A stretch of 64,000 nt of DNA from assembly GCA_943788985.1 (NCBI GenBank), contig CALSSJ010000044.1, positions 11,845 to 75,844 on the forward strand. The letters run 5' to 3'. The DNA comes from an uncultured Lentisphaerales bacterium. Its GTDB lineage: Bacteria; Verrucomicrobiota; Lentisphaeria; JABSQK01; UBA12247. The translations under genes and the position numbers were made by a program. The notes beneath the pieces are model-generated. The model saw only the letters and a program-made list of their open reading frames with translations, did no database searches and was not told the DNA's origin. Shown here piece after piece: positions 1 through 64,000 of this stretch; positions within the stretch are counted from its first letter, which is position 1, and the number at the start of each line of letters is the position of its first letter.

Positions 1-372
1 GCGCCCATGGTCCAAATTGGAACCGTCACTGACCCAGATCAAATGGTGGCGGACCTTCTCCGCCGCGAATCCGAGGTGACCACGGTCATCGATAACGGAA
101 TCGCCTTTCCCCATGCTCGGTCTAACGCCGTGCGCGCACTATCCCTAACTGTTGGGATTGCAGTAGAAGGCGGGGTTTCCTTTGCCAGCGCTGCTAACTT
201 GAAGACTCCGCTATTCTTTTGTCTGGCGATTCCCGCATTTGCCCCGACTGCGCACATGCGCTTGCTGCAGTCTCTGGCTCTGTTCTCACGCGAAATGAAT
301 CGGGTAGAGCGTTTATTGCAGTCTGCAACCCCAGCGGCCGCTGCTCGCTATTTAGGTAACTTCAAAGGCTAA
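1..372 (+). CDS. PTS EIIA type-2 (PtsN / EIIA-Ntr-like) domain protein; 5' end lies outside the window
   Basis: The frame of ORF 7..372 is open back to base 1. It has the His-loop motif NGIAFPHARS and a C-terminal FFCLAIP...HMRLL region typical of the PTS_EIIA_2 fold. The His lies only 35 residues into the ORF, so the N-terminus is missing. Confidence 0.7.
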   Translation, partial: APMVQIGTVTDPDQMVADLLRRESEVTTVIDNGIAFPHARSNAVRALSLTVGIAVEGGVSFASAANLKTPLFFCLAIPAFAPTAHMRLLQSLALFSREMNRVERLLQSATPAAAARYLGNFKG

Positions 373-870
373 ACGCCCCCCGTTTCCCCTAGCAGCAGGG
401 GCCAGGCCCACCAAATCCATCTCGGGTTTGAGTTGGCCTGCGTAACGAGTAGCGGTTCAGGGCCTCCAGGCGCGCGTTCAGATCCTTAGCGGATTCCAAC
501 CAGCGTTCTACCCTCTGACGCATTCCCACGGGACCTCGTCCGGTACGCGTCAAAAGGTCGGCATAGCGCGGGATTGCAATCCCCACGCTGACGAACTCAC
601 GAGGAATCGTGTCGTACCTGCCCCATAGGTCGCAGCCGTATGCCTCCTTTGGGCACCTGCGTTGGCGGGCTCCTACTAGCCAGATCAGCGAGACGCGCGC
701 GCCACGCATCCCCACTCACCTAAACTGTTTTCTTCGCGCGGTTACGACAAAACCGGAGTCGTTCCTCTTCTGTCATAGCCTGTTGTAAGAGTGTAGTTGA
801 TTCCAGTTCCATAGCCTGCGCGTACCGGTAGATTCACCTCGACAAATGGCAGACCACCAGACCGGATTGC

Positions 871-2706
871 ATGGCGAAGATAAGAAAGAAGAAGGCGGCA
901 GAACAGACTGCAACTGGAGAGAGGCGCTTTGGCCGCTTCGTCATATTCGGCATCATGTTCACGGTCTGCATCGTCTACGCCCAAACTGCGAGCTTCGAGT
1001 TTACGGACTGGGATGACAATAAGCTCATTGTCGACAATGCCGGGATCCGGTCACTGTCTGCAGAGAGCCTGCGTACAATGTTCACACTGGAGTCTGGCCG
1101 CACGTTTCAACCGATCCGTGAACTCAGCTATGCCATCGACTACGCCTTGTGGGAGCTGAAACCCGGCCCCTATCACCTCGTAAACGCGCTCCTGCACGCG
1201 ATCGCGGCGGTCTTGCTGTTCGTCTGGCTCCGAGTATTACTCCGCGGGTTTCGCCCGCAATGGGAGCCACGCCAGATCGGAATCGCGGCGGCGATCGCCG
1301 CACTGCTTTTCGCAGCCCATCCGGTGAATATCGAAGCAGTCGCCTGGGCATCGTCGCGCAAATATGGTCTACTGGCGGTTTTCTCGCTGCTGGCGGCAAT
1401 CTGTCACCAGCAGAGCATCACGGCGACTGGTGTCCAACGCGCAGGCCTGATCGCAGGAACACTGCTGTGCATGCTCCTGGCAATGTGGTCGAGCCCCGTA
1501 GGCGTGGTCGTGCCCACACTACTGATCGGCACCGACCTCTGTGCAGCGGGCATCCAGCGCGCTCGCAAACTCCGGGCACAGTACGCAGGCTATCTGGCGC
1601 TGAATGTGATCATCACTCTTTCCCTGTTTCGAGTCTTGACCAGCGGGCAAGGTAAAACCGCGCGCGATCACTCCGATGGCACCCTGACGGGGACTCTAGT
1701 CACAGACTTTCAAGTTTTCTTCGACTACCTCTGCAATCTGCTGCTGCCGCTTTGGCTGAACAATCGCTACTTCCATGAGCTGTCTCAGAGCCTCAGCAGC
1801 CCCAAGGTGCTGCTGGGAATGCTGTCAGGCGCAATTTTGGTCGCGGCAGCCGTTTGGCGAGCCAGACACCAAGACTGGTTCGCGGCTTGGTGCCTGGGCT
1901 GGTTTGTGGTCGCCTGGGCCCCGGTGGCGAACTTGGTCCCAATCTCGACCATCATGGCAGATCGCTACCTTTACCTGCCTGCGATGGGGGTTTTTGCCAT
2001 CGCAGGCGCGGGCGGCTCCGCCCTGATCACACGCTACGGAAAAGGCGCAATGGTCGCGATCGGCTGCGTGCTGCTGGCGTATGCTGCAGGCGGGTACCAG
2101 CGATGTGGAGTATGGAAGAACAGTGCAACCCTCTGGACCGATTCTCTAGCAAAGGATTCTCGCAGCGCCCTGCCCTACAACTCGCTGGGCACTCTCGCCC
2201 AAGATGCCGGACGCTTCGGCGAAGCGGAAGCCTTCTACCAGCAAGCGATCGACCGGGATCCAAATTCGGCTGTCGCGCACTATAATCTCTCGCGAATCCT
2301 GACACTCCAGAGCCGCGAGCATGAACGCGCAATTCGCCACATCGACCTAGCGATTCAGGCCGATCCACTGTTTGCCAATGCCCACAACAACCGCGGAGTT
2401 CTGACCAAGGACCTTACGTCCTTTCAAGAAGCTGTCCGCTTGGCCCCTGACAATGCCGACGCCCGCAAGAACCTCGGCAACTGCTATCTAGAACGCAAGC
2501 AGTTCGACCTTGCTCGGCCACAGTACGAAAAGGCGCTACGACTCATCCCTCACGACCCGTCACTGCACCTGTACCTCGGGCTTATTGCCCAGCAAGCCGG
2601 CGACTTGGCCGCCGCCGCGTCACGTTACGAGCAAGCACTGCTGCTGGACCCGACGCTGAGCGCGGCCCAGTCCCGCCTCACCCAGATCCGCGCCAGCCAG
2701 AACTGA
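871..2706 (+). CDS. Polytopic membrane protein with C-terminal TPR repeats (TMTC / PMT_2-like glycosyltransferase architecture)
   Basis: 611-aa ORF. About 400 aa of hydrophobic helices include AAHPVNIEAVAWASSRKYGLL, a motif seen in bacterial TMTC-like proteins. At least 5 TPR-like repeats follow (AxxYNLxxI, AHNNRGV, NLGNCYL, HLYLGLI). Confidence 0.75.
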   Translation: MAKIRKKKAAEQTATGERRFGRFVIFGIMFTVCIVYAQTASFEFTDWDDNKLIVDNAGIRSLSAESLRTMFTLESGRTFQPIRELSYAIDYALWELKPGPYHLVNALLHAIAAVLLFVWLRVLLRGFRPQWEPRQIGIAAAIAALLFAAHPVNIEAVAWASSRKYGLLAVFSLLAAICHQQSITATGVQRAGLIAGTLLCMLLAMWSSPVGVVVPTLLIGTDLCAAGIQRARKLRAQYAGYLALNVIITLSLFRVLTSGQGKTARDHSDGTLTGTLVTDFQVFFDYLCNLLLPLWLNNRYFHELSQSLSSPKVLLGMLSGAILVAAAVWRARHQDWFAAWCLGWFVVAWAPVANLVPISTIMADRYLYLPAMGVFAIAGAGGSALITRYGKGAMVAIGCVLLAYAAGGYQRCGVWKNSATLWTDSLAKDSRSALPYNSLGTLAQDAGRFGEAEAFYQQAIDRDPNSAVAHYNLSRILTLQSREHERAIRHIDLAIQADPLFANAHNNRGVLTKDLTSFQEAVRLAPDNADARKNLGNCYLERKQFDLARPQYEKALRLIPHDPSLHLYLGLIAQQAGDLAAAASRYEQALLLDPTLSAAQSRLTQIRASQN

Positions 2707-2810
2707 CAACCAAAACAACCCGCAGATTATTTCCCGCCAGCACTGTTACCGCAGGCGCAACGATCTACCTATACGAGATTCATTCTGTTCACCTCACCGA
2801 TGGAATCGAC

Positions 2811-3893
2811 ATGAGCCAGGTTTATAATTTCAGCGCAGGCCCCGCCACGCTGCCGGCTGCGGTAATGCAGAAGGCTGCCGAAGAATTCACCGACTACCAG
2901 GGCCTCGGCTACGGTATCCTCGAAGCCAGCCACCGCAGCAAAGAGTTCACGGCTGTCATCGATGGTGCGGAGTCCGCAATTCGCGAACTGTTGAGCATTC
3001 CCGAAGACTATTCCGTTCTGTTTCTGCAGGGCGGCGCGAGCACCCAGTTTGCCATGATCCCAATGAACTTGCTGGGCGAAGGGCAGACTGCGGACTACGT
3101 GGACACCGGTTCCTGGAGCCAGAAGGCAGCTAAGGAAGGCAAGCTACAGGGAAAAGCCAATGTCGTCGCGAGCAGCGGGCCGAACTACACGTCAATCCCC
3201 GATGCCGACAGCTGGAACTGCACGCCCGACGCTGCCTACCTGCATATCACCAGTAACAATACCATCTACGGCACCCAGTTTGCCAGCTTCCCGACCGCGC
3301 CGGCTGGCGTCCCGCTCATCGCTGATATGTCCAGTGATATCTTGTCGCGCGATTTCGACGTCTCGAACTTTGGATTGATCTATGGTGGTGCCCAGAAAAA
3401 TCTTGGCCCTTCGGGGGTGACGCTGGTGATCGCCAGGACAGACCTCATCAGCAGGGGCCCAGCAAATGTTCCCACGATGTTGCGGTATGACACCCATGTC
3501 GATAAGGCGTCGCTGTACAACACACCACCCACCTTCGCGATCTATATGGTCGGGCTAGTTGCACAGTGGGTTCAGAGCAGAGGCGGCCTGGCAGGCATCG
3601 AGGCGACCAACGCTGAAAAGGCTGCACTGATCTACGACTGCATTGACGCAGACGACTTTTACCAAGGCCCGGCTGCCAAGGCCGACCGCTCCAAGATGAA
3701 CGTCTGCTTCACGATCGGTGATGCCGAACGCGAGGGCACCTTCGTCAAGCAAGCTAGCGCGATCGGCTTGGTAGGGCTGAAAGGGCATCGCTCCGTGGGC
3801 GGCATGCGGGCAAGCATCTACAACGCGATGCCGATCGAAGGCGTCCGCAATCTGGTGGCGTTCATGCAAGAATTCCGCGCTCAGCACGGCTGA
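2811..3893 (+). CDS. serC: Phosphoserine aminotransferase
   Basis: 360-aa ORF starting MSQVYNFSAGPATLP, with full-length resemblance to SerC (YNTPPTF, GHRSVGGMRASIYNAMP). Confidence 0.95.
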   Translation: MSQVYNFSAGPATLPAAVMQKAAEEFTDYQGLGYGILEASHRSKEFTAVIDGAESAIRELLSIPEDYSVLFLQGGASTQFAMIPMNLLGEGQTADYVDTGSWSQKAAKEGKLQGKANVVASSGPNYTSIPDADSWNCTPDAAYLHITSNNTIYGTQFASFPTAPAGVPLIADMSSDILSRDFDVSNFGLIYGGAQKNLGPSGVTLVIARTDLISRGPANVPTMLRYDTHVDKASLYNTPPTFAIYMVGLVAQWVQSRGGLAGIEATNAEKAALIYDCIDADDFYQGPAAKADRSKMNVCFTIGDAEREGTFVKQASAIGLVGLKGHRSVGGMRASIYNAMPIEGVRNLVAFMQEFRAQHG

Positions 3894-4745
3894 TGGGCAA
3901 GATAGTGCAGACACTTACCCAGACTAGCACCGTCACGTCCTTCGGCGGGCAGCAGGCCGTTTACAGGCACACATCCGCGGCCTTGAACTGCGAGATGAAC
4001 GTAGGGGTCTATCTCCCCCCGCAGGCAGCCACCGGCCCCTGCCCCGTCCTGTATTGGCTCAGCGGGCTCACCTGCACCGAACAGAACTTTGTGACCAAGG
4101 CAGGCGCACAGCAGTACGCCGCCGAGCACGGGATCATCGTCGTGGCCCCCGGACACCAGCCCGCGCGGCGATGATGTCCCGGACGACGACGGCTATGACC
4201 TTGGCTGTGGCGCTGGTTTCTATCTGAACGCCACCCGTGCCCCTTGGAGCAAGCACTACCACATGTACGACTATGTGGTCAGTGAACTGCCAGCCTTGAT
4301 CGACGCGACCTTCCAAACGACGGGAAAAGCCGGCATTTTTGGCCATTCGATGGGAGGCCACGGTGCGCTCACTATTGCGCTCAAGAATCCCGGCAAGTAC
4401 GTGTCGGTTTCTGCGTTTTCCCCAATCGTGGCTCCCGCCAGCGTGCCATGGGGGCACAAAGCGTTTTCCGCGTACCTCGGAGACGATCAGTCCCAATGGC
4501 AAGCACACGACGCCTGCGCGCTGGTCGCGTCAGCCAGCGAGAAGCTGCCTCTGCTGATTGATCAGGGCGACGGTGACTGCTTCCTTGAGGAGCAATTGCA
4601 GCCCGCACGGCTCGAACAGGCTTGCGCCGCAGCTGGCCATCCGCTGACTCTGCGCCTGCAGCCGGGCTACGATCACAGCTACTACTTCATCAGCACATTT
4701 ATCGGCGACCACTTCGCCCACCACGCGGCGGCGCTGAAGGACTGA
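3893..4745 (+). pseudogene. frmB: S-formylglutathione hydrolase (esterase D family), split by a 1-nt frameshift near 4146-4152
   Basis: ORFs 3893..4174 and 4263..4745 together match the family (VYLPP...PVLYWLSGLTCTEQNF; [10 protein letters not shown]; [13 protein letters not shown]; GYDHSYYFI). Reading ...VAP then skipping one base at the CCCCCGG run restores [28 protein letters not shown]. Confidence 0.8.
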
Positions 4746-4765
4746 CAGTGGCCCGCATTCGGCGC

Positions 4766-5395
4766 ATGACCAAAGCCCAGATCGCAGAGTGCTTTGCGAT
4801 CTTCGCAAAGACCATCGAGCCCAAATCTGAGCTGAAGTGGGAATCGCCGTTGGACCTGGTCATCGCCGTTCTGCTGTCTGCCCAAGCCACGGATATCGGC
4901 GTAAACAAGGCGACGCGACCATTATTCGCACGCTGTCGCAGCTGTGAGGACTATCTGGAGCTGGGCGAGGAAGGCGTACGCGAGGCGATCAAGACCATCG
5001 GCCTGTTCCGCAACAAGGCCAAGCACGTGATCGGGCTTTGCCACTTGCTCCTGAATGAACATGGCGGCGAAGTCCCTTCGGACCGCGAGGCGCTCGAGCG
5101 CCTCCCCGGCGTAGGTCGCAAGACCGCTAACGTGGTGCTGAACGTGTGCTTCAACCAAGCCACTCTCGCTGTCGACACGCACATCTTCCGGGTCGCCAAC
5201 CGCATGGGTTTCTGCGACGAAAAAACACCGCTGGCGACAGAACAGGCGCTGCTCAAGAAGATCCCCCCGGAGCATCTCAAGCCCGCGCATCATTATCTCA
5301 TTCTGCACGGGCGCTATACCTGCAAAGCGCGTAAGCCTATTTGCAGCGCCTGCACCGTGCGGGCCTGCTGCAATTACACAGACAAGATAGACTAA
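4766..5395 (+). CDS. nth: Endonuclease III
   Basis: Shows LLSAQATD, LPGVGRKTANVVL (HhH-GPD) and the C-terminal 4Fe-4S Cys cluster CKARKPICSACTVRACC. I chose the ATG at 4766 (GTG 4748 is possible). The upstream part of ORF 4622.. overlaps frmB and looks non-coding. Confidence 0.9.
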   Translation: MTKAQIAECFAIFAKTIEPKSELKWESPLDLVIAVLLSAQATDIGVNKATRPLFARCRSCEDYLELGEEGVREAIKTIGLFRNKAKHVIGLCHLLLNEHGGEVPSDREALERLPGVGRKTANVVLNVCFNQATLAVDTHIFRVANRMGFCDEKTPLATEQALLKKIPPEHLKPAHHYLILHGRYTCKARKPICSACTVRACCNYTDKID

Positions 5396-5832
5396 TGTTT
5401 GCCCGGGTCGCTCGCGTCGCGACGGTACTTGCAGTGCTCGCGGCATACTTGCTCGCCTACCTTCCTGTAGTTTCGCCCACGTTCATCGCAGATTGCTTCC
5501 TCGCGCAAGCCCCCTCGAACGGCCGCTTTCTCTGCCAAGACCATAATTGCGGCTGTAAATCCGCGGTAGATTGCGCAACAAACTGCTGCTGCTTCCCCAA
5601 AGACTCTCGGCGGCGCACAGAATCCGCTCCCGCGCTTGCTGCTGGCAAATGTCACAGCGACGCCCCGGCCGGATCAGTCACAGCCGCCAATCCTATCAAA
5701 CACGTTCCCAGCGCTGACAGCCCCTCATGGTTTGCGGAGTCCGCAACCCGGGGCCCCGTGCTGGCCTTCACCGCGGCATATTCCCCGCCAGATCCTGAGC
5801 ACACCAGCCCGGTCCCCATTCACGAGTCCTGA
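5395..5832 (+). CDS. Small membrane-anchored Cys-rich protein (hypothetical)
   Basis: The ATG at 5395 overlaps the nth stop (TAATG). N-terminal hydrophobic anchor VATVLAVLAAYLLAYL, then 8 Cys in 22 aa (CQDHNCGCKSAVDCATNCCCFP). I recognise no family. Confidence 0.45.
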   Translation: MFARVARVATVLAVLAAYLLAYLPVVSPTFIADCFLAQAPSNGRFLCQDHNCGCKSAVDCATNCCCFPKDSRRRTESAPALAAGKCHSDAPAGSVTAANPIKHVPSADSPSWFAESATRGPVLAFTAAYSPPDPEHTSPVPIHES

Positions 5833-5980
5833 GAACTCTTGTAGGCAGGAGATTGAGGAAAATGGCAGCCTCCCATAGCGCCAGCGTCTTCTCCGCCCGC
5901 CTGCATATCCTCGTGCATCAGCACGCCACCTCCCTGGTCCCCGGCTTTCCGGGACCGCATCCTCTCTCAGGTAATTTCAT

Positions 5981-6976
5981 ATGAGTTATTCACCGTTTTT
6001 GCGTGCCGTCGGCACGCTCCTTCTATCCACGATCTGCCTCGCTGGCAGTCGCCCGGACGCTCACGCCCCAATTGGCGTCATGGGCGACCATCTTCACGCA
6101 CGCAATCAGATCATGGTGTCCTACCGCATGATGCACATGGACATGCCCGGGCAACGGCAGGGCAGCCAAGAACTCAGTGCGCACGAGGTCCACGCTCTCG
6201 GCCATGACGCGGCCGCCACGAACATGAGCATGAACATGCACATGATGGGTGCCATGTACGCCCCGACCAAATCAGTCACACTCATGCTCATGGGCATGTG
6301 GCTTGAAAAGGACATGACCTTGCAGTCCAGCCCGCATGGCATGCACGGCCATGGCACCCACGGGCACTCCAGTTCCGGCTGGGGCGACACTTCCCTGACT
6401 GCCTTGATCGGTCTCCATCAGGATGACACCCACCGCGTTCACCTTGGCCTGGGAGTCAGCCTCCCAACCGGGGCTGCGGACGTCCGCCAGGCAGGGACAT
6501 TTCTGCCTTACGGTATGCAACTGGGCTCCGGAACCTGGGACTTTCTGCCAAGTGTCACCTACACCGGGATCGCGGATACCTGGTCTTGGGGTGCCCAGAT
6601 AAGCGGGAAGATTCGCGAGCATGCGCGCAATGACAGCGGCTTCACCCTGGGAAATGCTGTCAGCACCACCTGCTGGGCTGCACGCCCTCTTTCTGAGAGC
6701 ATCAGCGCATCCGCCCGGTTGGTTCACCACAGCGAGGGCGCGATCGCAGGCCATTTCAACGACACCCATGGCCACGCGGCACCGCCGCATTTCCCGCGCA
6801 ACTACGGCGGACAGCGGCTGGAATGCGCGGCCGGTCTCAACCTGTCACCGCCTACAGGGCCCTTGGCTGGGCATCGCATTGCGCTGGAAGTCCACGTTCC
6901 GGTCTACCAAGACATGAACGGTATCGGCATGGATACCGGCATCACCTTCATGGCTGGTTGGCAGAAGAAAATCTAA
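5981..6976 (+). CDS. Met/His-rich outer-membrane beta-barrel-like protein (uncharacterised 'transporter' / MetA-pathway-like family)
   Basis: Signal peptide, then HAPIGVMGDHLH...MVSYRMMHMDMPG, typical of this family. Met/His tracts MSMNMHMMGAMY, MLMGMW and HGMHGHGTHGH. Alternating beta-strand-like C-terminal half ending in an aromatic-rich tail. Confidence 0.6.
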   Translation: MSYSPFLRAVGTLLLSTICLAGSRPDAHAPIGVMGDHLHARNQIMVSYRMMHMDMPGQRQGSQELSAHEVHALGHDAAATNMSMNMHMMGAMYAPTKSVTLMLMGMWLEKDMTLQSSPHGMHGHGTHGHSSSGWGDTSLTALIGLHQDDTHRVHLGLGVSLPTGAADVRQAGTFLPYGMQLGSGTWDFLPSVTYTGIADTWSWGAQISGKIREHARNDSGFTLGNAVSTTCWAARPLSESISASARLVHHSEGAIAGHFNDTHGHAAPPHFPRNYGGQRLECAAGLNLSPPTGPLAGHRIALEVHVPVYQDMNGIGMDTGITFMAGWQKKI

Positions 6977-7043
6977 CCTCACAATGCTATCGATGGCTGT
7001 TCGCGTGACGTCCGCAATAGCGGTTCCCGCCTGCAGCCGCCGA

Positions 7044-7805
7044 CTACTCTGCGTCGCTCAACTCCATGCTCACCGGGCAATGATCGGAACCCATGATATC
7101 CGCCAGAATCTCACAGGATTCCAGGCGCGGGCGCAACGCTTCTGAGAGGCAGAAATAGTCGAGCCGCCAGCCCACGTTGCGCTCACGAGCGCCGCCCCAC
7201 TGCGCCCACCAGGTATAGTGGCCGTTTCCTTCGTGAAACTCCCGGAAGGCATCCACAAAACCTGCCTCAATAATCCGGTCGACCCCAGCTCGTTCTTGTG
7301 GCGTAAAACCGTGCTTTTTCTGATTTGCCTTGGGATTGGACAAATCCAGCTCCGTGTGGGCCACATTCAGGTCGCCACAGAAGATTACCGGCTTGGTTTT
7401 CTCCAATTCGCAGCAGTACTTCAGAAATGCCACATCCCACTCCTCGGTGCGATAGGGCAAGCGGGACAAGTCCCGTTTCGCATTCGGCGTATAGACCGAG
7501 ATCAGGTAGAAATCCGTCAGCTCGATCGTCGTCACGCGGCCTTCGGTATCGTGCTCTGCAATTCCGATCCCACGGCGCGTGGATAGCGGCTCTGCGCGGC
7601 TGAGAACCAGAGTGCCCGAATAGCCCTTCTTTTCCGCCCAATCCCAGACTGCGTGGTACCCTGGCAACTCCAGCTCCACGTCCACAGGGCGTGCCTTCGT
7701 TTCCTGGATGCAGATAAAGTCGGCGTCTTGCTCAGCGACGAAGTCGCGAAAGCCTTTTCGAATCGCCGCGCGAATGCCATTGACATTCCAGCTGAGAAAC
7801 TTCAC
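7044..7805 (-). CDS. xthA: Exodeoxyribonuclease III
   Basis: 253-aa ORF starting [13 protein letters not shown], with CIQETK, GDLNVAH and SDHCPV motifs of the EEP nuclease family. Confidence 0.93.
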
Positions 7806-8314
7806 CCTGCGGTGGTGTCTCCGTAAAGACCTACACGCAGGTCCTTGGCGGTGTAAATGGTCTCGCCGTCTACTTTGACAATGCCGTCTGCAATGCCCAT
7901 CGTCAGCTTACGATTGATGATCCGACGAATGTGGATCTCATAGGAGACAACTTTTGCATCGGGGAGAACTTCGCCACGGAAGCGTACGCCTTCCACTCCC
8001 AACGCGCGGCCCTTCCCCTTGTAGCCCTTCCAGGCAAGAAAAAAGCCGACCAATTGCCACAGTGCATCCAGTCCTAGACTGCCAGGCATCACCGGATCCC
8101 CGCGAAAGTGACACTCGAAGAACCACAAGTCAGGGGTGATATCAAGTTCCGCGGTCAAAAGACCTTTGTCGTAGTTACCACCTTCAGAAGCGACATGGGT
8201 GATGCGATCGACCATCAGCATGTGCCCTGCCGGGAGTTTCCCGTAGTCCGGACCGAATAGACGCCCCTCGCTACATTCGGATACGTCTGCGCGAGAATAG
8301 GAATTGGATGACAT
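7802..8314 (-). CDS. fabA: 3-hydroxydecanoyl-ACP dehydratase/isomerase
   Basis: 170-aa ORF with [24 protein letters not shown] (FabA active-site region). It overlaps the xthA start by 4 nt. Confidence 0.9.
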
Positions 8315-8334
8315 GGACGCCCTTTTTAAGAAAT

Positions 8335-8409
8335 TGGCTCCGACATCTGGATTCGAACCAGAGACCTAGTGGTTAACAGCCACCCGCTCTACCGCTGAGC
8401 TATGTCGGA
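8335..8409 (-). tRNA. tRNA-Asn (anticodon GTT), CCA encoded
   Basis: The reverse complement folds as a cloverleaf: acceptor TCCGACA/TGTCGGA, D arm GCTC..GAGC, anticodon loop CTGTTAA, T arm TCTGG-TTCGAAT-CCAGA, and 3' GCCA. Confidence 0.9.
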
Positions 8410-8507
8410 ACCTGAACTCGTCTTGCGGCCGAGAGCCCGAACGATAGCATCGCATCCGGCTCTGTCACATGACATTTTAAAACTTTGTTTCATCCGCCCA
8501 ATATGGG

Positions 8508-8584
8508 TGGTCGGGGTGAGAGGATTTGAACCTCCGACTTCTACGTCCCGAACGTAGCGCTCTGCCAGGCTGAGCTACACCCCG
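8508..8584 (-). tRNA. tRNA-Pro (anticodon CGG), CCA encoded
   Basis: Reverse complement: acceptor CGGGGTG/CACCCCG, anticodon stem CTACG/CGTAG with loop TTCGGGA, T arm GGAGG-TTCAAAT-CCTCT, and 3' ACCA. Confidence 0.9.
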
Positions 8585-8625
8585 AGCTTGGCAAGGGCGG
8601 TACGCTACGCGCGTAGTTCGACATT

Positions 8626-9789
8626 TCAAGGTGCAATCAGCGCTGTTCGTTGCTGAATGCAGTGGAGATGATCAAACCTTGCTTCCACTAAGGCCCTGGC
8701 CGCGAGCGCGCGCTGCCGAACTTCTTTCGCATCCTGAAGGATTTTCTCGATCGTCGCCACATATCCAGACGCGGTCCCGTCCACCGGCCAACCAGTCCGC
8801 TCGCTCAAAATCTGGCCGACTCCCCCGCAGATCGTGCCGACAACTGGCAGCCCAGACGCCATGGCCTCGACCACGATGTTGGGAATACCCTCGGCATCAC
8901 CGTTGCGGAGTTCGCAACTCGTGAGCAGTAACGCGCAACTGCGCTGGAGTTTACGCCGGATCTGATCCTGAGGCAGCACCCCGGGAAGCTCCAGCCACTC
9001 CCGCTTATCCGGCATCAGCGCCCCGGCCCCAGCCATACAGAGCGTAAAATCCACGCCGGTCTCCCGTAACGCGGCAACCGCCTCAACCGCCAACCATGGC
9101 TGCTTTTTCTCGACGAACCGTCCAGCCCAGAACAACCGCCTCGGAGCCGCGTCGAGGTCTGCCATGGGCCAAGCGTCCAGCGCCAATCCGTGCGGAATCA
9201 CGTGAAGCCGCGGGTGAGAGAGACTGGCCGCAACATGCTCATTGCAGGCCAGAACCACGGTGGCCGTATCGTACAGCGACGGAGGATACGGGCTAGTGAG
9301 CACATCTGCAGCATGCACACTCACCGACCAACTCAGCCCGGCGGCGTCGGCTGCGAAGTGCGCAAGCACAGCCGGCAATCCACCAAATGCGGCGTGGATG
9401 TGGCTCACGCCGCGCTCAGTTGCGAACTCCGCAAGTTTTTGAATCAGCGTGCCATGCCTGCGACGCGCTAGGGGAAGCCGCAGACTACCAGGCACAAGTC
9501 CGGCCCGTGAGCTCTGCGTGCCTGCTGTGGGCGGTCGGTCGTCCAAGTAATTGCACGCACCGGACGCAGGGGCGCCCTGCCGGATTGCTACCAGTTCCAA
9601 CGGCATTAAGGCACGCAGCGACTCTACTTCCTGGGCGATGAACGTCTCGCTCCAGGCGGGCCAAGTCCCTGTCAGATATGCAATTTTGCTCAGAATGCCC
9701 CAGCATACGATGTGATCGTGCCTCCGCTCCCTGCTACCGTACTGAGGCGCATCCCCGAATGCAATCCGCAGCGAACGACTGTCCGTCAC
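8626..9789 (-). CDS. Glycosyltransferase, GT4 (GT-B fold) family
   Basis: The C-terminal half has the GT4 signature region (WAGRFVEKKQP..., EGIPNIVVEAMASGLPVV). The exact start is uncertain. Confidence 0.75.
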   Translation of the reverse strand: MTDSRSLRIAFGDAPQYGSRERRHDHIVCWGILSKIAYLTGTWPAWSETFIAQEVESLRALMPLELVAIRQGAPASGACNYLDDRPPTAGTQSSRAGLVPGSLRLPLARRRHGTLIQKLAEFATERGVSHIHAAFGGLPAVLAHFAADAAGLSWSVSVHAADVLTSPYPPSLYDTATVVLACNEHVAASLSHPRLHVIPHGLALDAWPMADLDAAPRRLFWAGRFVEKKQPWLAVEAVAALRETGVDFTLCMAGAGALMPDKREWLELPGVLPQDQIRRKLQRSCALLLTSCELRNGDAEGIPNIVVEAMASGLPVVGTICGGVGQILSERTGWPVDGTASGYVATIEKILQDAKEVRQRALAARALVEARFDHLHCIQQRTALIAP

Positions 9790-9863
9790 TCAAAAGGGTG
9801 GTAGCGGTATGCACTGTTGTTCCGGATCTATCCGGAGCGAGGTGAATGCCCTGGAGGATCTAA

Positions 9864-11591
9864 ATGGCTTTAACGGGAAGTCGCACCAGTTTCCCCTCGA
9901 CAGAACAGGCGCGCGCTTCGCGTGCGGGAAACGTCGCCGCCCTTACTGGCGAGAGACCTGCGCTGCAGACCTATGCGCTGGCTGCGGCTGCTGGACTATT
10001 GCTCGCCGCTGCGTTCCCCCCGTTGAAGCTTTGGCCGCTGGCCTTTGTCGCCCTAGTCCCGCTGCCCTTGCTGAGTCGCAGGCCTGGACGCAGCCCGTTT
10101 CTCGTGGGCTACTGCTTCGGCTTCACCTTTTGGCTCGCGGGCCTAGCGTTTCTACGAGAAGTGTCCTGGCTCGCTCCCATTGCCCTGGCCCCCATCATGG
10201 CCCTTTGCCAAGGCGCGTGGGTCAGTGCGGTCTGCTTGATCCTATCCTCCCTGGAACGAAAACGCGGCGAGGATCTGGCCTCACTGCACCAGGCTCATGC
10301 CACCTACCCGGACGCATTGACCGCTGGGCGCCAAGGCTTGTTCGCTCTGTGCGGCGCGGCCTGCTGGCTCTTACTGGAGTGGGTACGCAGCTGGATTGCG
10401 ACGGGCTTTCCTTGGAATCAGCTCGGCGGGGTGCTGTGGGAACAGCCCCGCCTGATTCAATCCTGCAGCTACCTCGGGGTACACGGACTGAGCTTCGCGA
10501 TCTGCGTGGTAAATCTCGCGCTATTTCTGCTGCTGCGGCGTACGCCCGCCGCCTTCTCCTGCACGCCTCCATCCTACGCCGTAATCGGCGGGGCGATTGC
10601 GATCTCCGCAACGATTCTACTCCTACCGGGATCGGCACCGCCGCCCTCCCATACCGACCTAAAAGAGATTGCCCTCGTGCAGGGCAACCTACCACAGATT
10701 CGAAACTACGAGAACGATGAACTGGCGAACGCAATCCAGATCTATGAGAACCTAACGCGCGAGTTGCTGCAGGCTCAGGATCCCCCGTCTTTGATCGTCT
10801 GGCCCGAGACGGCTATCCCGGCCCCATTGGTCTTCGACAACGACTGCCGCGCTGCACTGGGCCGACTATTTGCCCTGAACACGGAGAGCTGGCTGTTGGC
10901 GGGCACCATCCACTACCGCTTCCCTCCTCCCGGCCTAAAAGCCCCCCCGGACATGACTAATAGCGCCATCATCTTCACCCCGGACGGGCTCTTGGAGCAG
11001 GTCTATGATAAGATCAAGATCGTGCCATTTGGAGAGTTTACGCCATTCGAAGACCAGCTACCTTGGCTGGTGGAACTGATCGGCATGGGACGCAGTCTGT
11101 TGCCCGGCAGAGAATACACGCTGTTTGAGCACGAGGAGGCACGCTTTGGCGTGAACATCTGCTACGAGGACATCTTCCCGCAGGTCAGTGCGAACTTCGC
11201 AAAGCAAGGCGCAGAATTCCTAATGGTGATCACCAACGATGCCTGGTACGGCACGACCAGCGGCCCCGAGCAACACCTGTCACACGCGGTATTTCGGGCC
11301 GTAGAAACAGGACTGCCGCTGCTGCGTAGCGGCAACAACAGTGACAGCTGCCTGATTCTCCCGGACGGCACCGTCACAGAGCGCCTGATCCGAGATGGGC
11401 AGCGCTTTGTGCGTGGCACGCAACGCTATCAAGTGCCGCTGGTTCGCCGCGAGCAGCTCACTCACTACGTCCGCTACGGGCCGTGGTTCCTGCATGCCAT
11501 GGCCTTTCTCGGTGGCCTGAGCATTGCCGTTTGCGCAGTTCGCAAGCTGTCTTCGAACCTAACTCTCATTGAGCGAGTCGAAGCAGCCTAG
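9864..11591 (+). CDS. lnt: Apolipoprotein N-acyltransferase
   Basis: 575 aa. A multi-TM N-terminal region is followed by a CN-hydrolase domain with VWPETAIP, NICYEDIFP and ITNDAWYG. Confidence 0.9.
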   Translation: MALTGSRTSFPSTEQARASRAGNVAALTGERPALQTYALAAAAGLLLAAAFPPLKLWPLAFVALVPLPLLSRRPGRSPFLVGYCFGFTFWLAGLAFLREVSWLAPIALAPIMALCQGAWVSAVCLILSSLERKRGEDLASLHQAHATYPDALTAGRQGLFALCGAACWLLLEWVRSWIATGFPWNQLGGVLWEQPRLIQSCSYLGVHGLSFAICVVNLALFLLLRRTPAAFSCTPPSYAVIGGAIAISATILLLPGSAPPPSHTDLKEIALVQGNLPQIRNYENDELANAIQIYENLTRELLQAQDPPSLIVWPETAIPAPLVFDNDCRAALGRLFALNTESWLLAGTIHYRFPPPGLKAPPDMTNSAIIFTPDGLLEQVYDKIKIVPFGEFTPFEDQLPWLVELIGMGRSLLPGREYTLFEHEEARFGVNICYEDIFPQVSANFAKQGAEFLMVITNDAWYGTTSGPEQHLSHAVFRAVETGLPLLRSGNNSDSCLILPDGTVTERLIRDGQRFVRGTQRYQVPLVRREQLTHYVRYGPWFLHAMAFLGGLSIAVCAVRKLSSNLTLIERVEAA

Positions 11592-11668
11592 CTAGTGTGG
11601 CGAATCGGAGAGGACCGCACTTTTAGCCAAGCACGGCAGTGCTGTTCCTCCCGAGTCTAGGAAGGAAG

Positions 11669-11965
11669 ATGATGGTCGGAAAAATCCTCCCTGTCCTGGC
11701 TTGAATCGCCCTCTGCATTCCTGTAGTGATGGCAATCCCTCGCCCGCCAAAGGCGATTAACTATGCCATTCACCATCTTAGCGCCGTATGCTATTCGGCC
11801 TATCTCGGCCACAGTTTCTTCGTTTTGGGCATTCAGCACGGATACATCCCGGTGCCGCGCAATGCCATTGGGGTTTTGCTCTATGTGCTGCTAGTGATCC
11901 TCTCTGCAACGCTACTCTACCGGCTCTACGAAAAAACAATGACCGACCTGCGCGACGGCCGTTGA
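11669..11965 (+). pseudogene. 3' relic of an acyltransferase-3 family membrane protein with an in-frame TGA
   Basis: The frame reads MMVGKILPVLA*IALCIPVV...HHLSAVCYSAYLGHSF...LLYRLYEKTMTDLR. The SxxYLxH and YxxxEKP-like tail resembles acyltransferase_3 C-termini. The stop at 11702-11704 sits where a Trp would fit a TM helix. No N-terminal 250+ aa is present. Confidence 0.4.
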
Positions 11966-11974
11966 ATTCGCAGC

Positions 11975-12262
11975 ATACCGCCCCACTGATTATGCCGGCG
12001 AGACGCTCGCAGTCCCAGCAGATGAGCGGGCGACGACGTCTAGCCAGGGCTGTTGGTTGCGGGGTTGCCCCCGGCGGGACAATAATAGGGATCTACGATT
12101 TCGAAGCCTGCAGCTATAAGTAGACCGGCGTAATGCCGCCAAACTTGAGCGTGGCCAAGAGCTCCTAGAGGACGTGGGGGAGGTCTGCTGGCGGTACGTG
12201 GAACAACGAGGCGTTGGCAAAGACGCCGTCGAAATGCGCGGGCGGTAGGCCCTAAGCTCGAC
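11975..12262 (-). pseudogene. C-terminal relic of a class I SAM-dependent methyltransferase
   Basis: The minus-strand frame reads LPPAHFDGVFANASLFHVPPADLPHVL*ELLATLKFGGITPVYL*..., continuing after a frame change as GFEIVDPYYCPAGGNP. It has in-frame TAG stops, and the SAM-binding N-terminus is absent. Confidence 0.45.
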
Positions 12263-12268
12263 AGGCTG

Positions 12269-13252
12269 CTAGCGCGTGCGTAGCCAGCGGTCGATCGCCT
12301 TCCAGTTATGGTTCCCGAATCGCTTGTGCACTTTACGGAAACCGCCGCCGTATATCGGATCCGGGCTCTTGTCGATGGTGATGTAATCCTGCATCCAGCC
12401 CTGCTTGCGGCAATACATGGCAGCGGTATACTGGCAAAGCCCTTCCTCCAAGTCTCGCGGCAGGTCCGCGATAGGACGGTAGGTCTCCGAAATCAGATCG
12501 TGAGTTAACTCGTGAATGGCCGTGATAAGAAACTGATCGGGAGTTAGCCCTGACAGGATGAAGATGGTCTCGCTGACTTCTGTGTCCGCAGAGACCACGC
12601 GCCCGGCAAAGGAACGCGTCTCGGTGCGCTCGTTGCGCCGGTAGAAGCCGCGGGCCGTCATCTGATCGGGCATGTGGCCCTGCTCCCCCATCACCCGCAG
12701 CAAACTCGGGCGGTCCACCAGTTTGAGCTTTGGCAAGGAGGCTGAGACGATCCCGGTCACGGCCTTAAGCTGTGCACGTGCCTGACGAAGCCGAGCCAGG
12801 CCGTTCGCGGGGTCGAAAATTGCGGACTTTGCGCAGGTGGCACATTGCTTGCGCCCGTCTTTTAGCAGCTTCCCCGCGTCGAATGGCAGTCCACAGCCGA
12901 AGCAGCGATGCCCGTCTGCGTGCGCCTTGCAGTACTTCTTGCCATTGATGGTGAACATCTGGCGTAACGGCTGGGCGCAGAGCGTGCATTTCGGCAGCGA
13001 AATATTCAGACACTTCTTGCCGCAATAGGACTTGCCCTCGGATATCACAAAGCTTCCAGACACATGCTCCTTGCAGCTGGCGCAGGTGGGCAAGGTCCGG
13101 CGATGACACGATTTCGAACAGAAGGATTTACCTTCGGCCGTGAGGTAACTGCCGGAAAGCGCGTTCTTGCAGACGCTGCAACGCGCGGCTTCTGCGGAAA
13201 TCGCGAAGGATACCAGCAGGAGTATGACAGAGAAATATCTCGAATTGGGCAC
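12269..13252 (-). CDS. Secreted LIM-type zinc-finger + DA1-like (HExxH) peptidase protein
   Basis: Signal peptide, then about 5 CxxC...C/H zinc modules (CSVCKNAL..FCSKSCH; CASCKEHV..YCGKKC; CTLCAQPL..YCKAHADGHRCFGCGLPF; CATC). The C-terminal part IFILSGLTPDQFLITAIHELTHDL...EEGLCQY...DPIYGGGFRKV aligns with the plant DA1 peptidase core (ILILYGLP...HEMMHAWL...EEGICQV...YGxGFR). Confidence 0.7.
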   Translation of the reverse strand: MPNSRYFSVILLLVSFAISAEAARCSVCKNALSGSYLTAEGKSFCSKSCHRRTLPTCASCKEHVSGSFVISEGKSYCGKKCLNISLPKCTLCAQPLRQMFTINGKKYCKAHADGHRCFGCGLPFDAGKLLKDGRKQCATCAKSAIFDPANGLARLRQARAQLKAVTGIVSASLPKLKLVDRPSLLRVMGEQGHMPDQMTARGFYRRNERTETRSFAGRVVSADTEVSETIFILSGLTPDQFLITAIHELTHDLISETYRPIADLPRDLEEGLCQYTAAMYCRKQGWMQDYITIDKSPDPIYGGGFRKVHKRFGNHNWKAIDRWLRTR

Positions 13253-13350
13253 GTAAAATCCTCAAGAAGTCCCTGTAGTAGCTGATATTTCCGTTTGGTG
13301 ACCTAGCTTACCCCCGAACGTCGGATGCACCACAGCGGGGAAGGGCTGAT

Positions 13351-14502
13351 ATGTCAATGACCAAGTTTCAGCAAGATGCCGAGGGCATGACGCTAGCGGT
13401 GGCTTGTGGTGGAACCGGCGGGCATTTCTTTCCGGGCCTAGCGATCGCGCGAGAGTTTAAGCGCAAGGGGGGGACAGCGATCCTTTTTGTCGGCGGTAGC
13501 CAACAGGACGCTCAGATCAAGCAGGCCGAGGAAGAGGCCCTGGAGGCCGTTCCTTCTCCGGTTGTGCGTCTACCGCGGTCCAAGCTGGGATTGCCCTTAT
13601 TTGCTGTACGTCTGGCTTGGTGCGTGTTGCAGACCGCCCGCCTGCTGGGCAAGCATGGCGTGGACTTGGGCATCGTCATGGGCAGCTATGCGTCTGCACC
13701 ATTGGGACTGGCACTTCTGCTACGTGGCAAGCCACTGGCGGTACACGAGGGCAACGCCATTCTTGGCCGGGCGAATCGTCGGCTGGCGAAGTACGCAGCC
13801 CACACCATGCTCTCGCTTCCTATTCCAGAGTTGCTATGCGAGGACGATACGACCTTGGTAGGCATGCCCGTACGGACGGAGATCCTGGGGGCAGCAGATC
13901 ACGAACTTGAAGACGAGGAGTCGCTGAGTCGCTACGAGGCGCTCGGGCTATCTCCAGACTTCCCGGTGGTTCTGGTATTTGGCGGCAGCCAGGGCGCGGA
14001 GGCGATTAACCAGGCCGTGCTGGGAGCAATCCCCAGGCTGGACTTCCCACCCCTGCAACTGGTGCACTTCACAGGAAAGGAGGATAATCGCGAGGAGCAG
14101 GAACTGTGTGAGAAACATGAGATCATGGCCCAAATCGCAGCGCGAACGGACCAGATGGGTGCGTATCTGGCAGTGGCAGATTTGGTCGTATCTCGGGCTG
14201 GCGGATCGACAGTTGCCGAGCTCGCGGTTACTGGACGGCCATCCATCCTAATTCCCTATCCGCACGCGACGGATGCACACCAGGCCCTGAACGCGGAGGT
14301 TGTCGCGCGTGCCAAAGGCGGGCATGTGATTGCCGAAGCGGACCTGACCTCCGACGCCCTGCGCGAGGCGATCACCGCCGCGCTCACCGACCCTGAGTTG
14401 CGGAGATCGCAACGCGAGGGTATTCTGACCTTGGCACATCCCCGTGCGGCCGAGGACATCGTAAGCTTGCTGATTTACGAGCAACGCAAGACCTCGAACT
14501 AG
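13351..14502 (+). CDS. murG: Undecaprenyldiphospho-muramoylpentapeptide beta-N-acetylglucosaminyltransferase
   Basis: Shows GGTGGHFFPGLAIA, VLVFGGSQGAEAIN and SRAGGSTVAELAVTGRPSILIPYP, all characteristic MurG motifs. Confidence 0.9.
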   Translation: MSMTKFQQDAEGMTLAVACGGTGGHFFPGLAIAREFKRKGGTAILFVGGSQQDAQIKQAEEEALEAVPSPVVRLPRSKLGLPLFAVRLAWCVLQTARLLGKHGVDLGIVMGSYASAPLGLALLLRGKPLAVHEGNAILGRANRRLAKYAAHTMLSLPIPELLCEDDTTLVGMPVRTEILGAADHELEDEESLSRYEALGLSPDFPVVLVFGGSQGAEAINQAVLGAIPRLDFPPLQLVHFTGKEDNREEQELCEKHEIMAQIAARTDQMGAYLAVADLVVSRAGGSTVAELAVTGRPSILIPYPHATDAHQALNAEVVARAKGGHVIAEADLTSDALREAITAALTDPELRRSQREGILTLAHPRAAEDIVSLLIYEQRKTSN

Positions 14503-14527
14503 CACAGCATCCCAATGAGGCCCTTGT

Positions 14528-15553
14528 TTGAAGCCGGCTTTCCTGACACTTCTGCTCGCCATTTCCGTAGTTGCGAACGAGTTTCGTCCCACCGACGCCG
14601 CGATCGACCGAGGGCTGGCTTGGCTGGCGACTGCCCAAGCAAAGAACGGGGCGTTTGCGCACAGCGATCAAGCGAAGCCGGCCAACGCCTATACCGGGCT
14701 CGCCGTCTTGGCGTTTTTGTCCAGCGGTCACCTCCCGGGGCGTAGCGCATACAGTGACACGGTGACGCTAGCAGTGAATCAACTGCTGAAACAATCCCAA
14801 GCCCATCAGGGCTACCTAGGGGCGGACGGAGGCAGAATGTACGGGCACGCGATCGCGACACTGGCTCTTTCACAGGCCTATGGCCAGATGCCAGACACGC
14901 AGACCAATTTACGGATTCAGCAGAGCCTCACGCAAGCAACGGCAATTATGGTGGCCGCGCAGAACCCAAAAGGTCCTCGAGCAGGTGGCTGGCACTATGA
15001 ACGCAAGCCCAAGGATGCAGACCTTTCGGTAAGCTGCTGGCAGATGCTGGCGCTGCGCGCCGTCCGTCAGTGCCAGATCTCGGTTCCCCAGGACTGCCTG
15101 GACCAAGGTGCTGCGTTCATCTGGCGATGTCATTCGGCAAAAATTCCGGGGTTCTCCTATCGCCCCGAAGACCAGCGCAAAATCGGCGCTATGCGTGCAG
15201 CCGGGATCGCGACTCTATCGCTCGCACAACCGCCTCAGGGCGACCGCGTGGCCGAACTTGCGAAGTCCGCAGAGTTTTTGGGCTCCCCGCCGCCCAAGCA
15301 CGGGCAGTATTACTACTATGAACTATTCTATCGCACACATGCGGCCGTACTCTACGGCGGCGATGCACTGCACTCTCTTCCGGGTATACACAGCGCCTTG
15401 TTAGGACTGCAGCGAAAGAATGGGGCATTTGCCCAGCACAGCGGCTTCGATGGCGGTGTATATTCCACGGCTTTCGCCATCCTTGCACTCAGCGCAGACT
15501 ATCAGCTACTGCCTGCATTCTCCCCTCGTCGTACCGGAAGCTCGCCCTCATGA
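14528..15553 (+). CDS. Secreted prenyltransferase / squalene-oxidase repeat protein
   Basis: TTG start with signal peptide MKPAFLTLLLAISVVA. Repeated alpha/alpha-toroid motifs (GLAWLATAQAKNGAF, GGWHYE, DLSVSCWQMLALRA, LQRKNGAFAQ) match the family common in PVC bacteria. Confidence 0.65.
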   Translation: MKPAFLTLLLAISVVANEFRPTDAAIDRGLAWLATAQAKNGAFAHSDQAKPANAYTGLAVLAFLSSGHLPGRSAYSDTVTLAVNQLLKQSQAHQGYLGADGGRMYGHAIATLALSQAYGQMPDTQTNLRIQQSLTQATAIMVAAQNPKGPRAGGWHYERKPKDADLSVSCWQMLALRAVRQCQISVPQDCLDQGAAFIWRCHSAKIPGFSYRPEDQRKIGAMRAAGIATLSLAQPPQGDRVAELAKSAEFLGSPPPKHGQYYYYELFYRTHAAVLYGGDALHSLPGIHSALLGLQRKNGAFAQHSGFDGGVYSTAFAILALSADYQLLPAFSPRRTGSSPS

Positions 15554-16143
15554 CCTTTTCTAAAGTATGCCTCCTTGGCCTTGCCCTTTTCGCCGTGCTG
15601 TTCATTATTTTCGGACTCACCTTGCCCAGGGAGTACTCCGTGGAGCGAGAGATAACCGTCACTGCGCCCAAACATACAGTGCAGGACTTGGTAAGCGATC
15701 TGGCCCGTTGGCCGGAGTGGACCCCATGGCAGGAGGCAGACCCGACGTTGAAGGTGACCACCAGTGAACAGACCCGGGGCGTAGGCGCAACCCAGAGCTG
15801 GAAGGGCGAGAAAGGTGCGGGTCGGCTTGAGATCACGGCAGACAATGATGACGGCATCGCCTATGAAACGTGGTTTGACAATGGAAAACTTGCTTGCAAG
15901 TCCACTATTTCTTACAAGGTTGCGGACTCCGCAACCGTGGTGATCTGGCGATTGCACGGTGTGTCGGACCTCCCGGTCGTGGGTGGCTACCTCTCGGCAG
16001 CCGTGGACGGGATGGTCGGGCCGATGTTTGAGCACGGCCTTGGCAAACTCAAGGCATTGGCCGAGGAGCCAACCGCCGGCCCCGCTGCGGCTGGAGAGAC
16101 CGCTGCCCCGGAGCCCGCTGCCAGCGAGAACAACAGTCCATGA
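15550..16143 (+). CDS. Membrane-anchored SRPBCC (START/polyketide-cyclase-like) family protein
   Basis: ATGA overlap with the upstream gene. N-terminal TM, then [13 protein letters not shown] and a beta-rich core typical of SRPBCC. Pro/Ala-rich tail. Confidence 0.6.
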
Positions 16144-17069
16144 GCAAGTTTGCGGGGATCGCACAGAGCGCTTGCATGCAGCGCTTGCTTGAGCAGGCCG
16201 TGCAAATCAGCAAGCTTCCTCGGCCGGTCCTGATTCGCGGTGAACGCGGAGCCGGCAAGGAGCTGCTAGCGCGCTTTCTGCACGACTGCAGCGCTCGCGC
16301 CCAAGCTCCGTTCGTGGCCGTGAACTGCGCGGCTTTTACAGATGAACTGATGGATGCCGAGTTGTTTGGCCATGAGGCTGGCGGCTTTACCGGAGCGACA
16401 GATACGCGTCTGGGAAAGCTGGAGCTCGCCCACAGCGGATCTCTTTTTCTCGATGAGATCGGCAACATGTCCCCACGCCTGCAGGACCGGATCCTACGGG
16501 TCATCGAGTACCAGTCGTTCCAGCGCGTCCGAGGAAACCAGACCGTTCAGGTAGATGTTCGAATTATTTCTGCGACGAACGCAGATCTCGAGTCTCTGAT
16601 GCATGATGGCCTGTTTCGACCAGACCTTTACGACCGGCTCACCTTTGCCGAGCTGTACCTACCCGCCCTGCGCACGAGGCGCTCGGACATCCCGCATTTG
16701 GTCGTAGACTTTGTTCAGGCATTACATCGCGAGATTCCCAACCTCCCACCACGCACATTCACGCGGGAGACTATGGAGGCGTTAATGAGCTATCATTGGC
16801 CTGGAAACATCCGTGAGCTGAAGAATGTCGTCGAGAGACTGTTTGTCTCCGGCAGCTCCGAGAAGATTGTACCGCCCGATCTCCCTTCCGAGATCGCCGG
16901 TGCCCCGCCAATCGTCGGCGACGGTTTCCACCAACAGGTCGAAGCATTAAGACGCGAGCTGATCCTGCGCGCGCTTCGCCAAACGAATGGAAACCAGCGC
17001 GCCGCAGCAGCTGCGCTGGACATGTCCTACCACCAGTTTCGGCACTACTATCGGAAGTATCAAAGCTGA
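16140..17069 (+). CDS. Sigma-54-dependent transcriptional activator, PspF-like (AAA+ plus HTH only, no sensory domain)
   Basis: Walker [15 protein letters not shown] (a GAFTGA variant), Walker [31 protein letters not shown], and a C-terminal Fis-type HTH ([12 protein letters not shown]). It begins directly with the AAA+ core. Confidence 0.88.
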
Positions 17070-17084
17070 CCCGGCCAAGCGCGA

Positions 17085-17535
17085 TCAATGAGCCATCAGA
17101 ATCTCTGCGAGTTCGTCAACATCTGATGTTTGATACAGCTGCTGACGGAGCGAATTATTGCGCATCAGCCAACTGATTCTGGCCACGACCTGCAGGTACA
17201 GCGCAGGCGGGCGGACAGGTGCCGCAATCAAGAATACAAAATGCACGCGGGCGTTGTCAGGGGCGAGAAAGTCAATTCCAACACGGCTGCGCCCCCACAC
17301 AGAGACACAGATCACTCAGCCCCACAGGCCTCGCATGGGGAATGGCAACGCCCATCCCTAAGCCGGTGCTGTCTTCTTCCTCCCGCTGCAACACAGCCTC
17401 GAGAAAGTCCGCTGGCACAGCTAATAATGGGGACTGGGCCAGCGGTTGAAACAGCTCTCGAATTGCGTCGGCCGGTGTCTCGGCGGCTAGCTCAAGAACG
17501 CGCTCACGAGCAATATATTCGGCGATGTTACGCAC
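17085..17535 (-). pseudogene. Second PTS EIIA type-2 (PtsN-like) gene, frameshifted near 17316-17330
   Basis: ORF 17272..17535 ends ...GMGVAIPHARPVGLSDLCLCV. ORF 17085..17315 continues in the +1 frame as ICVSVWGRSRVGIDFLAPDNARVHFVFLIAAP. Together they make a complete EIIA-2 domain. Confidence 0.7.
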
Positions 17536-17562
17536 GTGCCGACAAAGTCGCTCCCATCGCTG

Positions 17563-19850
17563 CTACTGAAACAGCTCCATGTATGGAACCACAGTCAGAT
17601 AGACCGCACAGCCGACAGCGGCCAGAGCTGCAAACCGAAGTCAGCGTATACAGAATACCAGGGGCAACATCGTCACCAGATGCCAAGTCCTCGGACGCTG
17701 TTGTTGGTTCTGCCTCATCGTCAGTGGTTGCCTTCGTCTTCCCGGCTGGCTGTTTCAGGCGAAGCGTCTTTTCCTTCTTCTTGGCAGCCCGCCTTGTGGT
17801 ACGCTGTGCTTCCTCTTCGGCTGGTGCAGCTTCCGGAGCCGCGACTGGATCACCCGAAGGTTTGCCTTGCGGTGGCTTAATCTTCAGTGTGGAACGAGAA
17901 GCTGCACGCTCGGGTGCGGCGGATTCAACTTGTGTAGGTGCCTTGATCTTAAGCGTGGAGACTTGATCCTCTCCCGCAGCAGGACGGCTGGGGGGGGGAA
18001 TCGCATCGCTATCCTGTGTCGGTGTCTCACCGTCTACAGCGGGTGCCTTGATCTTAAGCGTGGGACGCTTCTTCGACTTGGCTGTCGGAAGTCCGGGCTC
18101 AGAGGCCTCTGTGCTTGGCGTCTTAATATCTGCACGGGTCAGCCGTGCGGTTGGAGTCTCGCCTACCTGCGCTGCTGGCCCCTTAACCTTGAGTGTGCGC
18201 CGCTGCGCACCTTCACCAGCGCCAACGGCGGGAGGTGGCTGTTGAACGGTCCCTGTTTGGCTGACCTGCTGCGGCCCAGGAGACGGACGCAGACGAATAG
18301 TCTGACTTGCAGAGAGAATTCCGGCAAGCTGCTTCTTCTTTTCCTTGATCACCTTAAGGTGAACGGTCTCGGTATCCAGTGTGTCTTCCGCAGACGAAGG
18401 TCGGCGCTCGTCACCTGGCCTGATATGCAGGACGCCAGCTCCCCCTTCTCCATCTCTGGCAGCCATGGGATCGCTAATTCCAGGTACGGTAGTACCTGGC
18501 CGCGGCACGCGCTTGAGCCGAGCGGTTGCCTGATCGCGCGATGATGCGGCCGGCGATGCTACGCCGGGCGCTGTCGCGGGGCGGCCGGGGACGATGGGCT
18601 TGGCACGCAACGTGGAAGTGGCGGTTGGGTCGACCGGACGTTGGGACCTGGGACGTGCCCGAATGCTGGCGGTATCGGTGCCAATCGCACGACGCGAAAT
18701 ACTGGTAGATGTATCGGTCAAGCCAGGACGCGCGGCGGAGGGCTGCGGGCCAGAACCGCCACCTCGGGTGGGGGCTGACTTTACTCGGGCGCGGATGGCT
18801 GCGGTCTCGTCGGTCGAGTTTTCGACGCGCGTACTTGGTCCGGAGGCGAGGGCCGGATCGTTCGCACTAGCTCCTGGAGGCGGCGCAGATTCGCTGTCTT
18901 CGGTGGCAAACTCATTCGCTTGCATTGCTGGGGCGATCTGCGTGGCCAGCCGACGTTTGGCGCGCAGTGCACGGGTGCTATCGGTCGAAACGGCACTTGG
19001 GGCGACAGGGCGCCGACGAATGCCTTGCGTGGTATCTGAAGGTGTAGTGGCACCTGCCTCGTCTGTGGCGGCGCTGTCGACGGTCGCAGCTTCCCCATCA
19101 ATACTTCCGACTCTGCGGCGACGGCGAATGCTCTTGCTGCTGTCGCGATCTTTCTTCTGGAGAGCGACAGTGCCATCAGAAACGAGGCCACGTGGCGGTG
19201 GTACTAATTCGCTGTCTTCGGTCGGCGCATCTGCCCTTGGGCCGGTTGCGAATTGCCATCGTCGTATCGCTAATGGCAGGGGTACCCGCACCCGGTTTAC
19301 GACGCATCGACTTGCTGGTGTCCCGCACGCCCTTCTTCTGGACGGGCGACGTTCCGTCGCCCTTGCGCCGCAACATGGTGGTCGAATCAGTGGGGGCCAT
19401 CTGCGGCGACGGAGCCTGACGGGGCCGCAGATGTGCGGTCGTGTCACTCCACGCGCGCCGCTGGTCCTGGATCGTCCTGGGTCGTATTTCCGGGCTTGGT
19501 CGAAAGCCCTGGCCGAACGCCGAGTGGGCGGGTTGGTGTCCCGTGGGCTGCTGGCTGCTGACAGAAACGCGCGGCTTTGGCATGGCTGGAGCCTGACTAT
19601 TCGCAGAGACCGCCCGAATGTTTGCAGTCTCGATCTCTCTCCGGTTTCCTTCACAGGTCCACCTTCGGCCGAGCGCCGGGTGGAGTGGGTGAATGCTCCT
19701 GAGAACTTACCGTAGCTGCATGGCTGCGCGGCCCGGCCTTGGGCGCGCCAATCGGCTGGGGTCTTGTCCTCTCCGTCAGCAGGCAGGTTCGGTAGCCTGT
19801 CCAGGCACACGCAGGCTGAGCTTCTTCCGGAGGGGGGATTGGGTCGTCAT
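17563..19850 (-). pseudogene. Long low-complexity (Pro/Ala/Thr/Arg/Ser-rich) repeat protein with a C-terminal TM anchor; reading frame broken several times
   Basis: The 760-aa ORF 17528..19810 carries the reiterated motif TLKIKAP / TLKVKGP / TLKIKPP / TLRLKQP / TIRLRP. The best N-terminus, MTTQSPLRKKLSLRVPG (ATG 19850), and an internal QKKGVRDTSKSMRR repeat lie in other frames. The last 30 codons read as a TM helix (FAALAAVGCAVYLTVVPYMELFQ*, stop 17563-17565) only after a shift near 17632-17640. Confidence 0.45.
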
Positions 19851-19957
19851 TTGCCACTGTGATACCTCTTGATCGGTCTCGTTTCCACCGTCCAAACGCG
19901 GCAGGCACAACTCATGCCCTACCATAACGCGACGAACATGATTTGTAAACCCAACGA

Positions 19958-21353
19958 TCAGCCAAGGAAGCCTAAGTTGCGCTGGCTGAAGTTTCCTAGG
20001 TTTGGAAGCACGGTATCGATATCGGAATCGCTTACGCCAAACCATTTTGCCAAGGTGGCAGCGTATTGATCCACACTCGTGGTCGGCAGCCAGCGACCGC
20101 GACCGGTATCATGGGGACTGCTCTGCAGGTCAATATCCGGGAATTGCCCGTATACTTGTGCGCCGTCTACAGCACCGCCCAAGACAATATGGTGCCCGCC
20201 CCAGCCATGATCTGAGCCGCGACCATTGGAAATGAAAGTGCGGCCAAAGTCCGAGGCAGTAAAGGTGGTCACATTATTGGATACGCCGAGGGATTCCATC
20301 GTATCTTGGAAGGCGGTCAGCGCGCCACTGAGTCCGCCCAGCAATCCTGCGTGTGCCCCGAGCTGGTCGCCGTGAGTATCGAATCCGCCTGTGGCGCAGA
20401 AGAAGATCTGCCGCCGCATCCCCAATGCCTCGCGTTGCTCGATCACGCGGGGCTGCGGAGCGCAACTGCTGGCCAAGACCGGAGTTTGGAAAATTCTCAA
20501 AGTCCGTGGCCCCTTCCATGGCCACATTGAACAGCCTCTGAGGTCTCGATCGCGGTGTTATTCACATCGGAAAAGGTGCGTTCGAGCAGATTGTCGTGGG
20601 TACGGTCGAACATCCCCTTTACCGTTTCAAACTTGGTCTTGTCATCGGTACGCCAGCTCGTGCGTAGTCGAAAGTCAGATCGCCTGTCCCCCTGAGACTG
20701 GCACGGGGAGAACCGATTTCCTCCTGTCTGAAAAAAGTTATTGCCAGACATGGACAGGTTCATGGAAATCGTGCTGTCGTTATGAACGGAATGCAGGAGA
20801 TCGGCGATACGGCCACCCCAACCGGATGAATGGTAGTGCGCCGGGGCTGTGACGGACACTTGTCTGCCACAGAACTTGCTGATCATTATGGGAGAACAGC
20901 TGTGGCGGCAGTGCCGAGGAACCATTGCGGAAGTCATCCAATGTCACGGGGCGCAAGCAGGGTGCCGAGATTCGCCACCATGGCGGCATCACCACGATTC
21001 ACCAGACCGGCCATGCCCGCCATCGCCGGATGCAGGCCATAAAGCCTGCCTGCCGCATCAGGTGAGTTCAAGAGTTGCAGCGCGTCGAGCGGCAAGGTCA
21101 GATTCTGACGCGCCGCGGCGTAGATGGCGTGCTGGCTGGCATCGGCGGGGAATCAGCATGTTCGCGGAGTCGTTTCCTCCGAAAAGAAAGACACATACCA
21201 GCGCCTTGTAGTCTGTAGGATCGCTATTTGCCGCGGCAGCGTTGACCTGCCGCAAGTTAAAAAGGGTATGCGCGAGGCTGCTGGTACCAACGGCGGTACA
21301 GCAGCACCAAACCGGAGAAAATCGCGACGGGTAATTTGGTCCATACTCATCAC
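19958..21353 (-). pseudogene. DUF1501 family (sulfatase-fold) protein with Tat signal, fragmented into at least 5 frames
   Basis: Pieces in order: MMSMDQITRRDFLRFGAA (Tat signal); DYKALVCVFLFGGNDSANMLIP; PPQLFSHNDQQ..WQT; GWGGRIADLL; and a 189-aa C-terminal piece with GGFDTHGDQ, TASDFGRT and GSDHGWGGHH. Each piece lies in a different frame. Confidence 0.8.
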
Positions 21354-21359
21354 TCTCTC

Positions 21360-23037
21360 CTACTTCTGGATGACATATTCGGGCGAACTGTAGATGAGCT
21401 GCAGAACAGCAATAACTTGGTCGTCAGTATCTTGTGAGATTGCGGCCAGCGTCTGGGCAATTTCGGCCTGCATCTCGGGGGACATATCGCCGTCCATCAG
21501 CAGGACGTTGAGGGAATCGACCAGTATGGCCGGGGCAGCGGCGAGGGCTTCGTACCCGGAATAGTCCAAATACACGCTCGGGTGCATCCAGTGCGTACCC
21601 AAGCCATAGGCAATTCCCTGATGAAAGTAGTTCGCGGTATCGATCGCGGTCAGATCGTTGATCATTTGGAACTCGGGCGCGAAGACCCGTTGCTCTCGGG
21701 CCTCGCCGACGGGGATGTAATCAGGTTCAAAGAAGTTAAATACGCTCTTGGCGTAGAACGGTGCTTGGCCCATGACATCGGCCAGTGACGTATCGAATGT
21801 GTATCGCCCAAAGGTGGGAGGATTCCACGTCGGTGCCGCACGAAAGGCCCGCACCAGTTGCGTCAGACGAACGATAGGCTCACGAACCTTACCAGCCGTG
21901 TCCTTGGCAGCCTGTTCAAGAGAACGTGCCTCTGGATCCAGCAGGATGGCTCGAACCACGGCGGAGAGATCGCCGCGCACGCCATGCCCATTGTCGTCAA
22001 ACTGCTGCGCAACCCGATAGATATAGCCCGGAGAGGGATTGCTGGTCACCAGGCGCTGGATCATGCGCCGGGCGATGAACGGGCCAACATTCGGGTGTTG
22101 AAAGACGCTATCGATGACGCTCTGGCAATCCTGATAGGCCGTCTGCCCAGCCGGCACAACCTGCCCCCTCAGAAGCACTTTCTCGCTGGTATCGTGATAC
22201 TCCTCAAACGCCATCAGTGGCGCGAGTTCCTGCCGTGGATCAGAAGATGTCCAATAAAAGTTGGTCGAGCCGCTGAAGGTCCAGCCAGTCAGAGCCTTAG
22301 CAAAGTTTAGAATCTCGTCCTGACTATAAGTCTCGAGCGGCACCCCCGCTCTCATCCACTTTCAGACTACCATCTGGATTGAGCGCGTTCAGGCCGATCG
22401 AAAACAGCTGCATAATTTCCCGGGCGTAGTTCTCATCGGGTAGTGTGCCGGTGACCGGATTGGCCTTGGCATTGCGCAGCATGGTGAGGTAGATGCCCAT
22501 CATAGGATTGAGCGTCACCTCTTCGAGAATCTGCCGATAATTCCCGAAGGCATTGCGGACTAGGATGTCGTAGTAATTGGTCACACCACGCGTCCGGCGA
22601 CTCAATGCCGACGAATGATCCGATATCACGACTATCTCGCTCAGGGCAAACGCCACACGCTGGCGCAGTTGATCCTGCGAGTCGATTGCAATCGTCCACC
22701 ACGTAAAGGCGCGCTCTCGAGCATTATCGACGCCGATAAAACCTTGGTCGGTCAACTCGCGGGTCTTGTCCAGCACCGGCAAATGCAAAGTAGCCGGCAT
22801 GGCGATCTGGCTGTTCAGCCAGCCCTCGAATCCCAGTGTCTGTACCTCGGAAATCAGCGCTGGTGTCGCACCGAACGTCGCCTGATTAAGAAACCGGGCC
22901 AACTCCGCATCCGAGGGCCGTTCCCGAAGGGCTATACTCCGGAACCGGCGGAACGGGAAAGTCTGCATCATCAGCATCTGGCGGAACGGAGGCGATCGGA
23001 TCAGTGGCCGGTTCGACAGGCACAAACTCCGGCACAT
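21360..23037 (-). pseudogene. DUF1800 domain (C-terminal part of the giant PA14 protein), split near 22330-22350
   Basis: ORF 22324..23037 has ARFLNQATFGATPALISEV...GWLNSQI and ORF 21360..22355 supplies the rest of the domain. The upstream frame continues without a start or RBS from the PA14 fragment 22886..23173 (…PDADDADFPVPPV / ERPSDAELARFLNQATFG). Confidence 0.75.
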
Positions 23038-24663
23038 ACAGCTCCGGCATTGTAATGCCTTCAGGGATATAGGGCGAGAGAAATGCCCCGGTCACGATTT
23101 CAAACGTATCGCGGTCGGGTCGAAGCCATTGTACGGTCACGTGGTCATCGCCCCAGCCTTCCTTGTGCAGCACCTCTACATAGTACCCGCTGTCCTTGAG
23201 CAGGTAGGCTGGCGCGGAATATTGGGACGGATATTTATCCCACTCGCCAATATCGGTGTTTCCCCGGCACGTGCGCTGTGATCACATGGTATGCAACGGC
23301 TGTATCCGACATCTGTTGCCAAAAATCCCACGCTGTCGCCAGCAGCATTTAACATGAAGTACGCATCGTCATCGCCCTGCAATTCGGAAACGGTAGAGGG
23401 CCGTCCTCAGGGACATGTAGATAGCCGCGCAGACGCTGCCCGTATTGATCCCCGCGATTCACCTCGGTTTCCAACGCCCCCGATCAGATCGCGCGAAGTC
23501 GGCTCGTGTGGGTAGCTAGGATCGCCAAGCAACGAGTACAATCGGTAGTGCCCCCACCTGCTCCCAGACCTCATGCAGAATAGCACCTGTTTCCTTCGGC
23601 CAGTGCATCGCCTATGGACACGTTCACATTCGCGGTCCTGACATTTAAGCCATCATTTGCGCTGAGGCGCAGGACGTACGATCCCGGCTGTGGAAATCTC
23701 ACAACAGTCCTGCGGATCAGTCGAGTCTGCGAACTCCACCACTGCTGGCCCAGAGACCTGAGACCATTCAATCGCCAGAGCCAACGGGCCTGCATACAGG
23801 TCGATCACCCAGCCCTCAAGCTGGCGCACATGATCGGGGCCCAATGGGCGTCGATGTCGCGCCCCCCCACGACCAGCAACTCATTCTCGCGCGCTGGCGC
23901 ATCATAAAAATGGCGCGAGAAACGTCCCGTCGATCACGACCGGCTCTTCGTCTGCACCCTGGCGTTGCCAGGCCACGGCCAGATGCTCGCTGCTCCAGCC
24001 TTGTTTGTGCAGCACATCGAGATAGATCTTCTGACCGGCACTCAAACTGAGGACCTCGCTGTACTGGGAATCCCGCTGCGTCCAATTCTGATAGCTCACC
24101 CAGCCTTCGACGCTGGCCCACCGGCTGGGCGCTGGCCGGTGTCCCGTCCAGCCCCAAGCTCAGGCTGCTATGGTCATCGCTGGCGATAAAGAACTGGTAG
24201 TCTCCGTCGGCTGGGACAATGAAGATAACCCCGGTAGCGGGCCACGTAGTGCTCCGTAAAACCTCAGAGGACCTTCCAGGGCGGGCATGAGTTCTGAGAA
24301 CGTCGGTTCGAGCGGATAGCCCTCGGCGTTCGCCACGTCCGTCAGGCGCGCACCGTAGGCATCGAGCCAGACCTCACGCAGGATCGAGCCGGCGTTCGGC
24401 CCTAACGGCTCACGAACCAGCACGTCGATCTCGTCTGCGGCTGCATTCATGCCGTCTGTTGCGAACAGCATCAGGGTGTACGTGCCAGGCTCACTGAATG
24501 TCGCCGACGTAGCAGGATAGGCAGGATCCGAGAAGGTCACGCTGCCCGGGCCGGCGGCCTTGCTCCACAGATAGGTCAAGCTCTCTGGTCCCGTCCACCA
24601 TGTCGTACACCGTCCCGAGAAAATCAAGCTGGTTGCGAGGCCAGTACGTGTCCTGATCTTCAC
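22886..24663 (-). pseudogene. PA14 / Ig-like modules 5 and 6 of the giant protein, fragmented by many frameshifts
   Basis: Fragments include GSILREVWLDAYGARL...YPLEPTF; VPADGDYQFFIASDDHSSLSLG; SYQNWTQRDSQYSEVLSLSAGQKIYLDVLHKQGWSSEHLAVAWQ; ILHEVWEQVGG..; GDDDAYFMLNAAGDS; and YYVEVLHKEGWGDDHVTVQW. They follow the same order as the intact modules upstream but sit in alternating frames. Confidence 0.75.
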
Positions 24664-27600
24664 CGGCGATCACCAGAATGTCTTCATTGCGCGTTTGAAC
24701 AGCGGCGAAAGGCTCGAGAAAAGATGCCTGGATGACTTCGCGTTCAAAAAGCGCCGGCCCTTCCCATTGCACGGCAAAGTGATCGTGTCCGGCTGTTTCT
24801 CTGTGGAGGAGCTCGATGTAGTAGCGCTGCCCGGCCTGCAAGGTGACCGGCTCTGACTCCTGAGCGGCCGTGCGAATCTGCCGCACGCTGTTCCAATCAT
24901 CCGTAAAGGCAACCACCGCAGTGTCAGCGGCAGAATCTGTGACGCTCAGTAACAGAGTCGCCTCACGATCGCCGGACACGTAAAAGGTGTACTCGCCGGT
25001 GGCCGGCGGATGCAGGTAGCCTCGCACACGCGTGCCGTAGTGGTAGCCCCCAATGACTCGGCCCCTCAAAGGTACTGAGGTGGTCACTGAACGTTGGCGA
25101 ATCAGGATAGCGCTCGTCTTCTCTACCAAGTCCTCAACCGAGCCACCACGTACGTCCAGCCATACCTCGCGCAGAATGCCACCGACAGCCTGATTCAGCG
25201 GCTCAAGCACGGTCACCATGACCGTGTCACGGTGACTGGCAGCATCACAGGTCACTGTCAGCTCCAGTTCATAAACACCGGGCGCCTGCAAGGTCAACGT
25301 GGTCTCGGGATCGCTTGCAGCCAGAAAACCGGCCCCCGCAGGGCCACTCAGCTGCCGCCACCGGACTGCTGGCTCTCCATCTTGGCCACGTCGAAACTGG
25401 ATTCTGCCAGCCAGCGCCAACTCACTACGTGGGAAATAGATCTCGCGATCTGGTCCGGCGTCTGCGAAGACCTTAATTGCCTCGTCGACAGGCGCGGCGT
25501 CCTCTCTACTCCACGGAGAAAGCATACTACCGGGAACAATAGACAGTGCTGGCGACCATGGCGTGGACCAGGCAACGGCCACATGATCACCACCCCAGCC
25601 CTCTTTGTGCAGGACTTCGACATAATACCGCTCACCAGCCTCCAATTCCACCCAGATAGAAAGTTGCTCTTCGTACCGATCCCAATCTTCGGGAGACGTC
25701 GCCCCCGGGACCTGCGCGATCAATGTTGCCGTCGCGGGATCGTCGCCAGCCCCCAGCAGCAGTTGACACTCGTCATCCCCCGAAATCGCAAACCTATACT
25801 GCCCGCTCACGGGGGCATGCAGATAGCCACGAATCCGCGTCCCGTAGCCGTCGCTCCAATGAACCGGCGTCGCCAAGCGTGGAAGCAGATCACGAAAATA
25901 TGGATTGTCCGGGTAATTCTCGTGATTCAGCAGTAGCTGTACCTCGTTGTACCAGACATCAGTCCACACCTCGCGTAGAATTGAACCGGTATTTGGTGCC
26001 AGTGCGCGGTGCAAACGAACGATGACCTCATCGCTATGCACCACCGCACCTTCGATGCTGGCATCCAGGCGGATTACGTATTCGCCCTCAGCCGGGAGCG
26101 TCAGTGCGGTAGTCTCTCCTGTTTGATCGGCGATCGCTGCCTGAGTCGGCCCATCAATCTGCGTCCACCGAAAGGTCACCAGTTCTGGCTCCACGCTCAT
26201 GGCGAAGACCTGCGCGGTGAGCGTCGTCTCCTGCTGCGGGCAGTACACCTCCTGATCATCACCGGCATATGCCACAGCGACCGGCAATGCCGTGGCGCGC
26301 GGCGCGTCCAAATAGGGCATCAAAAACACGGAATCAATCACCTGGCGTTCGATGTCCGGCCCTTGCCAGCCGACCGTCAGATAGTCGTGTCCACCGCCGT
26401 CCTTGTGAATTGCCCGAATTAGGTAACTCCGACCGGCCTCAAGCTCGATCTCGGCGGAAGCCTGCGAGTCCCGATAGTCCCAATTCCGGTAGCTGGTCCA
26501 GATATTCAGGTGGGCGATCTGCGTCAGACCAGCAGCGTCTTCGCTGTCGCTGAGAAACAGCGCACTATGGTCGTCGCTAGCGATGAAGAAGCGGTAGGTG
26601 CCAGTTGTTGGCGGCACCAGCAGCGCAGTCAATTGCTGCCCGTAGTTATCGGCCCAAGGCTCTGGAGTCTCGAACGACTCAAGCGTGTCCACCACCATCG
26701 GCGCTTGGAGATACGCCTCGCTCGAAAGCAAGTTATCCACCCCGCCGCCGGAAACTCCCAGCCACACTTCACGAGTCACGCCCGTCACGCCCTCAATCAG
26801 ACTCTGCCGGAGAGCAATTTCCACGTTGTCCACCGCCAGGTTGTAGCCGTCCACTGCCGTGACCTGAAATTCATACACTCCAGCGGCTGGCAAGGCCACC
26901 GTCGTCTCAAGCGCGCTAGGGTCTGCGATGTTCGCAACGCCCAGCCCCGACACTTGCCGCCACTCCACCTCGACTTCGGCATCCCAACGACGCTTAAAAT
27001 AGTCTGCCTTCAGCCTGAATGTCTGCCGCGGCAGATAGCCGCTGCTATCCGGCCCGGCTCCAACCGCGAGTTCTACGCGGGGCAACAGCAGGGGCGCTGG
27101 CTGAACTGGTGACAAGTGTGTGCCCCCAATAGCCTGGCGTTCAAACACCCCTTCCAGTTCCCAGGCCACGGACAAACTGTCTCCGCCGCCAGCTTCCTTT
27201 TGCAGCCCTTCGATGTAGTACACTTGGCCAGCCTCCAGGTGGACTGCCACGGAGCGCTGTTCCTGAAATTTATCCCACTCCAGCGCCGCGGTCCAATCGC
27301 TCACAGTGGCGATTAGCACGGCTCCGCTAGGGTGCTCCGAATCAGAAAGATAAAGGGCACACTGGTCATCGCCAGAGACCCAGAACACGTAGTCGCCTGT
27401 GACCGGAGGATGAAGATAGCCATGGACACGCGCTCCATAGCCCCAGCCCCAATTCACTGGGGTTGCGAAGCTGGTGAGCGCATCGCTAAAAGTCGGATTG
27501 TCCGGGTAGGTCGCGTGCTGCACCAGGTCAACAAGCCGCTTCCCCCAGATCCCTGTCCAGACTTCGCGGGTCACGGTTCCGCGCTCAAGCGCATTCGTGC

Positions 27601-28354
27601 CAGTTATGTGGGCTGCGTAGTCCGCAATGTTGGACATCCCGTCAAAATTCACGTCCCGCTCTCTGTCATGGGAGCCCGGATCGAGTCCCTTAGCCAGCTC
27701 GTAGGCGTCATGCATGCCGTCACTGTCCGCGTCATCAAACATCGGATTTTTGCCCGTAACATACAACTCGTCGACACAAACCGGCCCGGCAAACGTCAGC
27801 TCACGAAGGCTCTGCGCGGCGCCGCTCAACGGCAGATCTGCGGCGAGCAGCCGTTTGTTGCCATACAAATCCCAGCGTTCCCGCAAAAAATCGATGCGGG
27901 CCGTAATCCGCAGCCAAATCTTCGAATGCCCGGCCGCGTCCACCGGAATCCGGCACTCCGTCAGCAGCCACGCGCTGTTCGCCCAAACCGCCACCACGCC
28001 AGCATCTGCACCGTCTGCCACGAAACCGATCGCCGCGGTGTCCGCAATCAAGAACGGCGTTTCCGCCACGCCGGGCCGGTAGTAGGCATCCACAAACACC
28101 GTCGCGGACTCATTCTCGCGAAAGGGAATTGTCGCCTCACCACTAGCCTCAACCACCAGGCTCTGACTGTGCTTCGCCTGATCGGCTGAGGTGATGGACA
28201 CCCCACCCGCAACCGTCCAGCCTAGCTCCGTCAGGTCACTGTCGACCGCGTAGTTCTCCCACGTTTCGAACCGGACTCGCTCCGGTATCTTGTTCTGCGC
28301 CTCGGCATAGAAGGCGGCAAAAGTCATGGCCAGTAGTAATATCCTTGCTGTCAC
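24491..28354 (-). CDS. Giant secreted PA14-repeat protein, intact N-terminal 1287 codons (signal peptide, jelly-roll-like N-domain, Ca-binding-type DxDxDG segment, then 4 Ig-like + PA14 modules)
   Basis: Signal MTARILLLAMTFAAFYAEAQ, then DADSDGMHDAYE..DVNFDGMSNIADY. Four units of about 260 aa each have (T/L)REVW...YPDNP...YG.R..GYLHPP.(T/S)G.Y.F..SGDD...L.LS...LEAG..YYIE.L.KE..GGD...V.W. The ORF ends only because of a frame change near 24590. Confidence 0.85.
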   Translation of the reverse strand: MTARILLLAMTFAAFYAEAQNKIPERVRFETWENYAVDSDLTELGWTVAGGVSITSADQAKHSQSLVVEASGEATIPFRENESATVFVDAYYRPGVAETPFLIADTAAIGFVADGADAGVVAVWANSAWLLTECRIPVDAAGHSKIWLRITARIDFLRERWDLYGNKRLLAADLPLSGAAQSLRELTFAGPVCVDELYVTGKNPMFDDADSDGMHDAYELAKGLDPGSHDRERDVNFDGMSNIADYAAHITGTNALERGTVTREVWTGIWGKRLVDLVQHATYPDNPTFSDALTSFATPVNWGWGYGARVHGYLHPPVTGDYVFWVSGDDQCALYLSDSEHPSGAVLIATVSDWTAALEWDKFQEQRSVAVHLEAGQVYYIEGLQKEAGGGDSLSVAWELEGVFERQAIGGTHLSPVQPAPLLLPRVELAVGAGPDSSGYLPRQTFRLKADYFKRRWDAEVEVEWRQVSGLGVANIADPSALETTVALPAAGVYEFQVTAVDGYNLAVDNVEIALRQSLIEGVTGVTREVWLGVSGGGVDNLLSSEAYLQAPMVVDTLESFETPEPWADNYGQQLTALLVPPTTGTYRFFIASDDHSALFLSDSEDAAGLTQIAHLNIWTSYRNWDYRDSQASAEIELEAGRSYLIRAIHKDGGGHDYLTVGWQGPDIERQVIDSVFLMPYLDAPRATALPVAVAYAGDDQEVYCPQQETTLTAQVFAMSVEPELVTFRWTQIDGPTQAAIADQTGETTALTLPAEGEYVIRLDASIEGAVVHSDEVIVRLHRALAPNTGSILREVWTDVWYNEVQLLLNHENYPDNPYFRDLLPRLATPVHWSDGYGTRIRGYLHAPVSGQYRFAISGDDECQLLLGAGDDPATATLIAQVPGATSPEDWDRYEEQLSIWVELEAGERYYVEVLHKEGWGGDHVAVAWSTPWSPALSIVPGSMLSPWSREDAAPVDEAIKVFADAGPDREIYFPRSELALAGRIQFRRGQDGEPAVRWRQLSGPAGAGFLAASDPETTLTLQAPGVYELELTVTCDAASHRDTVMVTVLEPLNQAVGGILREVWLDVRGGSVEDLVEKTSAILIRQRSVTTSVPLRGRVIGGYHYGTRVRGYLHPPATGEYTFYVSGDREATLLLSVTDSAADTAVVAFTDDWNSVRQIRTAAQESEPVTLQAGQRYYIELLHRETAGHDHFAVQWEGPALFEREVIQASFLEPFAAVQTRNEDILVIAGEDQDTYWPRNQLDFLGTVYDMVDGTRELDLSVEQGRRPGQRDLLGSCLSCYVGDIQ

Positions 28355-28559
28355 GTCTCATCGCTCTCTGGGTATAGCCTTCTCGGTAACAAAACGATCT
28401 TCGATTAACCTACCGTAGGTAGTTTGTGGCGTTAGGACAATCCCGATTTCCCATAATAACCCGGAAATATCTGCGATGGTTGCCACTTGCCTGTTGCAGG
28501 GTGGCTGCCTGAGGGTAGATTTCAATCTACTCGTTCCTGTCGAACCAGCCGTAGGGGCT

Positions 28560-29339
28560 ATGGAGCAGCTTTCCTTTGATGTTACGTTGTTTTCTGCTGA
28601 CAGTGCGAATCTGTCCGCTCACTTGTCGCGAGGAAAGCTCCGACAAGGCGTACTTGCTTGGGTAGCAGCGCAAGGAGCCGACGCGATTGGCCTTGACGTT
28701 GTCACCAGAAACCAGCGGTTTCGTGCTCCCATCGGCGCGTTTTGGAGCAGCCCCGCTCAACTGGCGGCAAAGTCCATGCTTGTGGAAATCAAGACCTCGC
28801 GCGCAGCTTGCTGGCCGGACCATGTTCGTTCTGAGAACCTGCTCCCAGAGCTCCGGAGCCTCAAGCGAGACCGCCAGACTTTGCTGGCAGAGATTCGTGA
28901 TGCCGAGCCACATCTCCGCTGTAGCCAGTCGCTCTTCGAAGAGTTTGCAGAGTGGAATTATGAGAAATCTGACAATCCCGCCTATCAGCAACTGAGCGAA
29001 GATATCCGGCGCGTACAGACTGCCATCTATCGCGGAACCCGCTTCGAGCGGCTCGCTGCCGGGACGATGGCCCACAAACTCTACCTAGCCGTGCCTGAAG
29101 GCGCTGTACACCCGGACGAGTTGGCCGACGGCTGGGGCCTACTTTGGGTACACGAAGATCAAAGCGTGACCTGCGTCGCTGATGCCACACACCACACCTG
29201 CCCCCAGGATGATGTAAACCGCTTCGCAGTTGCAATTGCGAAGTCCGCAAAAGCCTGCGTGCTGTTTGCCACTGGCATCGACGAGGCGCACGCATGCCGG
29301 ATTGTGCAACCACCGCGCCGAAGACGAAAACCCCAATGA
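28560..29339 (+). CDS. Hypothetical protein with PD-(D/E)xK / MmcB-like nuclease motifs and a long helical insertion
   Basis: IGLDVV...MLVEIKTSRA (D...ExK) and later KLYLAVPEGAVHPDELADGWGLLWV resemble the MmcB-family core. About 100 aa of charged helical sequence lies between them. The start at ATG 28560 is a guess. Confidence 0.4.
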   Translation: MEQLSFDVTLFSADSANLSAHLSRGKLRQGVLAWVAAQGADAIGLDVVTRNQRFRAPIGAFWSSPAQLAAKSMLVEIKTSRAACWPDHVRSENLLPELRSLKRDRQTLLAEIRDAEPHLRCSQSLFEEFAEWNYEKSDNPAYQQLSEDIRRVQTAIYRGTRFERLAAGTMAHKLYLAVPEGAVHPDELADGWGLLWVHEDQSVTCVADATHHTCPQDDVNRFAVAIAKSAKACVLFATGIDEAHACRIVQPPRRRRKPQ

Positions 29340-30316
29340 GCAGAAAACGGGGAAAGGCACTACGGACACGCCTCACAAGGTCACTGCTCAAAAACTGTTT
29401 CCCCCTACTGAGCCGCGCGCTAGCCCTCTGCCCCAGGCTACTGGCCCACGGCCTCGCCAGGCTCGCGTCTTGGATCATCTGGTCCCTTCCCAATGAGCGC
29501 AAACTTCTGCGCACCAATCTGACCATCGCCTTTCCTAAAAAAACATCCAGCCAACGTGCCCGCATCGCTCGGGCCTCGGTCAGTCACCTCATCTACGCCT
29601 CTTTTGCCTTCGCTCGTGCAGCACGAGATCCTAGCCGCATCCTTGAACTCATGACCTACGACGAAGAAGAACTTGCCGCCTTCCAAAATGCCGGTGGAGC
29701 CATCCTCATCAGCCCTCATCTAGGCCACTGGGAAGTGGGACATCTCGCCGTGAACCTACTGGGGATGCAGACCGTCACCGTCTCCCGAAAGCATCGCTAC
29801 GACGAGGTCGAAAACTTTCTTAAAACCGCGCGCACCTGCACCGGTGCCCAAATGGTCTATCAGGCTGGGGCCGTGCGCGGCATGCTCAAAGGGCTGCGGG
29901 CTGGCCACAAAATATTCATCCTGGTCGACCAGAATATTCGGCCACGAGACGGTGGTGTCTATGCCCCCTTCTTCGGCCTGCCCGCAACCGTCAGCCGGGC
30001 CCCCGCCTCCCTCGCCGCCAAGGCCGCCGGCGGCGTCTGGCTTGGAGCCTGCCTGCTTGAACCTGATGGCAAGTTTCGCCTCACTTGCCGGAAAATTGAC
30101 CTACTAGGTTCCGAAAGCGATGAAGCCGCTATGGCACAGGTAAATTCAGCTACAGAAGCCATTGTCCGAGAGTTTCCGGAACAATACCTGTGGTGGTATA
30201 AGCGCTGGCTCTTCATACCTGACGAAGCCGACACAGCGGACTATCCCTACTACGCACGGACGATCCGCAACTCAGCTGGTTCCATTACGTCAACCCAACG
30301 GACGATGAAGCCTTGA
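29336..30316 (+). CDS. Lipid A biosynthesis (Kdo)2-lipid IVA acyltransferase family (LpxL/HtrB-like)
   Basis: N-terminal TM, then ILISPHLGHWEVG (HX4E acyltransferase motif), ILVDQN, FFGLPATVSRAPASLA and FPEQYLWWYKRW, all typical of the family. Confidence 0.75.
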   Translation: MSRKRGKALRTRLTRSLLKNCFPLLSRALALCPRLLAHGLARLASWIIWSLPNERKLLRTNLTIAFPKKTSSQRARIARASVSHLIYASFAFARAARDPSRILELMTYDEEELAAFQNAGGAILISPHLGHWEVGHLAVNLLGMQTVTVSRKHRYDEVENFLKTARTCTGAQMVYQAGAVRGMLKGLRAGHKIFILVDQNIRPRDGGVYAPFFGLPATVSRAPASLAAKAAGGVWLGACLLEPDGKFRLTCRKIDLLGSESDEAAMAQVNSATEAIVREFPEQYLWWYKRWLFIPDEADTADYPYYARTIRNSAGSITSTQRTMKP

Positions 30317-30810
30317 TTTTCCTGCGTGCCGTTTGCCAGAGCGTCGCCTAGGGACTCGAATACCTGCACAACCTAAAACAGCCCGTGATCGACGGCAATG
30401 TCCGGCCCCGGCACATGCGCATCACTCCCGATGGCGAAATCAAGCTCATCAGCTTTGGCTCTGCTTACTTCGCCTGGAGCGAACCGCCACACCGCGAGCC
30501 GGACGAATACGCCGCACCAGAACAGTTGCTCTACATGGAGGGCAGGAGGATCAGCCCTGATCTTGAGACAGACCGCTACTCCCTGGCATCCGCGATGAAC
30601 TACGGATTCTGCGGCCAGCATCGCTTTCTTAGTGTGCAGAACACCACCGATTCAGCCGCCCGCCTCAAGAGCGCAATCTTTGCTCGCAAAATACCGCTTC
30701 GCAAGAAAAACGAACGACATGCTGGATGCCAGCCCCGTAAGGCGACCATCCTTCTAAGATCTACATCTCGTCTTGGCAGATCCCTATGGCGAAGACGCAT
30801 CGGAGCCTGA
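30317..30810 (+). pseudogene. Relic of a Hanks-type Ser/Thr protein kinase (C-lobe only, catalytic motifs degenerate, in-frame TAG)
   Basis: The frame reads ...CQSVA*GLEYLHNLKQPVIDGNVRPRHMRITPDGEIKLISFGSAY...YAAPEQLL...DRYSLASAM. The subdomain order is VIb (HRD replaced by IDG), VII (DFG is now SFG), VIII (APE) and IX. The stop is at 30349-30351 and no N-lobe is present. Confidence 0.45.
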
Positions 30811-30888
30811 AGAACCACCAGCGGCTGAATGTCCCCCCATACTCCCGCAGGCTCCCCCGGCAGCTGAAGAGTAGCACTGACTGCCATC

Positions 30889-31413
30889 TCACAGGCCCGC
30901 CACAGCCAGCGCCTGCCCCACCAGCTTGCTTGCTTGCTCTGCTGTAATCACCGCACCGTCGGCTAAATCACTGACCACCTTCAAGACAGACAGCGGCAGC
31001 TGACCACACGCAGCGGCAATCGCTCCGGTCTCCATCTCCACCAACGTCTCTACTCCCTCAGTTTGCGGAGTTCGCACCGTCGTCAACGGCCGTGCGGGCA
31101 TTCCCGGCCACGGACGCAGCGGGTACAGCTGTCCGTCCCACGCAACTGCCTCAGCCGTGAACACATCCCCGAACTGCACCTCTGGCGTCCCGCCGCAAAT
31201 CCCGACGTTGCGAAGTTCGCAAATCTCGGAAAACTCGCGGAGCAAAGCACCTGTGGCCGCGCTCGCGCGCTCAGGCCCGACCCCCGTGATCGCCACGATG
31301 GCGTTATCCTTGCGATAGATGCGAAAGCCCAGCGCACTTGGCACGCGCCGTGCCTGCAGCCGCGTCAATATCGGCTGCGCCTCACAGCGTAAGGCACACA
31401 ACCAGGCAATCAC
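30889..31413 (-). CDS. Nucleoside phosphorylase superfamily protein (MTA/SAH nucleosidase- or futalosine hydrolase-like)
   Basis: 174 aa with AITGVGPERASAATGALL, and VEMETGAIAAAC matches the PNP_UDP_1 fold signature. The specific subfamily cannot be assigned by eye. Confidence 0.55.
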   Translation of the reverse strand: MIAWLCALRCEAQPILTRLQARRVPSALGFRIYRKDNAIVAITGVGPERASAATGALLREFSEICELRNVGICGGTPEVQFGDVFTAEAVAWDGQLYPLRPWPGMPARPLTTVRTPQTEGVETLVEMETGAIAAACGQLPLSVLKVVSDLADGAVITAEQASKLVGQALAVAGL

Positions 31414-31421
31414 CGCTCAGC

Positions 31422-32078
31422 CTACGCGCCCCAGCGCGCCCGATAGTCCGCGATCGCGCGCAGAATCTCCGCCGAGACCAGCCCATGCTCCGTGACATGT
31501 GCCACGATCTCGGAAAGAGTGACGATCGCAAAGGCAGGCATGTCGTAGGTAGTCGCCAGTTCATCCAGCGCATTGCGCTCACCGGTCCCCTTCTCCTCCC
31601 GATCCACGGATACGATCAGACCCGCGAGCGTAACGTCCGCCGCGCTGCGCAGCAGCGGTACGGTCTCACGCACAGACGTCCCAGCCGTCACCACATCTTC
31701 GACAATCACAACGCGCTCGCCATCGCCGAAAGGATGCCCGACAAAGACTCCCTTCTCGCCGTGATCCTTCGCTTCCTTGCGGTTGAATGTGAAGTTCACC
31801 GTATGATCATGCTCCGCAGCGAGCGCCATAGACGCGGTCACAACCAGCGGCACCCCTTTGTACGCGGGGCCAAAAAGCGTGTCGTACTCCCGTCCCAGCC
31901 GATCAGCCAGCGCCGCCGCGTAGAACGAGCCCAACTTCGCAATCTGCGGCCCGGTCGCGTATTGCCCGGTATTAATGAAGTATGGGGTTTTCCGCCCGCT
32001 CTTTGTCGTGAAATCCCCGAACCGAAGCCCGCCAGAATCTAGCATAAAGGAAATAAAATTTTGCTTATAGTTCGTCAT
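31422..32078 (-). CDS. pyrE: Orotate phosphoribosyltransferase
   Basis: Shows GDFTTKSGRKTPYFINTG and the PRPP-binding loop VVIVEDVVTAGTS. 218 aa. Confidence 0.92.
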   Translation of the reverse strand: MTNYKQNFISFMLDSGGLRFGDFTTKSGRKTPYFINTGQYATGPQIAKLGSFYAAALADRLGREYDTLFGPAYKGVPLVVTASMALAAEHDHTVNFTFNRKEAKDHGEKGVFVGHPFGDGERVVIVEDVVTAGTSVRETVPLLRSAADVTLAGLIVSVDREEKGTGERNALDELATTYDMPAFAIVTLSEIVAHVTEHGLVSAEILRAIADYRARWGA

Positions 32079-33556
32079 TCGTCAGCAAACTCCCAAGCAT
32101 GACGTTCGCGCAGAGCTGGCACAGCGTTACCGCGCCCGGTGGCCTCCAGACGCTCTACATATCGTTTCAGATGGCCACTCGCATGCAACGGGCCACCTTC
32201 CGCCATGACCTCCCACATCGGGTCTGAGCTACTCGGGCTGCTGGCCATCATGTCATCATGCCAATCCAGTAGCCGGGAAGCGCCCTCACGACAGATCTCC
32301 GGATGCGCCTCCGCCAAGTCAAACTGCTCATGCGGATCGCTCTCAAGATTGTACAGCATCTCCTTCGGGAACAGGTGATAGCCGTCGTGATACGTACGCA
32401 TGTACAGCCACGGCCCAAAGCGCACGCTTCGCTGGCAAACATGGGCACATTGGCTGATCACCAGCTGGTCGCGCCCAGTCGCCTCGCCGTCTTGTATCGC
32501 AGCAGCAAAACTCTCGCCATCCCAGCGCGGGCGCGCCGCCACACCGGTCAGTTCTGCCAGTGTCGGGGCCAGGTCCACATTATAATGCAACCCCTCATTC
32601 ACGCAGGCCTCTTCCATGCCGGGCCAGTGTACAATCAGCGGCACTCGGCAGGTGATCGAGTCAGCCGTACCGTGCTCGCCGTAGATCCCAAGCTCGCCCT
32701 GGTTCTCACCATGATCAGCCGTCACGATCACCACCACATCATCCAGCCCGACTCCCTGGGCCTCCAGCCCTGCCAGGATCCGACCGACATGCTCGTCTGC
32801 CCAGTTCACACCGCAGTCATAGCCATCGATCATCCGCCGCAAATCTTCCATTGTCTGCAACTCACCCGGCTGCCTCGGAAACGCAGGGAGCTCATCTCCG
32901 TTGTACATGTTAATGTCCAACGCAGTGTGCGGTCCTGCCATCTTCTTATGGCCCTCAAGCACATCTTCCGTCAGCCATTCCGGGAGCGGGTCGTCCGCAA
33001 AAGGATTCCCTAACTCTTCTGGCGTTCGGTAGGGCGTATGCGGGTCCCAGTAGTTCACGTAGAGAAACCAGTCATCATCTGCCGCATTGTCTGCGATCCA
33101 CTTGAGCACAACTGGAGTGACTTCCTCTGCAGATTCCTGCCCGCCCTTTCCCGTGTTGTGCACTTCATTGAAGCCAGCGTAGAACGTCCAGCAGGTGTGA
33201 CGTTCGGGAAAAGGGCTAACCAGCGTGGTTTTCATGCCCAGTTTACGAAAGATGGTAGGCAACGCATCCTCGTACAGCTCCGAGCGAAAGTTACGCCCCG
33301 GCCCTTCGAGGCGCATATCGGCCGCAGTGCCACCGTGCCCGACCACGCCAGTATGAATCCCAAACCGGCCACTCATCAAGGCTGTACGAGAGGGCAAGCA
33401 GGGTGCATCTGAGCAGTAATAGTTCGTAAATCGAACTGCCCTCTCGGCAATTCGATCAATGTTCGGTGAGGTATTTCGATGGTAGCCGTAGCACCCGAGA
33501 TGATCGGGCCGAAGGCTATCAATGTCACACAGAAGTACGCGCATCTGGATCCTCAT
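32075..33556 (-). CDS. Sulfatase family protein (Cys-type, no obvious signal peptide)
   Basis: Shows DSLRPDHLGCYG, the formylglycine motif PCLPSRTALMSGR, and the TADHGE metal/active-site region. It overlaps the pyrE start by 4 nt. Confidence 0.85.
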   Translation of the reverse strand: MRIQMRVLLCDIDSLRPDHLGCYGYHRNTSPNIDRIAERAVRFTNYYCSDAPCLPSRTALMSGRFGIHTGVVGHGGTAADMRLEGPGRNFRSELYEDALPTIFRKLGMKTTLVSPFPERHTCWTFYAGFNEVHNTGKGGQESAEEVTPVVLKWIADNAADDDWFLYVNYWDPHTPYRTPEELGNPFADDPLPEWLTEDVLEGHKKMAGPHTALDINMYNGDELPAFPRQPGELQTMEDLRRMIDGYDCGVNWADEHVGRILAGLEAQGVGLDDVVVIVTADHGENQGELGIYGEHGTADSITCRVPLIVHWPGMEEACVNEGLHYNVDLAPTLAELTGVAARPRWDGESFAAAIQDGEATGRDQLVISQCAHVCQRSVRFGPWLYMRTYHDGYHLFPKEMLYNLESDPHEQFDLAEAHPEICREGASRLLDWHDDMMASSPSSSDPMWEVMAEGGPLHASGHLKRYVERLEATGRGNAVPALRERHAWEFADE

Positions 33557-33583
33557 ACCCTTCAGGCCGCAAATGGAGGCTCT

Positions 33584-35620
33584 CTACTGTGAGGGCGGCG
33601 GCTGTTGACCAGCCGCTTCCCTCTTTTTCTGGGCAGCGCGCTCCCGCATCAGCCGCTGAAACTCTCTTGCCCGCTTGTTCCCGCTATTTTCTTCCTCAAC
33701 TGTTTCGTCGACCTCGGGGCCCAGAAATTCTACCTCAACAGCAGCCTCAGTGTCCTCGGACGTGCCATCGATAGTCACTTCAACAATCTTAATTCTCCCG
33801 GTAGACTCGGGAAGCTCGAGTTTCTCCACACCGGAGATCACTGAGCTATGTCCCGCAGCTGGCATCTTGATAACCTCTCCCATCGTCTGCTCAGAATTCG
33901 GGAATTTCACCAACACTTTGGTCTCATAGCTCCCAGAGACGCGCTCTCTTGGAGTCAGTCGGTACTGCAGCCAGTACTCGACATCGGCAAGAGTCTTACC
34001 GTATTGGTCCAAAGAGACCAGCTCTTTCGACAGGCCAGTCACGCGGGCCGGACGGGGAGAACGGGATGAGCGATAGCGTGAGCGCGGCGGCAGTTCCTCC
34101 TCTTCAGGCGTCTTCGTCGCTTCGCGCGAACTCCCTGGTTGCCCAACCCGCAACAGGCGATACTTCAACGCGTAGTAGCTCTGATGATCTAGTGACTTCG
34201 CATTCCTCCAACTTGTGAAGCCGTAAACTCTGCGGTTGTCACCCTGCACGGCAGTGGGAAATGCGATATCATCAAACGCCATTTTGATGACGGTCTTTCT
34301 GGGCAGCTTGTCTCCGACCGAGTCTGCGGCCCTTGCGCCCTCAGGCGTCAACCAGCGATAGGCCCGATCAAACGATTCACGAGATGCGGCGAGCTGCTCA
34401 CGCTCGAGCCGAGCAGTAGCAATGCTCTGCTGCTCAGCGTTTGCCGTATCGTCCTCTTGCTCGCGAGCGACACGGGCAACCTTCTTCTCCTCAAAAATCT
34501 GACGCTGGATCTCAATGGCGTATCGCTTCGCCAGGAGTGGTGCCTTGCCAAACTCATTGCGAATTTTAGCCGTCGGCGGCCGAATGCTATCCTCATTCAA
34601 ACGGAACATGTATGTAATCTCACTTGTGCGCACGGGCTCCAGCAGCGGAATTGTCGCCTGCGCATTTGCACCAGGGCAGTGAATCACCGTCTTTCCATCG
34701 CGATCCAGACTCTTCTGCGTCCCATCGCACTCGGGGCATGGCTTCGAGTTCGTGCGACCTGGCGTAACATTTGTTGGCCGAGGCACCAGCAGCCAGCTCC
34801 CTACCTTGCTATCGAAACAGAAAATCTTCAGGCTCTTCGACAGCTTTGCGAGACTCCCTGGAACCTGCTCGCGCTTGAGCCGAAACCCGGCGCTCTTCCA
34901 CTTTTCGCCACCATGAAACAGCTCTGAAGCTGCGACCACCTTGGAACCAATCAGCAGCATGAACTTCAGATTTTTGTCCGTGTTATTCACCAAGCGCGCC
35001 GAGAGATAGCTGCGGCTCGGATGATCGCGAATTTCCAACAGAATCGTACGGTCTCCCATGTGCTTCCGATAGCGGTACTCGCCATTGACCGCGAGCACTT
35101 GCCCAAAGAATTTCTCCGAGTACCCCGACTCGTGGATGAGCTTCTCCATCTCCACCGTCTCGCGACGGGCTCGTTTCTCAGCCAGCGATAGGCGCAACTC
35201 GTTCACCTCAAACGCAAGCCTTCCACGATTCATTCCGTAATAAAGGCGCTTCCAGTCAAGCTCATCGATGTCATCCTTCAGATAGGTCCGCTGGTCAATC
35301 CGTGCATACTTCTCCCGCTCAATCCCTTTAAAGACGCCACGAATGGTCTGAGTGCCCAGCCCCTTTCGCACCGTTACCACCACCATTTCGCCTACTGGAA
35401 ACGGGGTATTCAGGCGCTTGACGAACTCCATATCCTGGCTGAACTCTTCATCCAGAATTGCCTTGATTTGCTCTTTCGCGTCTCCCTTGAACTGCTCGTA
35501 CGCTGCAATCCGCATGTCCACAGGCTCATTCGCGCACACAGTAAATATGCACAACATCAGCAATTGCATCAGGTACTTCACACAGCTACCCTCGTATTCT
35601 ATTCCGAATTTCGTTGTCAC
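33584..35620 (-). CDS. Hypothetical secreted protein, long paralogue (678 aa) of the upstream gene
   Basis: GTG start overlaps the upstream stop (GTGA). Hydrophobic leader LMQLLMLCIFTVCA. The N-terminal 300 aa or so are homologous to ORF 35617..36804 (EFSQD.E..KRLNTP..VG; KIFCFDSKVGSWLLVPRP versus EIWCYQSEAGYWRLAVNP). It has a single CPECDGTQ zinc-knuckle-like motif, a coiled charged middle and an acidic then basic tail. I recognise no family. Confidence 0.6.
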   Translation of the reverse strand: MTTKFGIEYEGSCVKYLMQLLMLCIFTVCANEPVDMRIAAYEQFKGDAKEQIKAILDEEFSQDMEFVKRLNTPFPVGEMVVVTVRKGLGTQTIRGVFKGIEREKYARIDQRTYLKDDIDELDWKRLYYGMNRGRLAFEVNELRLSLAEKRARRETVEMEKLIHESGYSEKFFGQVLAVNGEYRYRKHMGDRTILLEIRDHPSRSYLSARLVNNTDKNLKFMLLIGSKVVAASELFHGGEKWKSAGFRLKREQVPGSLAKLSKSLKIFCFDSKVGSWLLVPRPTNVTPGRTNSKPCPECDGTQKSLDRDGKTVIHCPGANAQATIPLLEPVRTSEITYMFRLNEDSIRPPTAKIRNEFGKAPLLAKRYAIEIQRQIFEEKKVARVAREQEDDTANAEQQSIATARLEREQLAASRESFDRAYRWLTPEGARAADSVGDKLPRKTVIKMAFDDIAFPTAVQGDNRRVYGFTSWRNAKSLDHQSYYALKYRLLRVGQPGSSREATKTPEEEELPPRSRYRSSRSPRPARVTGLSKELVSLDQYGKTLADVEYWLQYRLTPRERVSGSYETKVLVKFPNSEQTMGEVIKMPAAGHSSVISGVEKLELPESTGRIKIVEVTIDGTSEDTEAAVEVEFLGPEVDETVEEENSGNKRAREFQRLMRERAAQKKREAAGQQPPPSQ

Positions 35621-36804
35621 TCTTCGAGGCCTTGCAGAATTCCAAAATTCAGCTCAACAGGCTCGCCCTCTCTCTCCGTGTAATCGTCCGGGTAAATTTC
35701 GATCGGGACGATTTCGCCAAGTCCCTGCTCCTTCTCGGTCCTCGGCGCAAGGTCACGCGCGGTGCGGAGCTCCGAAGCACGCTTGACGATGCGCTGGAGC
35801 ATGGCAACCACCTCGTTTTGATAGGCGATGGCCTCCACTCGCGCAGCCTCATAGTTCGCCTCCGAAAGTGGCTTGGCCAGCGGCACGGTCTGCACAGCGC
35901 CCGGCCTGTCATGCTCGACGATACTGAAGCTCAACTTCGCTTGAATCGCATGACGCCCATTACTGTCCGCGTCACGCGGTGTAAAGCCCGGGTTAACCGC
36001 CAAGCGCCAATAGCCTGCCTCGGACTGGTAGCACCAGATCTCTACGTTCGCTAGATCCTGTTCCGTGAAATCACCACCGAGATCGAGCGAAAGCGCCCGC
36101 ATTGCCCCAGTCTTAGTCGAGACAACACTGATCGCTTTACGCCCAACCATTACGATTGGGTTGAACTGCGCTGCGTTGGACATGGTCCCGGTGACAAAAC
36201 GGCTTCCCGTCACACGTTGAAGCACCAGCGAAGCCTTTCCTTCCCCGAGATAGCTCCGCTCGCAGACACTGTCACCGGTTTGAATGTAGGTCGTGGCAAA
36301 AATATCCGGCTCCAACAGCCCGCGCTCTTCGAACGCGCGCCGCACAAGAAACCGGCTTCGCTTATCAACCTCAGCGTTGATCGCATCCGACCGATTCTGC
36401 AACTCCAACTCGCGATCCTCAGCCGTCTTAAAAAACGACCACTGCACATGCTCGCGCTCGGATTCCTCAATGTCCTGAATCAGTACCCGCTTATTGCTGA
36501 CCTTGACATAGTCGTCACCGATCAGCCCATTCAGACGACCCGATATCGAGCGCGACCCCATCACTAACCGAAAACGAACCTGCTGGCCAATCTCCAGCGG
36601 CGTTGCCAGCCGTTCCAATTGCTCCCTCTCTTGGGAAAATTCACGTTTCAGGTCCCGTTCTGCCTGTGTGGTGGCGTTGTGCTGGAACTCAAGCAGCCAC
36701 TGGACTGAGAGCACACTATTCTGCCCACTCGACTGCACTGCCAAAAGAAAAGTTAGCCAAAGCGACAGGGTACACCAACGTCCATTGCTACACTTCGAAA
36801 CCAT
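35617..36804 (-). CDS. Hypothetical secreted protein, short paralogue (395 aa)
   Basis: Signal peptide MVSKCSNGRWCTLSLWLTFLLAVQSSG. Shares its N-terminal architecture with 33584..35620. I recognise no family. Confidence 0.6.
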   Translation of the reverse strand: MVSKCSNGRWCTLSLWLTFLLAVQSSGQNSVLSVQWLLEFQHNATTQAERDLKREFSQEREQLERLATPLEIGQQVRFRLVMGSRSISGRLNGLIGDDYVKVSNKRVLIQDIEESEREHVQWSFFKTAEDRELELQNRSDAINAEVDKRSRFLVRRAFEERGLLEPDIFATTYIQTGDSVCERSYLGEGKASLVLQRVTGSRFVTGTMSNAAQFNPIVMVGRKAISVVSTKTGAMRALSLDLGGDFTEQDLANVEIWCYQSEAGYWRLAVNPGFTPRDADSNGRHAIQAKLSFSIVEHDRPGAVQTVPLAKPLSEANYEAARVEAIAYQNEVVAMLQRIVKRASELRTARDLAPRTEKEQGLGEIVPIEIYPDDYTEREGEPVELNFGILQGLEE

Positions 36805-36866
36805 TCACGAATTCTCCGCATTTAAAACTACAGAACTGCGGTCTTACCATACTCCCAGCGCCCCAA

Positions 36867-37604
36867 TCACGCACATGGGTCTCGTAAGATCCGTACGAGG
36901 AGACGCGCGAAAAGTTGCGGTTGTTCCAAGTGCACGTTATGTCCCGCCTGTCCTACTATCGCTGCCCGGACGCCCGCATGCGCCATCTCCAAGCTCTTTG
37001 CAATCTCTGCATACCGCGGATCCAGCGCGCCAGCAATCCACCACACCGGGCACCCTAAAAGCCCCAGATCCTGCTGCAAATCCCCCTGCCCGCCCAGACT
37101 GAATGCCCGTAGCGCGCGGGACAGTTCCTGCGCATTCCCCGTCGCCCTGCGCTGCACCAAGTCAGCTCGCTGCACCACCACGCTCGCAAACAAATCCTGA
37201 CCGTACCATTTTTGCAAGAACACATGTAACCCAAATTCGACCAATTCATCTGCCAGTGTCCGATCCGCCGCCAAACGCTCGGCGCGAACTGCGGGGTCCG
37301 CAATTCCAGGATTTGCGGACTCCGCAATCAGGCAGCGAAGGCCCTGTCCATCGTGAACCGCCCAATCCAGCGCCAACCGACCGCCTAGCGAATAGCCCAG
37401 CACTGCGAATTCGGCGAGCCCCAGCGCCGCCACTGTCTCCGCGAACGCCGCGCGAAACCAGGAAATCGAAGCATCTGCGGGGCAACTTGTCTGGCCATGT
37501 CCTGGCACAGTCAGGCAATAGGCATTCAATTCCGGCAGATCCCTGAGCAGCCGATCCCACTCTCCAGCGTCCCCCAGAAAGCCATGAACCAACAGCACCG
37601 GCAA
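36867..37604 (-). CDS. menH: 2-succinyl-6-hydroxy-2,4-cyclohexadiene-1-carboxylate synthase-like alpha/beta hydrolase
   Basis: Shows VLLVHGFLGDAGEW, nucleophile elbow GYSLGGRLAL, PGIADPAVRAERLAADRTLA and FLQKWYGQDLF, matching the MenH pattern. Confidence 0.7.
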   Translation of the reverse strand: MPVLLVHGFLGDAGEWDRLLRDLPELNAYCLTVPGHGQTSCPADASISWFRAAFAETVAALGLAEFAVLGYSLGGRLALDWAVHDGQGLRCLIAESANPGIADPAVRAERLAADRTLADELVEFGLHVFLQKWYGQDLFASVVVQRADLVQRRATGNAQELSRALRAFSLGGQGDLQQDLGLLGCPVWWIAGALDPRYAEIAKSLEMAHAGVRAAIVGQAGHNVHLEQPQLFARLLVRILRDPCA

Positions 37605-37649
37605 TCCCGTGCCCGGCCCGCCGCGTCACCTCCAACGGAGTTCGCCCGA

Positions 37650-39840
37650 TCATGCGTCTACGTCCACCTGGAGCACCACGCCCGTTGGTGTCGGATAGGC
37701 GCGCAGCGCCTGCCGCAGAAAACGGCTCGTCTGCACCACGCGATCCGTGATGATCATCATCTCAAACCGGTATTGATTTCGCAGTCGAGCGACCGCACTG
37801 GGATATACCGGAGACACAGTCGCGGTGCCAACCAGCGGCTTGCCGATGTACTGGCGAAACTGCTCGCCCACCTGCTCAGCCTGTAACTCCTGTGGGCCCC
37901 GGATGTGAATCATAATCAGACGCTTTGTGGGCGGCAGTTGCAGCTGACGCCGGGCCTCGATCTCATGCTCGTAGAATCCCGTATAATCCTGTTTTCGTCC
38001 CGCCTCCAGCACCGGATGAAACGGCGTAAAGGTTTGCACGATCACCCGCCCCGGAAGATCTCCACGCCCAGCACGACCGGCCACCTGCACGATCAGCTGA
38101 AACGTTCGTTCCCCCGCCCGAAAATCCGTGAGATTCAAACTTAAATCAGCAAACACAATGCCCACCAAAGTGACATTGGGGAAATGTAGGCCCTTGGCGA
38201 TCATCTGCGTACCGATCAGAATATCGACCTCCCCAGCGCGAAAGGACGTGAGTGCCTTGCGATAGGAATCCTTTCCCGTCATCGTGTCCGAATCCATCCG
38301 CATCACTCGTGCATCCGGAAATGCACCGCGGGTCATCCGCTCCAGCTTCTGCGTCCCCAACCCGCCATAGCGTATCTCCTCCGAGCCACAGCCTGGGCAC
38401 CGTACCGGCGGCGATCGCAAGGCACCGCAGAGATGGCAGATCAACCGCTGATTGTGCCGGTGATACGTATAGCTGCAACTGCAGTCATCGCATTCAGCCA
38501 CGTAATCACACTGCATGCAGGTCAGACTACTGCTGTAACCCCGGCGGTTCAGAAACAAAATCACCTGCTCGCAATCGTCCAACGCCTTATGAATCCCGGC
38601 GCGCAGAGACGGCGAGAAAAAGTCGATCTGCCCTGTTGCCGCAGACTGTGCCCCCAGGTCCACCACGGCGATAGTCGGCAGCTCCGCATCATCAACGCGC
38701 TCGCTCAAGACTGCCAGCCCATACTTTCCCAGCTGCGCGTTGTGGTAGGTCTCAAGCGCCGGCGTTGCCGTCCCCAAGACTACCGCAGCCTTTTCCATCT
38801 TAGCCCCGCACCACGGCCACATCGCGAGCCTGATAACGAGGTGCCTTCCCCTGCTTATAGCTGGGCTCGTGCTCCTCATCCACAATGATCAGCCCCAGGC
38901 GGTGAAATGGCGCAAAGATCGCCGAACGCGTCCCGACCACGATGTCTACGTCACCACGGTTGATCGCGCACCACTGCTCAAAGCGCTCGCCGTCACTCAG
39001 GCGGCTGTGCATGATACTGACACGCTCGCCAAACCGGCCCCGGAACCGCTCCACCGTCTGCGGCGTCAACGCAATCTCCGGCACCAGTACGATCGCCTGC
39101 CGCTCCTGCTCCAAACACACCGTGATCGCCTGCAGATACACCTCCGTTTTTCCGCTTCCCGTGATGCCAAACAGCAACGTAGGCTTCGGCTTCTCCGCCT
39201 TCAGCTCCACCAACACCTGGTCGTAGGCAACGCGTTGCTGATCAGTCAGCGTAAGCGGCTCAGTCTGCATATACTGCAAGGCCGAGAATGGGTCGCGAGA
39301 GACAGCCTCCTCGCGTATCTCGATCAGCTTCTTTTCTTCCAAACGCTTCAAGCTCGGGCGCCCAACCCGCGCTTCTCGGCACAACGATGAAACCGTCATC
39401 CGATGGCGCTGCACCAAGCGTTTTAATGCCTCCGCCTGTCGTGGCGCGGATTGCTCCAGCCTCTGCAGCTCGTCTGGCAGCTTCTCGTTCGCGCATAGCG
39501 TTACGATCTGCTGCATCTTCGGCTTCACCGATTGTGCCCGCACCGGTGCCGGCAACAACGCCCGCATCGCCTGTTCCCGATTGCAGCAATAATAATCTGC
39601 CATCCACTCCCCCAGCCTCACCAGCGAGGCCGGAATCCGCTCCAGAACCGCCAGGATTGGCGAGAGGTTTTTAGACGTGCTCGCCTCCTCCATGCCCACG
39701 ACGTAGCCACGGCACTCGCGGCGATTGAAGATCACCTGCACCAAGGCTCCTACCGCGACCTGGCCCTCGAGCCCCTCCGGGATTCCATAGTCCCAATGGC
39801 GGTCCAGCGACACATCCACCAGGAGCTGCGCTACCTTCAT
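37650..39840 (-). CDS. priA: Primosomal protein N' (replication restart helicase), reading frame interrupted by 1 nt in a G4/C4 run at 38804-38807
   Basis: ORF 38800..39840 has GITGSGKTEVY and DEEHEPSYKQ. ORF 37650..38885 continues with LGTATPALETY, the Cys4 zinc region (CMQCDY..CDDC..CHLCG..CPGCGS) and the C-terminal domain. The junction reads RDVAVVRG*/AKMEKAAVVLG, and removing one G restores RDVAVVRAKMEKAAVV. Confidence 0.85.
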
Positions 39841-40016
39841 TCGGCTAGCCCGGATATTTCATGTGATTTGTCACGATAGGGCCGAAGGTGCGTGGAGTCA
39901 GCCAGTTACGGAAGTGAGTCTGATACGTTCGTGTCGAGACACGTCGAGGCCAGCGAGCAGCGTAGGTCGCTGAATTTGCATGCATTAGGATTTTGCAGAA
40001 GAATCTCATGAATGAT

Positions 40017-40448
40017 TCAGGCTAGGGACTCGCCCGTCAGCGTCACGACAATCCGACGGCCGCCACCGCGAATGCGATGTTCGCACAAGTAAATGCCTTG
40101 CCAGGTCCCCAGCTGAAGCTTGCCGTTCCGAATCGGGATCGTCACCGACGGCCCCAGCAGAGATGCCTTGATATGAGCCGGCATGTCATCCGGCCCCTCA
40201 TACCTATGCACAAAAAACGGCGTATCATCCGCCACAGCATGCCTAAAATATCGCTCGAAATCAGCGCGCACCGTCGGATCTGCATTCTCATTCAACGTCA
40301 ACGCAGCCGAAGTATGCTGGATAAAGACATGCGCCAGCCCAATTGCGAACTCCGCAATCTCCGGCACTTGACAGATCAGCTCGTCCGTCACCAGGTGAAA
40401 CCCGCGGTCGCGACTCCGCAGCACGATCTGCCGTTGTGCCCAGCCCAT
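40017..40448 (-). CDS. yjbQ: YjbQ/UPF0047 family (secondary thiamine-phosphate synthase) protein
   Basis: Shows GFHLVTDEL, HVFIQHTSAALTLNENADPTVRADF, GPDDMPAHIKASLLG and LGTWQGIYLCEHR. The ATG at 40448 overlaps the mraY stop. Confidence 0.85.
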   Translation of the reverse strand: MGWAQRQIVLRSRDRGFHLVTDELICQVPEIAEFAIGLAHVFIQHTSAALTLNENADPTVRADFERYFRHAVADDTPFFVHRYEGPDDMPAHIKASLLGPSVTIPIRNGKLQLGTWQGIYLCEHRIRGGGRRIVVTLTGESLA

Positions 40449-41582
40449 CAGCGCAGCTTCAATGTGGCGATACCGATCGCCGCACACAGCAGTGCCACGA
40501 TCCAGAACCGAATCACAATCTGCGTGTCAGCCCATTTATGATCACCACGATCCAGATGGTGATGATACGGCGTGCAGCGAAACGGTCGATAATCCACCTT
40601 CAAAATTCGCCGCGAGAGCTGGCTGCAGATCACCTGCAGAATCACTGACATCGCCTCGATCACGAACACCCCGCCGACAACCACCAACAGCAGTTCCTGC
40701 TTCACCAGCACCGCGATCAGCCCCACGGCCCCGCCTAGCGCCAAGCTTCCCGTATCGCCCATGTACATGCTCGCCGGAAAACAATTGAACCACAGAAATC
40801 CCAACCCAGCGCCCATAATCGCTCCCACGATCACCACCACCTCACTAGCCCCAGCCACATGCGGCACCAGCAAGTGTTCAGCAAACAGCCGATGCCCGCA
40901 GACGTAAGCAAACACACCGTACGCCGCCGTGCAGATCACCGTGCAGCCAATCGCTAACCCATCCTTACCATCCGTCAAATTCACCGCATTCGAGGAGCCC
41001 GTCACCACGATCGCGCCAAAAATCACAGCCACCCAAAGTGGCATCGACCAGATTGGCTGCTTGAAGAACGGCATGTAGAGCTGCTGCACATGCGCCCCGG
41101 CCTCCGGCAACCGATCCAGCGCGTACACCGCCAGACAGCCGATCACCACCTGGGCCACCAGCTTCCAACGGCCAGCCAGACCTGAAATATCCGCTTTATG
41201 TACCTTCAGAAAGTCATCTACAAAACCCACTACGCCCAGCGAAATCAGCAGGACCGCGAATACCGAGACCAGCCCGTTATCCCACCTTGCCCAGAGAAAG
41301 ATCGAGTTTACCACCGCCATGATGATCAAGAGCCCACCCATCGTCGGCACCCCTTCATCCAGATTCTCACGCCCGGGATCGCGGCCACGGCCAGTCGCGT
41401 TCAACATCTTGAGGAAGCGGACAAACCATGGACTACAGACCATCATGATCGCAAACGCCATCGCCGCGGCCCCCGCTGCGCGAAATGTCACAAAGCGAAA
41501 CAGCCGTAAAAAACTCAGCTCATCCACACCCGACAAAGGCCCGGCTGGGTCCGCAAAAAAAACTATACAAATAATAGAGCAC
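40448..41582 (-). CDS. mraY: Phospho-N-acetylmuramoyl-pentapeptide transferase, frame interrupted in an A8/T8 run at 41555-41562
   Basis: The body of ORF 40448..42238 is MraY (FRFVTFRAAGAA, PTMGGLLI, NAVNLTDGKDGLA, MGDTGSLALGG, ...TLKLR*). The expected N-terminus VLYYLYSFF lies in another frame (ORF 41520..41738), with GTG at 41582. Removing one T joins SFF-ADPAGPLSGVDELSFLRLFRF. The upstream 218 codons of the long ORF are antisense to tatA and the oxidoreductase gene and are not coding. Confidence 0.85.
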
Positions 41583-41792
41583 GCGCCCCTCGCCTGTGGT
41601 GAACCGCGCACAACCGGCGCGCGTCGTAGTTTGCGAAGTTCGCGACCGAATGCAAAGCAAAACCGACAACCCCGACCGCGCGAGTGCAGTCTCCGCCGAA
41701 CTGAACCGCAAACCCCCTCGCGGTCTTGCATTGACCACGAACAGGCCGTATTTGTAAAAGCTGTATAACTCCCTTTGAAAAGGATCCGGATT

Positions 41793-41978
41793 ATGGGCGG
41801 ATTAGGCGAATATTGGGTCGTGTTGGTGATTGTCGTACTGCTCTTCGGTGCTGGTGCAATTCCAAAGTTGGCAAAGGCGGTCGGCCAAGCCAAGCAGGAA
41901 TTCAAGAAAGGCATCGACGAAGGCACAGACGAAACAGCCGAGAGCGATGACAAGAGTAAGGGCACGCTGGACACGTGA
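41793..41978 (+). CDS. tatA: Twin-arginine translocase subunit TatA/E
   Basis: MGGLGEYWVVLVIVVLLFGAGAIPKLAKAVGQAKQEFKKG is a canonical TatA TM plus amphipathic helix, followed by an acidic tail. Confidence 0.85.
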   Translation: MGGLGEYWVVLVIVVLLFGAGAIPKLAKAVGQAKQEFKKGIDEGTDETAESDDKSKGTLDT

Positions 41979-42923
41979 GCAACACCCGTGTCGGCGTCAT
42001 CGGCGTGGGAGTTCTCGGGAACTTCCACGCAAAACTCTATCAGAACATTGACGACGCGGACTTGGTCGGGATCTACGACGCGAACCCGGAGCGAGCTGCC
42101 GAAATTGCAGCGGCTTACGGCTGCGCAGCGTTCGACGACATCACCACGCTCTGCCGCACCGCAGACGCAGTCAGCATCGCTGTGCCCACCGACCAACACT
42201 TTGACGTTGCCCAGAAGGCTCTCGCCGCTGGCAGCCATGTCCTCGTAGAAAAACCCATTACCGCCACCACAGCCGAGGGCGAACGGCTAGTGCGCCAGGC
42301 CAAAGACCTCGGCCTTGTCCTCCAAGTTGGCCATGTCGAGCGCTTCAATCCCGTCATCACCTACCTCGAGAAACACATCCAGCACCCGCGCTTCATCGAA
42401 GCGCATCGCCTGGCCTCCTTTCCGCCCGCCGCGTGTGGGGATGCTGCCGCGGGGCACCGAAGTCGGGGTCGTCCTTGACCTCATGATTCACGACATCGAC
42501 ATCATCCTTCATTCTGGTCCGTAGCGAAGTCGTCCAGGTCGACACCGTCGGCATCCCCGTCCTTAGCAAGACCGAGGACATTGCCAATGCCCCGCCTCCA
42601 GTTCTCCTGCGGCTGCGTCGCCAATCTTACCGCGAGCCGGGTCAGCCAAGAACCAGTGCGCAAAATCCGCGTTTTCCAGGAGGACGGCTACCTGTCTCTC
42701 GACTACCAGGAACGGAAGGGGCGAGATGGCCATCCTCGGCCCCGCAGGCGTCACCCGCCAGGAAGTGCCCATACACGACCACAACGCCCTACTTCAGGAA
42801 CTCGTCGATTTTGTCGCTGCCGTACGCAGTCCGGCCCCATCGTCCCTGCCGTCACCGGCCAGCACGGCCTCAACGCCCTGCGCATCGCCGAACAAATCAC
42901 CCCGGCAGATCGCCGAAGCGTGA
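41975..42923 (+). pseudogene. Gfo/Idh/MocA family NAD(P)-dependent oxidoreductase broken by about 6 frameshifts in its last 500 nt
   Basis: The intact N-terminal 150 codons have VGVIGVGVLGNFHAK and HVLVEKP. The rest must be read in frame order 2,0,1,2,0,2,0 to recover RGTEVGVVLDLMIHDIDIILH / LVRSEVVQVDTVGIPVLSKTEDIANA / RLQFSCGCVANLTASRVSQEPVRKIRVFQEDGYLSLDYQERKG / AILGPAGVTRQEVPIHDHNALLQELVDFVAAVRS / GPIVPAVTGQHGLNALRIAEQIT / RQIAEA*. Several of the switches I inspected lie in or beside a G or C run. Confidence 0.75.
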
Positions 42924-43601
42924 GTCTGCAGGCTCTCCAGGACCAAGTCGTTGCCTGCCGCAAATGCCCGCGGCTCATCGCCTGGTGCGAACATGTCGCT
43001 AGCCACAAGCGCGCTGCCTACCGCCGACGACGACTACTGGGGTGGCCCTGTCCCCGGCTTCGGCGATTTAGCAGCCCGCGTCCTCATCGTCGGCCTCGCC
43101 CCTGGTGCCCACGGCGCCAACCGCACCGGCCGCATGTTCACCGGAGACCGCTCCGGCGACTGGCTCTACCGCTCCCTTCACCGTGCTGAGTTCGCAAACC
43201 AGCCACACTCCATCGATCGCAACGACGGACTCGTGCTCAGCGACGCCTTCATAACTGCTGGCGTGCGCTGCGCCCCGCCCGACAACAAGCCCACCACCGC
43301 GGAGCAAAACACCTGCCGCGCCTATCTGCAGCAAGAGCTCACCCTTATGCCCCAGCTTCGCGTCATCATCGCTCTTGGCGGGCTTGCCTGGAACAGCCTA
43401 TTTCGAGCCCTTGCAGCCGTTGATCTTCACGACTCACCACGGCCCAAGTTTGGGCACGGTGCCGAAGTCAGCGTTGGCCCCTATCTGGTCATTGGCTGCT
43501 ATCATCCCAGCCAGCAAAACACCTTTACCGGTCGGCTTACCGAGCCTATGCTAGACGCCGTTTTCCTTCGCGCCCGCGACATCATCCAGCCCCGCATTTG
43601 A
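42920..43601 (+). CDS. Uracil-DNA glycosylase, family 4/5 (UdgB-like), one frameshift near 43016-43026
   Basis: The GTG at 42920 overlaps the upstream stop (GTGA). CRKCPRLIAWCEHV, then after the shift YWGGPVPGFGD..VLIVGLAPGAHGANRTGRMFTGDRSGDWL and a C-terminal GCYHPSQQN, a pattern of Fe-S UDG families. Confidence 0.75.
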
Positions 43602-43724
43602 GTCCAAGTCGCCCTGCCCTTCCCTACAGACCGCCCGATAAACCGGCTGGGACCGCAGGCAACTCGCCTGCATCTGCGTGCGTGGGGCGCGCTAGCCTTC
43701 CTCCCTACCGGAGTCCTCTTTTCT

Positions 43725-44918
43725 TCAGCCGCCAGTCTTTGCCCCTGCGCACCCACCGTTAAGCAAGCGCTCAAGGTAGTGATACTCAATATTGTACAGC
43801 TTCTTGATTGCCTCGATCTCCGCGAGTTTCTTGGACGCCTCCCCTTCGGCATTCTGGTCTTTTATCGCCACGATCATCACATTCTTCGGTGTGTGCTCAG
43901 TCGAGATAAACTCGAACACCTTGGTCCTGTACCCCTGCGACTCGAGGATAAGCGCACGTAAGCCATCGGTCAGAATCTCTGACTGGCGTTCCTCGAGAAT
44001 GCCAAAACGGGTGATCTCCTGCAACTCATTGCTGGGCTTGATCTGCTCACGCAGTTGTTTGTGACAGCACGGGGCAGAGATGATGATCTTGGCCTGAGCC
44101 TGGATGCCCCGATAAATGGCATCATCGGTCGCCGTATCGCAGGCATGCAGGGCGATCAATATTTCGATCCCAGCGAGATCCACTTGGTCGATCGCGCCCG
44201 CCCGAAACTCCAAACCGTCAAACTTCGCAAGCTTGGCAATGCGATTGCAGGTGTCCACCAAGTGGGGACGCAGTTCGATCCCGACAAGCTTGGGATCGAG
44301 CCCCAGGGTCTGGCTCAAGTAGTCATAGAGGGCGAAGGTGAGGTAGCCCTTCCCCGAGCCCATATCGAAAATATTGCCGGTCCCTTCCAGGCCCTGCTTC
44401 TGGATGATGCCACCCACTACCTCGACAAACTTGTTGATCTGTCGATATTTATCCTCGCTGTTTCGCTTCACCTGCCAATCAGAGGTGATCACGCCCAACT
44501 CAAGCAAGTAGATGTTGTTTTTCAGCTCGATCAAGCGCTTCTTGGTCTTGTCATGCTCAAGGTTCTTCGGGACTACGCGCTGCTTTTCCTTACGCTTGAG
44601 GCTCACGTTTCCGCGTTTATCGATCGTCAAGTGCCACTCACTCTCGGCTCGAAAAAGGTCGGCGTGCACAAATGCATTGCTCACCAATTCCCGAATGACC
44701 GCCATTCCCGAATCAACGCTGTGGTTTTTAGTCACGTCTCGTGTCGCATGGCGATAGACAAAACAAAGCTGCAGTCCTTTCTTCGTGCGTACCAACCTCA
44801 CGAAGACATTCTTGAAATCGAGGCTCTTATCTCGGGGCTTACTGAGCGTAAGCTTGGCAAGATCCTGTTGGGCAATGCTGCCTTCGACAGCAGTAAGAAA
44901 GGTGACCATTTTGCTCAT
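43725..44918 (-). CDS. Class I SAM-dependent methyltransferase (Methyltransf_32-like) with an N-terminal uncharacterised domain
   Basis: Shows NIFDMGSGKGYLTFAL (motif I), VGIELR and LIALHACDTATDDAI, typical of this family. It is visibly less GC-rich than its neighbours. Confidence 0.7.
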   Translation of the reverse strand: MSKMVTFLTAVEGSIAQQDLAKLTLSKPRDKSLDFKNVFVRLVRTKKGLQLCFVYRHATRDVTKNHSVDSGMAVIRELVSNAFVHADLFRAESEWHLTIDKRGNVSLKRKEKQRVVPKNLEHDKTKKRLIELKNNIYLLELGVITSDWQVKRNSEDKYRQINKFVEVVGGIIQKQGLEGTGNIFDMGSGKGYLTFALYDYLSQTLGLDPKLVGIELRPHLVDTCNRIAKLAKFDGLEFRAGAIDQVDLAGIEILIALHACDTATDDAIYRGIQAQAKIIISAPCCHKQLREQIKPSNELQEITRFGILEERQSEILTDGLRALILESQGYRTKVFEFISTEHTPKNVMIVAIKDQNAEGEASKKLAEIEAIKKLYNIEYHYLERLLNGGCAGAKTGG

Positions 44919-45312
44919 ATCGACAACTCGCTTATCTCTCTAGAACTACGTTTCGCGCTAACCATGCGCCACTATGTAACCGCCCCGAGCCATGGCAAGC
45001 CTAGGTTGAGTGGCAGGGGCAGCCCCTTGCCCCTGCACTTCACTCGAGAAAACGGCTAGCCCCCCAACGGTATTACACCCAGTAGATCGCGCCGTACGCG
45101 ACGAGCCAGATCCCCCAGCGAGCGCCAGATATGGTCTCGTCGCTCGTACGTCCGATCCACGCGGCTCGCTGGTCCCGTCTTGAATCCTAGCCACCGCCAC
45201 TAAACCAATCCCGAATTGACCAACTTCCAAAAACAGTTCAGCCGACGCTCCAGAAGATCGGGAGGTTGATCACAACGAGAAATAGTTGCACCCGTTCGGT
45301 TTTACGCATCGC

Positions 45313-46065
45313 TCAAGTTCCGGGCAGCCAGCCGCGCCGGAGGGTCTCGTAGAGCAGAATGGTCGTAGCCTGGGCCACGTTTAGTGATTCCGCCTGCCCG
45401 GGCATCGGGATGGTCACGCGGGCTCCGGGCAGGTCGCCCACGCCATGCGCCTCGCCGCCAATCACCAGCGCACCACCGCGTGGGTCAAACGCGGCATCCA
45501 TGCACCGGGCACCTTCGTGAGGATCGGTCAGCCAAAGGCGCCCATCGGGAAACCGAGTCTGCCATTCCGCCACGGATTGCAGCTTAAATAGGGTTAGTGA
45601 GAACTGCGCGCCCATTCCAGCGCGGATTGTCTTGGGCGAGTATGGATCGCAGGAGCCGTCAGTCACGCAGACACTGCGGAGTCCGCAAGCCCAGGCAGTG
45701 CGGAGGATAGTCCCCATATTTCCTGGGTCGCCGACACCATCAAGAATAAGCGTGTAGGGCTCTGGCGAGGGCAGCTCGCTGGCATAGGCGTAGCGCATCA
45801 CTGCCAGAATTCCCTGGGCGTTCTGCGTCGTGCTGACGGTTGCAAATTCCGCAACACTGCAGCGATGGATCCGCTCGGCGGAGATGCTGCGGGGGGCCTC
45901 AAAGCCCTCGGCCAAGACGACAAACTCAACCGCTTTGCCAGCGTGGATAAAGGCCTCTTCGCAGCAGCGTTGGCCTTCGACTAGGAACAGCCCTTCCTTG
46001 CGGCGGCTGCGGCGATCATGGAGGCGCCGGATTAGGGATCCTTGGCGGCGAGTAAGCGCATTCAT
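45313..46065 (-). CDS. TrmH/SpoU family RNA 2'-O-methyltransferase (RlmB-like)
   Basis: Shows LFLVEGQR, LILDGVGDPGNMGTILRTAWACG, GGEAHG and IPMPGQAESLNVAQATTILLYE. I chose the ATG at 46065. Confidence 0.85.
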   Translation of the reverse strand: MNALTRRQGSLIRRLHDRRSRRKEGLFLVEGQRCCEEAFIHAGKAVEFVVLAEGFEAPRSISAERIHRCSVAEFATVSTTQNAQGILAVMRYAYASELPSPEPYTLILDGVGDPGNMGTILRTAWACGLRSVCVTDGSCDPYSPKTIRAGMGAQFSLTLFKLQSVAEWQTRFPDGRLWLTDPHEGARCMDAAFDPRGGALVIGGEAHGVGDLPGARVTIPMPGQAESLNVAQATTILLYETLRRGWLPGT

Positions 46066-46176
46066 GGGCAGTAAGTCGGTCGTGGGTTCATAGGTCGAAC
46101 TGTACGCCGATCCGCGAACTCTGGCACAGAAGGCGCAGTCCCGAACAGCTACCATTCTACAGGACCGTCGAATAGA

Positions 46177-47953
46177 TTGTCTTCCGGCACCGTCACTCAG
46201 TTGGTTGAGTCCTTTCGCAATGACGAGGGGCAGCCGAGGCAGTGCATCATTCTGTCGCTGGGCAGGCCAAAATCAACGAGGACATTCGCCGCGAGGTCGC
46301 CAAAGTCGTCGCAGCCCGCCTGTATCACGAACCAGAACTGCTTGAACGGCCACTGAGGCCAGAGGCCGCCTGTTAGGTTGATCGTATCGTCAACACTGTC
46401 CAGCATTATGGAACATCGCCCCCCAGGCGCAAACGCCGCGCCCATCAAGACAACACCAGCTCGGAGGCGATTGATGGCGTGTTGTCCGACAAAATCGACC
46501 ATACCCACAGCACTACCTTGGGCCCCGAGCTTCTAGCCTTGCACGCCTGGAAGCAGCTGAATATGCCCGGTCTGCTGGAGACGCTCGGCTTCAACCAAGC
46601 ACAATGTGACGCCGCCGCCGTCAGGGTCGTTAACAGACTCGTGGCCCTCTGCAGCGATTATTTCATGCAAACCTGGCTGACCACCAGTTCCCTCGCCGAC
46701 CTGCTCCGCAGCGACATCTTGAACTTTGCCGATGACCGCGACTATCGCATCGGCGATAAGCTCCTGGCGGCCAAAGACAAGATCGAAGACCACCTTCCAC
46801 ACGCCCAAAAAGAACCCTTCAACCTCCAGCGCACTATCATCCTCTACTACCTGACAAATACGCACTTCGCGGGTGTCTGCGCCAAGAATCCAAAAGCCAA
46901 GCGCGGCAAGAACAAGCAGAAGCGCAACGACTGCCCACAGGTCGTTGTCGGCATGGTCTTCGACGAATTTGGCTTCGAACTGGCACACCAGACCTTCAGC
47001 CGTAACACCCGGGACTCGACCACACTCACGTTCTTGGTAAACACCCTCAAAAAGCTCACCGATAGCGATCAGGAGTTGGCCGACGCCAAGCCCATTGTCG
47101 TCGTCGATGCTGGCATCGCGACCATAGACAACCTGCGGCGACTGCGTGAAGAAGGTTTTAGTTGCCTCGTCAATGCCAGTCACTAACAGCGAGAGGTCTA
47201 GGCCGATCATTTTCGCGACGATAGCGGCTTTGAGGCAGTGCCCGGTCGCGAGAAAAACGGCCGAGCGCGAGCCCCTGTTTTGGTTAAAGCTGTCGATCAT
47301 ACTTTCACTGAATAACCCACCGGATAAGCCACCGAGGCCAGCGACAGCGAAAACACACCAGAGATCATTGCTGCGCGCTTGGTCTTGTGTAAAAGCGACA
47401 CTCCCGGTGACAAAGAACGTGCTATGATCAGCAAGGCCGAGGAGAAACTCCTTGAGCGCCTGCAGAAGCTCGCCACCCGCATCGCCATCGGTCGGTTGCG
47501 CAGCAACAACTCGCGAGTGGTCAGATTCTACGACATCGACTTTCAGGAAGCCAATAAACCTGCGAAAGGCGAGCCTGAGGGCGTCTTGCGCTACACCCGC
47601 AAAGACCAACTTTTTGCTGACAGTCAGTTGGTTATGGGCTGCTACGTACTACGAACCGATCAGCAGGATCTGCCTGCCGAGCAACTTTGGCAGCTATACA
47701 TCACCTTAGTCCTGGCCGAAGAGGGGTTTCGGCTACTAAAAACCGACTTAGGCCTGCGCCCGAACTTCCATCAGATCCAAGATTGCGTGGACGGGCACAT
47801 TTTCATCACCGTGCCTGCCTACCACGTACTGACGCACATCCTGTACACCTTACGCCAAGGCTTTCTGAGGCATCACAGGCGCAGATCTATCGCCACTTCG
47901 ACATCGACACGACCGCCTTGCCACAGAGCAAGGTGATCATCACACCAAAATGA
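46177..47953 (+). mobile_element. Decayed IS1634-family (IS4-like DDE) transposase gene: 5'-truncated, one frameshift, at least 5 in-frame stops and a 3' internal deletion
   Basis: Reads QLVESFRNDEGQPRQCIILSLGRP, then a shift near 46265, then an in-frame TAG at about 46374-46376, then YYLTNTHFAG..AKRGKNKQKRNDCPQVVVGMVFDEFGFELAHQTF..VVVDAGIATIDNL..GFSCLVNASH*. ORF 47379.. is in the same frame as ORF 46479.. (offset 900 nt), with four stops between them. The C-terminal GCYVLRTD..LWQLYITLVLAEEGFRLLKTDLGLRPNFHQ..GHIFITVPAYHV is followed by a frame jump to SQAQIYRHFDID. No terminal inverted repeats were found. Confidence 0.7.
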
Positions 47954-48020
47954 CACGAGAAGAACCTGCGACTTTGCAGGGATTCTTTCTTATCTCCCTC
48001 ATTACCAGAGGCTTGCGATC

Positions 48021-48329
48021 CTGAGTGCAAAATTCGGGCTAGCGCGCAACGCCGTCGGCGTGATTATGGTCGCCAAGGCTGGCAAGACCACCTGCCATTC
48101 CATACGCTACTGCCACGGCCAGTTCGTCAATACAAACATCCGCGGCTACGTCCTAAACGGCATCGATTCCGGCGTACGAAGGTACGGCTGTTACTACCGC
48201 GGCCAGTACGGCTACAAGCCTTATGCCCAGCAACGCACCTACTACCGAGCGGCCCCAGAACTGAAGGAGCTGTCCGAGCGTCAAGCACTACCTGAATGCG
48301 CTCCTTCAGCGCCGCCCGTCCCGGCATAG
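48021..48329 (+). pseudogene. Orphan 3' fragment of a polysaccharide-export tyrosine autokinase (Wzc/EpsB-like)
   Basis: GVIMVAKAGKTT...IRGYVLNGID..YGCYYRGQYGYKPY matches the end of the BY-kinase P-loop domain plus its Tyr-rich tail. There are no Walker motifs or upstream domains, and it begins right after the IS relic. Confidence 0.5.
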
Positions 48330-48495
48330 CCACATTGGCCTCGCAATCCGCGATGGCAACAGACTCAGAAGTCGGACTCGCTCTACGACTGACACGGCGG
48401 GAAATTGACTGAGATTGTGTGCGGCAGCGACTGGCACGCGCTCGCCACCACCGTTATCTTCCGGCCAGTCGTAGTGCACGTAGCTGGAGCCTCCC

Positions 48496-49908
<1,413 letters not shown>

Positions 49909-49984
49909 GTCCAGATTTGCCGTCAGCGCTGGCGCTCCCATCCCTAGCGGCATCCCTCCATCGCCTCCAGCCCGAATATGGTTC

Positions 49985-50275
49985 CTAAGAGTTTTCGAAC
50001 AGCTGTGGAACAACCCGGCCTAGGAGCCGGTAGTGGTCGACGACCAGCACGGCCCGGCCGTCGTCCTCTAGCGCCAGCCTCCCGGTCACCTCAACGGCAA
50101 AGCAGAGGTGACGGGGCATTGACGCACCGCTGACTCCCAACTCGAGCAGGTACTCGCCTTCGCCGTCGGTTTCTAACGCCAACGTCCGCACCTGATCCCC
50201 GTCCCAGTCGATCGGGACCAGAATGCCACGCAGGACATGCGTCGGCGCATCGGTGGAGGTCGATTTCGTCATCAT
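49985..50275 (-). CDS. Small hypothetical protein (96 aa) expressed from a sigma-54 promoter
   Basis: ORF with a GGGAGA RBS 2 nt upstream of ATGATG. A consensus -24/-12 promoter lies about 140 nt upstream on the same strand. Beta-rich sequence with no recognised family. Confidence 0.55.
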   Translation of the reverse strand: MMTKSTSTDAPTHVLRGILVPIDWDGDQVRTLALETDGEGEYLLELGVSGASMPRHLCFAVEVTGRLALEDDGRAVLVVDHYRLLGRVVPQLFENS

Positions 50276-50414
50276 GGTCTCCCTAGAGGTCGCCCTCCCA
50301 GTCGTAAAACATCAGGGCGGCGGACCAGTTTAGAAACTTGAGACTCCTTTGTCGGGTTCCGTCGGTCATTGGCGAAAGACAGACCTGTTAAGATCCTACC
50401 TACTCGCCACCCCT

Positions 50415-50430
50415 TGCAACTGCCGTGCCA
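50415..50430 (-). promoter_or_regulatory. Sigma-54 (-24/-12) promoter, leftward
   Basis: The minus strand reads TGGCACGGCAGTTGCA, an exact match to TGGCACG-N4-TTGCW with correct GG/GC spacing. Confidence 0.75.
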
Positions 50431-50527
50431 ATCGAACCAGACGTCGTCTGCAGCCCCACAAAAGACGCCAAAACGCTCCTCACACCGGGTTTTACTGAAC
50501 CACGAGATCCGATTCGATTACCAGGCA

Positions 50528-50542
50528 GGAACTTCCAGTTCC
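50528..50542. promoter_or_regulatory. Candidate enhancer (UAS) palindrome between the divergent sigma-54 promoters
   Basis: GGAACT-TCC-AGTTCC is a perfect 6-3-6 palindrome. A degenerate copy, GGAACTGCAGCTTC, lies at 50571-50584, about 42 bp (four helical turns) away. Both sit roughly 100-150 bp upstream of each promoter. Confidence 0.35.
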
Positions 50543-50662
50543 GAAACACTAATTGCGCTGCCCAGAAAGCGGAACTGCAGCTTCTACATCGCGGACTCTT
50601 GGTCGCTCCCCGAGATGCCTACATGCACCATCTTTCAAGGCTGCGCCATGTGTCCCCAGTGT

Positions 50663-50678
50663 TGGCACGCAACATGCA
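50663..50678 (+). promoter_or_regulatory. Sigma-54 (-24/-12) promoter, rightward
   Basis: TGGCACGCAACATGCA has correct GG-N10-GC spacing and one mismatch in the -12 TTGC. It is followed by AGGAG (50706-50710) and GTG at 50719. Confidence 0.7.
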
Positions 50679-50718
50679 AACAAGATGTTGTCCGACCTTT
50701 TTTCTAGGAGCGATTTCC

Positions 50719-51516
50719 GTGCAACACCCAAACTTCTCGCTGGCTATCGGCAACGGCCCGATCGTCGCCGCCGCCCTTCACGCAGGCCATCAACTCCGGT
50801 CCGAAGTGGAGGCGGAAATCACTCTTTGCCCCGCGGATAGGCTTCGTGAAGAAGATCCGTATACCGATCGGTGGACTCAGTTTTCCCCGACCCGGCTAGT
50901 TGTCCACACCTCTCGTTTTCAGGTCGACCTGAACCGTCCTCGCGGCAGCGCAGTCTACCGCACCCCCGCAGACGCCTGGGGCCTGCAGGTCTGGCGCGAC
51001 CGTTGCCCGGACGGCATCCTGCAGCGTTCACGTGCAGAGTACGACTCCTTCTACGGCATGGCCGAGCGCGTTTTCGACGACCTAGCCCGCCGCTACGGCC
51101 GGTTCGTCGTCTACGACCTCCACACGTACAACCACCGCCGTAACGGCCCGAACGCACCACCGTCTCCCCAGAATGAAAATCCCGATGTGAATCTGGGCAC
51201 AGGCAGTCTCGACCGCAGCTACTGGGCTCCGCTAGTGCATGCCTTCACGGGCGCATTGCCCAGCCCCGACTCCGGCCAGACTCTGGATGTACGTGAGAAT
51301 GTGAAGTTCCAAGGCGGCCACTTTGCTCGCTGGGTTCACGCCAAGTACCCGCACATTGGGTGCGTCCTCTCCATTGAGGTAAAGAAGACTTTCATGGACG
51401 AGTGGACCGGAGTAGCCGACCCCGCACAGGTCACCTTGATTCGCGACAGTCTTGCTGCCACTGTCGATCCAGTCTTGCGGGTCCTCCATTCCGTCTACAA
51501 CGCCCAATCCGCGTGA
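50719..51516 (+). CDS. N-formylglutamate amidohydrolase (FGase) family protein
   Basis: PIVAAALHAGHQLR, DPYTD, HTSRFQVDLNR, VVYDLHTYN and LSIEVKK correspond to the FGase-fold metal and active-site segments. The start was chosen from RBS and promoter geometry; the longer ORF from 50425 spans the promoter region. Confidence 0.7.
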   Translation: MQHPNFSLAIGNGPIVAAALHAGHQLRSEVEAEITLCPADRLREEDPYTDRWTQFSPTRLVVHTSRFQVDLNRPRGSAVYRTPADAWGLQVWRDRCPDGILQRSRAEYDSFYGMAERVFDDLARRYGRFVVYDLHTYNHRRNGPNAPPSPQNENPDVNLGTGSLDRSYWAPLVHAFTGALPSPDSGQTLDVRENVKFQGGHFARWVHAKYPHIGCVLSIEVKKTFMDEWTGVADPAQVTLIRDSLAATVDPVLRVLHSVYNAQSA

Positions 51517-51520
51517 CCTG

Positions 51521-53426
51521 ATGGCGCTCGACTCCACCATAGTCCAACGCATCCGGGAACGCCTTGCCACCAACCAGCCGCTGCGTTGTCAGGTTCCCGG
51601 AGGCGGCGTGCTGAACGTAGACCGGCAACTGCCGTTCCTCTGCGTGTTCCGACGTCCTCGCAACGAAATCGACGCGAGCATGGCCAAGCTCGTGCGCGGC
51701 GAGGGCGCATATCTGGTGGGCCGCGGTGATCGTAGCGGGCGTCGCAACACGCGCGAGCTCGTCCAGTTGACCGTTGCCGAGCTCGCCCCACACTTCGGTG
51801 CCTTCCTGATTGTGGAGCTGTGGGCAGCCGCCGAAGCATCAGCGGACATGGCCCCGCATTTTACCCTCGCCGCGCCGGCAAGAACGCCACAGGCGATGCT
51901 CGAAACCTTGCAAGCCGAGCTAGGACGGATGCGCGTCCAGCGACGCCGGGCGCGAGTCACGGTCGAGCGCCTGCCGCCGGTAGCCCCTGGCTTCTCGCCG
52001 CTACTTACGCCGGCCCAAGCCCAGGCGCACAACGTTTTCGTCATCGGGATCGAAGTCGCACCGATCTTTCGCGATCCCACCACGGGAACAGTCTTCCCTC
52101 TGGTGTTGCGACGTCTCCACCGAGGCTTGAGCCTGGCGCTGCGACGTTGCTTCTACGAGTTTGCGGTCTCCGCAACTACCCACCGCCCCGACCACTTCCA
52201 CACCCTTGGCCGTCGCGCTATGGTCAAAGCAGTTTGGGATGCGGACGCGGCGCTCGCCCGCATCGACCAGACCGTGGACTTCCTCCTCCTCGTCACCCCC
52301 CACCAATGCGGAAGCCGCATGGCGACGCTTCCGCCGCGACCATTTCGCCAAGGCCCCTGCCTTTCGCTACCGCTCTTTGCCATTCGACCCGGCCAAACTC
52401 AAGCGGTCATTGTTTGCCATCCCCATCGAGCGCGTAGAGGACCCCATGCTGGCCCGCCTCTTCGGCGACGAACGTCAGGACCTTGAACGACGCCTCAGCA
52501 TGCTCGTAGATCGCAACACGCCCAGCTTCCTCTACGGTAGCCTCCAAGTCTACGGTCCTGTCGACGACGCCCTCCTCGACCTGGCCCGTGACATCCTCCA
52601 GCGCCTGCCCCCGCACCGCTCCGGCTCGGATATAAGGGGCACGGTGGGGGCTGCGAAGTTCGCAGAAGCAGCCCGCGCTGAGATCGCCCGCTGCACCGCG
52701 CGTTGTCCGCAGTTTCGCGCCCGAGTCGAAATACGCGCCGACCTAACCGGCCTGATGGTCTCGCGCGACTGCCTCTACGTAGGTGCCTCGCTGCAAGTCT
52801 CAGCCCGGCGCGTCGAGGCACTCATCCAGCACGAGATCGGCGTCCATATCGCCACCTACTGTAACGGCGCTGACCAGCCGTTCGCCCAGCTACGCCACGG
52901 CCTTACCGGCTATGAAGAACTCCAGGAAGGCCTCGCAGTCTTTGCAGAATACCTGGTTGGCGGCTTCACCGGCCCCCGGCTCCGTCTGCTTGCCGCCCGC
53001 GTCGTGGCCGCCCGTATGGTCACCGAAGGAAGCGACTTTCTCTCGATCTTCCATGCCCTCCGCGACGAGGGCCAGTTCGATTCCCGTACCGCCTATCTGG
53101 TGACCATGCGCGTGACCCGCGGTGGTGGTTTCACCAAAGACGCCGTCTATCTGCGCGGCCTGGTCTCGCTGCTGAAGCACCTAGCGGACGGTGGCGAAAT
53201 TGAACCGCTGTACGTCGGAAAAATCGCCGAACAGCACATGGCATTTGTCCGTGAGTTACAATGGCGTCGCGTCCTCCGATCGCCCCTTTTCATCCCCTCC
53301 TATCTCACCGACGAGGCCGGCCGCGAACGTCTTGCTGCCGCTCGCACCGGACTGCATGTCTGCGACCTCGTAGGTATCCGCCCGAACCTAACCAGAACCA
53401 CCATCCGCAAGGCCCCCCCCTCATGA
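51521..53426 (+). CDS. DUF1704 / QEGLA-motif protein (putative metallo-carboxypeptidase-like), frame interrupted in a C6 run at 52296-52301
   Basis: ORF 51452.. (ATG 51521) joins ORF 52161.. at DFLLLVTP/TNAEAAWRRF. The C-terminal part has HEIGVHIATY (HExxH) and GYEELQEGLAVFAEY, the family-defining QEGLA motif. Confidence 0.8.
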
Positions 53427-54466
53427 GAATCGCCTTCTTCGTCAACGACATCGCTACCGAGCTCCCCAACTACACGACCACCCGCTTGGCTATGACCGCC
53501 ACCAACCGCGGCCACGACGTCTGGTATGTCGGCGCTGGTGACTTCGCCTACGACCCGGACGAGAGAGTCCGAGCCCGCGCCCGCGGCGCCACCAAGGGCT
53601 CCTACAAGTCGCTGGCCAGCTATCTCAAAGACGTGCAGGGCACCAAGGCCCGATCTGAGCGAATCACCGTGGACGACATCGACGTCCTCATGCTCCGCAA
53701 CGACCCGGCGACCGACCTGAGCCGCCCTTGGGCGCAGTCCGCAGGCATCACCTTCGGTCGCGTTGCCATGCGCCAAGGCGTCATCGTTCTCAACGACCCT
53801 GCGTCACTGGCCACAGCCATGAACAAGATGTACTTCCAGCTCTTTCCGGAAGAAGTCCGCCCGCGCACGCTCATCACCCGTAACCGAAGCGAGATCAAGG
53901 CCTTCGCCAAAGAATTAGGCGGCACCGTCGTCCTCAAGCCCCTGCAAGGCTCCGGCGGCTCGAACGTCTTCCTCGTGCGGAAGGACGAAATGGCCAACCT
54001 TAATCAAATGATTGAAGCCGTCTCACGAGACGGCTACATCATCGCCCAGGAGTATCTCGAAGCAGCCGTAGACGGCGACACCCGCTTGTTCTTAATGAAC
54101 GGCCGGCCGCTCCGCTACAAGGGTCGCTACGCGGCCTTTCGGCGAGGTCGCGGCGAGGACGATATGCGCAGTAACATCCACGCTGGCGGCCACAAGCTCC
54201 AGGCCACCATCACCGACGCCCACCTGCAGTTGGCCGAGATCGTACGCCCACGCCTGGTCCGGGACGGAATGTTCTTGGTCGGCCTAGACATCGTCGGTGA
54301 CAAGCTGATGGAGATCAACGTCTTCAGCCCCGGCGGTCTGGGCAGCGCCCAGCAGTACGAGAAAGTGAACTTCTCTCACGCCATCATCGACGCTCTCGAA
54401 GCCAAGGTCGAGTACATGCGTTACTACCGCCGCAAGTTCGGGAACATTGAGATGGCCACGCTGTAA
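53423..54466 (+). CDS. ATP-grasp ligase related to glutathione synthetase (GshB/RimK-like)
   Basis: ATGA overlap with the upstream stop. MRIAFFVNDIATE.. (GshB N-domain), VVLKPLQGSGGSNVF, and GDTRLFLMNGRP...NIHAGG...LVGLDIVGDKLMEINVFSPGG (ATP-grasp Mg/ATP motifs). Confidence 0.8.
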   Translation: MRIAFFVNDIATELPNYTTTRLAMTATNRGHDVWYVGAGDFAYDPDERVRARARGATKGSYKSLASYLKDVQGTKARSERITVDDIDVLMLRNDPATDLSRPWAQSAGITFGRVAMRQGVIVLNDPASLATAMNKMYFQLFPEEVRPRTLITRNRSEIKAFAKELGGTVVLKPLQGSGGSNVFLVRKDEMANLNQMIEAVSRDGYIIAQEYLEAAVDGDTRLFLMNGRPLRYKGRYAAFRRGRGEDDMRSNIHAGGHKLQATITDAHLQLAEIVRPRLVRDGMFLVGLDIVGDKLMEINVFSPGGLGSAQQYEKVNFSHAIIDALEAKVEYMRYYRRKFGNIEMATL

Positions 54467-54999
54467 ATTGCGCTCCGTGATCCATCGGCAAGAATTCGGT
54501 CTTTCGATTATTGTAGCTTGCCAGGAGGAGCGTGGAGATCGACACCACAGGCAACGCTCTAGTCGCCCCCTTAAACGAGTGCTGGCTTCTGGAAAACGCA
54601 GATCGCAGCGTATGTGAGGAATTGCGCCGTCACAGCCAGCTGGGCCACGCAAACCTCCTCGGGGACGTCTTGAACGGCATCTGCGCTGCCCCAGACCTGA
54701 ACTAGTTCCATTTGCATCCCATATGCCCAAAGGATCCGGCAGCTCAGCCTGAAGGGCCTTTAGTTAGCCAGGGATGCACGAAGAATCCCCGATGGCTAAT
54801 TTCGCCAGCTTCAAGGCTGCAGGCGACAGTGCTCATCAAATCAATCACCACCGTAAGTCACGATCCAAGTAGCCTATGGGATGCCAGTGAAGTAGTTCCA
54901 TTTGCGTCGTGCCCTACGTCGGGGAAAATAGTCCGGGCCGAGCTGCTTTTCTTGAATCTTTCCCTGCAACGCTTCGTCCAGCTCCCATCCCCAAGCTGA

Positions 55000-55800
55000 G
55001 GTCATCAGCAAAGTCGACTCTGGGTATCGAACGCATCGTTAAAAGCATCCAGCTCTGCTATGCTCATGCCGAGTTAGCCCCCGCCTTCCCGCCAGCCTGC
55101 CACTGCCGCGATCACTTCGGAGAGAACAGCTTCGCTTCGGGATGGGTTGATCTGGAAATGGGGGGCTTCAGAGTGAAACGCCTCAACGGAAGCCTACGGG
55201 CCAACCTCCTCTGAGATCCAGTTTTTGAGCTCAGGGTAGCGATCAGGAAACGGGTTCACGTCAAAGGCAGGAGACAGTCGCCATTGCCCGTGCACGACGT
55301 GGAGAAATGCGTGATTGTGTAGGTGATCATCCATCATTATTTACGGGGATCGAAAAGGCAAGGCGTCGAAAGAACTCCTCAATATCGCGCTGCGTATCGC
55401 TGCCATAGCAACGCAGTGCATCGACAAGCTCGGTGTACGTGTTTTACGCGGGGTCGCCTCTGTCGACACCCAGCAAGTTTGCCGCAGAGCCATACGGGAT
55501 CCGGCCACCATTGCCCAGGGTCAAGCCGGCCAATCAGAGCAACTGGCAAGCCGGCGCTCAACACGAGGCACGCTTCTGCTGCGTGGATGCCTGCCCCCAT
55601 CGCCAACTGCAGGGCAAGCACTGCTCATTTTGTCATAGCCCGATGGTCGCTAACGCTGGGGAATTTCGCAATCGCCAACTGTCCGTCATCGTCGCGGACC
55701 GTACGCTTTGGGCGCAGGCCGCCGAGTGCTTTAACCGTCGAGAGTAGAAGAGCCTGGATTTGGTGGGCGCGTACTTGCTGACCTGTGCCGAGAGGAAAGG
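55000..55800 (-). pseudogene. Relic of a HipA-family toxin kinase (C-terminal domains) with nonsense codons and a frameshift
   Basis: The minus strand reads ALGGLRPKRTVRDDDGQLAIAKFPSVSDHRAMTK*AVLALQLAMGAGIHAAEA...ALIGRLDP... (TGA where Trp is expected), then ...GDPA*NTYTELVDALRCYGSDTQRDIEEFFRRLAFSIPVNN, a shift, then DDHLHNHAFLHVVHGQWRLSPAFDVNP...AVLSEVIAAVAGWRE. No HipB or N-terminal coupling domain is detectable. Confidence 0.6.
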
Positions 55801-56030
55801 CGCCGCGGGCATATCCCCAAGTTGGCCATCAGCTTCAGCGTTCAGTGCGTCACTGCCACGGCGCCATGATTCGCCACGAGGCTATGTAGGAGGCCGAGAT
55901 CTCAGCTAAACGCAGTCACGAAGGCCTGGAAGATTGGGGCGTCCTCGGTTCGGCGGCGAAGTGTTTCCGAACTGAGAATCCCTGCTAAGGTTTGGCACGC
56001 GCGAGACCATGGCCATCAGGAACAATTAGA

Positions 56031-57734
56031 ATGCAAGGTAAGCAAGACGCCGTGGGGCGTGAGGAAAATCAGAAACTGAACACAGTGGCCGGGGTGCTGC
56101 TGGGCGTGTTTCTGCTGGCTGCCTGGTGGACGTTGCCCGACTATGGCATCACCTATGACTGCCACGAGTACTTCCTGGGCGATAAGAACCTGGTCTACTT
56201 AGTCACGCGAGAGGGCACGCATCTGGATTATGCAGCAGACAGCGTGCCGATTCATCAGCGAGCGAGCCACTTAGACCTCCATGCGAACTCCGTATTCGCG
56301 GCTGAGAATCCGCAGGAAATATGGCCCTTCGGCGCGGTCGTGACCAGCATCAGCAAGCATGGGCTGTTCGGCCTGGGCCTGGTGGATGATGTGTTTGACG
56401 CCCACCACGCAATCCTGCCGTTGCTGGTCGCACTTCTAGGCTGGTTCGTGTTTCGCTTTGTGGCCCGTGAGATTGGGCCGTGGGCCGGGCTGATCGCGAT
56501 TGTCTGTCTGCTGTCCTACCCGCGTTTCTGGGCGCATTTACACAACAATTATAAAGATATCCCCAGCGCGGTGTGGTTCTCGTTGGTGGTGTTGAGCTTC
56601 TATCATGGGATCGAACATCGGCGGGTGAAGCAGATCATCCTGGCCGCAGTGCTTTGGGGCGCGGCCTTGGCCACCAAGGGCAATGCTCTGTTTCTGCCCT
56701 TTGTGGTAGGCGTCTGGTTCTGGTACGTGATCTACCGACGAGTGCGGAGTTCGCAAACCGGCGAGCTAATCGTGGAGCGGAGAGCGATTATGGCACTGTG
56801 CGCCTTCCCGTTCATCGGCCTGGCCGTCGCGGCTTTGCTTTGGCCCTATTTGATGCAGAACTTCCCGGACCATCTACTACTGCACTGGGATTACATCCGC
56901 GAGCGTGGCGCAACTGGGCCTGATCATTGGCAGCTGGCAGCGGTGGGCAAGGTGCTCTCGATGACGCCGCCGGTCATGCTGGTGCTGATGGGCTGCGGCC
57001 TGGCCTGCATCGCCTTCCGTAGCGGCCGGGGCCGGGCCGTGAGCAATCTGGACGCATTACTGCTGCTGTGGCTGACTGTGCCGGTGCTGCGGGTGTCGGT
57101 CCCGCGGGCGCACGATTTCGACGGCATCCGCCATTGGATTGAGTTCGTCGTCCCCGCAGCGATCATCGCAAGTATCGGGGCAACCTGGCTGGGCAAAGCG
57201 GTTGCCAGGCGAATTCCACAGCCGCGCCGCTCGCTAGCGGCCGGTGTGGCCATTTTGCTCATTCACCTGCCTGCCCTCTATTGGAATGCTCGCCTGCACC
57301 CGTACCAGATTTGCTACTATAACTTTCTGGTCGGCGGCCTCGGTGGGGCCCAGGAACGGATGATCGATCAGTCCACTGACTACTGGGGCTCGTCTTACCG
57401 GCAAGGCTGCGCTTGGCTGAATGAGAATGCCGAGGCGGACGCGGGCCTAGTGGTCGGCATGGGCGAGCACATTGTCCGCTATACCGCAGAGGCCTGGCTG
57501 CGCCCCGATATCGTCCTCATTTCGACGGACGGCATGTTGAAGGATGAGGCACTTGCGGAGTCCGCAAAACACGACGGGCCGGTCTATCTGATGTACATTA
57601 CGCGCTGGCGACACTACAATATGCTGACGCGTTCAGTCGAGGCACGACGCAAACCACCATTACACCAGATTGTGGTCGATGGTGGAGTCATCCTAAAAAT
57701 CTATCGTTTGGATGCGGAGCTTACCAAACGGTGA
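56031..57734 (+). CDS. Polytopic membrane glycosyltransferase, GT39/PMT_2 (ArnT-like) family
   Basis: About 11 predicted TM helices with the loop YPRFWAHLHNNYKDIPSA and ALATKGNALFLPF, plus a soluble C-terminal 150 aa or so. The ATG at 56031 is preferred over TTG 55992. Confidence 0.6.
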   Translation: MQGKQDAVGREENQKLNTVAGVLLGVFLLAAWWTLPDYGITYDCHEYFLGDKNLVYLVTREGTHLDYAADSVPIHQRASHLDLHANSVFAAENPQEIWPFGAVVTSISKHGLFGLGLVDDVFDAHHAILPLLVALLGWFVFRFVAREIGPWAGLIAIVCLLSYPRFWAHLHNNYKDIPSAVWFSLVVLSFYHGIEHRRVKQIILAAVLWGAALATKGNALFLPFVVGVWFWYVIYRRVRSSQTGELIVERRAIMALCAFPFIGLAVAALLWPYLMQNFPDHLLLHWDYIRERGATGPDHWQLAAVGKVLSMTPPVMLVLMGCGLACIAFRSGRGRAVSNLDALLLLWLTVPVLRVSVPRAHDFDGIRHWIEFVVPAAIIASIGATWLGKAVARRIPQPRRSLAAGVAILLIHLPALYWNARLHPYQICYYNFLVGGLGGAQERMIDQSTDYWGSSYRQGCAWLNENAEADAGLVVGMGEHIVRYTAEAWLRPDIVLISTDGMLKDEALAESAKHDGPVYLMYITRWRHYNMLTRSVEARRKPPLHQIVVDGGVILKIYRLDAELTKR

Positions 57735-57762
57735 TTGAACTTCGCGCAAAGATGGGACTGTG

Positions 57763-58647
57763 ATGCAGATTATTCGCTCCATTCAAGACATGCAGGCGTG
57801 CTCGCAGCGCTGGCGTCAGTCCGGCCTACGTATTGGCTGCGTCCCGACGATGGGCTATCTCCATGCTGGGCACACGTCGCTGATCGACATAGCCGCAAAA
57901 CAGTGCGATGTCGTTGTCGTGACCCTATTCGTCAATCCGACGCAGTTCGGGCCCAACGAAGACCTGGCCCGCTACCCGTCTGACGAAGCGGGCGACTTGG
58001 CGAAGTGCGAGGAGCACGGTGCCACCGCCATATTCGCGCCGGCAGCCGCTGAGATGTACGCGCCTGACCAATCGACTTGGGTGGACGAAGCAGCACTCAC
58101 GCTGGGGCTGTGCGGGGCCAACCGGCCAGGACATTTCCGTGGTGTCACCACGGTCGTCAGCAAGCTATTCTGGGCGGTGATGCCCGACGTTGCCGTATTC
58201 GGGGAGAAAGACGCCCAGCAATTGCGAGTGATCGAGCGCATGGTCCGCGACTTGAACATCCCTGTGCAGATCGCACGCGGTCCGATTGTCCGCGAACCGG
58301 ACGGCCTGGCAATGAGCTCCCGCAACGCCTATCTGAGCGCGGACGAAAGAGCGCGAGCTCTTTGCCTCAGCCGCAGTCTCGATCAAGCCCGCCAGCTGTT
58401 CGCCGCAGGCGAGCGCGACGCCGAGGCGCTGTGTTGCGAAGTTCGCAAAACTCTTGCATCAGCCGACGAGGTCGACTATGTCTCCCTAGTGGACGAGGAA
58501 ACCCTCGAGCCCGTCCCAGGGACGATCAGCCGCCCTGCCCTGCTGGCAATCGCCGCCAGATTCAGCAGCACGCGCCTGATCGATAACCTGATTCTAAGAG
58601 ACAATCAATATCCAACAGCCAACACGGAATTTCCAATTACCAATTGA
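57763..58647 (+). CDS. panC: Pantoate--beta-alanine ligase
   Basis: Shows VPTMGYLHAGHTSLI (HIGH-type), VSLFVNPTQFGPNEDL-like VTLFVNPTQFGPNEDL, GEKDAQQL and MSSRNAYL. The last 15 codons or so run into an inverted-repeat element. Confidence 0.92.
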   Translation: MQIIRSIQDMQACSQRWRQSGLRIGCVPTMGYLHAGHTSLIDIAAKQCDVVVVTLFVNPTQFGPNEDLARYPSDEAGDLAKCEEHGATAIFAPAAAEMYAPDQSTWVDEAALTLGLCGANRPGHFRGVTTVVSKLFWAVMPDVAVFGEKDAQQLRVIERMVRDLNIPVQIARGPIVREPDGLAMSSRNAYLSADERARALCLSRSLDQARQLFAAGERDAEALCCEVRKTLASADEVDYVSLVDEETLEPVPGTISRPALLAIAARFSSTRLIDNLILRDNQYPTANTEFPITN

Positions 58648-58708
58648 AGACGGTAGAGCACGCACTCCAGCCCTTGGCCATCGGAAATTCCGTGTTGGCT
58701 GTTGGATA
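58609..58708. repeat. Perfect 26-bp inverted repeat with a 48-nt spacer between convergent genes
   Basis: Left arm TATCCAACAGCCAACACGGAATTTCC (58609-58634). Right arm GGAAATTCCGTGTTGGCTGTTGGATA (58683-58708) is its exact reverse complement. Confidence 0.9.
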
Positions 58709-58720
58709 ATTGAATAATTC

Positions 58721-59215
58721 TCAGTGCCCGCAGTGGCCCGCATTCCCTGCTGGAAATCCGAACTCGCTGTTCTCCGCGGTCTTGCCATTCACCGTCAGCT
58801 TGATCAGGGTGCCGTCGAAATCAGTGACGCCCTTGAGCTCCTCGGCCACGCCCTTGTAGGACGAAAATCCTGCGTCGGCTTTCTCAGCGCCGGAGAGAGT
58901 GAGCTCGAAGGCGACGAAGCCACGCTTGCATGAGACCACGATGGTCTCCTCATCCGCAACAGTCGGCTCAGCATTCTCATCAAGCACGTATGCCGTTAAG
59001 GCACCGGTGGCGCCATCGAGCACAAATTCCAGATGTGCCACATTCCCCGACAGCAAGACGAGCGTGCCGCCATGCGGGCTCGCGAGGTGAGTGCATCCCT
59101 GGTGCCCTGTTGGCGCTGCGACGGCTGTTTTTTTTTCTTCCGGCACCTCGGCGGGCGGCTTGCTGCACGCTCCCAATAGAAGTGCGAAAGCAATCAATAG
59201 TTGTGGTTTGAACAT
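58721..59215 (-). CDS. Lipoprotein, hypothetical (His/Cys-containing termini)
   Basis: Lipobox LLLGAC after MFKPQLLIAFA. Has GHQGCTHLASPHGG near the N-terminus and the GNAGHCGH C-terminus. It contains an A9 tract (59128-59136 on the plus strand as T9) encoding EEKK. Confidence 0.55.
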   Translation of the reverse strand: MFKPQLLIAFALLLGACSKPPAEVPEEKKTAVAAPTGHQGCTHLASPHGGTLVLLSGNVAHLEFVLDGATGALTAYVLDENAEPTVADEETIVVSCKRGFVAFELTLSGAEKADAGFSSYKGVAEELKGVTDFDGTLIKLTVNGKTAENSEFGFPAGNAGHCGH

Positions 59216-59226
59216 GAGATCCCTTG

Positions 59227-60108
59227 CTATACTCGGTGTGCTTTGTGGCGGGTGCGGTCTGCGAGCGCGGTCTTCCAGGCATCAGACCAGTGGGCATGCG
59301 TGAACGCCGAGACTGAGTCTGGATGATCCGCGCTTCTTACTGGAAAACTTGGTTGCCAATCGCGCCCACTGGGCTGGCCGGTCGGGTGAAAACGCAGGTC
59401 TACCGACCAGCGGGCGTAGTCTGCGACGTTCTCAAGGCCGCGGTGCGGCGTGTACTTGCTCATGACGACCACGTCGCCCGGTTCCGATGCGGCAGTGATG
59501 GCCTGCCGCTGCGGCAGGACATCGTCAGGAATCTCGGTCCCATAGGAGCCGCTCACGTGCGGCAGGCAGCCGCCCGCCACACAGTCAGGCAGGATCTCCA
59601 TGCATCCGGACTCGCGAGTGGCCACGCTCAGTGGCAGCCAGAACGTAATGATGTTGCTGTCGTCGCTGTCTTCTGCGGTCACGCCCACATCTTGATGCCA
59701 AGGCACCTGCATAAAGCCACTCTTGGCATCCACGGCGCTTGGCATCTTGGCACGGAGATGTTGGATCGGATTGCAGGAGATCTCGGGCCCGAGAAAGGTC
59801 TGGACCAGATCCAGCAGGCAGCTGTCATGCAGAAAGGAAAAGCAGGCTTCGCCGCGCATATGCATGAGGTCCATGCCCGCCAGTATCGCTTGATTCTGCC
59901 TGTAGAGAGCGACAACACGATGGTCAAAGTCTAGCTCCTCATAGAGGTCCGTGATTTTCCCGTCCGCGTGTAGGTCACGAGCCTGCTGATCGACCCAGGC
60001 ACTAAATTCAGCGACCAAGGGCTGCAACGTCGCTGGCGGCAGCACGTTCCTGGCGATCACGTACCCGTGATCCTGAAAATGTGCGAACTCCGCACTGAAG
60101 TTCCTCAT
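59227..60108 (-). CDS. Phytanoyl-CoA dioxygenase (PhyH) family Fe(II)/2-oxoglutarate oxygenase
   Basis: FQDHGYVIARNVL, VPWHQD(V) giving the HxD facial-triad start, and TPHRGLEN with the distal His and Arg region. Confidence 0.75.
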   Translation of the reverse strand: MRNFSAEFAHFQDHGYVIARNVLPPATLQPLVAEFSAWVDQQARDLHADGKITDLYEELDFDHRVVALYRQNQAILAGMDLMHMRGEACFSFLHDSCLLDLVQTFLGPEISCNPIQHLRAKMPSAVDAKSGFMQVPWHQDVGVTAEDSDDSNIITFWLPLSVATRESGCMEILPDCVAGGCLPHVSGSYGTEIPDDVLPQRQAITAASEPGDVVVMSKYTPHRGLENVADYARWSVDLRFHPTGQPSGRDWQPSFPVRSADHPDSVSAFTHAHWSDAWKTALADRTRHKAHRV

Positions 60109-60184
60109 CAGGCAGCCTTGTCATTAGAATCTGGAGTACAGAGAGAATACAGTGTGAGACCGCGAACCAACGGCAAGGACGCCC

Positions 60185-60961
60185 ATGGCCTTTCTTCAAA
60201 TTCAGTGTCATTCAAGCACTCTGCAGATGGCCATCAGCCTTCAGGCGATCGTCCCGCAGCCCACGAATGGTTCCGAAGTTGGCATCGCGAGCGGAACCAA
60301 GCGTGCTCAATACCCCGTCCTCTATCTGCTCCATGGGATGAGTGACGACGAGACGATCTGGTGCCGACGTACCTCAATCGAGCGCTACGCGGCCGGACGG
60401 GATTTGGTGATCGTAATGCCGAACGTGCATCGTTCGTATTACATAGACATGCACCATGGTCCGCGCTACTGGACCCTTATCAGCGAAGAACTCCCCGAGC
60501 TAGCTGCTCACTTCCTGCCCATTTCCCAGCGCCGCGAGGATACATTTGTGGCGGGGTTATCCATGGGCGGCTATGGCGCGTTCAAGCTGGGTATCTGCCG
60601 TCCTGGCCAGTTCGCAGCTGCTGCTTCACTTTCCGGCGCTCTCAGCCCGGGCTCATTCAAGAACAGCAGTGGAGCGAGATCGGCCGAGTGGCTCAATACC
60701 TTCGGCAGCGCGCAGCTGTTCAAGGAGAGCGAGAACGATCTGCACGCGCAGCTACAAAAGCGTGTGAATGAGGGGACGGAGCTGCCGCGGCTCTGGCAGC
60801 ACTGTGGCACCGAGGACTTTCTCTATGAGCACAACGTCGACTCCCGCAATGAAGCGCAGCGCCTCGGCGTCCCGCTTGCGTATTCAGAAGGGCCGGGGGA
60901 CCACTCGTGGGGGCTCTGGGACGAACAAATTCAGAACGTGCTAGACTGGCTTCCGCTCTAA
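60185..60961 (+). CDS. Esterase family protein (esterase D / tributyrin esterase-like, CE1)
   Basis: YPVLYLLHGMSDDETIW, nucleophile elbow GLSMGGYGA, and a C-terminal GDHSW. Confidence 0.8.
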   Translation: MAFLQIQCHSSTLQMAISLQAIVPQPTNGSEVGIASGTKRAQYPVLYLLHGMSDDETIWCRRTSIERYAAGRDLVIVMPNVHRSYYIDMHHGPRYWTLISEELPELAAHFLPISQRREDTFVAGLSMGGYGAFKLGICRPGQFAAAASLSGALSPGSFKNSSGARSAEWLNTFGSAQLFKESENDLHAQLQKRVNEGTELPRLWQHCGTEDFLYEHNVDSRNEAQRLGVPLAYSEGPGDHSWGLWDEQIQNVLDWLPL

Positions 60962-60965
60962 CTGA

Positions 60966-61466
60966 CTATTCGTCCAGAGCAGCCATATAGCCGCCCAAAA
61001 CGTCGTCCTGGCCAAGATCATCGAGGATCCCCCGCGCATCCGCGTCGTCGAAACCTAGCTCGCTTAGCTCCAGCGCCAGCATGTCCAACTCCAGCTGTTC
61101 GTCCATATAATCAAGCGCTTCCAGCGTGGACTGCACAATCTTCTCCTGCTCCTGCCACTTCTCAATGGTCGGCAGTTTAGACTTTCCGGCAACGCCGGGC
61201 TCAGAGCCTGTGGATTGATTCCCAAACTGCAAGGCTACGGCGACAGCGACCACCGCACAGGCAGCCGCTGCGTACCACGTGACCTGCACCAATTTCCCGC
61301 GATTACGGCGTTTGGCTTCCTTGCGAGCGTTGCCAGCCAGATTATCCCAGGCGCTACCACTTGGCACCGCCTCAGGATCCCGCTCAGTGGTCCCCATCAG
61401 CTGCTGCATCTCGCGATCCAATTCTGCCTCTTCGCGAGACACGTCGTGCTCCGAGTCCGTATTCAT
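60966..61466 (-). CDS. Putative anti-sigma factor (single-pass membrane protein) cotranscribed with an ECF sigma
   Basis: 4-nt overlap with the sigma gene stop. Charged cytoplasmic N-terminus, one TM (VTWYAAAACAVVAVAVALQF) and an acidic periplasmic tail. No recognisable zinc-binding anti-sigma (ZAS) motif. Confidence 0.45.
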   Translation of the reverse strand: MNTDSEHDVSREEAELDREMQQLMGTTERDPEAVPSGSAWDNLAGNARKEAKRRNRGKLVQVTWYAAAACAVVAVAVALQFGNQSTGSEPGVAGKSKLPTIEKWQEQEKIVQSTLEALDYMDEQLELDMLALELSELGFDDADARGILDDLGQDDVLGGYMAALDE

Positions 61467-62056
61467 CGTATGATCTCCTGTTTACTAAATTGTAGTCGCA
61501 GCTTGCTTGCTGCCTGAAAAATTGCCGCCTTCACGGTTCCTACCGAACACTCCTGCACAGCGGCAATCTCTTTGTATGAGAGGCCCCCGACGTACTTCAT
61601 GCGAAAGGCGGCCTGCATTCGCTCAGGCAATGCCAGGATCGCTTGGTCGATCTCCGCGCGCCACTCCGCACGCTGTAGATCATGCCCTGGTGCCACGTCA
61701 TTCGAAGCGATTGAATCTGCGGATCTGTCGGTCCAGTCCTCCATCAATATCAGACGCTTGCTGTTCCGGCGGCGCTGGTCGATGCAAAGATTGGTGACCA
61801 CGCGGTAGAGCCAAGTTTGCGCGCGGCACGAGAAATTCCACTTTGGCAAGAAGTTGTAAAGTTTGATGTAGGCTTCCTGAACGACATCCAGGGCCGTGTG
61901 TGCGTCCTGCGTGTACCGAAATGCCAGGGAGTAAGCTGCGCCCCGGGTCCTCTTCACCAACTCGTCAAAGGCGTCATCGTCGCCCGCCATGCAGGCTCGC
62001 ACCAGCTCTGAATCATCAAGCGTCGTCACCGTCCTGGTATCCATTGTCGCGTCCAT
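61463..62056 (-). CDS. ECF-type RNA polymerase sigma-70 factor
   Basis: Region 2 (AFDELVKRTRGAAYSLAFRYT...DVVQEAYIKLY, WLYRVVTNLCIDQRR) and region 4 (LPERMQAAFRMKYVGGLSYKEIAAVQECSVGTVKAAIFQAASKLR). The ATG at 62056 is preferred. Confidence 0.85.
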   Translation of the reverse strand: MDATMDTRTVTTLDDSELVRACMAGDDDAFDELVKRTRGAAYSLAFRYTQDAHTALDVVQEAYIKLYNFLPKWNFSCRAQTWLYRVVTNLCIDQRRRNSKRLILMEDWTDRSADSIASNDVAPGHDLQRAEWRAEIDQAILALPERMQAAFRMKYVGGLSYKEIAAVQECSVGTVKAAIFQAASKLRLQFSKQEIIR

Positions 62057-62150
62057 TTGGTTCACGCAGCCTACGTGCTTCAAAACAGGCCTCTCAGCGG
62101 GTAAAGGTATTGTCCGATACAGCATTGTACGAGCAAGGCGAGAGATGAGT

Positions 62151-63992
62151 TTAGTCCATCCTTGGATTTTCCCAAGAAATTGCATCGGCGATCACGCCCA
62201 ACGGGGATGCGACAGCGATCTCGGGGGCTTGCCAGGTGCCGTCCGCGTCCGCCTCCAAGCACCAGCAGCACGCTCCCGGAAGAATCGACCAACCATCAGG
62301 AACGGCTGCCTCGCACTGCGCGTCGTAGGCCAGCACATACATCCGCTTTGCCTTCCCCTCGCGCAGCGCGAACTCCGCACAACGAAACGCCTCCTGCAAT
62401 GCCAGCCCCGTCCAGAACACACAATGAGGGCCAGCTGCCCCGATTTCGATTGCCGCAAGGTTTGCCGCCGCGCTCGCATACGCATGCGGAAAGAGCAACG
62501 GGCTCGCCAGACGTGGCCCCTTCTGCACCAGTTGCTGGTAGAAGGTGTAGCCCGTGTTCAAAGCCCCATAGCCTGTCGCCGCGACAATCCCGCTCTCGCC
62601 GTCGTTTTCCTCCTTCACGCACTGGGCAAGTGCCGCCAGCGCATAGGCCGCGACAGGGTCTAGGTATCCACGTACGCTACTCAAATACGGCTTTGCCGAG
62701 AATCCAGCCAGAGTTGCGGAGTTTGCAACCAAAGCCTCCACCGTTCCTGCGGGAAAACGCTCTCCGCTGCCGACCAATGGCCCAGGCAATACCCAGCCAA
62801 CTCTGACGAGGGATACACCAATAGCTGCCGCGGCAGGCACTTCGGGTCCAGGGGTCCTTTGCAGGCAGACCGCGGCATTGTTCCCACCAATCCCTGCCGA
62901 GTTTGTCACTAGGCACTCTCCTGGCAACGATCGATTCTGTAAGGCGACATCGACACTGAGCTCGCTGTCCAACTGCTGCAGCCCCTCCACTCCTGGGACG
63001 ATTCCCGCCTCAAGCGCGCAGGCGGCAAGCACCACCTCTGCCAAGCCGGCCGCACCCAGCAGATGCCCTAGGTTTCCTTTGAATGCCATTGTCGGTCTGG
63101 GCGATCCCAGCAAATCCGCGATTGCCTGGCTTTCAGTGAGATCGTTTGCCGTAGTTCCTGTCGCATGCGCACATACCCAGTCAACGGCAGCTGGAGAGAT
63201 TCCCGCATCCGCCAATGCAGCAGCCATCACCCGCCGGGAACCGTCGCCGCGCTTCGCTGGAGCGGTCATGTGAAAGGCGTTGTTATTCAAGGCCGTGCCG
63301 CCCACAACCACGCCGCCTTCCTGAGGCTCAGCAGTGAGCAGAACGGCAACGGCCGCCTCCCCAAAAATGGTCCCTTGCCTGGCGGCATCGAACGGTCGCA
63401 GCCGATCGGTAGTAATCGTGCGCAAATTTGTCAGCCCGGCCCAGCAGAACTCCGTAAGCAGATCATAGGCAACACAGAGCACGCGCTTAGCCCGACCGGT
63501 TTGCAGCCAACGGCAGCCGGTTGCCACCACGGCGGCACCACTTGCGCAAGACAACGTGAGCTGTGCGCGCGGACCACGCGCACCCAATAAATCCGCCACA
63601 CGCGCCACCACCTTCTGGCCTTGCACAAAGGTATCGACATCCATCGTCCCGGTCTCGATCCGCTCCCGCCAGGCCCACTCAAACTGGTCCATCGGCCCAA
63701 AGTTCGTCCCCAAGATCAAGCCCAGCTCATCATCCGCGCCCCACTCCGCGCTCCCCAGTGCTTCCCGCGCTGCCGCGACGATCATCGCACTCACCGGGCC
63801 ACCATCCGCCTCGTCGAAATGATCGACCAGTTCGGGCGGCAGTTCGCCGCCCTCGGGCTGCGGAAAGTCCTGCCCGTGAAATCGAGTAATCGGGCGTATT
63901 CCTGCCTCACCACCCAGCACTGCGGCCCAGTTCGCAGCGACCCCCTGCCCGAGCGGAGAGACCATCCCCGCCCCCTTCATTCGAATCGTCAT
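62151..63992 (-). CDS. Fused beta-ketoacyl synthase + chain-length-factor-like (KS-CLF) protein
   Basis: The N-terminal 390 aa or so form a KS with a Cys-His-His triad (LSCASGAAV; CAHATGTTAND; GNLGHLLGAAG). The C-terminal 220 aa form a second thiolase-like half lacking the Cys (GIVAATGYGAL...SPLLFPHAYASAAANLAAIEIGAAGP). The start codon lies 8 nt from the window end, so the upstream partners are unknown. Confidence 0.8.
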   Translation of the reverse strand: MTIRMKGAGMVSPLGQGVAANWAAVLGGEAGIRPITRFHGQDFPQPEGGELPPELVDHFDEADGGPVSAMIVAAAREALGSAEWGADDELGLILGTNFGPMDQFEWAWRERIETGTMDVDTFVQGQKVVARVADLLGARGPRAQLTLSCASGAAVVATGCRWLQTGRAKRVLCVAYDLLTEFCWAGLTNLRTITTDRLRPFDAARQGTIFGEAAVAVLLTAEPQEGGVVVGGTALNNNAFHMTAPAKRGDGSRRVMAAALADAGISPAAVDWVCAHATGTTANDLTESQAIADLLGSPRPTMAFKGNLGHLLGAAGLAEVVLAACALEAGIVPGVEGLQQLDSELSVDVALQNRSLPGECLVTNSAGIGGNNAAVCLQRTPGPEVPAAAAIGVSLVRVGWVLPGPLVGSGERFPAGTVEALVANSATLAGFSAKPYLSSVRGYLDPVAAYALAALAQCVKEENDGESGIVAATGYGALNTGYTFYQQLVQKGPRLASPLLFPHAYASAAANLAAIEIGAAGPHCVFWTGLALQEAFRCAEFALREGKAKRMYVLAYDAQCEAAVPDGWSILPGACCWCLEADADGTWQAPEIAVASPLGVIADAISWENPRMD

Positions 63993-64000
63993 TGTTTCCC

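Follow-up and report, generated by a model that had tools for sequence, protein, structure and literature searches.

The minus strand of the window (the whole stretch of 64,000 nucleotides that was analyzed) is broken into many reading frames between positions 28354 and 21360, which raises the question whether this region holds one gene, two genes or the remains of a gene. The preliminary description had proposed a single unit of ~7 kb in which a C-terminal DUF1800 domain is joined to six PA14 modules, with a DUF1501 gene directly downstream, and indeed this unit is one uninterrupted gene in other assemblies and in orthologs. It is concluded, with a probability of roughly 85%, that the region is one real gene that is intact in nature and that its frame breaks are single-base insertion errors of the record. 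The features are listed in Table 1.

Table 1. Positions of the large gene, its modules, the DUF1501 gene and the insertion patch in the window (scores are Pfam bit scores; private, found in the window only).
Feature	Position	Strand	Basis	Remarks
Large gene, six PA14, five PKD and DUF1800	21360..28354	-	assemblies, Pfam	secreted product of 2324 aa
GTG and Sec-type signal peptide	28298..28354	-	read from sequence by eye	MTARILLLAMTFAAFYAEA followed by QNK; no lipobox Cys
N-terminal region, ~240 aa	27581..28297	-	no family at E<=1	no Pfam match
Unit 1, PA14 and K319L-like PKD	26804..27580	-	Pfam	52.3 and 30.2 bits
Unit 2, PA14 and K319L-like PKD	26006..26803	-	Pfam	41.1 and 45.1 bits
Unit 3, PA14 and K319L-like PKD	25199..26005	-	Pfam	29.7 and 29.1 bits
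Unit 4, PA14 and PKD	24406..25198	-	Pfam	35.5 and 30.1 bits; private insertions 25120-25121, 25047, 24590
Unit 5, PA14 and PKD	23607..24405	-	Pfam	39.7 and 28.2 bits; 7 private inserted bases
Unit 6, PA14 only	23078..23606	-	Pfam	29.2 bits; 7 private inserted bases
Pro/Asp-rich linker, last PA14 to DUF1800	22912..23077	-	sequence	private insertion 22915
DUF1800, mostly alpha-helical	21363..22911	-	Pfam, AF2	split in window by insertion 22343
DUF1800 as matched in window, piece 1	22327..23091	-	Pfam	profile positions 1-171, 135.7 bits
DUF1800 as matched in window, piece 2	21363..22361	-	Pfam	profile positions 173-418, 163.2 bits
DUF1501 gene, 460 aa	19958..21350	-	Pfam, assemblies	10 private inserted bases
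Patch of 41 private single-base insertions	19234..25121		comparison with other assemblies

In the window the large gene measures 6995 nt, and 6975 nt remain when its 20 private inserted bases are deleted. The result is a single ORF of 2324 codons, the product of which differs by 3 aa from that of assembly L001. Its GTG is the first start past an in-frame TGA, its stop codon is located at 21360-21362, and the ortholog in L011 (2324 aa) starts at the position equivalent to this GTG, while the protein called in near-identical assemblies has 2315 aa from an internal ATG. The size of ~2330 aa estimated earlier was thus close, but the product cannot be called ancestral, since the gene is living and the breaks are errors. 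The 1287-aa ORF described before (24491-28354, GTG start) could be identified, with four PA14 and three K319L-like PKD stretches, and downstream of it reading goes on only by a change of frame. Within this apparently intact ORF, however, compensating insertions at 25047 (+1) and 25120-25121 (+2) have scrambled 24 codons, which the preliminary description had not mentioned, and the stop at 24491 is false because of the private insertion at 24590. The junction that had been given as an example exists, although the insertion at 22915 has slightly distorted it; its true sequence is ...PDADDADFPVPPVPEYSPSGTASDAELARFLNQATFG.

For the comparison, four Logan DNA assemblies (from four studies), six ENA contigs (independent metagenomes from different samples and assemblers, 99.7% identical to the window) and four metatranscriptome assemblies were used. 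All were >99% identical to the window and all were without the 41 bases of the patch; the window's insertions were absent from 14 of 14 assemblies (X1, X3, X4, X8, L001-L006 and X21-X24). This low-quality patch of ~5.9 kb, with one insertion per 144 bp, has sharp borders and spans three genes, as it covers a 760-aa ORF, the DUF1501 gene and, in the large gene, the 3' 60%. Outside it, 3 private inserted bases were found in 1-19233 and 2 in 25122-39341. The patch reduces two genes to ~15 ORF fragments, and the DUF1501 gene is broken into at least six frames, a break that the preliminary description had missed. After deletion of the private bases, a 460-aa DUF1501 protein identical to that of L001 was obtained. 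In all other assemblies the region has a colinear arrangement, and there is therefore no mis-assembly, which had been named beforehand as an observation that would speak against a single unit.

The breaks could reflect a genuine pseudogenization, as implied by the preliminary description, in which the large gene and the DUF1501 gene decay by frameshifts in the strain of the window and the 2324-aa form is ancestral. Both genes do contain many frame breaks, and in its public record the same 100,659-bp contig is annotated with gene pieces, listed as separate proteins of 1278, 237 and 331 aa. However, the private changes in the patch are 41 insertions and no deletions, and private substitutions amount to only ~6 over the 21 kb compared. 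The insertions are also biased towards homopolymers, as 36 of 43 are located in runs of at least two identical bases (background 43%), and for runs of three or more the figure is 25 of 43 (background 14%). Moreover, the patch crosses three unrelated genes, the housekeeping gene priA is split in the window by a sporadic insertion of the same type but intact (729 aa) in other contigs, and none of the patch insertions is reproduced in any other DNA or RNA assembly of this population. Decay of the genes is therefore very unlikely, a frameshift-ridden strain is excluded only indirectly, through the error signature, and the frame breaks most probably arose in base calling or assembly and are confined to the window's record. 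The position of the insertions in short runs would also fit phase variation or programmed frameshifting at homopolymer tracts, but this is effectively refuted by the number of sites (41 across three genes), by runs of just 2-5 nt and by the lack of length variation at these sites in the other assemblies and RNA contigs.

That PA14 modules and DUF1800 belong to one protein could also be observed outside the window. The intact 2315-aa protein is called in four near-identical assemblies (L001, L002, L003 and L005), and the protein is present in Logan, ENA, JGI/IMG and GEM. The intact ortholog in L011 is 63% identical over its full length, and those in L007 (2666 aa) and L008 (2611 aa), 40% identical, are single ORFs with six PA14 stretches and DUF1800. 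At both levels of identity the fusion and the DUF1501 partner are kept, and in none of the three orthologs does the reading end and begin anew between the PA14 modules and DUF1800, the arrangement that had been considered as counter-evidence. Both genes are tiled by metatranscriptome contigs of low depth, for which DNA carry-over is possible; one of these (22269-23233) crosses the PA14/DUF1800 junction and another (21054-21495) the DUF1800/DUF1501 junction. Alternatively, two separate genes might be present, one for a surface protein with PA14 and PKD modules and one for an ordinary, ~550-aa DUF1800 protein, that are joined only in appearance by mis-assembly or read-through. Most DUF1800 proteins are indeed stand-alone proteins of 450-580 aa, and separate DUF1800 proteins of 359-450 aa are called in L004 and L012. 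These split calls, however, come from assemblies with 'contig_' names that carry private indels of their own, and in L012 the DUF1800 homology begins 216 nt upstream of the called start and is out of frame with the preceding Ig domain. Given the continuous ORF in four near-identical assemblies and three diverged orthologs, and the RNA contig across the junction, two genes are extremely improbable here, and the intact orthologs refute this arrangement.

Similar splits of this gene were observed in other long-read-style assemblies; frameshifted 'pseudogenes' at this locus should therefore not be taken as biology.

A profile search with the intact protein, as had been suggested earlier, identified six PA14 modules (PF07691, all above the cut-off of 24 bits), five K319L-like PKD modules (PF22352, cut-off 27 bits) and a full DUF1800 (PF08811, 305.1 bits, profile positions 1-418 of 419, gathering score 26.1). 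The protein is acidic (~255 kDa, pI ~4.4) and consists of a Sec signal peptide, an N-terminal region of ~240 aa, five units of PA14 and a PKD-type Ig domain, a sixth PA14, a Pro/Asp-rich linker and DUF1800, which forms the C-terminal quarter. The N-terminal region ends with acidic DxDxDG motifs that resemble Ca-binding motifs (DDADSDGMHDAYE...DVNFDGMSNIADY), as read from the sequence. Inspection of the sequence revealed neither a lipobox nor a C-terminal sorting domain, the C-terminus being DUF1800 itself.

Lectin-type PA14 domains are found in the yeast Flo and Epa proteins (GLEYA), in the sugar-binding domain of the Marinomonas ice-binding adhesin and as inserts in beta-glucosidases. The modules described here match the same PA14/GLEYA family, and five of the six (units 1, 2, 3, 5 and 6) have kept the DD motif, at the place where Ca2+ and sugar are bound in these lectins; in unit 4 it is replaced by GDRE, leaving DR. 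This DD aligns with the DD of PDB 6qdi, the best PDB match, at very low similarity (E 5.5e-4). The similarity of the modules to solved PA14 structures is very low, and their fusion partner is DUF1800, in contrast to the glycosidases and adhesin anchors of the lectin-type proteins.

PVC bacteria contain many members of the large families DUF1800 and DUF1501, and for neither was a function or experiment reported in the literature found. For DUF1800, more than 5000 cluster representatives were found in the search performed here. Among the 150 nearest representatives, 8 have at least 2000 aa and 41 have 1000-2000 aa, and 10 of 12 long DUF1800 proteins that were sampled contain PA14. In close relatives N-terminal PA14, CHRD, Glce beta-sandwich or Calx-beta domains recur, and plain Ig-like domains (Bact_surface_Ig-like, He_PIG, I-set) were identified as further N-terminal additions. 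The PA14-DUF1800 architecture is thus common in public data, though undescribed. An AF2 model of DUF1800 was obtained with high confidence (pLDDT 90.2, pTM 0.93) and Foldseek gave no match to the PDB at E<=0.001 (TM<=0.14). As solved structures include no relative of the predicted fold, it gives no indication of the chemistry; the invariant polar residues are D, R, E, H and N. A domain that is confidently modeled and has no solved relative is a reasonable target for structure determination.

The DUF1501 protein (PF07394, 121.4 bits, profile positions 2-385 of 390, cut-off 27 bits) is called as an intact 460-aa protein in four independent assemblies. The distance of 6 nt from the DUF1800 stop given earlier applies to a GTG, but the ATG called as start in other contigs is located 9 nt past this stop, which is overlapped by an AGGAG ribosome-binding site. 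The gene is located directly downstream in five of five lineages (the window species, L011, L012, L007 and L008), with a gap of 8-9 nt in three and an overlap of 17 nt in two, and no other neighbor is conserved across the five. Its N-terminus carries TRRDFLRF in MSMDQITRRDFLRFGACTAVGTSSLA, in agreement with the Tat pattern, S/T-R-R-x-F-L-K and then a hydrophobic stretch. Among 40 homologs the RR hardly varies, and the Pfam TAT_signal HMM gave only 19.3 bits (cut-off 22.7). The model of DUF1501 is of medium confidence (pLDDT 69.5). Its top Foldseek matches were S1 sulfatases, LtaS, MCR-1, YejM and phosphonate monoester hydrolase, all members of the alkaline-phosphatase superfamily, and were weak (best E 6.8e-4, probability 0.98, TM 0.2-0.34). 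D60, D321/H323 and D377/H378 are invariant among the 40 homologs and are putative metal ligands. A formylglycine (S1) sulfatase was considered and rejected, as no C/S-x-P-x-R motif is present in the 460 aa. Pfam Sulfatase gave a single match among the 40 homologs (E 0.099), and no match at the sequence level to PDB chains or Pfam Sulfatase was found for DUF1501 itself. The model thus suggests an alkaline-phosphatase-superfamily fold without the sulfatase motif.

From these results a glycan-targeted envelope enzyme pair appears plausible. Five of six PA14 modules with the DD motif and the recurrent accessory modules of DUF1800 relatives are in line with a link to glycans, as are the carbohydrate-binding domains of published DUF1501 partners of the PSCyt/PSD1 class (PMC3542564), and the idea is strengthened because PA14-DUF1800 recurs often. 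Both products would come together in the cell envelope of the bacterium, which is marine and labeled Lentisphaeria by NCBI. There DUF1501, exported in folded form via Tat, might be an alkaline-phosphatase-superfamily enzyme that works as a metal-dependent hydrolase or transferase, and DUF1800 might be a second subunit or a partner that this enzyme requires. Through multivalent binding, the lectin-type PA14 modules, arrayed with Ig-like spacers, could then keep the pair on a polymeric glycan substrate, by analogy with the carbohydrate-binding modules of polysaccharide-degrading enzymes. As a whole, this model is put forward tentatively, at less than even odds. Proteases, toxins and adhesins contain PA14 domains as well, and therefore the array could be a mere adhesin or spacer. 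It might form a stalk that projects DUF1800 away from the cell or binds a protein or particle surface, with DUF1800 itself being catalytic or a non-enzymatic binding module. Repeats of PA14 and PKD are a typical feature of giant adhesins in bacteria, the invariant polar residues of DUF1800 would allow for an active site in DUF1800 itself, and the plain Ig-like additions in relatives point in the same direction. On the other hand, the protein has no anchoring signal, and its strict association, at all five loci, with an enzyme-like partner exported by Tat argues for an enzymatic role of the pair; an adhesin or spacer is possible, if somewhat unlikely.

The recurrent fusion of DUF1800 to modules of carbohydrate-binding type (PA14, CHRD, Glce beta-sandwich) is a testable clue to work on glycans, and if the reading as a glycan-tethered complex is true, the fusion would offer a first way into the function of two large DUF families. 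In its widest form, this reading would make PA14-array DUF1800 proteins and Tat-exported DUF1501 a widespread, unrecognized class of envelope enzyme complexes that are tethered to glycans, in PVC bacteria of the sea and of soil, with DUF1800 as a new fold and obligatory subunit of an alkaline-phosphatase-superfamily enzyme that acts on esterified (sulfated or phosphorylated) polysaccharide; this generalization is doubtful.

Stand-alone DUF1800/DUF1501 operon pairs are known, for example those co-transferred with bacterial chitin synthase genes (PMC5122149). They share with the locus described here the families, their order, the tight coupling and a twin-arginine DUF1501, whereas here six PA14 and five PKD modules precede DUF1800. 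In Planctomycetes, Verrucomicrobia and Lentisphaerae, DUF1501 also forms modules with PSCyt1/PSCyt2/PSD1 proteins (Kamneva et al., 2012, PMC3542564), and partners of this class sometimes bear the carbohydrate-binding domains Laminin_G_3 or F5_F8_type_C (PMC3542564). These modules likewise combine a Tat-signal DUF1501 with a large secreted partner in the PVC lineage, but the partner described here has DUF1800 and a PA14 array as its addition. It is not a member of this class, as no match to PSCyt1, PSCyt2 or PSD1 was found at E<=1 anywhere in the large protein. CHRD-DUF1800 and single-PA14-DUF1800 proteins (~580-700 aa; for example P0154 and P0157) also have an N-terminal accessory module and a C-terminal DUF1800; in contrast to their one module, DUF1800 is preceded here by an array of 1800 aa.

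Inspection of the reading frames showed that the large gene (window 21360-28354, minus strand) starts with a 1287-codon ORF with a GTG start (24491-28354, -), in which Pfam identified four PA14 and three K319L-like PKD stretches, and continues into 3 kb where the longest open frame has ~250 codons. In this broken part, PKD fragments and both parts of a DUF1800 domain were matched. The preliminary description had read these pieces as one large unit by switching frames, which the ORFs and Pfam matches of the window bear out. It omitted only that the DUF1501 gene (19958-21350, -) is also split among many frames, with a twin-arginine start at ~21350 and a recognizable C-terminal part at 19961-20557. 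Within the seemingly intact 1287-aa ORF, 24 codons are garbled as well, due to compensating insertions at 25047 (+1) and 25120-25121 (+2); over 25047-25121 the window reads ...KTSAILIRQRSVTTSVPLRGRVIGGYHYG, versus the true ...DERYPDSPTFSDHLSTFEGPSHWGYHYG.

Near-identical DNA is present in many marine and estuarine metagenomes. The region 19.5-28.5 kb is covered at >99% identity by Logan contigs from four runs and four studies, and the same single bases are absent from all of them. A word-indexed protein search with the C-terminal DUF1800 piece (best hit 52%) had suggested that the gene is absent elsewhere, but this was overturned by a contig look-up via the intact neighboring gene 28476-29339, which retrieved six ENA contigs (L001-L006) from different samples and assemblers that are 99.7% identical to window 18435-39341. 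Multiple alignment with these contigs identified 43 private bases, present in the window only. All but two of them lie within 19234-25121 (41 bases, one per 144 bp), in a patch that has sharp borders and crosses three unrelated genes; the remaining two, at 37617 and 38804, fall in the next 14 kb, at priA (37650-39840, -). Three further window-only single bases in 1-19233 (4146, 17292 and 17632) were absent from all three metagenome assemblies compared. The private differences in length are exclusively insertions, with no deletions, and 36 of the 43 are located in runs of at least two identical bases (regional background 43%) and 25 in runs of at least three (background 14%). Private substitutions number about six over the same 21 kb. 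Metatranscriptome contigs likewise lack the extra bases.

Genuine decay of the gene, as implied by the 'inferred ancestral' protein of ~2330 aa in the preliminary description, would also leave broken frames, but is very improbable, since the insertion-only, homopolymer-biased spectrum fits over-calling instead. Judged from the aligned sequences, such a spectrum points to over-called homopolymers in a segment that was poorly polished. Based on this spectrum and the absence of the extra bases from other assemblies, the frame shifts in the window are considered sequence errors and the gene alive in nature. With this correction, the single gene of the proposed architecture is supported. When the 20 private bases were removed from 21360-28354, a single ORF of 2324 codons was obtained, which differs from L001 by 3 aa, and removal of 10 private bases from 19958-21350 yielded a 460-aa DUF1501 protein identical to that of L001. 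The insertions at priA are errors of the same type: insertion 38804 leaves two ORFs in the window (346 and 411 aa) in place of the single 729-aa PriA of the other contigs. No tandem repeats were found at the DNA level in 19-29 kb and the six PA14 units are mutually 33-43% identical as protein, and therefore repeat-driven mis-assembly, which could have joined PA14 and DUF1800 artificially, is unlikely.

The secreted multi-PA14 DUF1800 protein was shown to be one gene product. In L001, L002, L003 and L005, one gene of 2315 aa is called, followed by DUF1501 (460 aa in L001, L003 and L005, with a 409-aa call in L002). Logan, ENA, JGI/IMG and GEM contain the 2315-aa sequence itself or variants of at least 90% identity, and one NCBI member, HAR66133.1, is a partial 'hypothetical protein [Lentisphaeria bacterium]'. 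Sequence features indicate that the GTG at 28354 is most likely the true start: it is the first start codon after an in-frame TGA, with it, a Sec signal gains its n-region and h-region (MTARILLLAMTFAAFYAEA followed by QNK), and L011, the orthologue at 63% identity, begins at the matching position. On the intact protein all expected domains were matched, six PA14, five PKD and DUF1800. Taken singly, all six PA14 units lie above the Pfam gathering threshold (29-52 bits); scores are 28-45 bits for the five PKD units and 305 bits, across the whole model, for the intact DUF1800. The N-terminal region is closed by acidic DxDxDG-type motifs. The protein is acidic (pI ~4.4, ~255 kDa), and both a lipobox and a C-terminal sorting domain are absent. 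In lectin-type PA14 domains a DD motif binds Ca2+ and sugar, and this motif is kept in five of the six modules.

Features of the large gene in window coordinates
Feature	Position	Strand	Source
DUF1800 first part as read in the window, profile positions 1-171	22327-23091	-	Pfam
DUF1800 second part as read in the window, profile positions 173-418	21363-22361	-	Pfam
Signal peptide	28354-28298	-	
N-terminal region, ~240 aa, without family match	28297-27581	-	
Five PA14 + PKD units	27580-23607	-	
Sixth PA14	23606-23078	-	
Pro/Asp-rich linker	23077-22912	-	
DUF1800	22911-21363	-	

Intact orthologues with the same architecture were found, and no stop and restart separates PA14 from DUF1800 in them. 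The Logan contig L011 encodes a large protein of 2324 aa, which is 63% identical over its whole length, and a 76% identical DUF1501. A scan of genome contigs did not recover the window's own species and identified only 40% identical relatives, in a Limisphaerales MAG (L008, single ORF of 2611 aa) and an uncultured Verrucomicrobiota MAG (L007, 2666 aa), both with six PA14 stretches, a C-terminal DUF1800 and a DUF1501 gene overlapping by 17 nt. At a further locus, L012 (ENA 'contig_146'), the same content including DUF1501 is called as four pieces, and homology continues over the gene-call boundaries with a changing frame, a split that indel errors of this kind would explain. L004, L006 and L012, all with ENA 'contig_...' names, have private indels of their own, and the gene or its orthologue is annotated there as two to four proteins, for example 1936 + 359 aa or 709 + 1019 + 173 + 450 aa. 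Public annotation repeatedly fragments this long gene.

Exactly this gene pair is conserved across lineages. No conserved neighbors beyond DUF1501 were found across the orthologous loci, which points to the two genes together as the functional unit; a Lip_A_acyltrans gene and an uncharacterized gene of ~270 aa are common to the window species and L011 only. The coupling of DUF1800 and DUF1501 is tight and probably translational. Both genes are present in metatranscriptome assemblies, at low depth and with possible DNA carry-over.

To study the distribution of the fusion, 1.84 billion cluster representatives were searched exhaustively by HMMER with the C-terminal DUF1800 piece, and 5304 relatives were found. 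Among the best 150 of these, eight are at least 2000 aa long, all within the nine top-scoring, 41 have 1000-2000 aa and 52 have 700-1000 aa, and DUF1800 is C-terminal in every extended relative. PA14 was identified in 10 of 12 long representatives scanned, in some accompanied by CHRD, He_PIG or Bact_surface_Ig-like; in the others, PKD_4 together with a glucuronyl-epimerase beta-sandwich, Calx-beta, or no additional family was matched. CHRD-DUF1800 proteins of ~680 aa are common too. Given these many extended relatives and the frequency of PA14 among those scanned, the PA14-DUF1800 fusion is a recurrent architecture and not a singularity. It recurs across PVC lineages and is already contained, unnamed, in public protein collections; a literature search found no mention of PA14 together with DUF1800.

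The DUF1501 partner carries the Tat motif TRRDFLRF. Its structure was modeled with medium confidence (pLDDT 69.5), and the best Foldseek matches of this model all belong to the alkaline-phosphatase superfamily (top E 6.8e-4, probability 0.98), including S1 sulfatases, LtaS, MCR-1, YejM and phosphonate monoester hydrolase. The formylglycine motif C/S-x-P-x-R is absent, and DUF1501 is therefore not a classical sulfatase; a relaxed Pfam scan showed no relation to Sulfatase either. The invariant residues D60, D321/H323 and D377/H378 would fit a metal site. For DUF1800, a model from a 48-sequence alignment is confident (pLDDT 90.2, pTM 0.93) and mostly helical, and Foldseek against 350,542 PDB chains gave no match at E<=0.001, with TM-scores <=0.14. 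PDB sequence searches with DUF1800, DUF1501 (as single sequence and as profile) and one PA14 module returned nothing useful except 6qdi. Without a PDB match by structure or sequence, the chemistry of DUF1800 is unreadable from known structures. Relaxed Pfam scans showed no relation of DUF1800 to PSD1/PSCyt.

The giant PA14 array is a variant of the known, uncharacterized DUF1800/DUF1501 pair. For its function, a glycan-targeting role, as put forward in the preliminary description, is tentatively favored (probability about 0.35): the DUF1800 protein and the Tat-exported, enzyme-like DUF1501 may act together in the envelope, where the PA14 array would provide a multivalent hold on a polymeric glycan and the Ig-like modules would be spacers. 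PSCyt/PSD1 proteins, the other class of DUF1501 partners, sometimes carry Laminin_G_3 or F5/8-type-C domains (PMC3542564), add-ons that parallel the PA14 array. As a further parallel, DUF1800/DUF1501 have been transferred together with genes for bacterial chitin synthase (PMC5122149). The main functional rival is only slightly less probable: the array would serve as an adhesin or spacer, and activity or binding would reside in DUF1800 itself; DUF1800 does have invariant polar residues, including a PDENYARE...QLFSIG motif and a conserved His. The fusion is no surprise to a specialist, and provides a useful functional clue and a target for structure determination.

Downstream of DUF1501 lies a 760-aa ORF without Pfam match (17528-19857, -), also 760 aa in other contigs, which is not kept beside the pair in orthologous loci. 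Eleven private inserted bases in its 5' part garble the window translation in places, and the ORF is still open. Divergent from the large gene, 28476-30316 (+) contains a 287-aa gene without Pfam match and the Lip_A_acyltrans (lipid A lauroyl-acyltransferase-like) gene, syntenic in L011 and not in the 40% identical orthologues. A classical sulfatase gene (PF00884, 32075-33556, -; 489 aa in other contigs) is located ~4 kb from the large gene, and after it come two genes without Pfam match (665 and 395 aa). Metagenome contig depth is 5- to 10-fold higher over 7.8-9.1 kb, which is expected because conserved tRNA sequence attracts contigs of other organisms; tRNA-Asn(GTT) and tRNA-Pro(CGG) are encoded at 8335-8584 (-). 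At 50425-54466 (+), ORFs for FGase, for a MATCAP-like carboxypeptidase (PF08014, 300 bits) and for a glutathione-synthetase-type ATP-grasp protein overlap.

Follow-up and report, generated by a model that had tools for sequence, protein, structure and literature searches.

Several described systems resemble parts of the locus analysed here. In Escherichia coli, zraP and zraSR are reportedly transcribed from two divergent sigma-54 promoters with inverted-repeat ZraR sites between them. ZraR is a canonical phosphorylated response regulator whose kinase, ZraS, is encoded beside it, and ZraP is a periplasmic helical stress-related protein. In NtrC1 of Aquifex aeolicus and DctD of Sinorhizobium, which have the full set of phosphorylation residues and partner kinases, the receiver exerts negative control via a coiled-coil linker. 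In FleQ/FlrA, VpsR and HupR the receiver-fold N-terminal domain is not a conventional phospho-switch and input comes from partner proteins or ligands; FleQ, which controls flagellar and biofilm genes, is without the acceptor Asp. In the PspF-PspA pair, the sigma-54 activator (bEBP) has neither phospho-control nor an N-terminal domain, and PspA is a coiled-coil ESCRT-III-like protein. Finally, a promoter survey (PMC12316311) finds predicted sigma-54 promoters enriched ahead of the genes for GroEL, GroES, IbpA, GrpE and DnaK/J across PVC-related and other phyla (Planctomycetota, Bacteroidota).

Our subject lies in a 64-kb window, the whole stretch of DNA that was analysed, from an uncultured Lentisphaerales bacterium. 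A gap of 443 bases between two genes (50276-50718) holds two outward-facing sigma-54 promoters. We consider it highly probable that this gap is a bidirectional sigma-54 control region, in which the promoters, the dyads between them and the adjacent activator belong together. Judged by sequence comparison, the unit is a Lentisphaeria member of a large bEBP family. Sigma-54/bEBP control is already well known, so the unit in the window represents no new principle. What is new lies in the properties of the family.

Layout of the probable control region

The features of the locus, in order of position, are as follows.

48496-49908, plus strand: sigma-54 activator (bEBP), 470 aa (PF00158, E=9e-68; AAA_lid_14, E=6e-25)
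49985-50275, minus strand: gene of a small protein modelled as an OB fold, 96 aa; likely start the second ATG, 50272 (95 aa in the public gene call)
50415-50430, minus strand: predicted sigma-54 promoter (-24/-12), TGGCACGGCAGTTGCA, toward the OB-fold gene; no mismatch to TGGCAC-N5-TTGCW, 19.4 bits
50438-50450, no strand: another palindrome, CAGACGTCGTCTG, present but without support as an enhancer
50496-50510, no strand: dyad 1 (weak), TGAACCACGAGATCC, TGAAC-CACGA-GATCC; two mismatches to GGAAC-N5-GTTCC, centre 74 bp from the minus-promoter GG
50526-50544, no strand: dyad 2, extended, caGGAACTtccAGTTCCga; best window match to the family consensus and predicted central enhancer element
50528-50542, no strand: dyad 2, core without mismatch, GGAACTTCCAGTTCC; no other perfect GGAAC-N5-GTTCC occurs in the 64 kb
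50571-50585, no strand: dyad 3, GGAACTGCAGCTTCT; left half perfect, right half degenerate, two mismatches, centre 86 bp from the plus-promoter GG
50663-50678, plus strand: predicted sigma-54 promoter, TGGCACGCAACATGCA, toward the FGase-like operon; one mismatch, 17.2 bits
50706-50710, plus strand: AGGAG ribosome-binding site of the FGase-like gene, with its GTG start at 50719
50719-51516, plus strand: FGase-like gene (N-formylglutamate amidohydrolase family), 265 aa, first gene of the operon, same length in the public gene call (PF05013, E=2.6e-20)
51521-53426, plus strand: MATCAP/DUF1704 'QEGLA motif' metallopeptidase-like gene, 634 aa when intact (PF08014, E=3e-89; TIGR02421, E=6e-95)
53423-54466, plus strand: gene of a GshB-like ligase of the ATP-grasp type, 347 aa, closing the operon (NF009110 'glutathione synthetase' subfamily, E=7e-144; GSH-S_ATP, E=1e-48)

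In our reading the minus promoter would drive the small OB-fold gene and the plus promoter the FGase-MATCAP-GshB-like operon, with the three GGAAC-N5-GTTCC dyads, one perfect and two degenerate, as the enhancer for the adjacent activator. The activator would dock on the dyads via its C-terminal HTH, its AAA+ ring would then assemble, DNA looping would bring it to the sigma-54 holoenzyme at either promoter, and its hydrolysis of ATP would lead to promoter opening. What the analysis shows is the motifs and how rare they are, their conservation across loci, the folds of the proteins and the replaced residues; we infer binding, looping and opening from established bEBP behaviour, and likewise the signal and the physiological role of the switch. 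The dyads form one compact cluster for two promoters, roughly midway between both. Their centres lie 74, 106 and 149 bp from the GG doublet of the minus promoter and 86, 129 and 161 bp from that of the plus promoter, and this range of 74-161 bp falls within the roughly 70-200 bp expected of upstream activator sites.

The minus promoter lies 140 nt upstream of the ATG of the OB gene and the plus promoter 41 nt upstream of the GTG of the FGase-like gene. Transcription would start near 50404 on the minus strand, giving a leader of about 130 nt, and near 50688 on the plus strand. The ribosome-binding sites and starts given for both genes in the preliminary description are present (AGGAG-N8-GTG at 50706-50721, and GGGAGAcc-ATG-ATG before the 96-aa reading frame), and the second ATG is the better start of the latter because of its spacing to the ribosome-binding site. 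The intergenic region yielded no sigma-70-like promoter. A search of the 64-kb window for an RpoN-box reading frame also came back empty; that the host organism has rpoN and sigma-54 is implied only by its intact bEBP. A riboswitch or sRNA reading was dropped: Rfam, scanned over 49500-51200 at E<=1, gave no match, and the 135-nt OB leader folded with no more structure than expected (z=+0.85). In other metagenomes, ten contigs match the locus at more than 99.8% identity, and their six intergenic SNPs, too few to be meaningful, spare the GG/GC cores and the dyads.

The adjacent activator and its N-terminal domain

The domains of the activator are, in order:

aa 1-110: pseudo-receiver
aa 111-142: helical linker
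aa 149-314: AAA+ domain (Sigma54_activat)
following the AAA+ domain: AAA lid
C-terminal: Fis-type HTH-like segment

The PF00158 match of the activator covers 166 of 168 profile positions, the protein reads GETGTGKG and FLDELG, and the sigma-54 contact loop at aa 222-227 is a GSFTGA variant of the family consensus GAFTGA in which F and T are kept. It is the sole GAFTGA-type protein in the window, and its matches in the PDB are ZraR, NifA and NtrC1. At E<0.01 the Pfam model HTH_8 is undetected in the window copy; the segment AGITERQIHKLMTKHGL nevertheless fits the family consensus AGIxVRQLHKLMxKYGL, and PF02954 is precomputed for several homologues.

The N-terminal domain gives a confident AF2 model (pLDDT 91) with a (beta-alpha)5 fold followed by the helix at 111-142, and the top Foldseek matches of this model are receiver domains, with E-values down to 5e-7. 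PF00072 is matched by all 24 sampled N-domains of the family; the window copy, the most divergent of the family, reaches E=0.012, which is below the Pfam cut-off. The receiver fold and the long NtrC1/DctD-like linker suggest that the N-domain would hold the ATPase off until a signal arrives.

That this receiver-like domain lacks the acidic pair and the conserved Lys had been proposed earlier, and both are indeed lost. The pair (D12/D13 of CheY) is replaced by S9/S10 and the Lys (K109) by Y107, and the Thr (T87) has gone as well, to G86. The earlier account needs refining in one respect, in that the phospho-acceptor is kept: D50 aligns with D57 of CheY and D54 of NtrC. Across the family the equivalent Asp is kept in most members and the acidic pair is missing in most, and a Tyr stands at the position of CheY K109 in 112 of the 120 best homologues. 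The domain also carries a signature, RKRRY-x-FIFVD and GA(S/T)(N/D)Y-x-x-YP, which in the window reads RRRRYDLIFVD and GATDYLLYP. Given the missing acidic pair, Thr and Lys, the input of the activator is probably something other than canonical His-Asp phosphotransfer, and the substitution of Lys by Tyr, being a conserved trait of the family, argues for the non-canonical input that had been suggested at the outset.

The reading that competes best with this one, although we think it unlikely, is that of a conventional two-component response regulator in which D50 is phosphorylated by an unlinked histidine kinase. This would leave the promoter and enhancer layout unchanged. Orphan response regulators with distant kinases are common, and both the receiver fold and the retention of D50 in most family members agree with such an arrangement, but it would have to work with Ser at the acidic pair, Gly for the switch Thr and Tyr for the essential Lys, and the conservation of that Tyr points to selection for a different chemistry. 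A kinase gene nearby is also missing, as the preliminary description had noted: there is no kinase domain among the reading frames scanned at 43.7-57.7 kb, about 6 kb on either side, nor is there a kinase gene beside the activator homologues in four other loci (L091, L092, L094 and L181).

The predicted target genes

Both sets of presumed target genes had been described as of unknown function, which proves too sweeping, since the 96-aa product is modelled as an OB-fold protein of a conserved family and the plus-strand operon is a widespread FGase-MATCAP/QEGLA-GshB-like triad. The gene of the OB protein lies 76 nt past the stop codon of the activator and is inverted in the window, and a public Lentisphaeria MAG holds a protein 100% identical to its product. 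The fold is confidently modelled (AF2 pLDDT 90, five strands and one helix), and the best Foldseek matches are the OB domains of AspRS/LysRS, RPA, SSB, PriB and YgiW. Curated families give only weak matches, to DUF5818 and tRNA_anti-codon. An exhaustive HMMER search found 40 clusters of distant homologues. Homologues sit downstream of sigma-54 promoters adjoining activators of the family, with profile E-values of 3e-31 to 2e-20: a homologue lies just downstream of the activator in 43 of 58 eligible loci, and a sigma-54 promoter is found there in 42 of the 58. By this count the OB family is the commonest predicted target of the activator family. The possibility that the ATP-grasp ligase and the MATCAP peptidase use the OB protein as a carrier or substrate through its C-terminus, in the manner of LysW or a tubulin tail, was considered and found unsupported; C-termini are not conserved across the family, with poly-acidic tails in a few members and ...QLFENS at the end of the window copy.

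In the operon, the GshB-like gene overlaps the preceding stop codon by 4 nt. In the window the MATCAP gene is frameshifted, the C-run at 52296-52301 being one C too long. The extra C is missing from all ten near-identical contigs, nine of which carry the intact 634-aa gene and one (L003) further indels. The operon has been conserved in more than 10 phyla without a known function, and it gains a regulatory handle from the present locus. We compared 80 FGase loci from other phyla, 68 of which have all three genes. None of the 80 has a sigma-54 promoter (the best upstream score is 11.1 bits), this activator or a perfect dyad. Two of them (L072 and L088) have a nearby bEBP, of unrelated types with an FHA-GAF and a canonical receiver, respectively. 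Sigma-54 control as a general property of FGase operons was rejected on these scores and the lack of perfect dyads.

These comparisons bear on a second alternative, that the promoters are real but another bEBP encoded elsewhere serves one or both, for instance with the neighbouring activator controlling the OB-fold gene only and the FGase promoter independent of it. We judge this improbable. It draws on the facts that the conserved partner of the activator family is the OB gene and not FGase, that FGase operons in other phyla are normally under other regulation, and that dyad 3, the closest to the plus promoter, is half degenerate; it is opposed by the single bEBP in the 64-kb window, by the position of the three dyads roughly midway between the two promoters, and by one other locus, L091. 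There the closest homologue of the activator (P0125, 55% identity) is paired directly with FGase-MATCAP-GshB, from which it diverges. Sigma-54 promoters there point at FGase (19.0 bits, consensus) and at the activator gene (16.5 bits), dyads lie between them, and no OB gene occurs in the 13.7 kb covered at that locus. Coupling of the activator family to the FGase operon is thus seen in the window and in only this one other locus. Across the loci compared, the operon is a lineage-specific addition, apparently recruited as cargo in this lineage, and joint control of both promoters by the neighbouring activator is the reading we keep.

Rarity and conservation of the motifs

The promoter sequences quoted in the preliminary description are all present where it had placed them, and they are near-consensus as it had claimed, both with GG and GC doublets exactly 10 nt apart in a TGGCAC-N5-TTGCW context. 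When the window was scanned on both strands with a heuristic sigma-54 weight matrix, the two sites ranked first and second among all positions, and the next best match scored 15.8 bits. To estimate what chance would give, we used 100 Markov-1 simulations of the 64-kb window. Hits of at least 17.2 bits occurred at a mean of 0.11 per simulation and no simulation had two, and the expectation for hits as good as the minus promoter was 0.02.

The case is different for the palindromes, which are not significant within the window: for arms of 6 bp the shuffle mean is 0.61 per region and the probability of two or more is 0.15. Support for the GGAAC dyad comes entirely from other loci, and CAGACGTCGTCTG is left unexplained. 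The claim of a palindromic enhancer stands for the GGAAC dyad, and it finds no support for CAGACGTCGTCTG (CAGACG). The perfect GGAACTTCCAGTTCC and the degenerate GGAACTGCAGCTTCT had both been recognised, but the count rises from two to three, as the weak TGAACCACGAGATCC had been overlooked.

The dyad as defined from the window is recovered in five independent loci (L091, L092, L094, L096 and L099). From 112 sites the family consensus is TCGGAACT-N3-AGTTCCGA, or aTCGGAACT-N3-AGTTCCGAt. In 80 metagenomic loci, perfect dyads occur at 1.87 per kb in the 300 bp upstream of sigma-54 promoters adjoining activator homologues versus 0.025 per kb elsewhere, an enrichment of about 75-fold, and dyads with one mismatch at 3.01 versus 0.11 per kb. 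As a negative control, the 31.9 kb upstream of the 80 FGase operons without this activator hold no perfect dyad. Many of these metagenomic loci are related, and clustering at 70% N-domain identity leaves only about 16 clusters from the 41 of 80 loci captured; all three features of the module are present in 8 of these clusters. Taken together, the comparison supports GGAAC-N5-GTTCC as a conserved, putative enhancer motif of the activator's family.

The family layout is a stereotyped one of three sites, with about 64 bp from the GG to the proximal dyad, then about 102 bp and then a pair 30-31 bp apart; in 47 of 71 promoters that first distance is 60-69 bp. The distances in the window are off this layout. 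Its dyads are spaced by 32 and 43 bp, and the 32 bp between dyads 1 and 2 is close to the spacing of the family pairs.

It is very unlikely that the motifs arose by chance in an ordinary stretch between genes, with a non-functional promoter pair and enhancer. In favour of this reading, chance alone would be expected to place palindromes of this size in a 443-bp region, and at two mismatches the promoter pattern, with 40 cases in the window and 39 expected from shuffles, is no more frequent than chance. Against it, the best two promoter scores of 128,000 positions share one intergenic region, face outward and adjoin the sole bEBP, and distant lineages have conserved the dyad upstream of their sigma-54 promoters.

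The activator family and its possible role in stress

In other loci, sigma-54 promoters with dyads precede GroES (6), Hsp20, DksA-type proteins and KamA (4), and the wider set of apparent targets comprises GroES/EL, Hsp20, DksA-type zinc-finger proteins and KamA-like aminomutase/ATP-grasp operons. The chaperone-linked loci are mostly contigs from sediment and groundwater metagenomes, and the named activator homologues belong to Desulfobacterota-like MAGs. The window's own targets are not chaperones. Reading from gene names alone, these targets make a role in stress (proteotoxic, heat or osmotic) the most likely one for the family.

A more far-reaching reading, which we offer as a speculative and rather doubtful one, is that the pseudo-receiver activator and its OB partner form a phosphorylation-independent stress sensor. 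It would govern a sigma-54 'heat-shock-like' regulon of GroES/EL, Hsp20, DksA-like proteins and enzymes for protective solutes or peptides in Desulfobacterota-like, Lentisphaeria and other lineages, with the OB protein feeding back on the activator or delivering the signal to it, and with the Lentisphaeria circuit having captured FGase-MATCAP-GshB. If true, this would tie the FGase-MATCAP-GshB operon to stress physiology.

Our literature search, which had subscription journals mostly outside its reach, covered the dyad, the activator family, DUF5818, the DUF1704/QEGLA context and sigma-54 heat-shock control, and it returned no description; the GGAAC-N5-GTTCC dyad, the 'TYP' signature and the OB-fold partner gene were absent from the papers it retrieved. 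What the family adds is a conserved Lys-to-Tyr change in a receiver-like domain, a defined DNA motif in a stereotyped three-site enhancer, a dedicated OB-fold partner gene and a set of putative targets resembling a heat-shock or proteotoxic stress regulon. The same enhancer provides a regulatory handle on the aminomutase/ATP-grasp operons of other loci as well. Two questions become testable in this way: how a receiver fold might switch without phosphorylation, and which activator underlies the sigma-54 promoters that the survey reports, computationally, at chaperone genes (PMC12316311).

Comparison with known systems

The GroES and Hsp20 targets of the activator family agree with the chaperone promoters of that survey. 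In its available portion, however, promoters are only scored, and no activator, enhancer motif or OB-fold partner is named.

Like PspF-PspA, the locus would have a bEBP without phospho-control (here a probable property) that drives the sigma-54 promoter of a small protein. Unlike PspF, the activator has an N-terminal domain, and its partner is modelled as an OB fold and not a coiled coil. Feedback of the OB protein on the activator in the manner of PspA is pure conjecture by analogy. The degenerate receiver-fold N-domain is shared with FleQ/FlrA, VpsR and HupR, and one of the best matches to its fold is the receiver of HupR. Unlike FleQ, the activator keeps its Asp (D50), and it belongs to another subfamily.

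With NtrC1 and DctD the activator shares the domain order of receiver, long helical linker, AAA+ and HTH (an HTH-like segment in the window copy), and the modelled helix at 111-142 resembles the NtrC1 linker. The alignment with NtrC1 runs from residue 61 to 378 (E=4e-73), and NtrC1 structures are among the fold matches. The difference is again in the acidic pair, Thr and Lys, which are replaced in the window activator.

The zraP/zraSR system differs from the window in its adjacent kinase, in the fold of its small protein, modelled here as an OB fold, and in its binding motif. The activator gene of the window is also not one of the two divergent transcripts, although in L091 it is. The likeness is nonetheless apparent in the divergent sigma-54 promoters, the inverted-repeat sites between them and the small protein as one of the outputs, and the AAA+ and DNA-binding part of ZraR is the best sequence match of the activator in the PDB (1ojl, E=9e-80).

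Two outward-facing sigma-54 promoter motifs

Two rare, correctly oriented -24/-12 motifs lie in the window together with a conserved dyad, an adjacent bEBP with a pseudo-receiver domain and a conserved OB-fold target gene:

48496-49908, plus strand: sigma-54 activator (PF00158, E=9e-68)
49985-50275, minus strand: 96-aa ORF without Pfam or NCBIfam match
50415-50430, minus strand: sigma-54 promoter motif TGGCACGGCAGTTGCA, 19.4 bits, rank 1
50663-50678, plus strand: sigma-54 promoter motif TGGCACGCAACATGCA, 17.2 bits, rank 2
50719-51516, plus strand: FGase-like gene
51521-53426, plus strand: MATCAP/DUF1704 'QEGLA' gene
53423-54466, plus strand: GshB-like ATP-grasp ligase gene

Re-reading the sequence found both promoter motifs exactly where the preliminary description had placed them. 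As it had anticipated, they were also the top two hits (third-best 15.8 bits) when both strands of the 64 kb were scanned with a heuristic weight matrix whose frequencies were approximated from the published consensus. First-order Markov simulations, 100 in all, gave on average 0.11 matches of at least 17.2 bits, and not one of them contained two. The minus site is the sole exact match to TGGCAC-N5-TTGCW in the window and the plus site is one of four with a single mismatch, while with two mismatches this pattern is not enriched (40 in the window, 39 expected from shuffles). Both motifs fall within a single intergenic region of 443 bp, where each points outward at a gene with a ribosome-binding site, and a search of this region for a sigma-70-like promoter or terminator found neither.

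A conserved dyad between the two promoters

The proposed enhancer between the promoters, GGAACTTCCAGTTCC, is the sole perfect GGAAC-N5-GTTCC dyad in the 64 kb and the best window match to the extended consensus of the activator's homologues (the family), aTCGGAACT-N3-AGTTCCGAt. A metagenome scan with the N-domain alignment gave 80 loci, of which the 58 that extend at least 700 nt beyond the activator were counted for downstream features. An OB homologue follows the activator in 43 of these 58, a sigma-54 promoter of at least 14 bits in 42 and two or more dyads in 34, although the 80 loci are not all independent; at 70% N-domain identity the 41 of 80 captured by N-domain extraction form about 16 clusters, with all three features in 8. 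The candidate enhancer motif is borne out by its recurrence, since perfect dyads occur at 1.87/kb in the 300 bp upstream of the family's sigma-54 promoters against 0.025/kb elsewhere in the same loci (3.01/kb against 0.11/kb with one mismatch). The layout is stereotyped, with the proximal dyad centre 60-69 bp from the -24 GG doublet in 47 of 71 promoters and the distal dyads paired at a spacing of 30-31 bp, about 102 bp further upstream.

In the window, two weaker copies at 50496 and 50571 lie on either side of the perfect dyad. Measured from the GG doublet to the dyad centres, the distances are 74, 106 and 149 bp for the minus promoter and 86, 129 and 161 bp for the plus promoter. The dyads thus form one compact cluster, roughly midway, that would serve both predicted promoters, whereas in the family each promoter normally has a triplet of its own. 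A similarly shared arrangement is found at L091, the locus of the closest activator homologue (P0125), where, by the site coordinates, each of the two promoters has two dyads at distances of 128 and 180 bp. The HTH segment of the window activator agrees with the family consensus, so the same dyad motif is expected for it.

Three further sigma-54-like matches, at 44234-44249 (plus strand, 15.8 bits, inside a methyltransferase gene), at 12838-12853 (plus strand, 15.0 bits) and inside groEL of the closed Deltaproteobacteria MAG genome L181 (4204-4219, minus strand, 17.6 bits), have no dyad with up to one mismatch near them and are probably chance. The perfect palindrome CAGACGTCGTCTG (50438-50450), 8 bp upstream of the minus-strand -24 element and outside the family dyad, had been listed among the motifs between the promoters; a regulatory role for it is unsupported, because chance alone predicts palindromes of that size in 443 bp (mean 0.61 per region). 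Ten near-identical contigs (more than 99.8% identity) come from other metagenomes, and their six intergenic SNPs miss the GG/GC cores and the dyads, which is too little variation to be informative.

The OB-fold gene and other targets

The 96-aa ORF is a genuine gene and is conserved. A marine Lentisphaeria MAG has an identical protein, annotated as hypothetical, and searching 1.8 billion cluster representatives exhaustively with HMMER yielded 40 distant homologues, 80-120 aa long, that align well. The AlphaFold2 model built from this alignment is confident (pLDDT 90) and has five strands and a single short helix; its best PDB matches are OB domains (AspRS/LysRS/AsnRS anticodon-binding domains, RPA, SSB, PriB and YgiW). 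With E about 1e-3 and TM-scores of 0.55-0.6 the assignment holds at fold level only, and Pfam gives the family only weak DUF5818 and tRNA_anti-codon matches. Some members (L092 7759-8148, P0268, L096 3784-4089) carry long, SSB-tail-like poly-acidic C-terminal tails of E/D runs and others (L094 8527-8871, L181 10351-10635 and 2580-2852) signal-peptide-like N-terminal segments, so the family appears to have cytoplasmic and exported branches.

The first gene behind 65 dyad-bearing promoters encodes an OB protein in 29 cases, GroES in 6 and a KamA-like protein in 4; the remainder, classed by reading sequences and not by scans, include Hsp20, a DksA-type zinc-finger protein, an epimerase/DUF4301 pair and an AdoMet-decarboxylase-like protein. 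Downstream of the activator homologues P0127 and P0137, promoters of 17.5 and 19.4 bits precede genes for small proteins with matches to the 96-aa family profile (E=3e-31 to 2e-20), with KamA-like radical-SAM and ATP-grasp genes beyond. P0243, the OB homologue nearest in sequence, is divergent from groES-groEL, and the gap holds sigma-54 promoters both ways with six GGAAC-N5-GTTCC dyads between them. In L181, Hsp20, an OB-gene cluster and a KamA operon lie behind promoters that carry dyad triplets, all within 15 kb of the activator; its groES has two dyads upstream, beside which no promoter of at least 13 bits was found. An operon of KamA-like radical-SAM aminomutase, ATP-grasp ligase and ATP-grasp-GNAT fusion recurs behind the family promoter and dyads (L094 8960-12803, L181 13501-15401 and about 20 of the loci L101-L180), and could be a beta-amino-acid or protective-solute pathway.

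At L091 the activator is divergent from an FGase-MATCAP-GshB operon, with a 19.0-bit promoter TGGCACGAGGTTTGCT toward FGase and a 16.5-bit one toward the activator. Directly upstream of the FGase promoter, within an over-long public FGase gene call, lie four tandem 12-13-nt repeats, GGCCGTGCTAA(A) / GGCCGTGTTGAG (about 3822-3875, minus strand), and CorA, DUF432 and MscS genes follow the activator. In nine survey loci (L108, L113, L116, L118, L120, L127, L135, L136, L149) an activator from one branch of the same pseudo-receiver family is divergent from a CorA-like gene, without an OB gene or dyads downstream; a downstream sigma-54 promoter is absent in eight, and L136 has one 14.8-bit match. 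The activators of this branch may recognise another motif.

The full FGase, MATCAP and GshB-like triad, which in the window makes up the plus-strand operon (50719-54466), is present in 68 of 80 compared loci (L011-L090) across Chloroflexota, Acidobacteriota, Planctomycetota, Bacteroidota (Pontibacter), Gemmatimonadota, Myxococcota, Gammaproteobacteria and others, with a MATCAP of about 630 aa that has a long N-terminal extension. As a negative control, these 80 FGase operons, from other phyla, showed no sigma-54 promoter (best score 11.1 bits) and no perfect dyad, OB gene or family activator. The window's MATCAP gene is frameshifted by an extra C in the run at 52296-52301 (C6 vs C5), absent from all ten near-identical contigs; in nine of them the gene is intact at 634 aa, and L003 carries additional indels. 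The extra C is probably an assembly/homopolymer error or a strain-specific slip.

The activator and its pseudo-receiver

Over its AAA+ core the activator matches ZraR, NifA, NtrC1, FleQ and PspF in the PDB by sequence, the NtrC1 alignment beginning at residue 61. Aligning the N-domain with CheY and NtrC assigns its receiver residues as follows.

Receiver residues of CheY and their counterparts in the window activator
D12/D13 (acidic pair): S9/S10
D57 (phospho-acceptor): D50, retained
T87 (conserved Thr): G86
K109 (conserved Lys): Y107

The reported lack of the acidic pair and the Lys therefore stands, and no kinase gene was found near the activator in the window, as described, or beside the homologues examined. 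Tyr takes the Lys position in 112 of the 120 best homologues (about 49-57% identity over full length), within a conserved GASNYLTYP motif; judged by sequence, the substitutions are a family trait and not decay. Pfam Response_reg is matched by all 24 sampled family N-domains, the window copy at E=0.012 only. In the AlphaFold2 model of the window N-domain (mean pLDDT 91) a long helix, 111-142, comes after a (beta-alpha)5 fold, and receiver domains including HupR, NtrC1, LuxO and CheY are its best structural matches. Upstream of the gene, 47379-47936 is an IS1634-family transposase fragment (NF033559, E=8e-25, profile positions 283-433 only), and the 46-48 kb region differs structurally among near-identical contigs, with BLAST alignments to L001, L003 and L004 splitting there.

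Proposed mechanism and relation to known systems

From established bEBP biology, we would expect the activator to bind the dyads, oligomerise and loop to the sigma-54 holoenzyme, with ATP hydrolysis opening both promoters. The targets of the family suggest a role in the response to proteotoxic, heat or osmotic stress. This reading fits the enrichment of sigma-54 promoter predictions at chaperone genes of Planctomycetota and Bacteroidota (PMC12316311) and the low-salinity induction in Photobacterium damselae, where adjacent GshB and QEGLA genes are up 38-fold and 27.5-fold at 1% vs 3% NaCl (PMC10308900).

In the searchable literature, which covers subscription journals thinly, we found neither the activator family nor its motif nor its OB partner described. 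As a kind of system, sigma-54/bEBP control is already known. The receiver and long linker helix are like those of the NtrC1/DctD class, in which the receiver represses ring assembly, and here a probably non-phosphoryl signal would relieve that repression.

Follow-up and report, generated by a model that had tools for sequence, protein, structure and literature searches.

N-Acetyl-aspartyl-glutamate metabolism employs RIMKLA synthetase, glutamate carboxypeptidase II and aspartoacylase: the first, an ATP-grasp ligase, lengthens an N-acyl acidic amino acid, the second, a metallocarboxypeptidase, takes the added residue off again, and the third is an amidohydrolase that deacylates the N-acyl amino acid. 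Cyanophycin clusters combine one ligase with two hydrolases. A pairing of carboxypeptidase and ligase is also described for tubulin, on which human MATCAP/TMCP1 (KIAA0895L) and TMCP2 act as tyrosine carboxypeptidases and deglutamylases, opposed by the ATP-grasp enzymes TTL/TTLL (PMC10499314). The carboxypeptidase activity of MATCAP/TMCP1 has been shown by experiment and is abolished by mutation of E281 in its motif; the family cuts off C-terminal Tyr and Glu (PMC10499314). The cassette reported here likewise pairs a MATCAP-type carboxypeptidase functionally with an ATP-grasp ligase. It lies at 50719-54466 of the window (the whole stretch of DNA analysed, 64,000 nt), where all the features given in a preliminary description of the three-gene cluster are present in the sequence:

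GTG 50719 to TGA 51516, plus strand: FGase-like gene, 265 aa, with AGGAG 8 nt upstream
51517-51520: 4-nt gap between the FGase-like and DUF1704 genes
ATG 51521 to TGA 53426, plus strand: DUF1704 (MATCAP-like) gene, 634 aa after removal of one C
51521-52195, plus strand: N-terminal domain of the MATCAP-like protein, ~225 aa, degenerate FGase-like
52296-52301, plus strand: C6 homopolymer with a +1 frameshift in the DUF1704 gene
52830-52847, plus strand: catalytic motif HEIGVH (HExxxH)
52923-52937, plus strand: catalytic motif QEGLA
53423-53426: ATGA overlap of the DUF1704 and ATP-grasp genes
53423-54466, plus strand: GshB-like ATP-grasp ligase gene, 347 aa
54443-54463, plus strand: ligase C-terminal tail NIEMATL, the end of a ~17-aa extension beyond E. 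coli GshB

Gene calls made independently on another assembly (contig L001) place the starts and stops of the cassette genes at the same positions, and the tight packing and the Pfam and NCBIfam scores bear out the operon and the family assigned to each of the three proteins. The corrected 634-aa MATCAP-like product, which reads ...DFLLLVTPTNAEAAW..., agrees with the family consensus, and an intact protein of another assembly (P0001) is identical to it at 633 of 634 residues. The frameshift is private to this assembly. Contig L001, 99.8% identical over 9.2 kb, has C5 at the run, the only indel between it and the window, and six of the eight proteins in the 90% cluster are intact, with 634 aa (NCBI, JGI, Logan and ENA; 22 contigs in total), which favours a functional gene. 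We thus regard it as very unlikely that the frameshift is real, the carboxypeptidase a pseudogene and the cassette dead in this genome. The C6 run does split the gene in the window, and a 326-aa fragment matching the downstream piece is recorded in the cluster, on a single 100,659-bp contig; yet the indel sits in a homopolymer, both gene halves are otherwise intact and conserved, and the six full-length variants come from four sources.

The MATCAP-like protein has two domains. It matches Pfam MATCAP (PF08014, formerly DUF1704) with 298 bits over residues 269-602, and the C-terminal domain of its AF2 model (pLDDT 88) matches human MATCAP (7z6s/7z5g; E 1e-9, TM 0.71). HEIGVH and QEGLA align with RHEIGTH and EEGLA of the human enzyme, so that the HExxxH plus EGLA-glutamate metal site is shared, and H437, E438, H442 and Q468-E469-G470 do not vary among 25 homologues. 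The motif had been labelled HExxH, wrongly, as HEIGVH is HExxxH, the MATCAP-type motif; the assignment of DUF1704 as a metallocarboxypeptidase is itself upheld by the homology and fold shared with MATCAP/TMCP1. Unlike the human system, this one is bacterial, has no tubulin, and encodes in the same operon a ligase that is GshB-like, not TTL-like, and, as third enzyme, an FGase-fold amidohydrolase; its carboxypeptidase also carries the extra N-terminal domain. By hhalign, the family of that domain aligns with the FGase-like family (E 8.8e-4, 184 collinear columns), with IExW where FGase-like proteins have DLHSY, and the whole-protein model also matches FGase 2q7s, PghP 3a9l and M14-like folds (E ~7e-3). 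The domain has no invariant His, the conserved metal-binding histidines are missing, and it is probably non-catalytic.

The 265-aa FGase-like protein matches Pfam FGase with 74 bits. Its AF2 model (pLDDT 91) has FGase 2q7s as best PDB match (E 9e-13, TM 0.72), with M14 carboxypeptidases and the poly-gamma-glutamate hydrolases 3a9l and 5onj next in rank; by sequence, neither the single protein nor the family profile found a PDB entry. Throughout the family, residues H21, H24, E45, D46, D70, N72, R73, H135, E193 and E220 do not change. On its model, the protein is an FGase-fold zinc amidohydrolase with the fold of HutG and, by the weaker 3a9l match, of phage PghP, and with conserved metal-site residues. 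Identity with HutG was rejected (TIGR02017, 28 bits vs cutoff 279).

The ligase is a two-domain ATP-grasp protein like E. coli GshB (Pfam GSH-S_ATP, 166 bits, plus GSH-S_N) and falls in the same broad clade as RimK, the ribosomal protein S6 glutamate ligase (Pfam RimK, 51 bits). In the PDB it matches E. coli GshB best (1gsa, E 1e-38, vs E 2e-7 for RimK), at a similarity of roughly 35-40%; over the 310 aligned residues the catalytic arginines (R86, R210 and the R225 region) and the glycine-rich loop are kept. Two features set it apart from GshB, an insertion near residues 45-80 and the conserved C-terminal extension: the C-termini of 79 homologues all coincide and read [DN]-N-x-[ED]-M-[AC]-T-L. 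Identity across phyla is 47-74%. It scores below both true GshB models (209 vs 272 and 192 vs 299) and above the cutoff of a separate subfamily, NF009110 (PRK12458; 480 bits vs 408), which speaks against its being the bona fide gshB product. The RimK family cutoff was also missed (78 vs 143), and this ligase differs from RimK in its partner peptidases, with no link to S6 seen. At some Planctomycetota and Gemmatimonadota loci there are two to three tandem ligase paralogues, an arrangement that fits stepwise assembly of a longer peptide.

We examined synteny across at least 13 phyla, in 80 species-level loci. The ligase gene is paired with a MATCAP-like gene in 75 of these, a linkage that GshB does not share, and the FGase-like gene is also present in 62; 54 of the three-gene loci have the same gene order, and the median span is 3.7 kb. 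The three families are thus strongly syntenic. At two single loci without the FGase-like gene, another enzyme gene adjoins the ligase gene: an AstE/AspA-family N-acyl-Glu/Asp amidohydrolase in L082 (Litoribacter) and a glutaminyl cyclase in L055. No conserved small ORF or candidate substrate gene was found beside the cassette in 83 loci, and therefore no carrier or precursor is co-encoded. At 17 of the 80 loci a gene for MgtE, CorA, CNNM/CorC, MscS or a cation-chloride cotransporter sits in the cassette or no more than 300 bp away from it; with the distance widened to 10 kb, the count is 27. Such genes are missing near about two thirds of the loci, and the neighbours in our window are housekeeping genes with no ion-transport link. 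In Photobacterium damselae at 1% NaCl, adjacent 'GshB' and QEGLA genes are up 38-fold and 27-fold, and RimK is co-induced with the pair at low salt (PMC10308900). The cluster had been put forward as a candidate undescribed system. As the cassette is widespread and routinely annotated, and DUF1704 is no longer of unknown function, this needs qualifying, although we found no work on the function of the bacterial cassette in the literature searched.

We tentatively propose, at a probability of about 45%, that the module serves both to build and to degrade a small N-blocked peptide based on glutamate and linked to cation or osmotic balance, on a logic that matches N-acetyl-aspartyl-glutamate metabolism. 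As we infer the substrate class, the reaction order, the osmotic or ionic role and the binding of the activator, the ligase would, at the cost of ATP, couple one amino acid to an acidic amino acid whose amino group is blocked (gamma-glutamyl or N-acyl), forming the bond at the alpha-carboxylate of the blocked residue, the same chemistry as that of GshB on gamma-Glu-Cys; the MATCAP-type gluzincin carboxypeptidase would take off that C-terminal residue, and the FGase-fold amidohydrolase would then split the remaining N-acyl-amino-acid bond. In this organism an NtrC-family activator would switch on both the operon and a divergently transcribed gene of 96 aa that is specific to the lineage. Physiologically, the module is probably tied to cation (Mg2+, K+) and osmotic homeostasis. 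This proposal is supported by the tight packing and synteny, the GshB residues kept in a separate subfamily, the intact hydrolase sites, the tandem ligases, the lack of a co-encoded carrier or precursor, the replacements in L082 and L055, the ion-transport neighbours and the low-salt induction. Set against N-acetyl-aspartyl-glutamate metabolism, other families fill both hydrolase roles, and the animal genes are not clustered. Several points count against it: a ligase in one operon with hydrolases that undo its product looks futile unless timing or regulation keeps the activities apart, ion-transport genes are absent here and at most loci, each replacement is one locus, and the ligase, with every GshB-like residue checked in place, may have glutathione synthetase activity. 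The conserved ligase tail and the fused non-catalytic domain would be superfluous in a pure small-molecule model and hint at interactions between proteins or between protein and substrate.

Those two features also bear on an alternative that we consider unlikely, in which the ligase adds one or more residues as a C-terminal tag to a protein, either one encoded elsewhere (compare RimK on ribosomal protein S6) or the ligase itself through its own tail, and the MATCAP-like carboxypeptidase removes them. If true, prokaryotes would possess a counterpart to the tubulin cycle of tyrosination and glutamylation. Characterised MATCAP members do work on protein C-terminal tails (PMC10499314), ATP-grasp ligases include GshB, RimK and TTL alike, and the extension (...EMATL) is conserved to the last residue of a ligase with unusually high identity across phyla, up to 74%; the extra carboxypeptidase domain could bind a protein, and the co-induction of RimK in Photobacterium points the same way. 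However, the surroundings of the cassette lack a conserved gene for a candidate substrate, the ligase is nearer to the small-molecule enzyme GshB than to RimK, an FGase-type amidohydrolase has no obvious de-tagging role, and the tandem paralogues agree with either model. Distinctly less probable is a role in storage, in which a homopolymer or oligomer such as oligo- or poly-glutamate is built up and broken down by the module to buffer free glutamate and thereby cytoplasmic osmolarity and cation binding, comparable to cyanophycin synthetase, cyanophycinase and dipeptidase. The set of one ligase and two hydrolases, the deglutamylases in the MATCAP family (PMC10499314), the fold neighbours 3a9l and 5onj, the recurrent Mg2+ and mechanosensitive channel genes and the low-salt induction of the pair together with RimK would all suit such a store; against it, GshB-type enzymes add a single residue and the sequence has no sign of processivity, the poly-gamma-glutamate hydrolases match weakly (E 3e-3 to 1e-2) beside FGase (E 9e-13), and no polymer is known from these organisms.

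Public annotation casts the cassette in quite another role: NCBIfam names subfamily NF009110 'glutathione synthetase', and annotated records, for example Sinorhizobium meliloti pSymB, list a glutathione synthase, an N-formylglutamate amidohydrolase and a QEGLA protein. We find it most improbable that the ligase is the organism's glutathione synthetase and that the hydrolases serve glutathione or histidine catabolism, despite the similarity to E. coli GshB and the retention of every GshB-like residue checked. The ligase and FGase-like proteins fall short of the GshB and HutG cutoffs, no gshA or hut genes occur in the 40-64 kb stretch of the window or in recurrent cassette neighbourhoods, and some genomes have two to three tandem copies. 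The cassette is moreover present in MAGs of, among others, Chloroflexota, Campylobacterota, Bacteroidota and Bathyarchaeota, which are not known to make glutathione. In S. meliloti, gshA and gshB are chromosomal, and a gshB mutant reportedly lacks glutathione despite the pSymB copy. Public annotation misnames the cassette as glutathione and histidine metabolism.

Upstream of the operon lie the following elements:

48496-49908, plus strand: sigma-54 enhancer-binding protein gene, NtrC family, 470 aa (Pfam Sigma54_activat, 228 bits; AAA_lid_14)
49985-50275, minus strand: 96-aa ORF, transcribed divergently
50415-50430, minus strand: sigma-54 -24/-12 promoter-like site TGGCACGGCAGTTGCA, 0 mismatches, facing the 96-aa ORF
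50529-50543 and 50570-50584, between the two promoter-like sites: imperfect palindrome GGAACTnnnAGTTCC in two copies (inverted repeat I3, 15 nt, 80% complementary)
50663-50678, plus strand: sigma-54 -24/-12 promoter-like site TGGCACGCAACATGCA, 1 mismatch to TGGCAC-N5-TTGCW, 40 nt before the GTG of the FGase-like gene

The minus-strand site is an addition to the preliminary description. The two sites form an inverted pair (I1) and share one 443-bp intergenic region, pointing in opposite directions and each facing a gene. Sites with at most one mismatch to the consensus number 5 in the whole window vs 2.6 expected, so the total is not significant; by inference, ~0.02 such sites would be expected by chance in that intergenic region. 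A promoter search found no sigma-70-type promoter anywhere in 49900-55000. The intergenic region adjoins the activator gene, which is also called on L001 and whose product, with a divergent, receiver-like N-terminus, likely drives both promoters; the palindromes are candidate binding sites for it. Sigma-54 control, as earlier claimed, therefore stands on a good promoter beside an activator gene, but the 'nitrogen-type' label lacks support: the activator is below every NCBIfam equivalog cutoff (NtrC, 308 vs 559). Of 71 loci, only 8 have such sites upstream of the cassette, and this control is lineage-specific.

The suggestion that the 96-aa ORF is a substrate or partner of the cassette lacks comparative support, the ORF being absent from all 80 related cassette loci. 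It has no Pfam, NCBIfam or PADLOC match; a word-index search returned identical copies only, and an exhaustive HMMER search returned 41 weak relatives of 80-110 aa. Judged by these searches, it is a lineage-specific small protein of a small unrelated family and not a conserved cassette part, which nonetheless appears, from its divergent sigma-54 promoter, to be co-regulated with the cassette.

The three genes at window positions 50719–54466 (hereafter the cassette) encode an FGase-like amidohydrolase, a MATCAP-like (DUF1704/QEGLA) protein, and a GshB-like ATP-grasp ligase, family assignments that had been made from the sequence alone and that Pfam and NCBIfam both confirm:

50719–51516, plus strand, FGase-like gene, GTG start, 265 aa
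51521–53426, plus strand, DUF1704 (MATCAP-like) gene, ATG start, 4-nt gap after the FGase-like gene, 634 aa when repaired
53423–54466, plus strand, ATP-grasp ligase gene, ATGA overlap with the DUF1704 gene, 347 aa

A scan that took one genome from each species produced at least 580 relatives, of which the best 80 loci were studied; judged by record titles, these span at least 13 phyla and include two Bathyarchaeota MAGs. Neighborhood analysis of these 80 bears out the proposed synteny of the three families: the ligase gene adjoins the MATCAP-like gene in 75 (four of the remaining five are cut by contig ends), the complete three-gene set is found in 62, and the order FGase, MATCAP-like, ligase is kept in 54, with a median span of 3.7 kb. 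Identity to the window proteins is highest for the ligase (47–74%), followed by 37–48% for the MATCAP-like and 34–57% for the FGase-like proteins. The window copy is an ordinary member of this group, its sigma-54 wiring excepted. The full cassette is present on the two contigs binned as Bathyarchaeota (L049 and L076), the latter with a ligase 72% identical to that of the window; this reflects either recent horizontal transfer or mis-binning.

The families and their gene linkage are already in public databases; annotated records, including Sinorhizobium meliloti pSymB and Shinella plasmids, call the genes N-formylglutamate amidohydrolase, QEGLA motif protein, and glutathione synthase. MATCAP was recognized as a tubulin detyrosinase and deglutamylase only in 2022–2023, and the eukaryotic enzymes are characterized. 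An evolutionary survey of MATCAP covers eukaryotes only, and carboxypeptidase activity in the family is known from its eukaryotic members only (PMC10499314). The literature searched yielded no functional work on the cassette in bacteria; a 2009 comparative-genomics survey of amidoligases may mention the linkage. The cassette belongs with systems that join an ATP-grasp ligase to a cognate peptidase.

The DUF1704 frame is interrupted at a C6 run (52296–52301), and removal of one C yields the 634-aa protein. A contig of an independent assembly (L001) matches window 47128–56314 at 99.8% identity, with 16 substitutions and a single indel, which is one C fewer in this run; L001 therefore codes for an intact MATCAP-like protein. 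Intact 634-aa proteins make up six of the eight members of the 90%-identity cluster (NCBI, JGI, Logan, and ENA; 22 contigs in total), which also holds one 326-aa fragment, from a single 100,659-bp contig, matching the downstream piece from the ATG at 52446. All 120 best MATCAP-like homologues are intact, at about 600–680 aa, and the repaired junction (...LLLVTPTNAEAAW...) agrees with invariant positions of the family. Because the L001 run is C5, six of eight cluster members and the 120 homologues are intact, and the junction fits the family, the frameshift reads as a homopolymer error or private mutation and no trait of the system; the C5 run of the independent contig and the 120 intact homologues rule out programmed frameshifting and a gene split throughout the family. 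Of the 16 substitutions, nine are bunched in 135 bp (47156–47291), at the edge of an unannotated pair of ORFs at 46479–47186 (plus strand) and 46533–47609 (minus strand), the rest of the 9.2 kb being nearly identical.

In the repaired protein, residues 269–602 match Pfam MATCAP (PF08014, formerly DUF1704) at 298.2 bits, where the cutoff is 27, and residues 242–605 match NCBIfam TIGR02421 (QEGLA motif protein), narrowly missing its cutoff (328.2 versus 338.65). The gluzincin metal site (H437, E438, H442, and E469, i.e. HExxxH plus the EGLA glutamate) is invariant among 25 homologues, and the motifs line up with human MATCAP at RHEIGTH and EEGLA; the HEIGVH that the preliminary description took for HExxH is actually HExxxH. 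The C-terminal domain of the AF2 model (pLDDT 88) superposes on human MATCAP (7z6s_C and 7z5g_C, E 1e-9; target-normalized TM 0.71 and 0.69, respectively). The first 225 residues (51521–52195) form a separate N-terminal domain that lies outside the TIGR02421 model. Profile–profile comparison relates this domain to the FGase-like family (E 8.8e-4 over 184 collinear columns), with agreeing motifs and loss of the DLH histidine, and the whole MATCAP-like model additionally matches FGase, PghP, and M14 folds. These lines, individually weak but concordant, suggest that it is a degenerate FGase-like domain without metal-binding histidines and probably non-catalytic; it may be a pseudoenzyme partner, beside the separately encoded, apparently active FGase-like enzyme.

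That enzyme matches Pfam FGase (PF05013) at 74 bits (gathering threshold 28.9), and its metal site (H21, H24, E45, D46, and H135) is invariant in the family. The top PDB match of its AF2 model (pLDDT 91) is the FGase 2q7s (E 9e-13, TM 0.72), the next matches being M14 carboxypeptidases and poly-gamma-glutamate hydrolases. For both this protein and the N-terminal domain, sequence search reached no solved structure, and fold and profile–profile comparison alone gave matches. Two loci without the FGase-like gene carry another enzyme beside the ligase: in L082, an AstE/AspA-family amidohydrolase (5429–6358, minus strand) lies 35 nt past the ligase, and in L055, a glutaminyl cyclase (12836–13801) overlaps the stop codon of the ligase. 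The two enzymes may stand in functionally for the FGase-like protein, which would point to a substrate with an N-terminal or N-acyl glutamyl group; each case is a single locus.

Family-level chemistry would have the GshB-like ligase add one residue to an N-acylated amino acid at its alpha-carboxylate, the MATCAP-type enzyme take off a C-terminal residue adjoining acidic residues, and the FGase-type enzyme cleave an N-acyl-glutamate. Since these three chemistries fit one scheme, the most likely task of the cassette is to assemble and break down a small N-blocked peptide based on glutamate, a reading to which we give a probability of about 45%. The scheme resembles N-acetyl-aspartyl-glutamate metabolism, which follows the same logic. 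The genomic neighbors and a salinity response suggest that it acts in cation or osmotic homeostasis. Regulators aside, the most recurrent neighbors are ion channels and transporters, each Pfam-checked: MscS-type channels, MgtE, CorA, CNNM/CorC, cation-chloride cotransporters, and CitMHS-TrkA_C permeases. Of the best 80 loci, 17 have one of these genes inside the cassette or within 300 bp of it, and 27 have one within 10 kb (21 of 48 when loci of at least 15 kb are counted); none is found at the cassette in the window. Those directly beside or inside it are Mg2+ transporters (MgtE, CorA, and CNNM/CorC), MscS/MscK-type mechanosensitive channels, and cation-chloride cotransporters, as at:

L019, 5767–7161, ion-transport gene beside or inside the cassette
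L029, 11889–15380, ion-transport gene beside or inside the cassette
L016, 15122–21872, ion-transport gene beside or inside the cassette

In Photobacterium damselae at 1% NaCl, "GshB" (RS17020) was up 38-fold and the adjacent QEGLA gene (RS17025) 27-fold, among the most induced genes, alongside RimK, up 52-fold (PMC10308900). PADLOC gave no match to an anti-phage defense system.

The main rival, which we consider unlikely, is that a protein is reversibly tagged at its C-terminus. This reading draws on the activity of eukaryotic MATCAP, on the additional domain of the carboxypeptidase, and on the invariant tail of the ligase, which extends ∼17 aa past E. coli GshB and ends at a common residue in 79 of 79 homologues (L004–L083, across phyla), with the motif [DN]-N-x-[ED]-M-[AC]-T-L (window 54443–54463). 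Because conservation reaches the terminal carboxylate, the tail may well have a function, for example docking, autoinhibition, or self-modification. Several Planctomycetota and Gemmatimonadota loci encode two or three tandem ligase paralogues that differ in this tail (...ELATL, ...DMCTL, and ...EMATL), and one locus, L020, has a second MATCAP-like carboxypeptidase gene:

L016, 11890–15125, tandem ligase genes
L020, 11893–17000, tandem ligase genes
L018, 10742–12852, tandem ligase genes
L029, 15320–17566, tandem ligase genes
L011, 3118–5272, tandem ligase genes

A more specific proposal, and more doubtful still, casts the cassette as a prokaryotic ancestor of the tubulin-tail writer and eraser: the ligase would add and the MATCAP-type carboxypeptidase trim C-terminal residues, on the ...EMATL tail of the ligase itself or on the cytoplasmic tails of neighboring Mg2+ or mechanosensitive channels, tuning ion fluxes when salinity changes.

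True glutathione synthesis is a less likely reading. The ligase matches Pfam GSH-S_ATP, GSH-S_N, and RimK, and its 310-residue alignment with E. coli GshB retains the catalytic residues. It misses both cutoffs for bona fide GshB equivalogs (TIGR01380, 191.9 versus 299.05; NF003573, 208.9 versus 272) as well as that of the RimK family (TIGR00768, 78.1 versus 143.4), and passes the "glutathione synthetase" subfamily model NF009110/PRK12458 (479.9 versus 408), with residues 1–347 on model positions 1–349. No gshA was found in the annotated stretch of the window (40–64 kb). The FGase-like protein falls far below the HutG N-formylglutamate deformylase cutoff (TIGR02017, 28.4 versus 278.75), and no hut genes occur in the window neighborhood or among the recurrent neighbors of related loci. 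Missed GshB and HutG cutoffs and an annotated stretch free of gshA and hut genes leave glutathione synthesis and histidine utilization unsupported. An oligo-glutamate store, in keeping with the hydrolase fold matches, is likewise less likely than the N-blocked peptide, as is a dead locus: the frameshift had been entertained as a genuine loss, against which the C5 run of L001 and the six intact cluster members speak.

Bacterial MATCAP relatives are abundant, nearly always lie beside a GshB-like ligase and usually an FGase-fold amidohydrolase too, and recurrently adjoin genes for Mg2+ transporters or for mechanosensitive channels. Should the cassette make a new peptide based on glutamate, bacterial cation or osmotic homeostasis would gain a metabolite class; should it act on a protein tail, it would be the counterpart in bacteria of the tubulin code. 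Thousands of genes named "glutathione synthase" or "N-formylglutamate amidohydrolase" are probably misnamed, and at least one transcriptome study took the ligase for GshB (PMC10308900).

Upstream of the cassette, a 443-bp intergenic region holds two opposed sigma-54 sites:

50663–50678, plus strand, TGGCACGCAACATGCA, −24/−12 sigma-54 site, one mismatch, 40 nt ahead of the FGase-like start
50529–50584, imperfect palindrome GGAACTnnnAGTTCC, present twice, between the divergent promoter-like sites
50415–50430, minus strand, TGGCACGGCAGTTGCA, −24/−12 sigma-54 site, zero mismatches, directed at the 96-aa ORF
49985–50275, minus strand, divergent 96-aa ORF
48496–49908, gene for a sigma-54 enhancer-binding protein (activator), two genes upstream of the cassette, just past the 96-aa ORF

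The minus-strand site and both palindromes had been missed earlier. No sigma-70-like promoter was found near the cassette, and the correctly spaced TGGCACGCAACATGCA and nearby activator gene agree with the sigma-54 control proposed at the outset. The activator scores far under the NtrC cutoff (TIGR01818, 307.6 versus 558.6), so the label "nitrogen-type" was an over-reading; the annotated neighborhood of the cassette in the window also holds no nitrogen-assimilation genes. A sigma-54 site (two mismatches or fewer) stands ahead of the cassette in 8 of 71 related loci, where the background is 0.02 per locus. Planctomycetota and Myxococcota account for most of the eight, and in four of them an activator gene is close by. 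These counts argue that sigma-54 control, as predicted from such sites, is real yet lineage-specific, and they rule out universal sigma-54 control. No riboswitch or other known RNA was found in window 47000–56000 at E up to 1, and two tRNAs were the sole known RNAs matched in 26 related loci.

The 96-aa ORF, which had been put forward as a possible substrate or partner, is missing from all of the best 80 related loci, and on comparative grounds it is ruled out as a conserved partner or substrate. No conserved small ORF (25–110 aa) was found beside the cassette, only shadow ORFs and sibling loci having clustered. The ORF has no match in Pfam, NCBIfam, or PADLOC, and is probably a co-regulated, lineage-specific gene. 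A word-index search returned identical copies only, named Lentisphaeria bacterium, and exhaustive HMMER search returned 41 weak relatives of 80–110 aa, a small, unannotated family without a Pfam model that shares the core G..P.DWD..G.V....T.DE.EY......G.EL...L...VEV.G.
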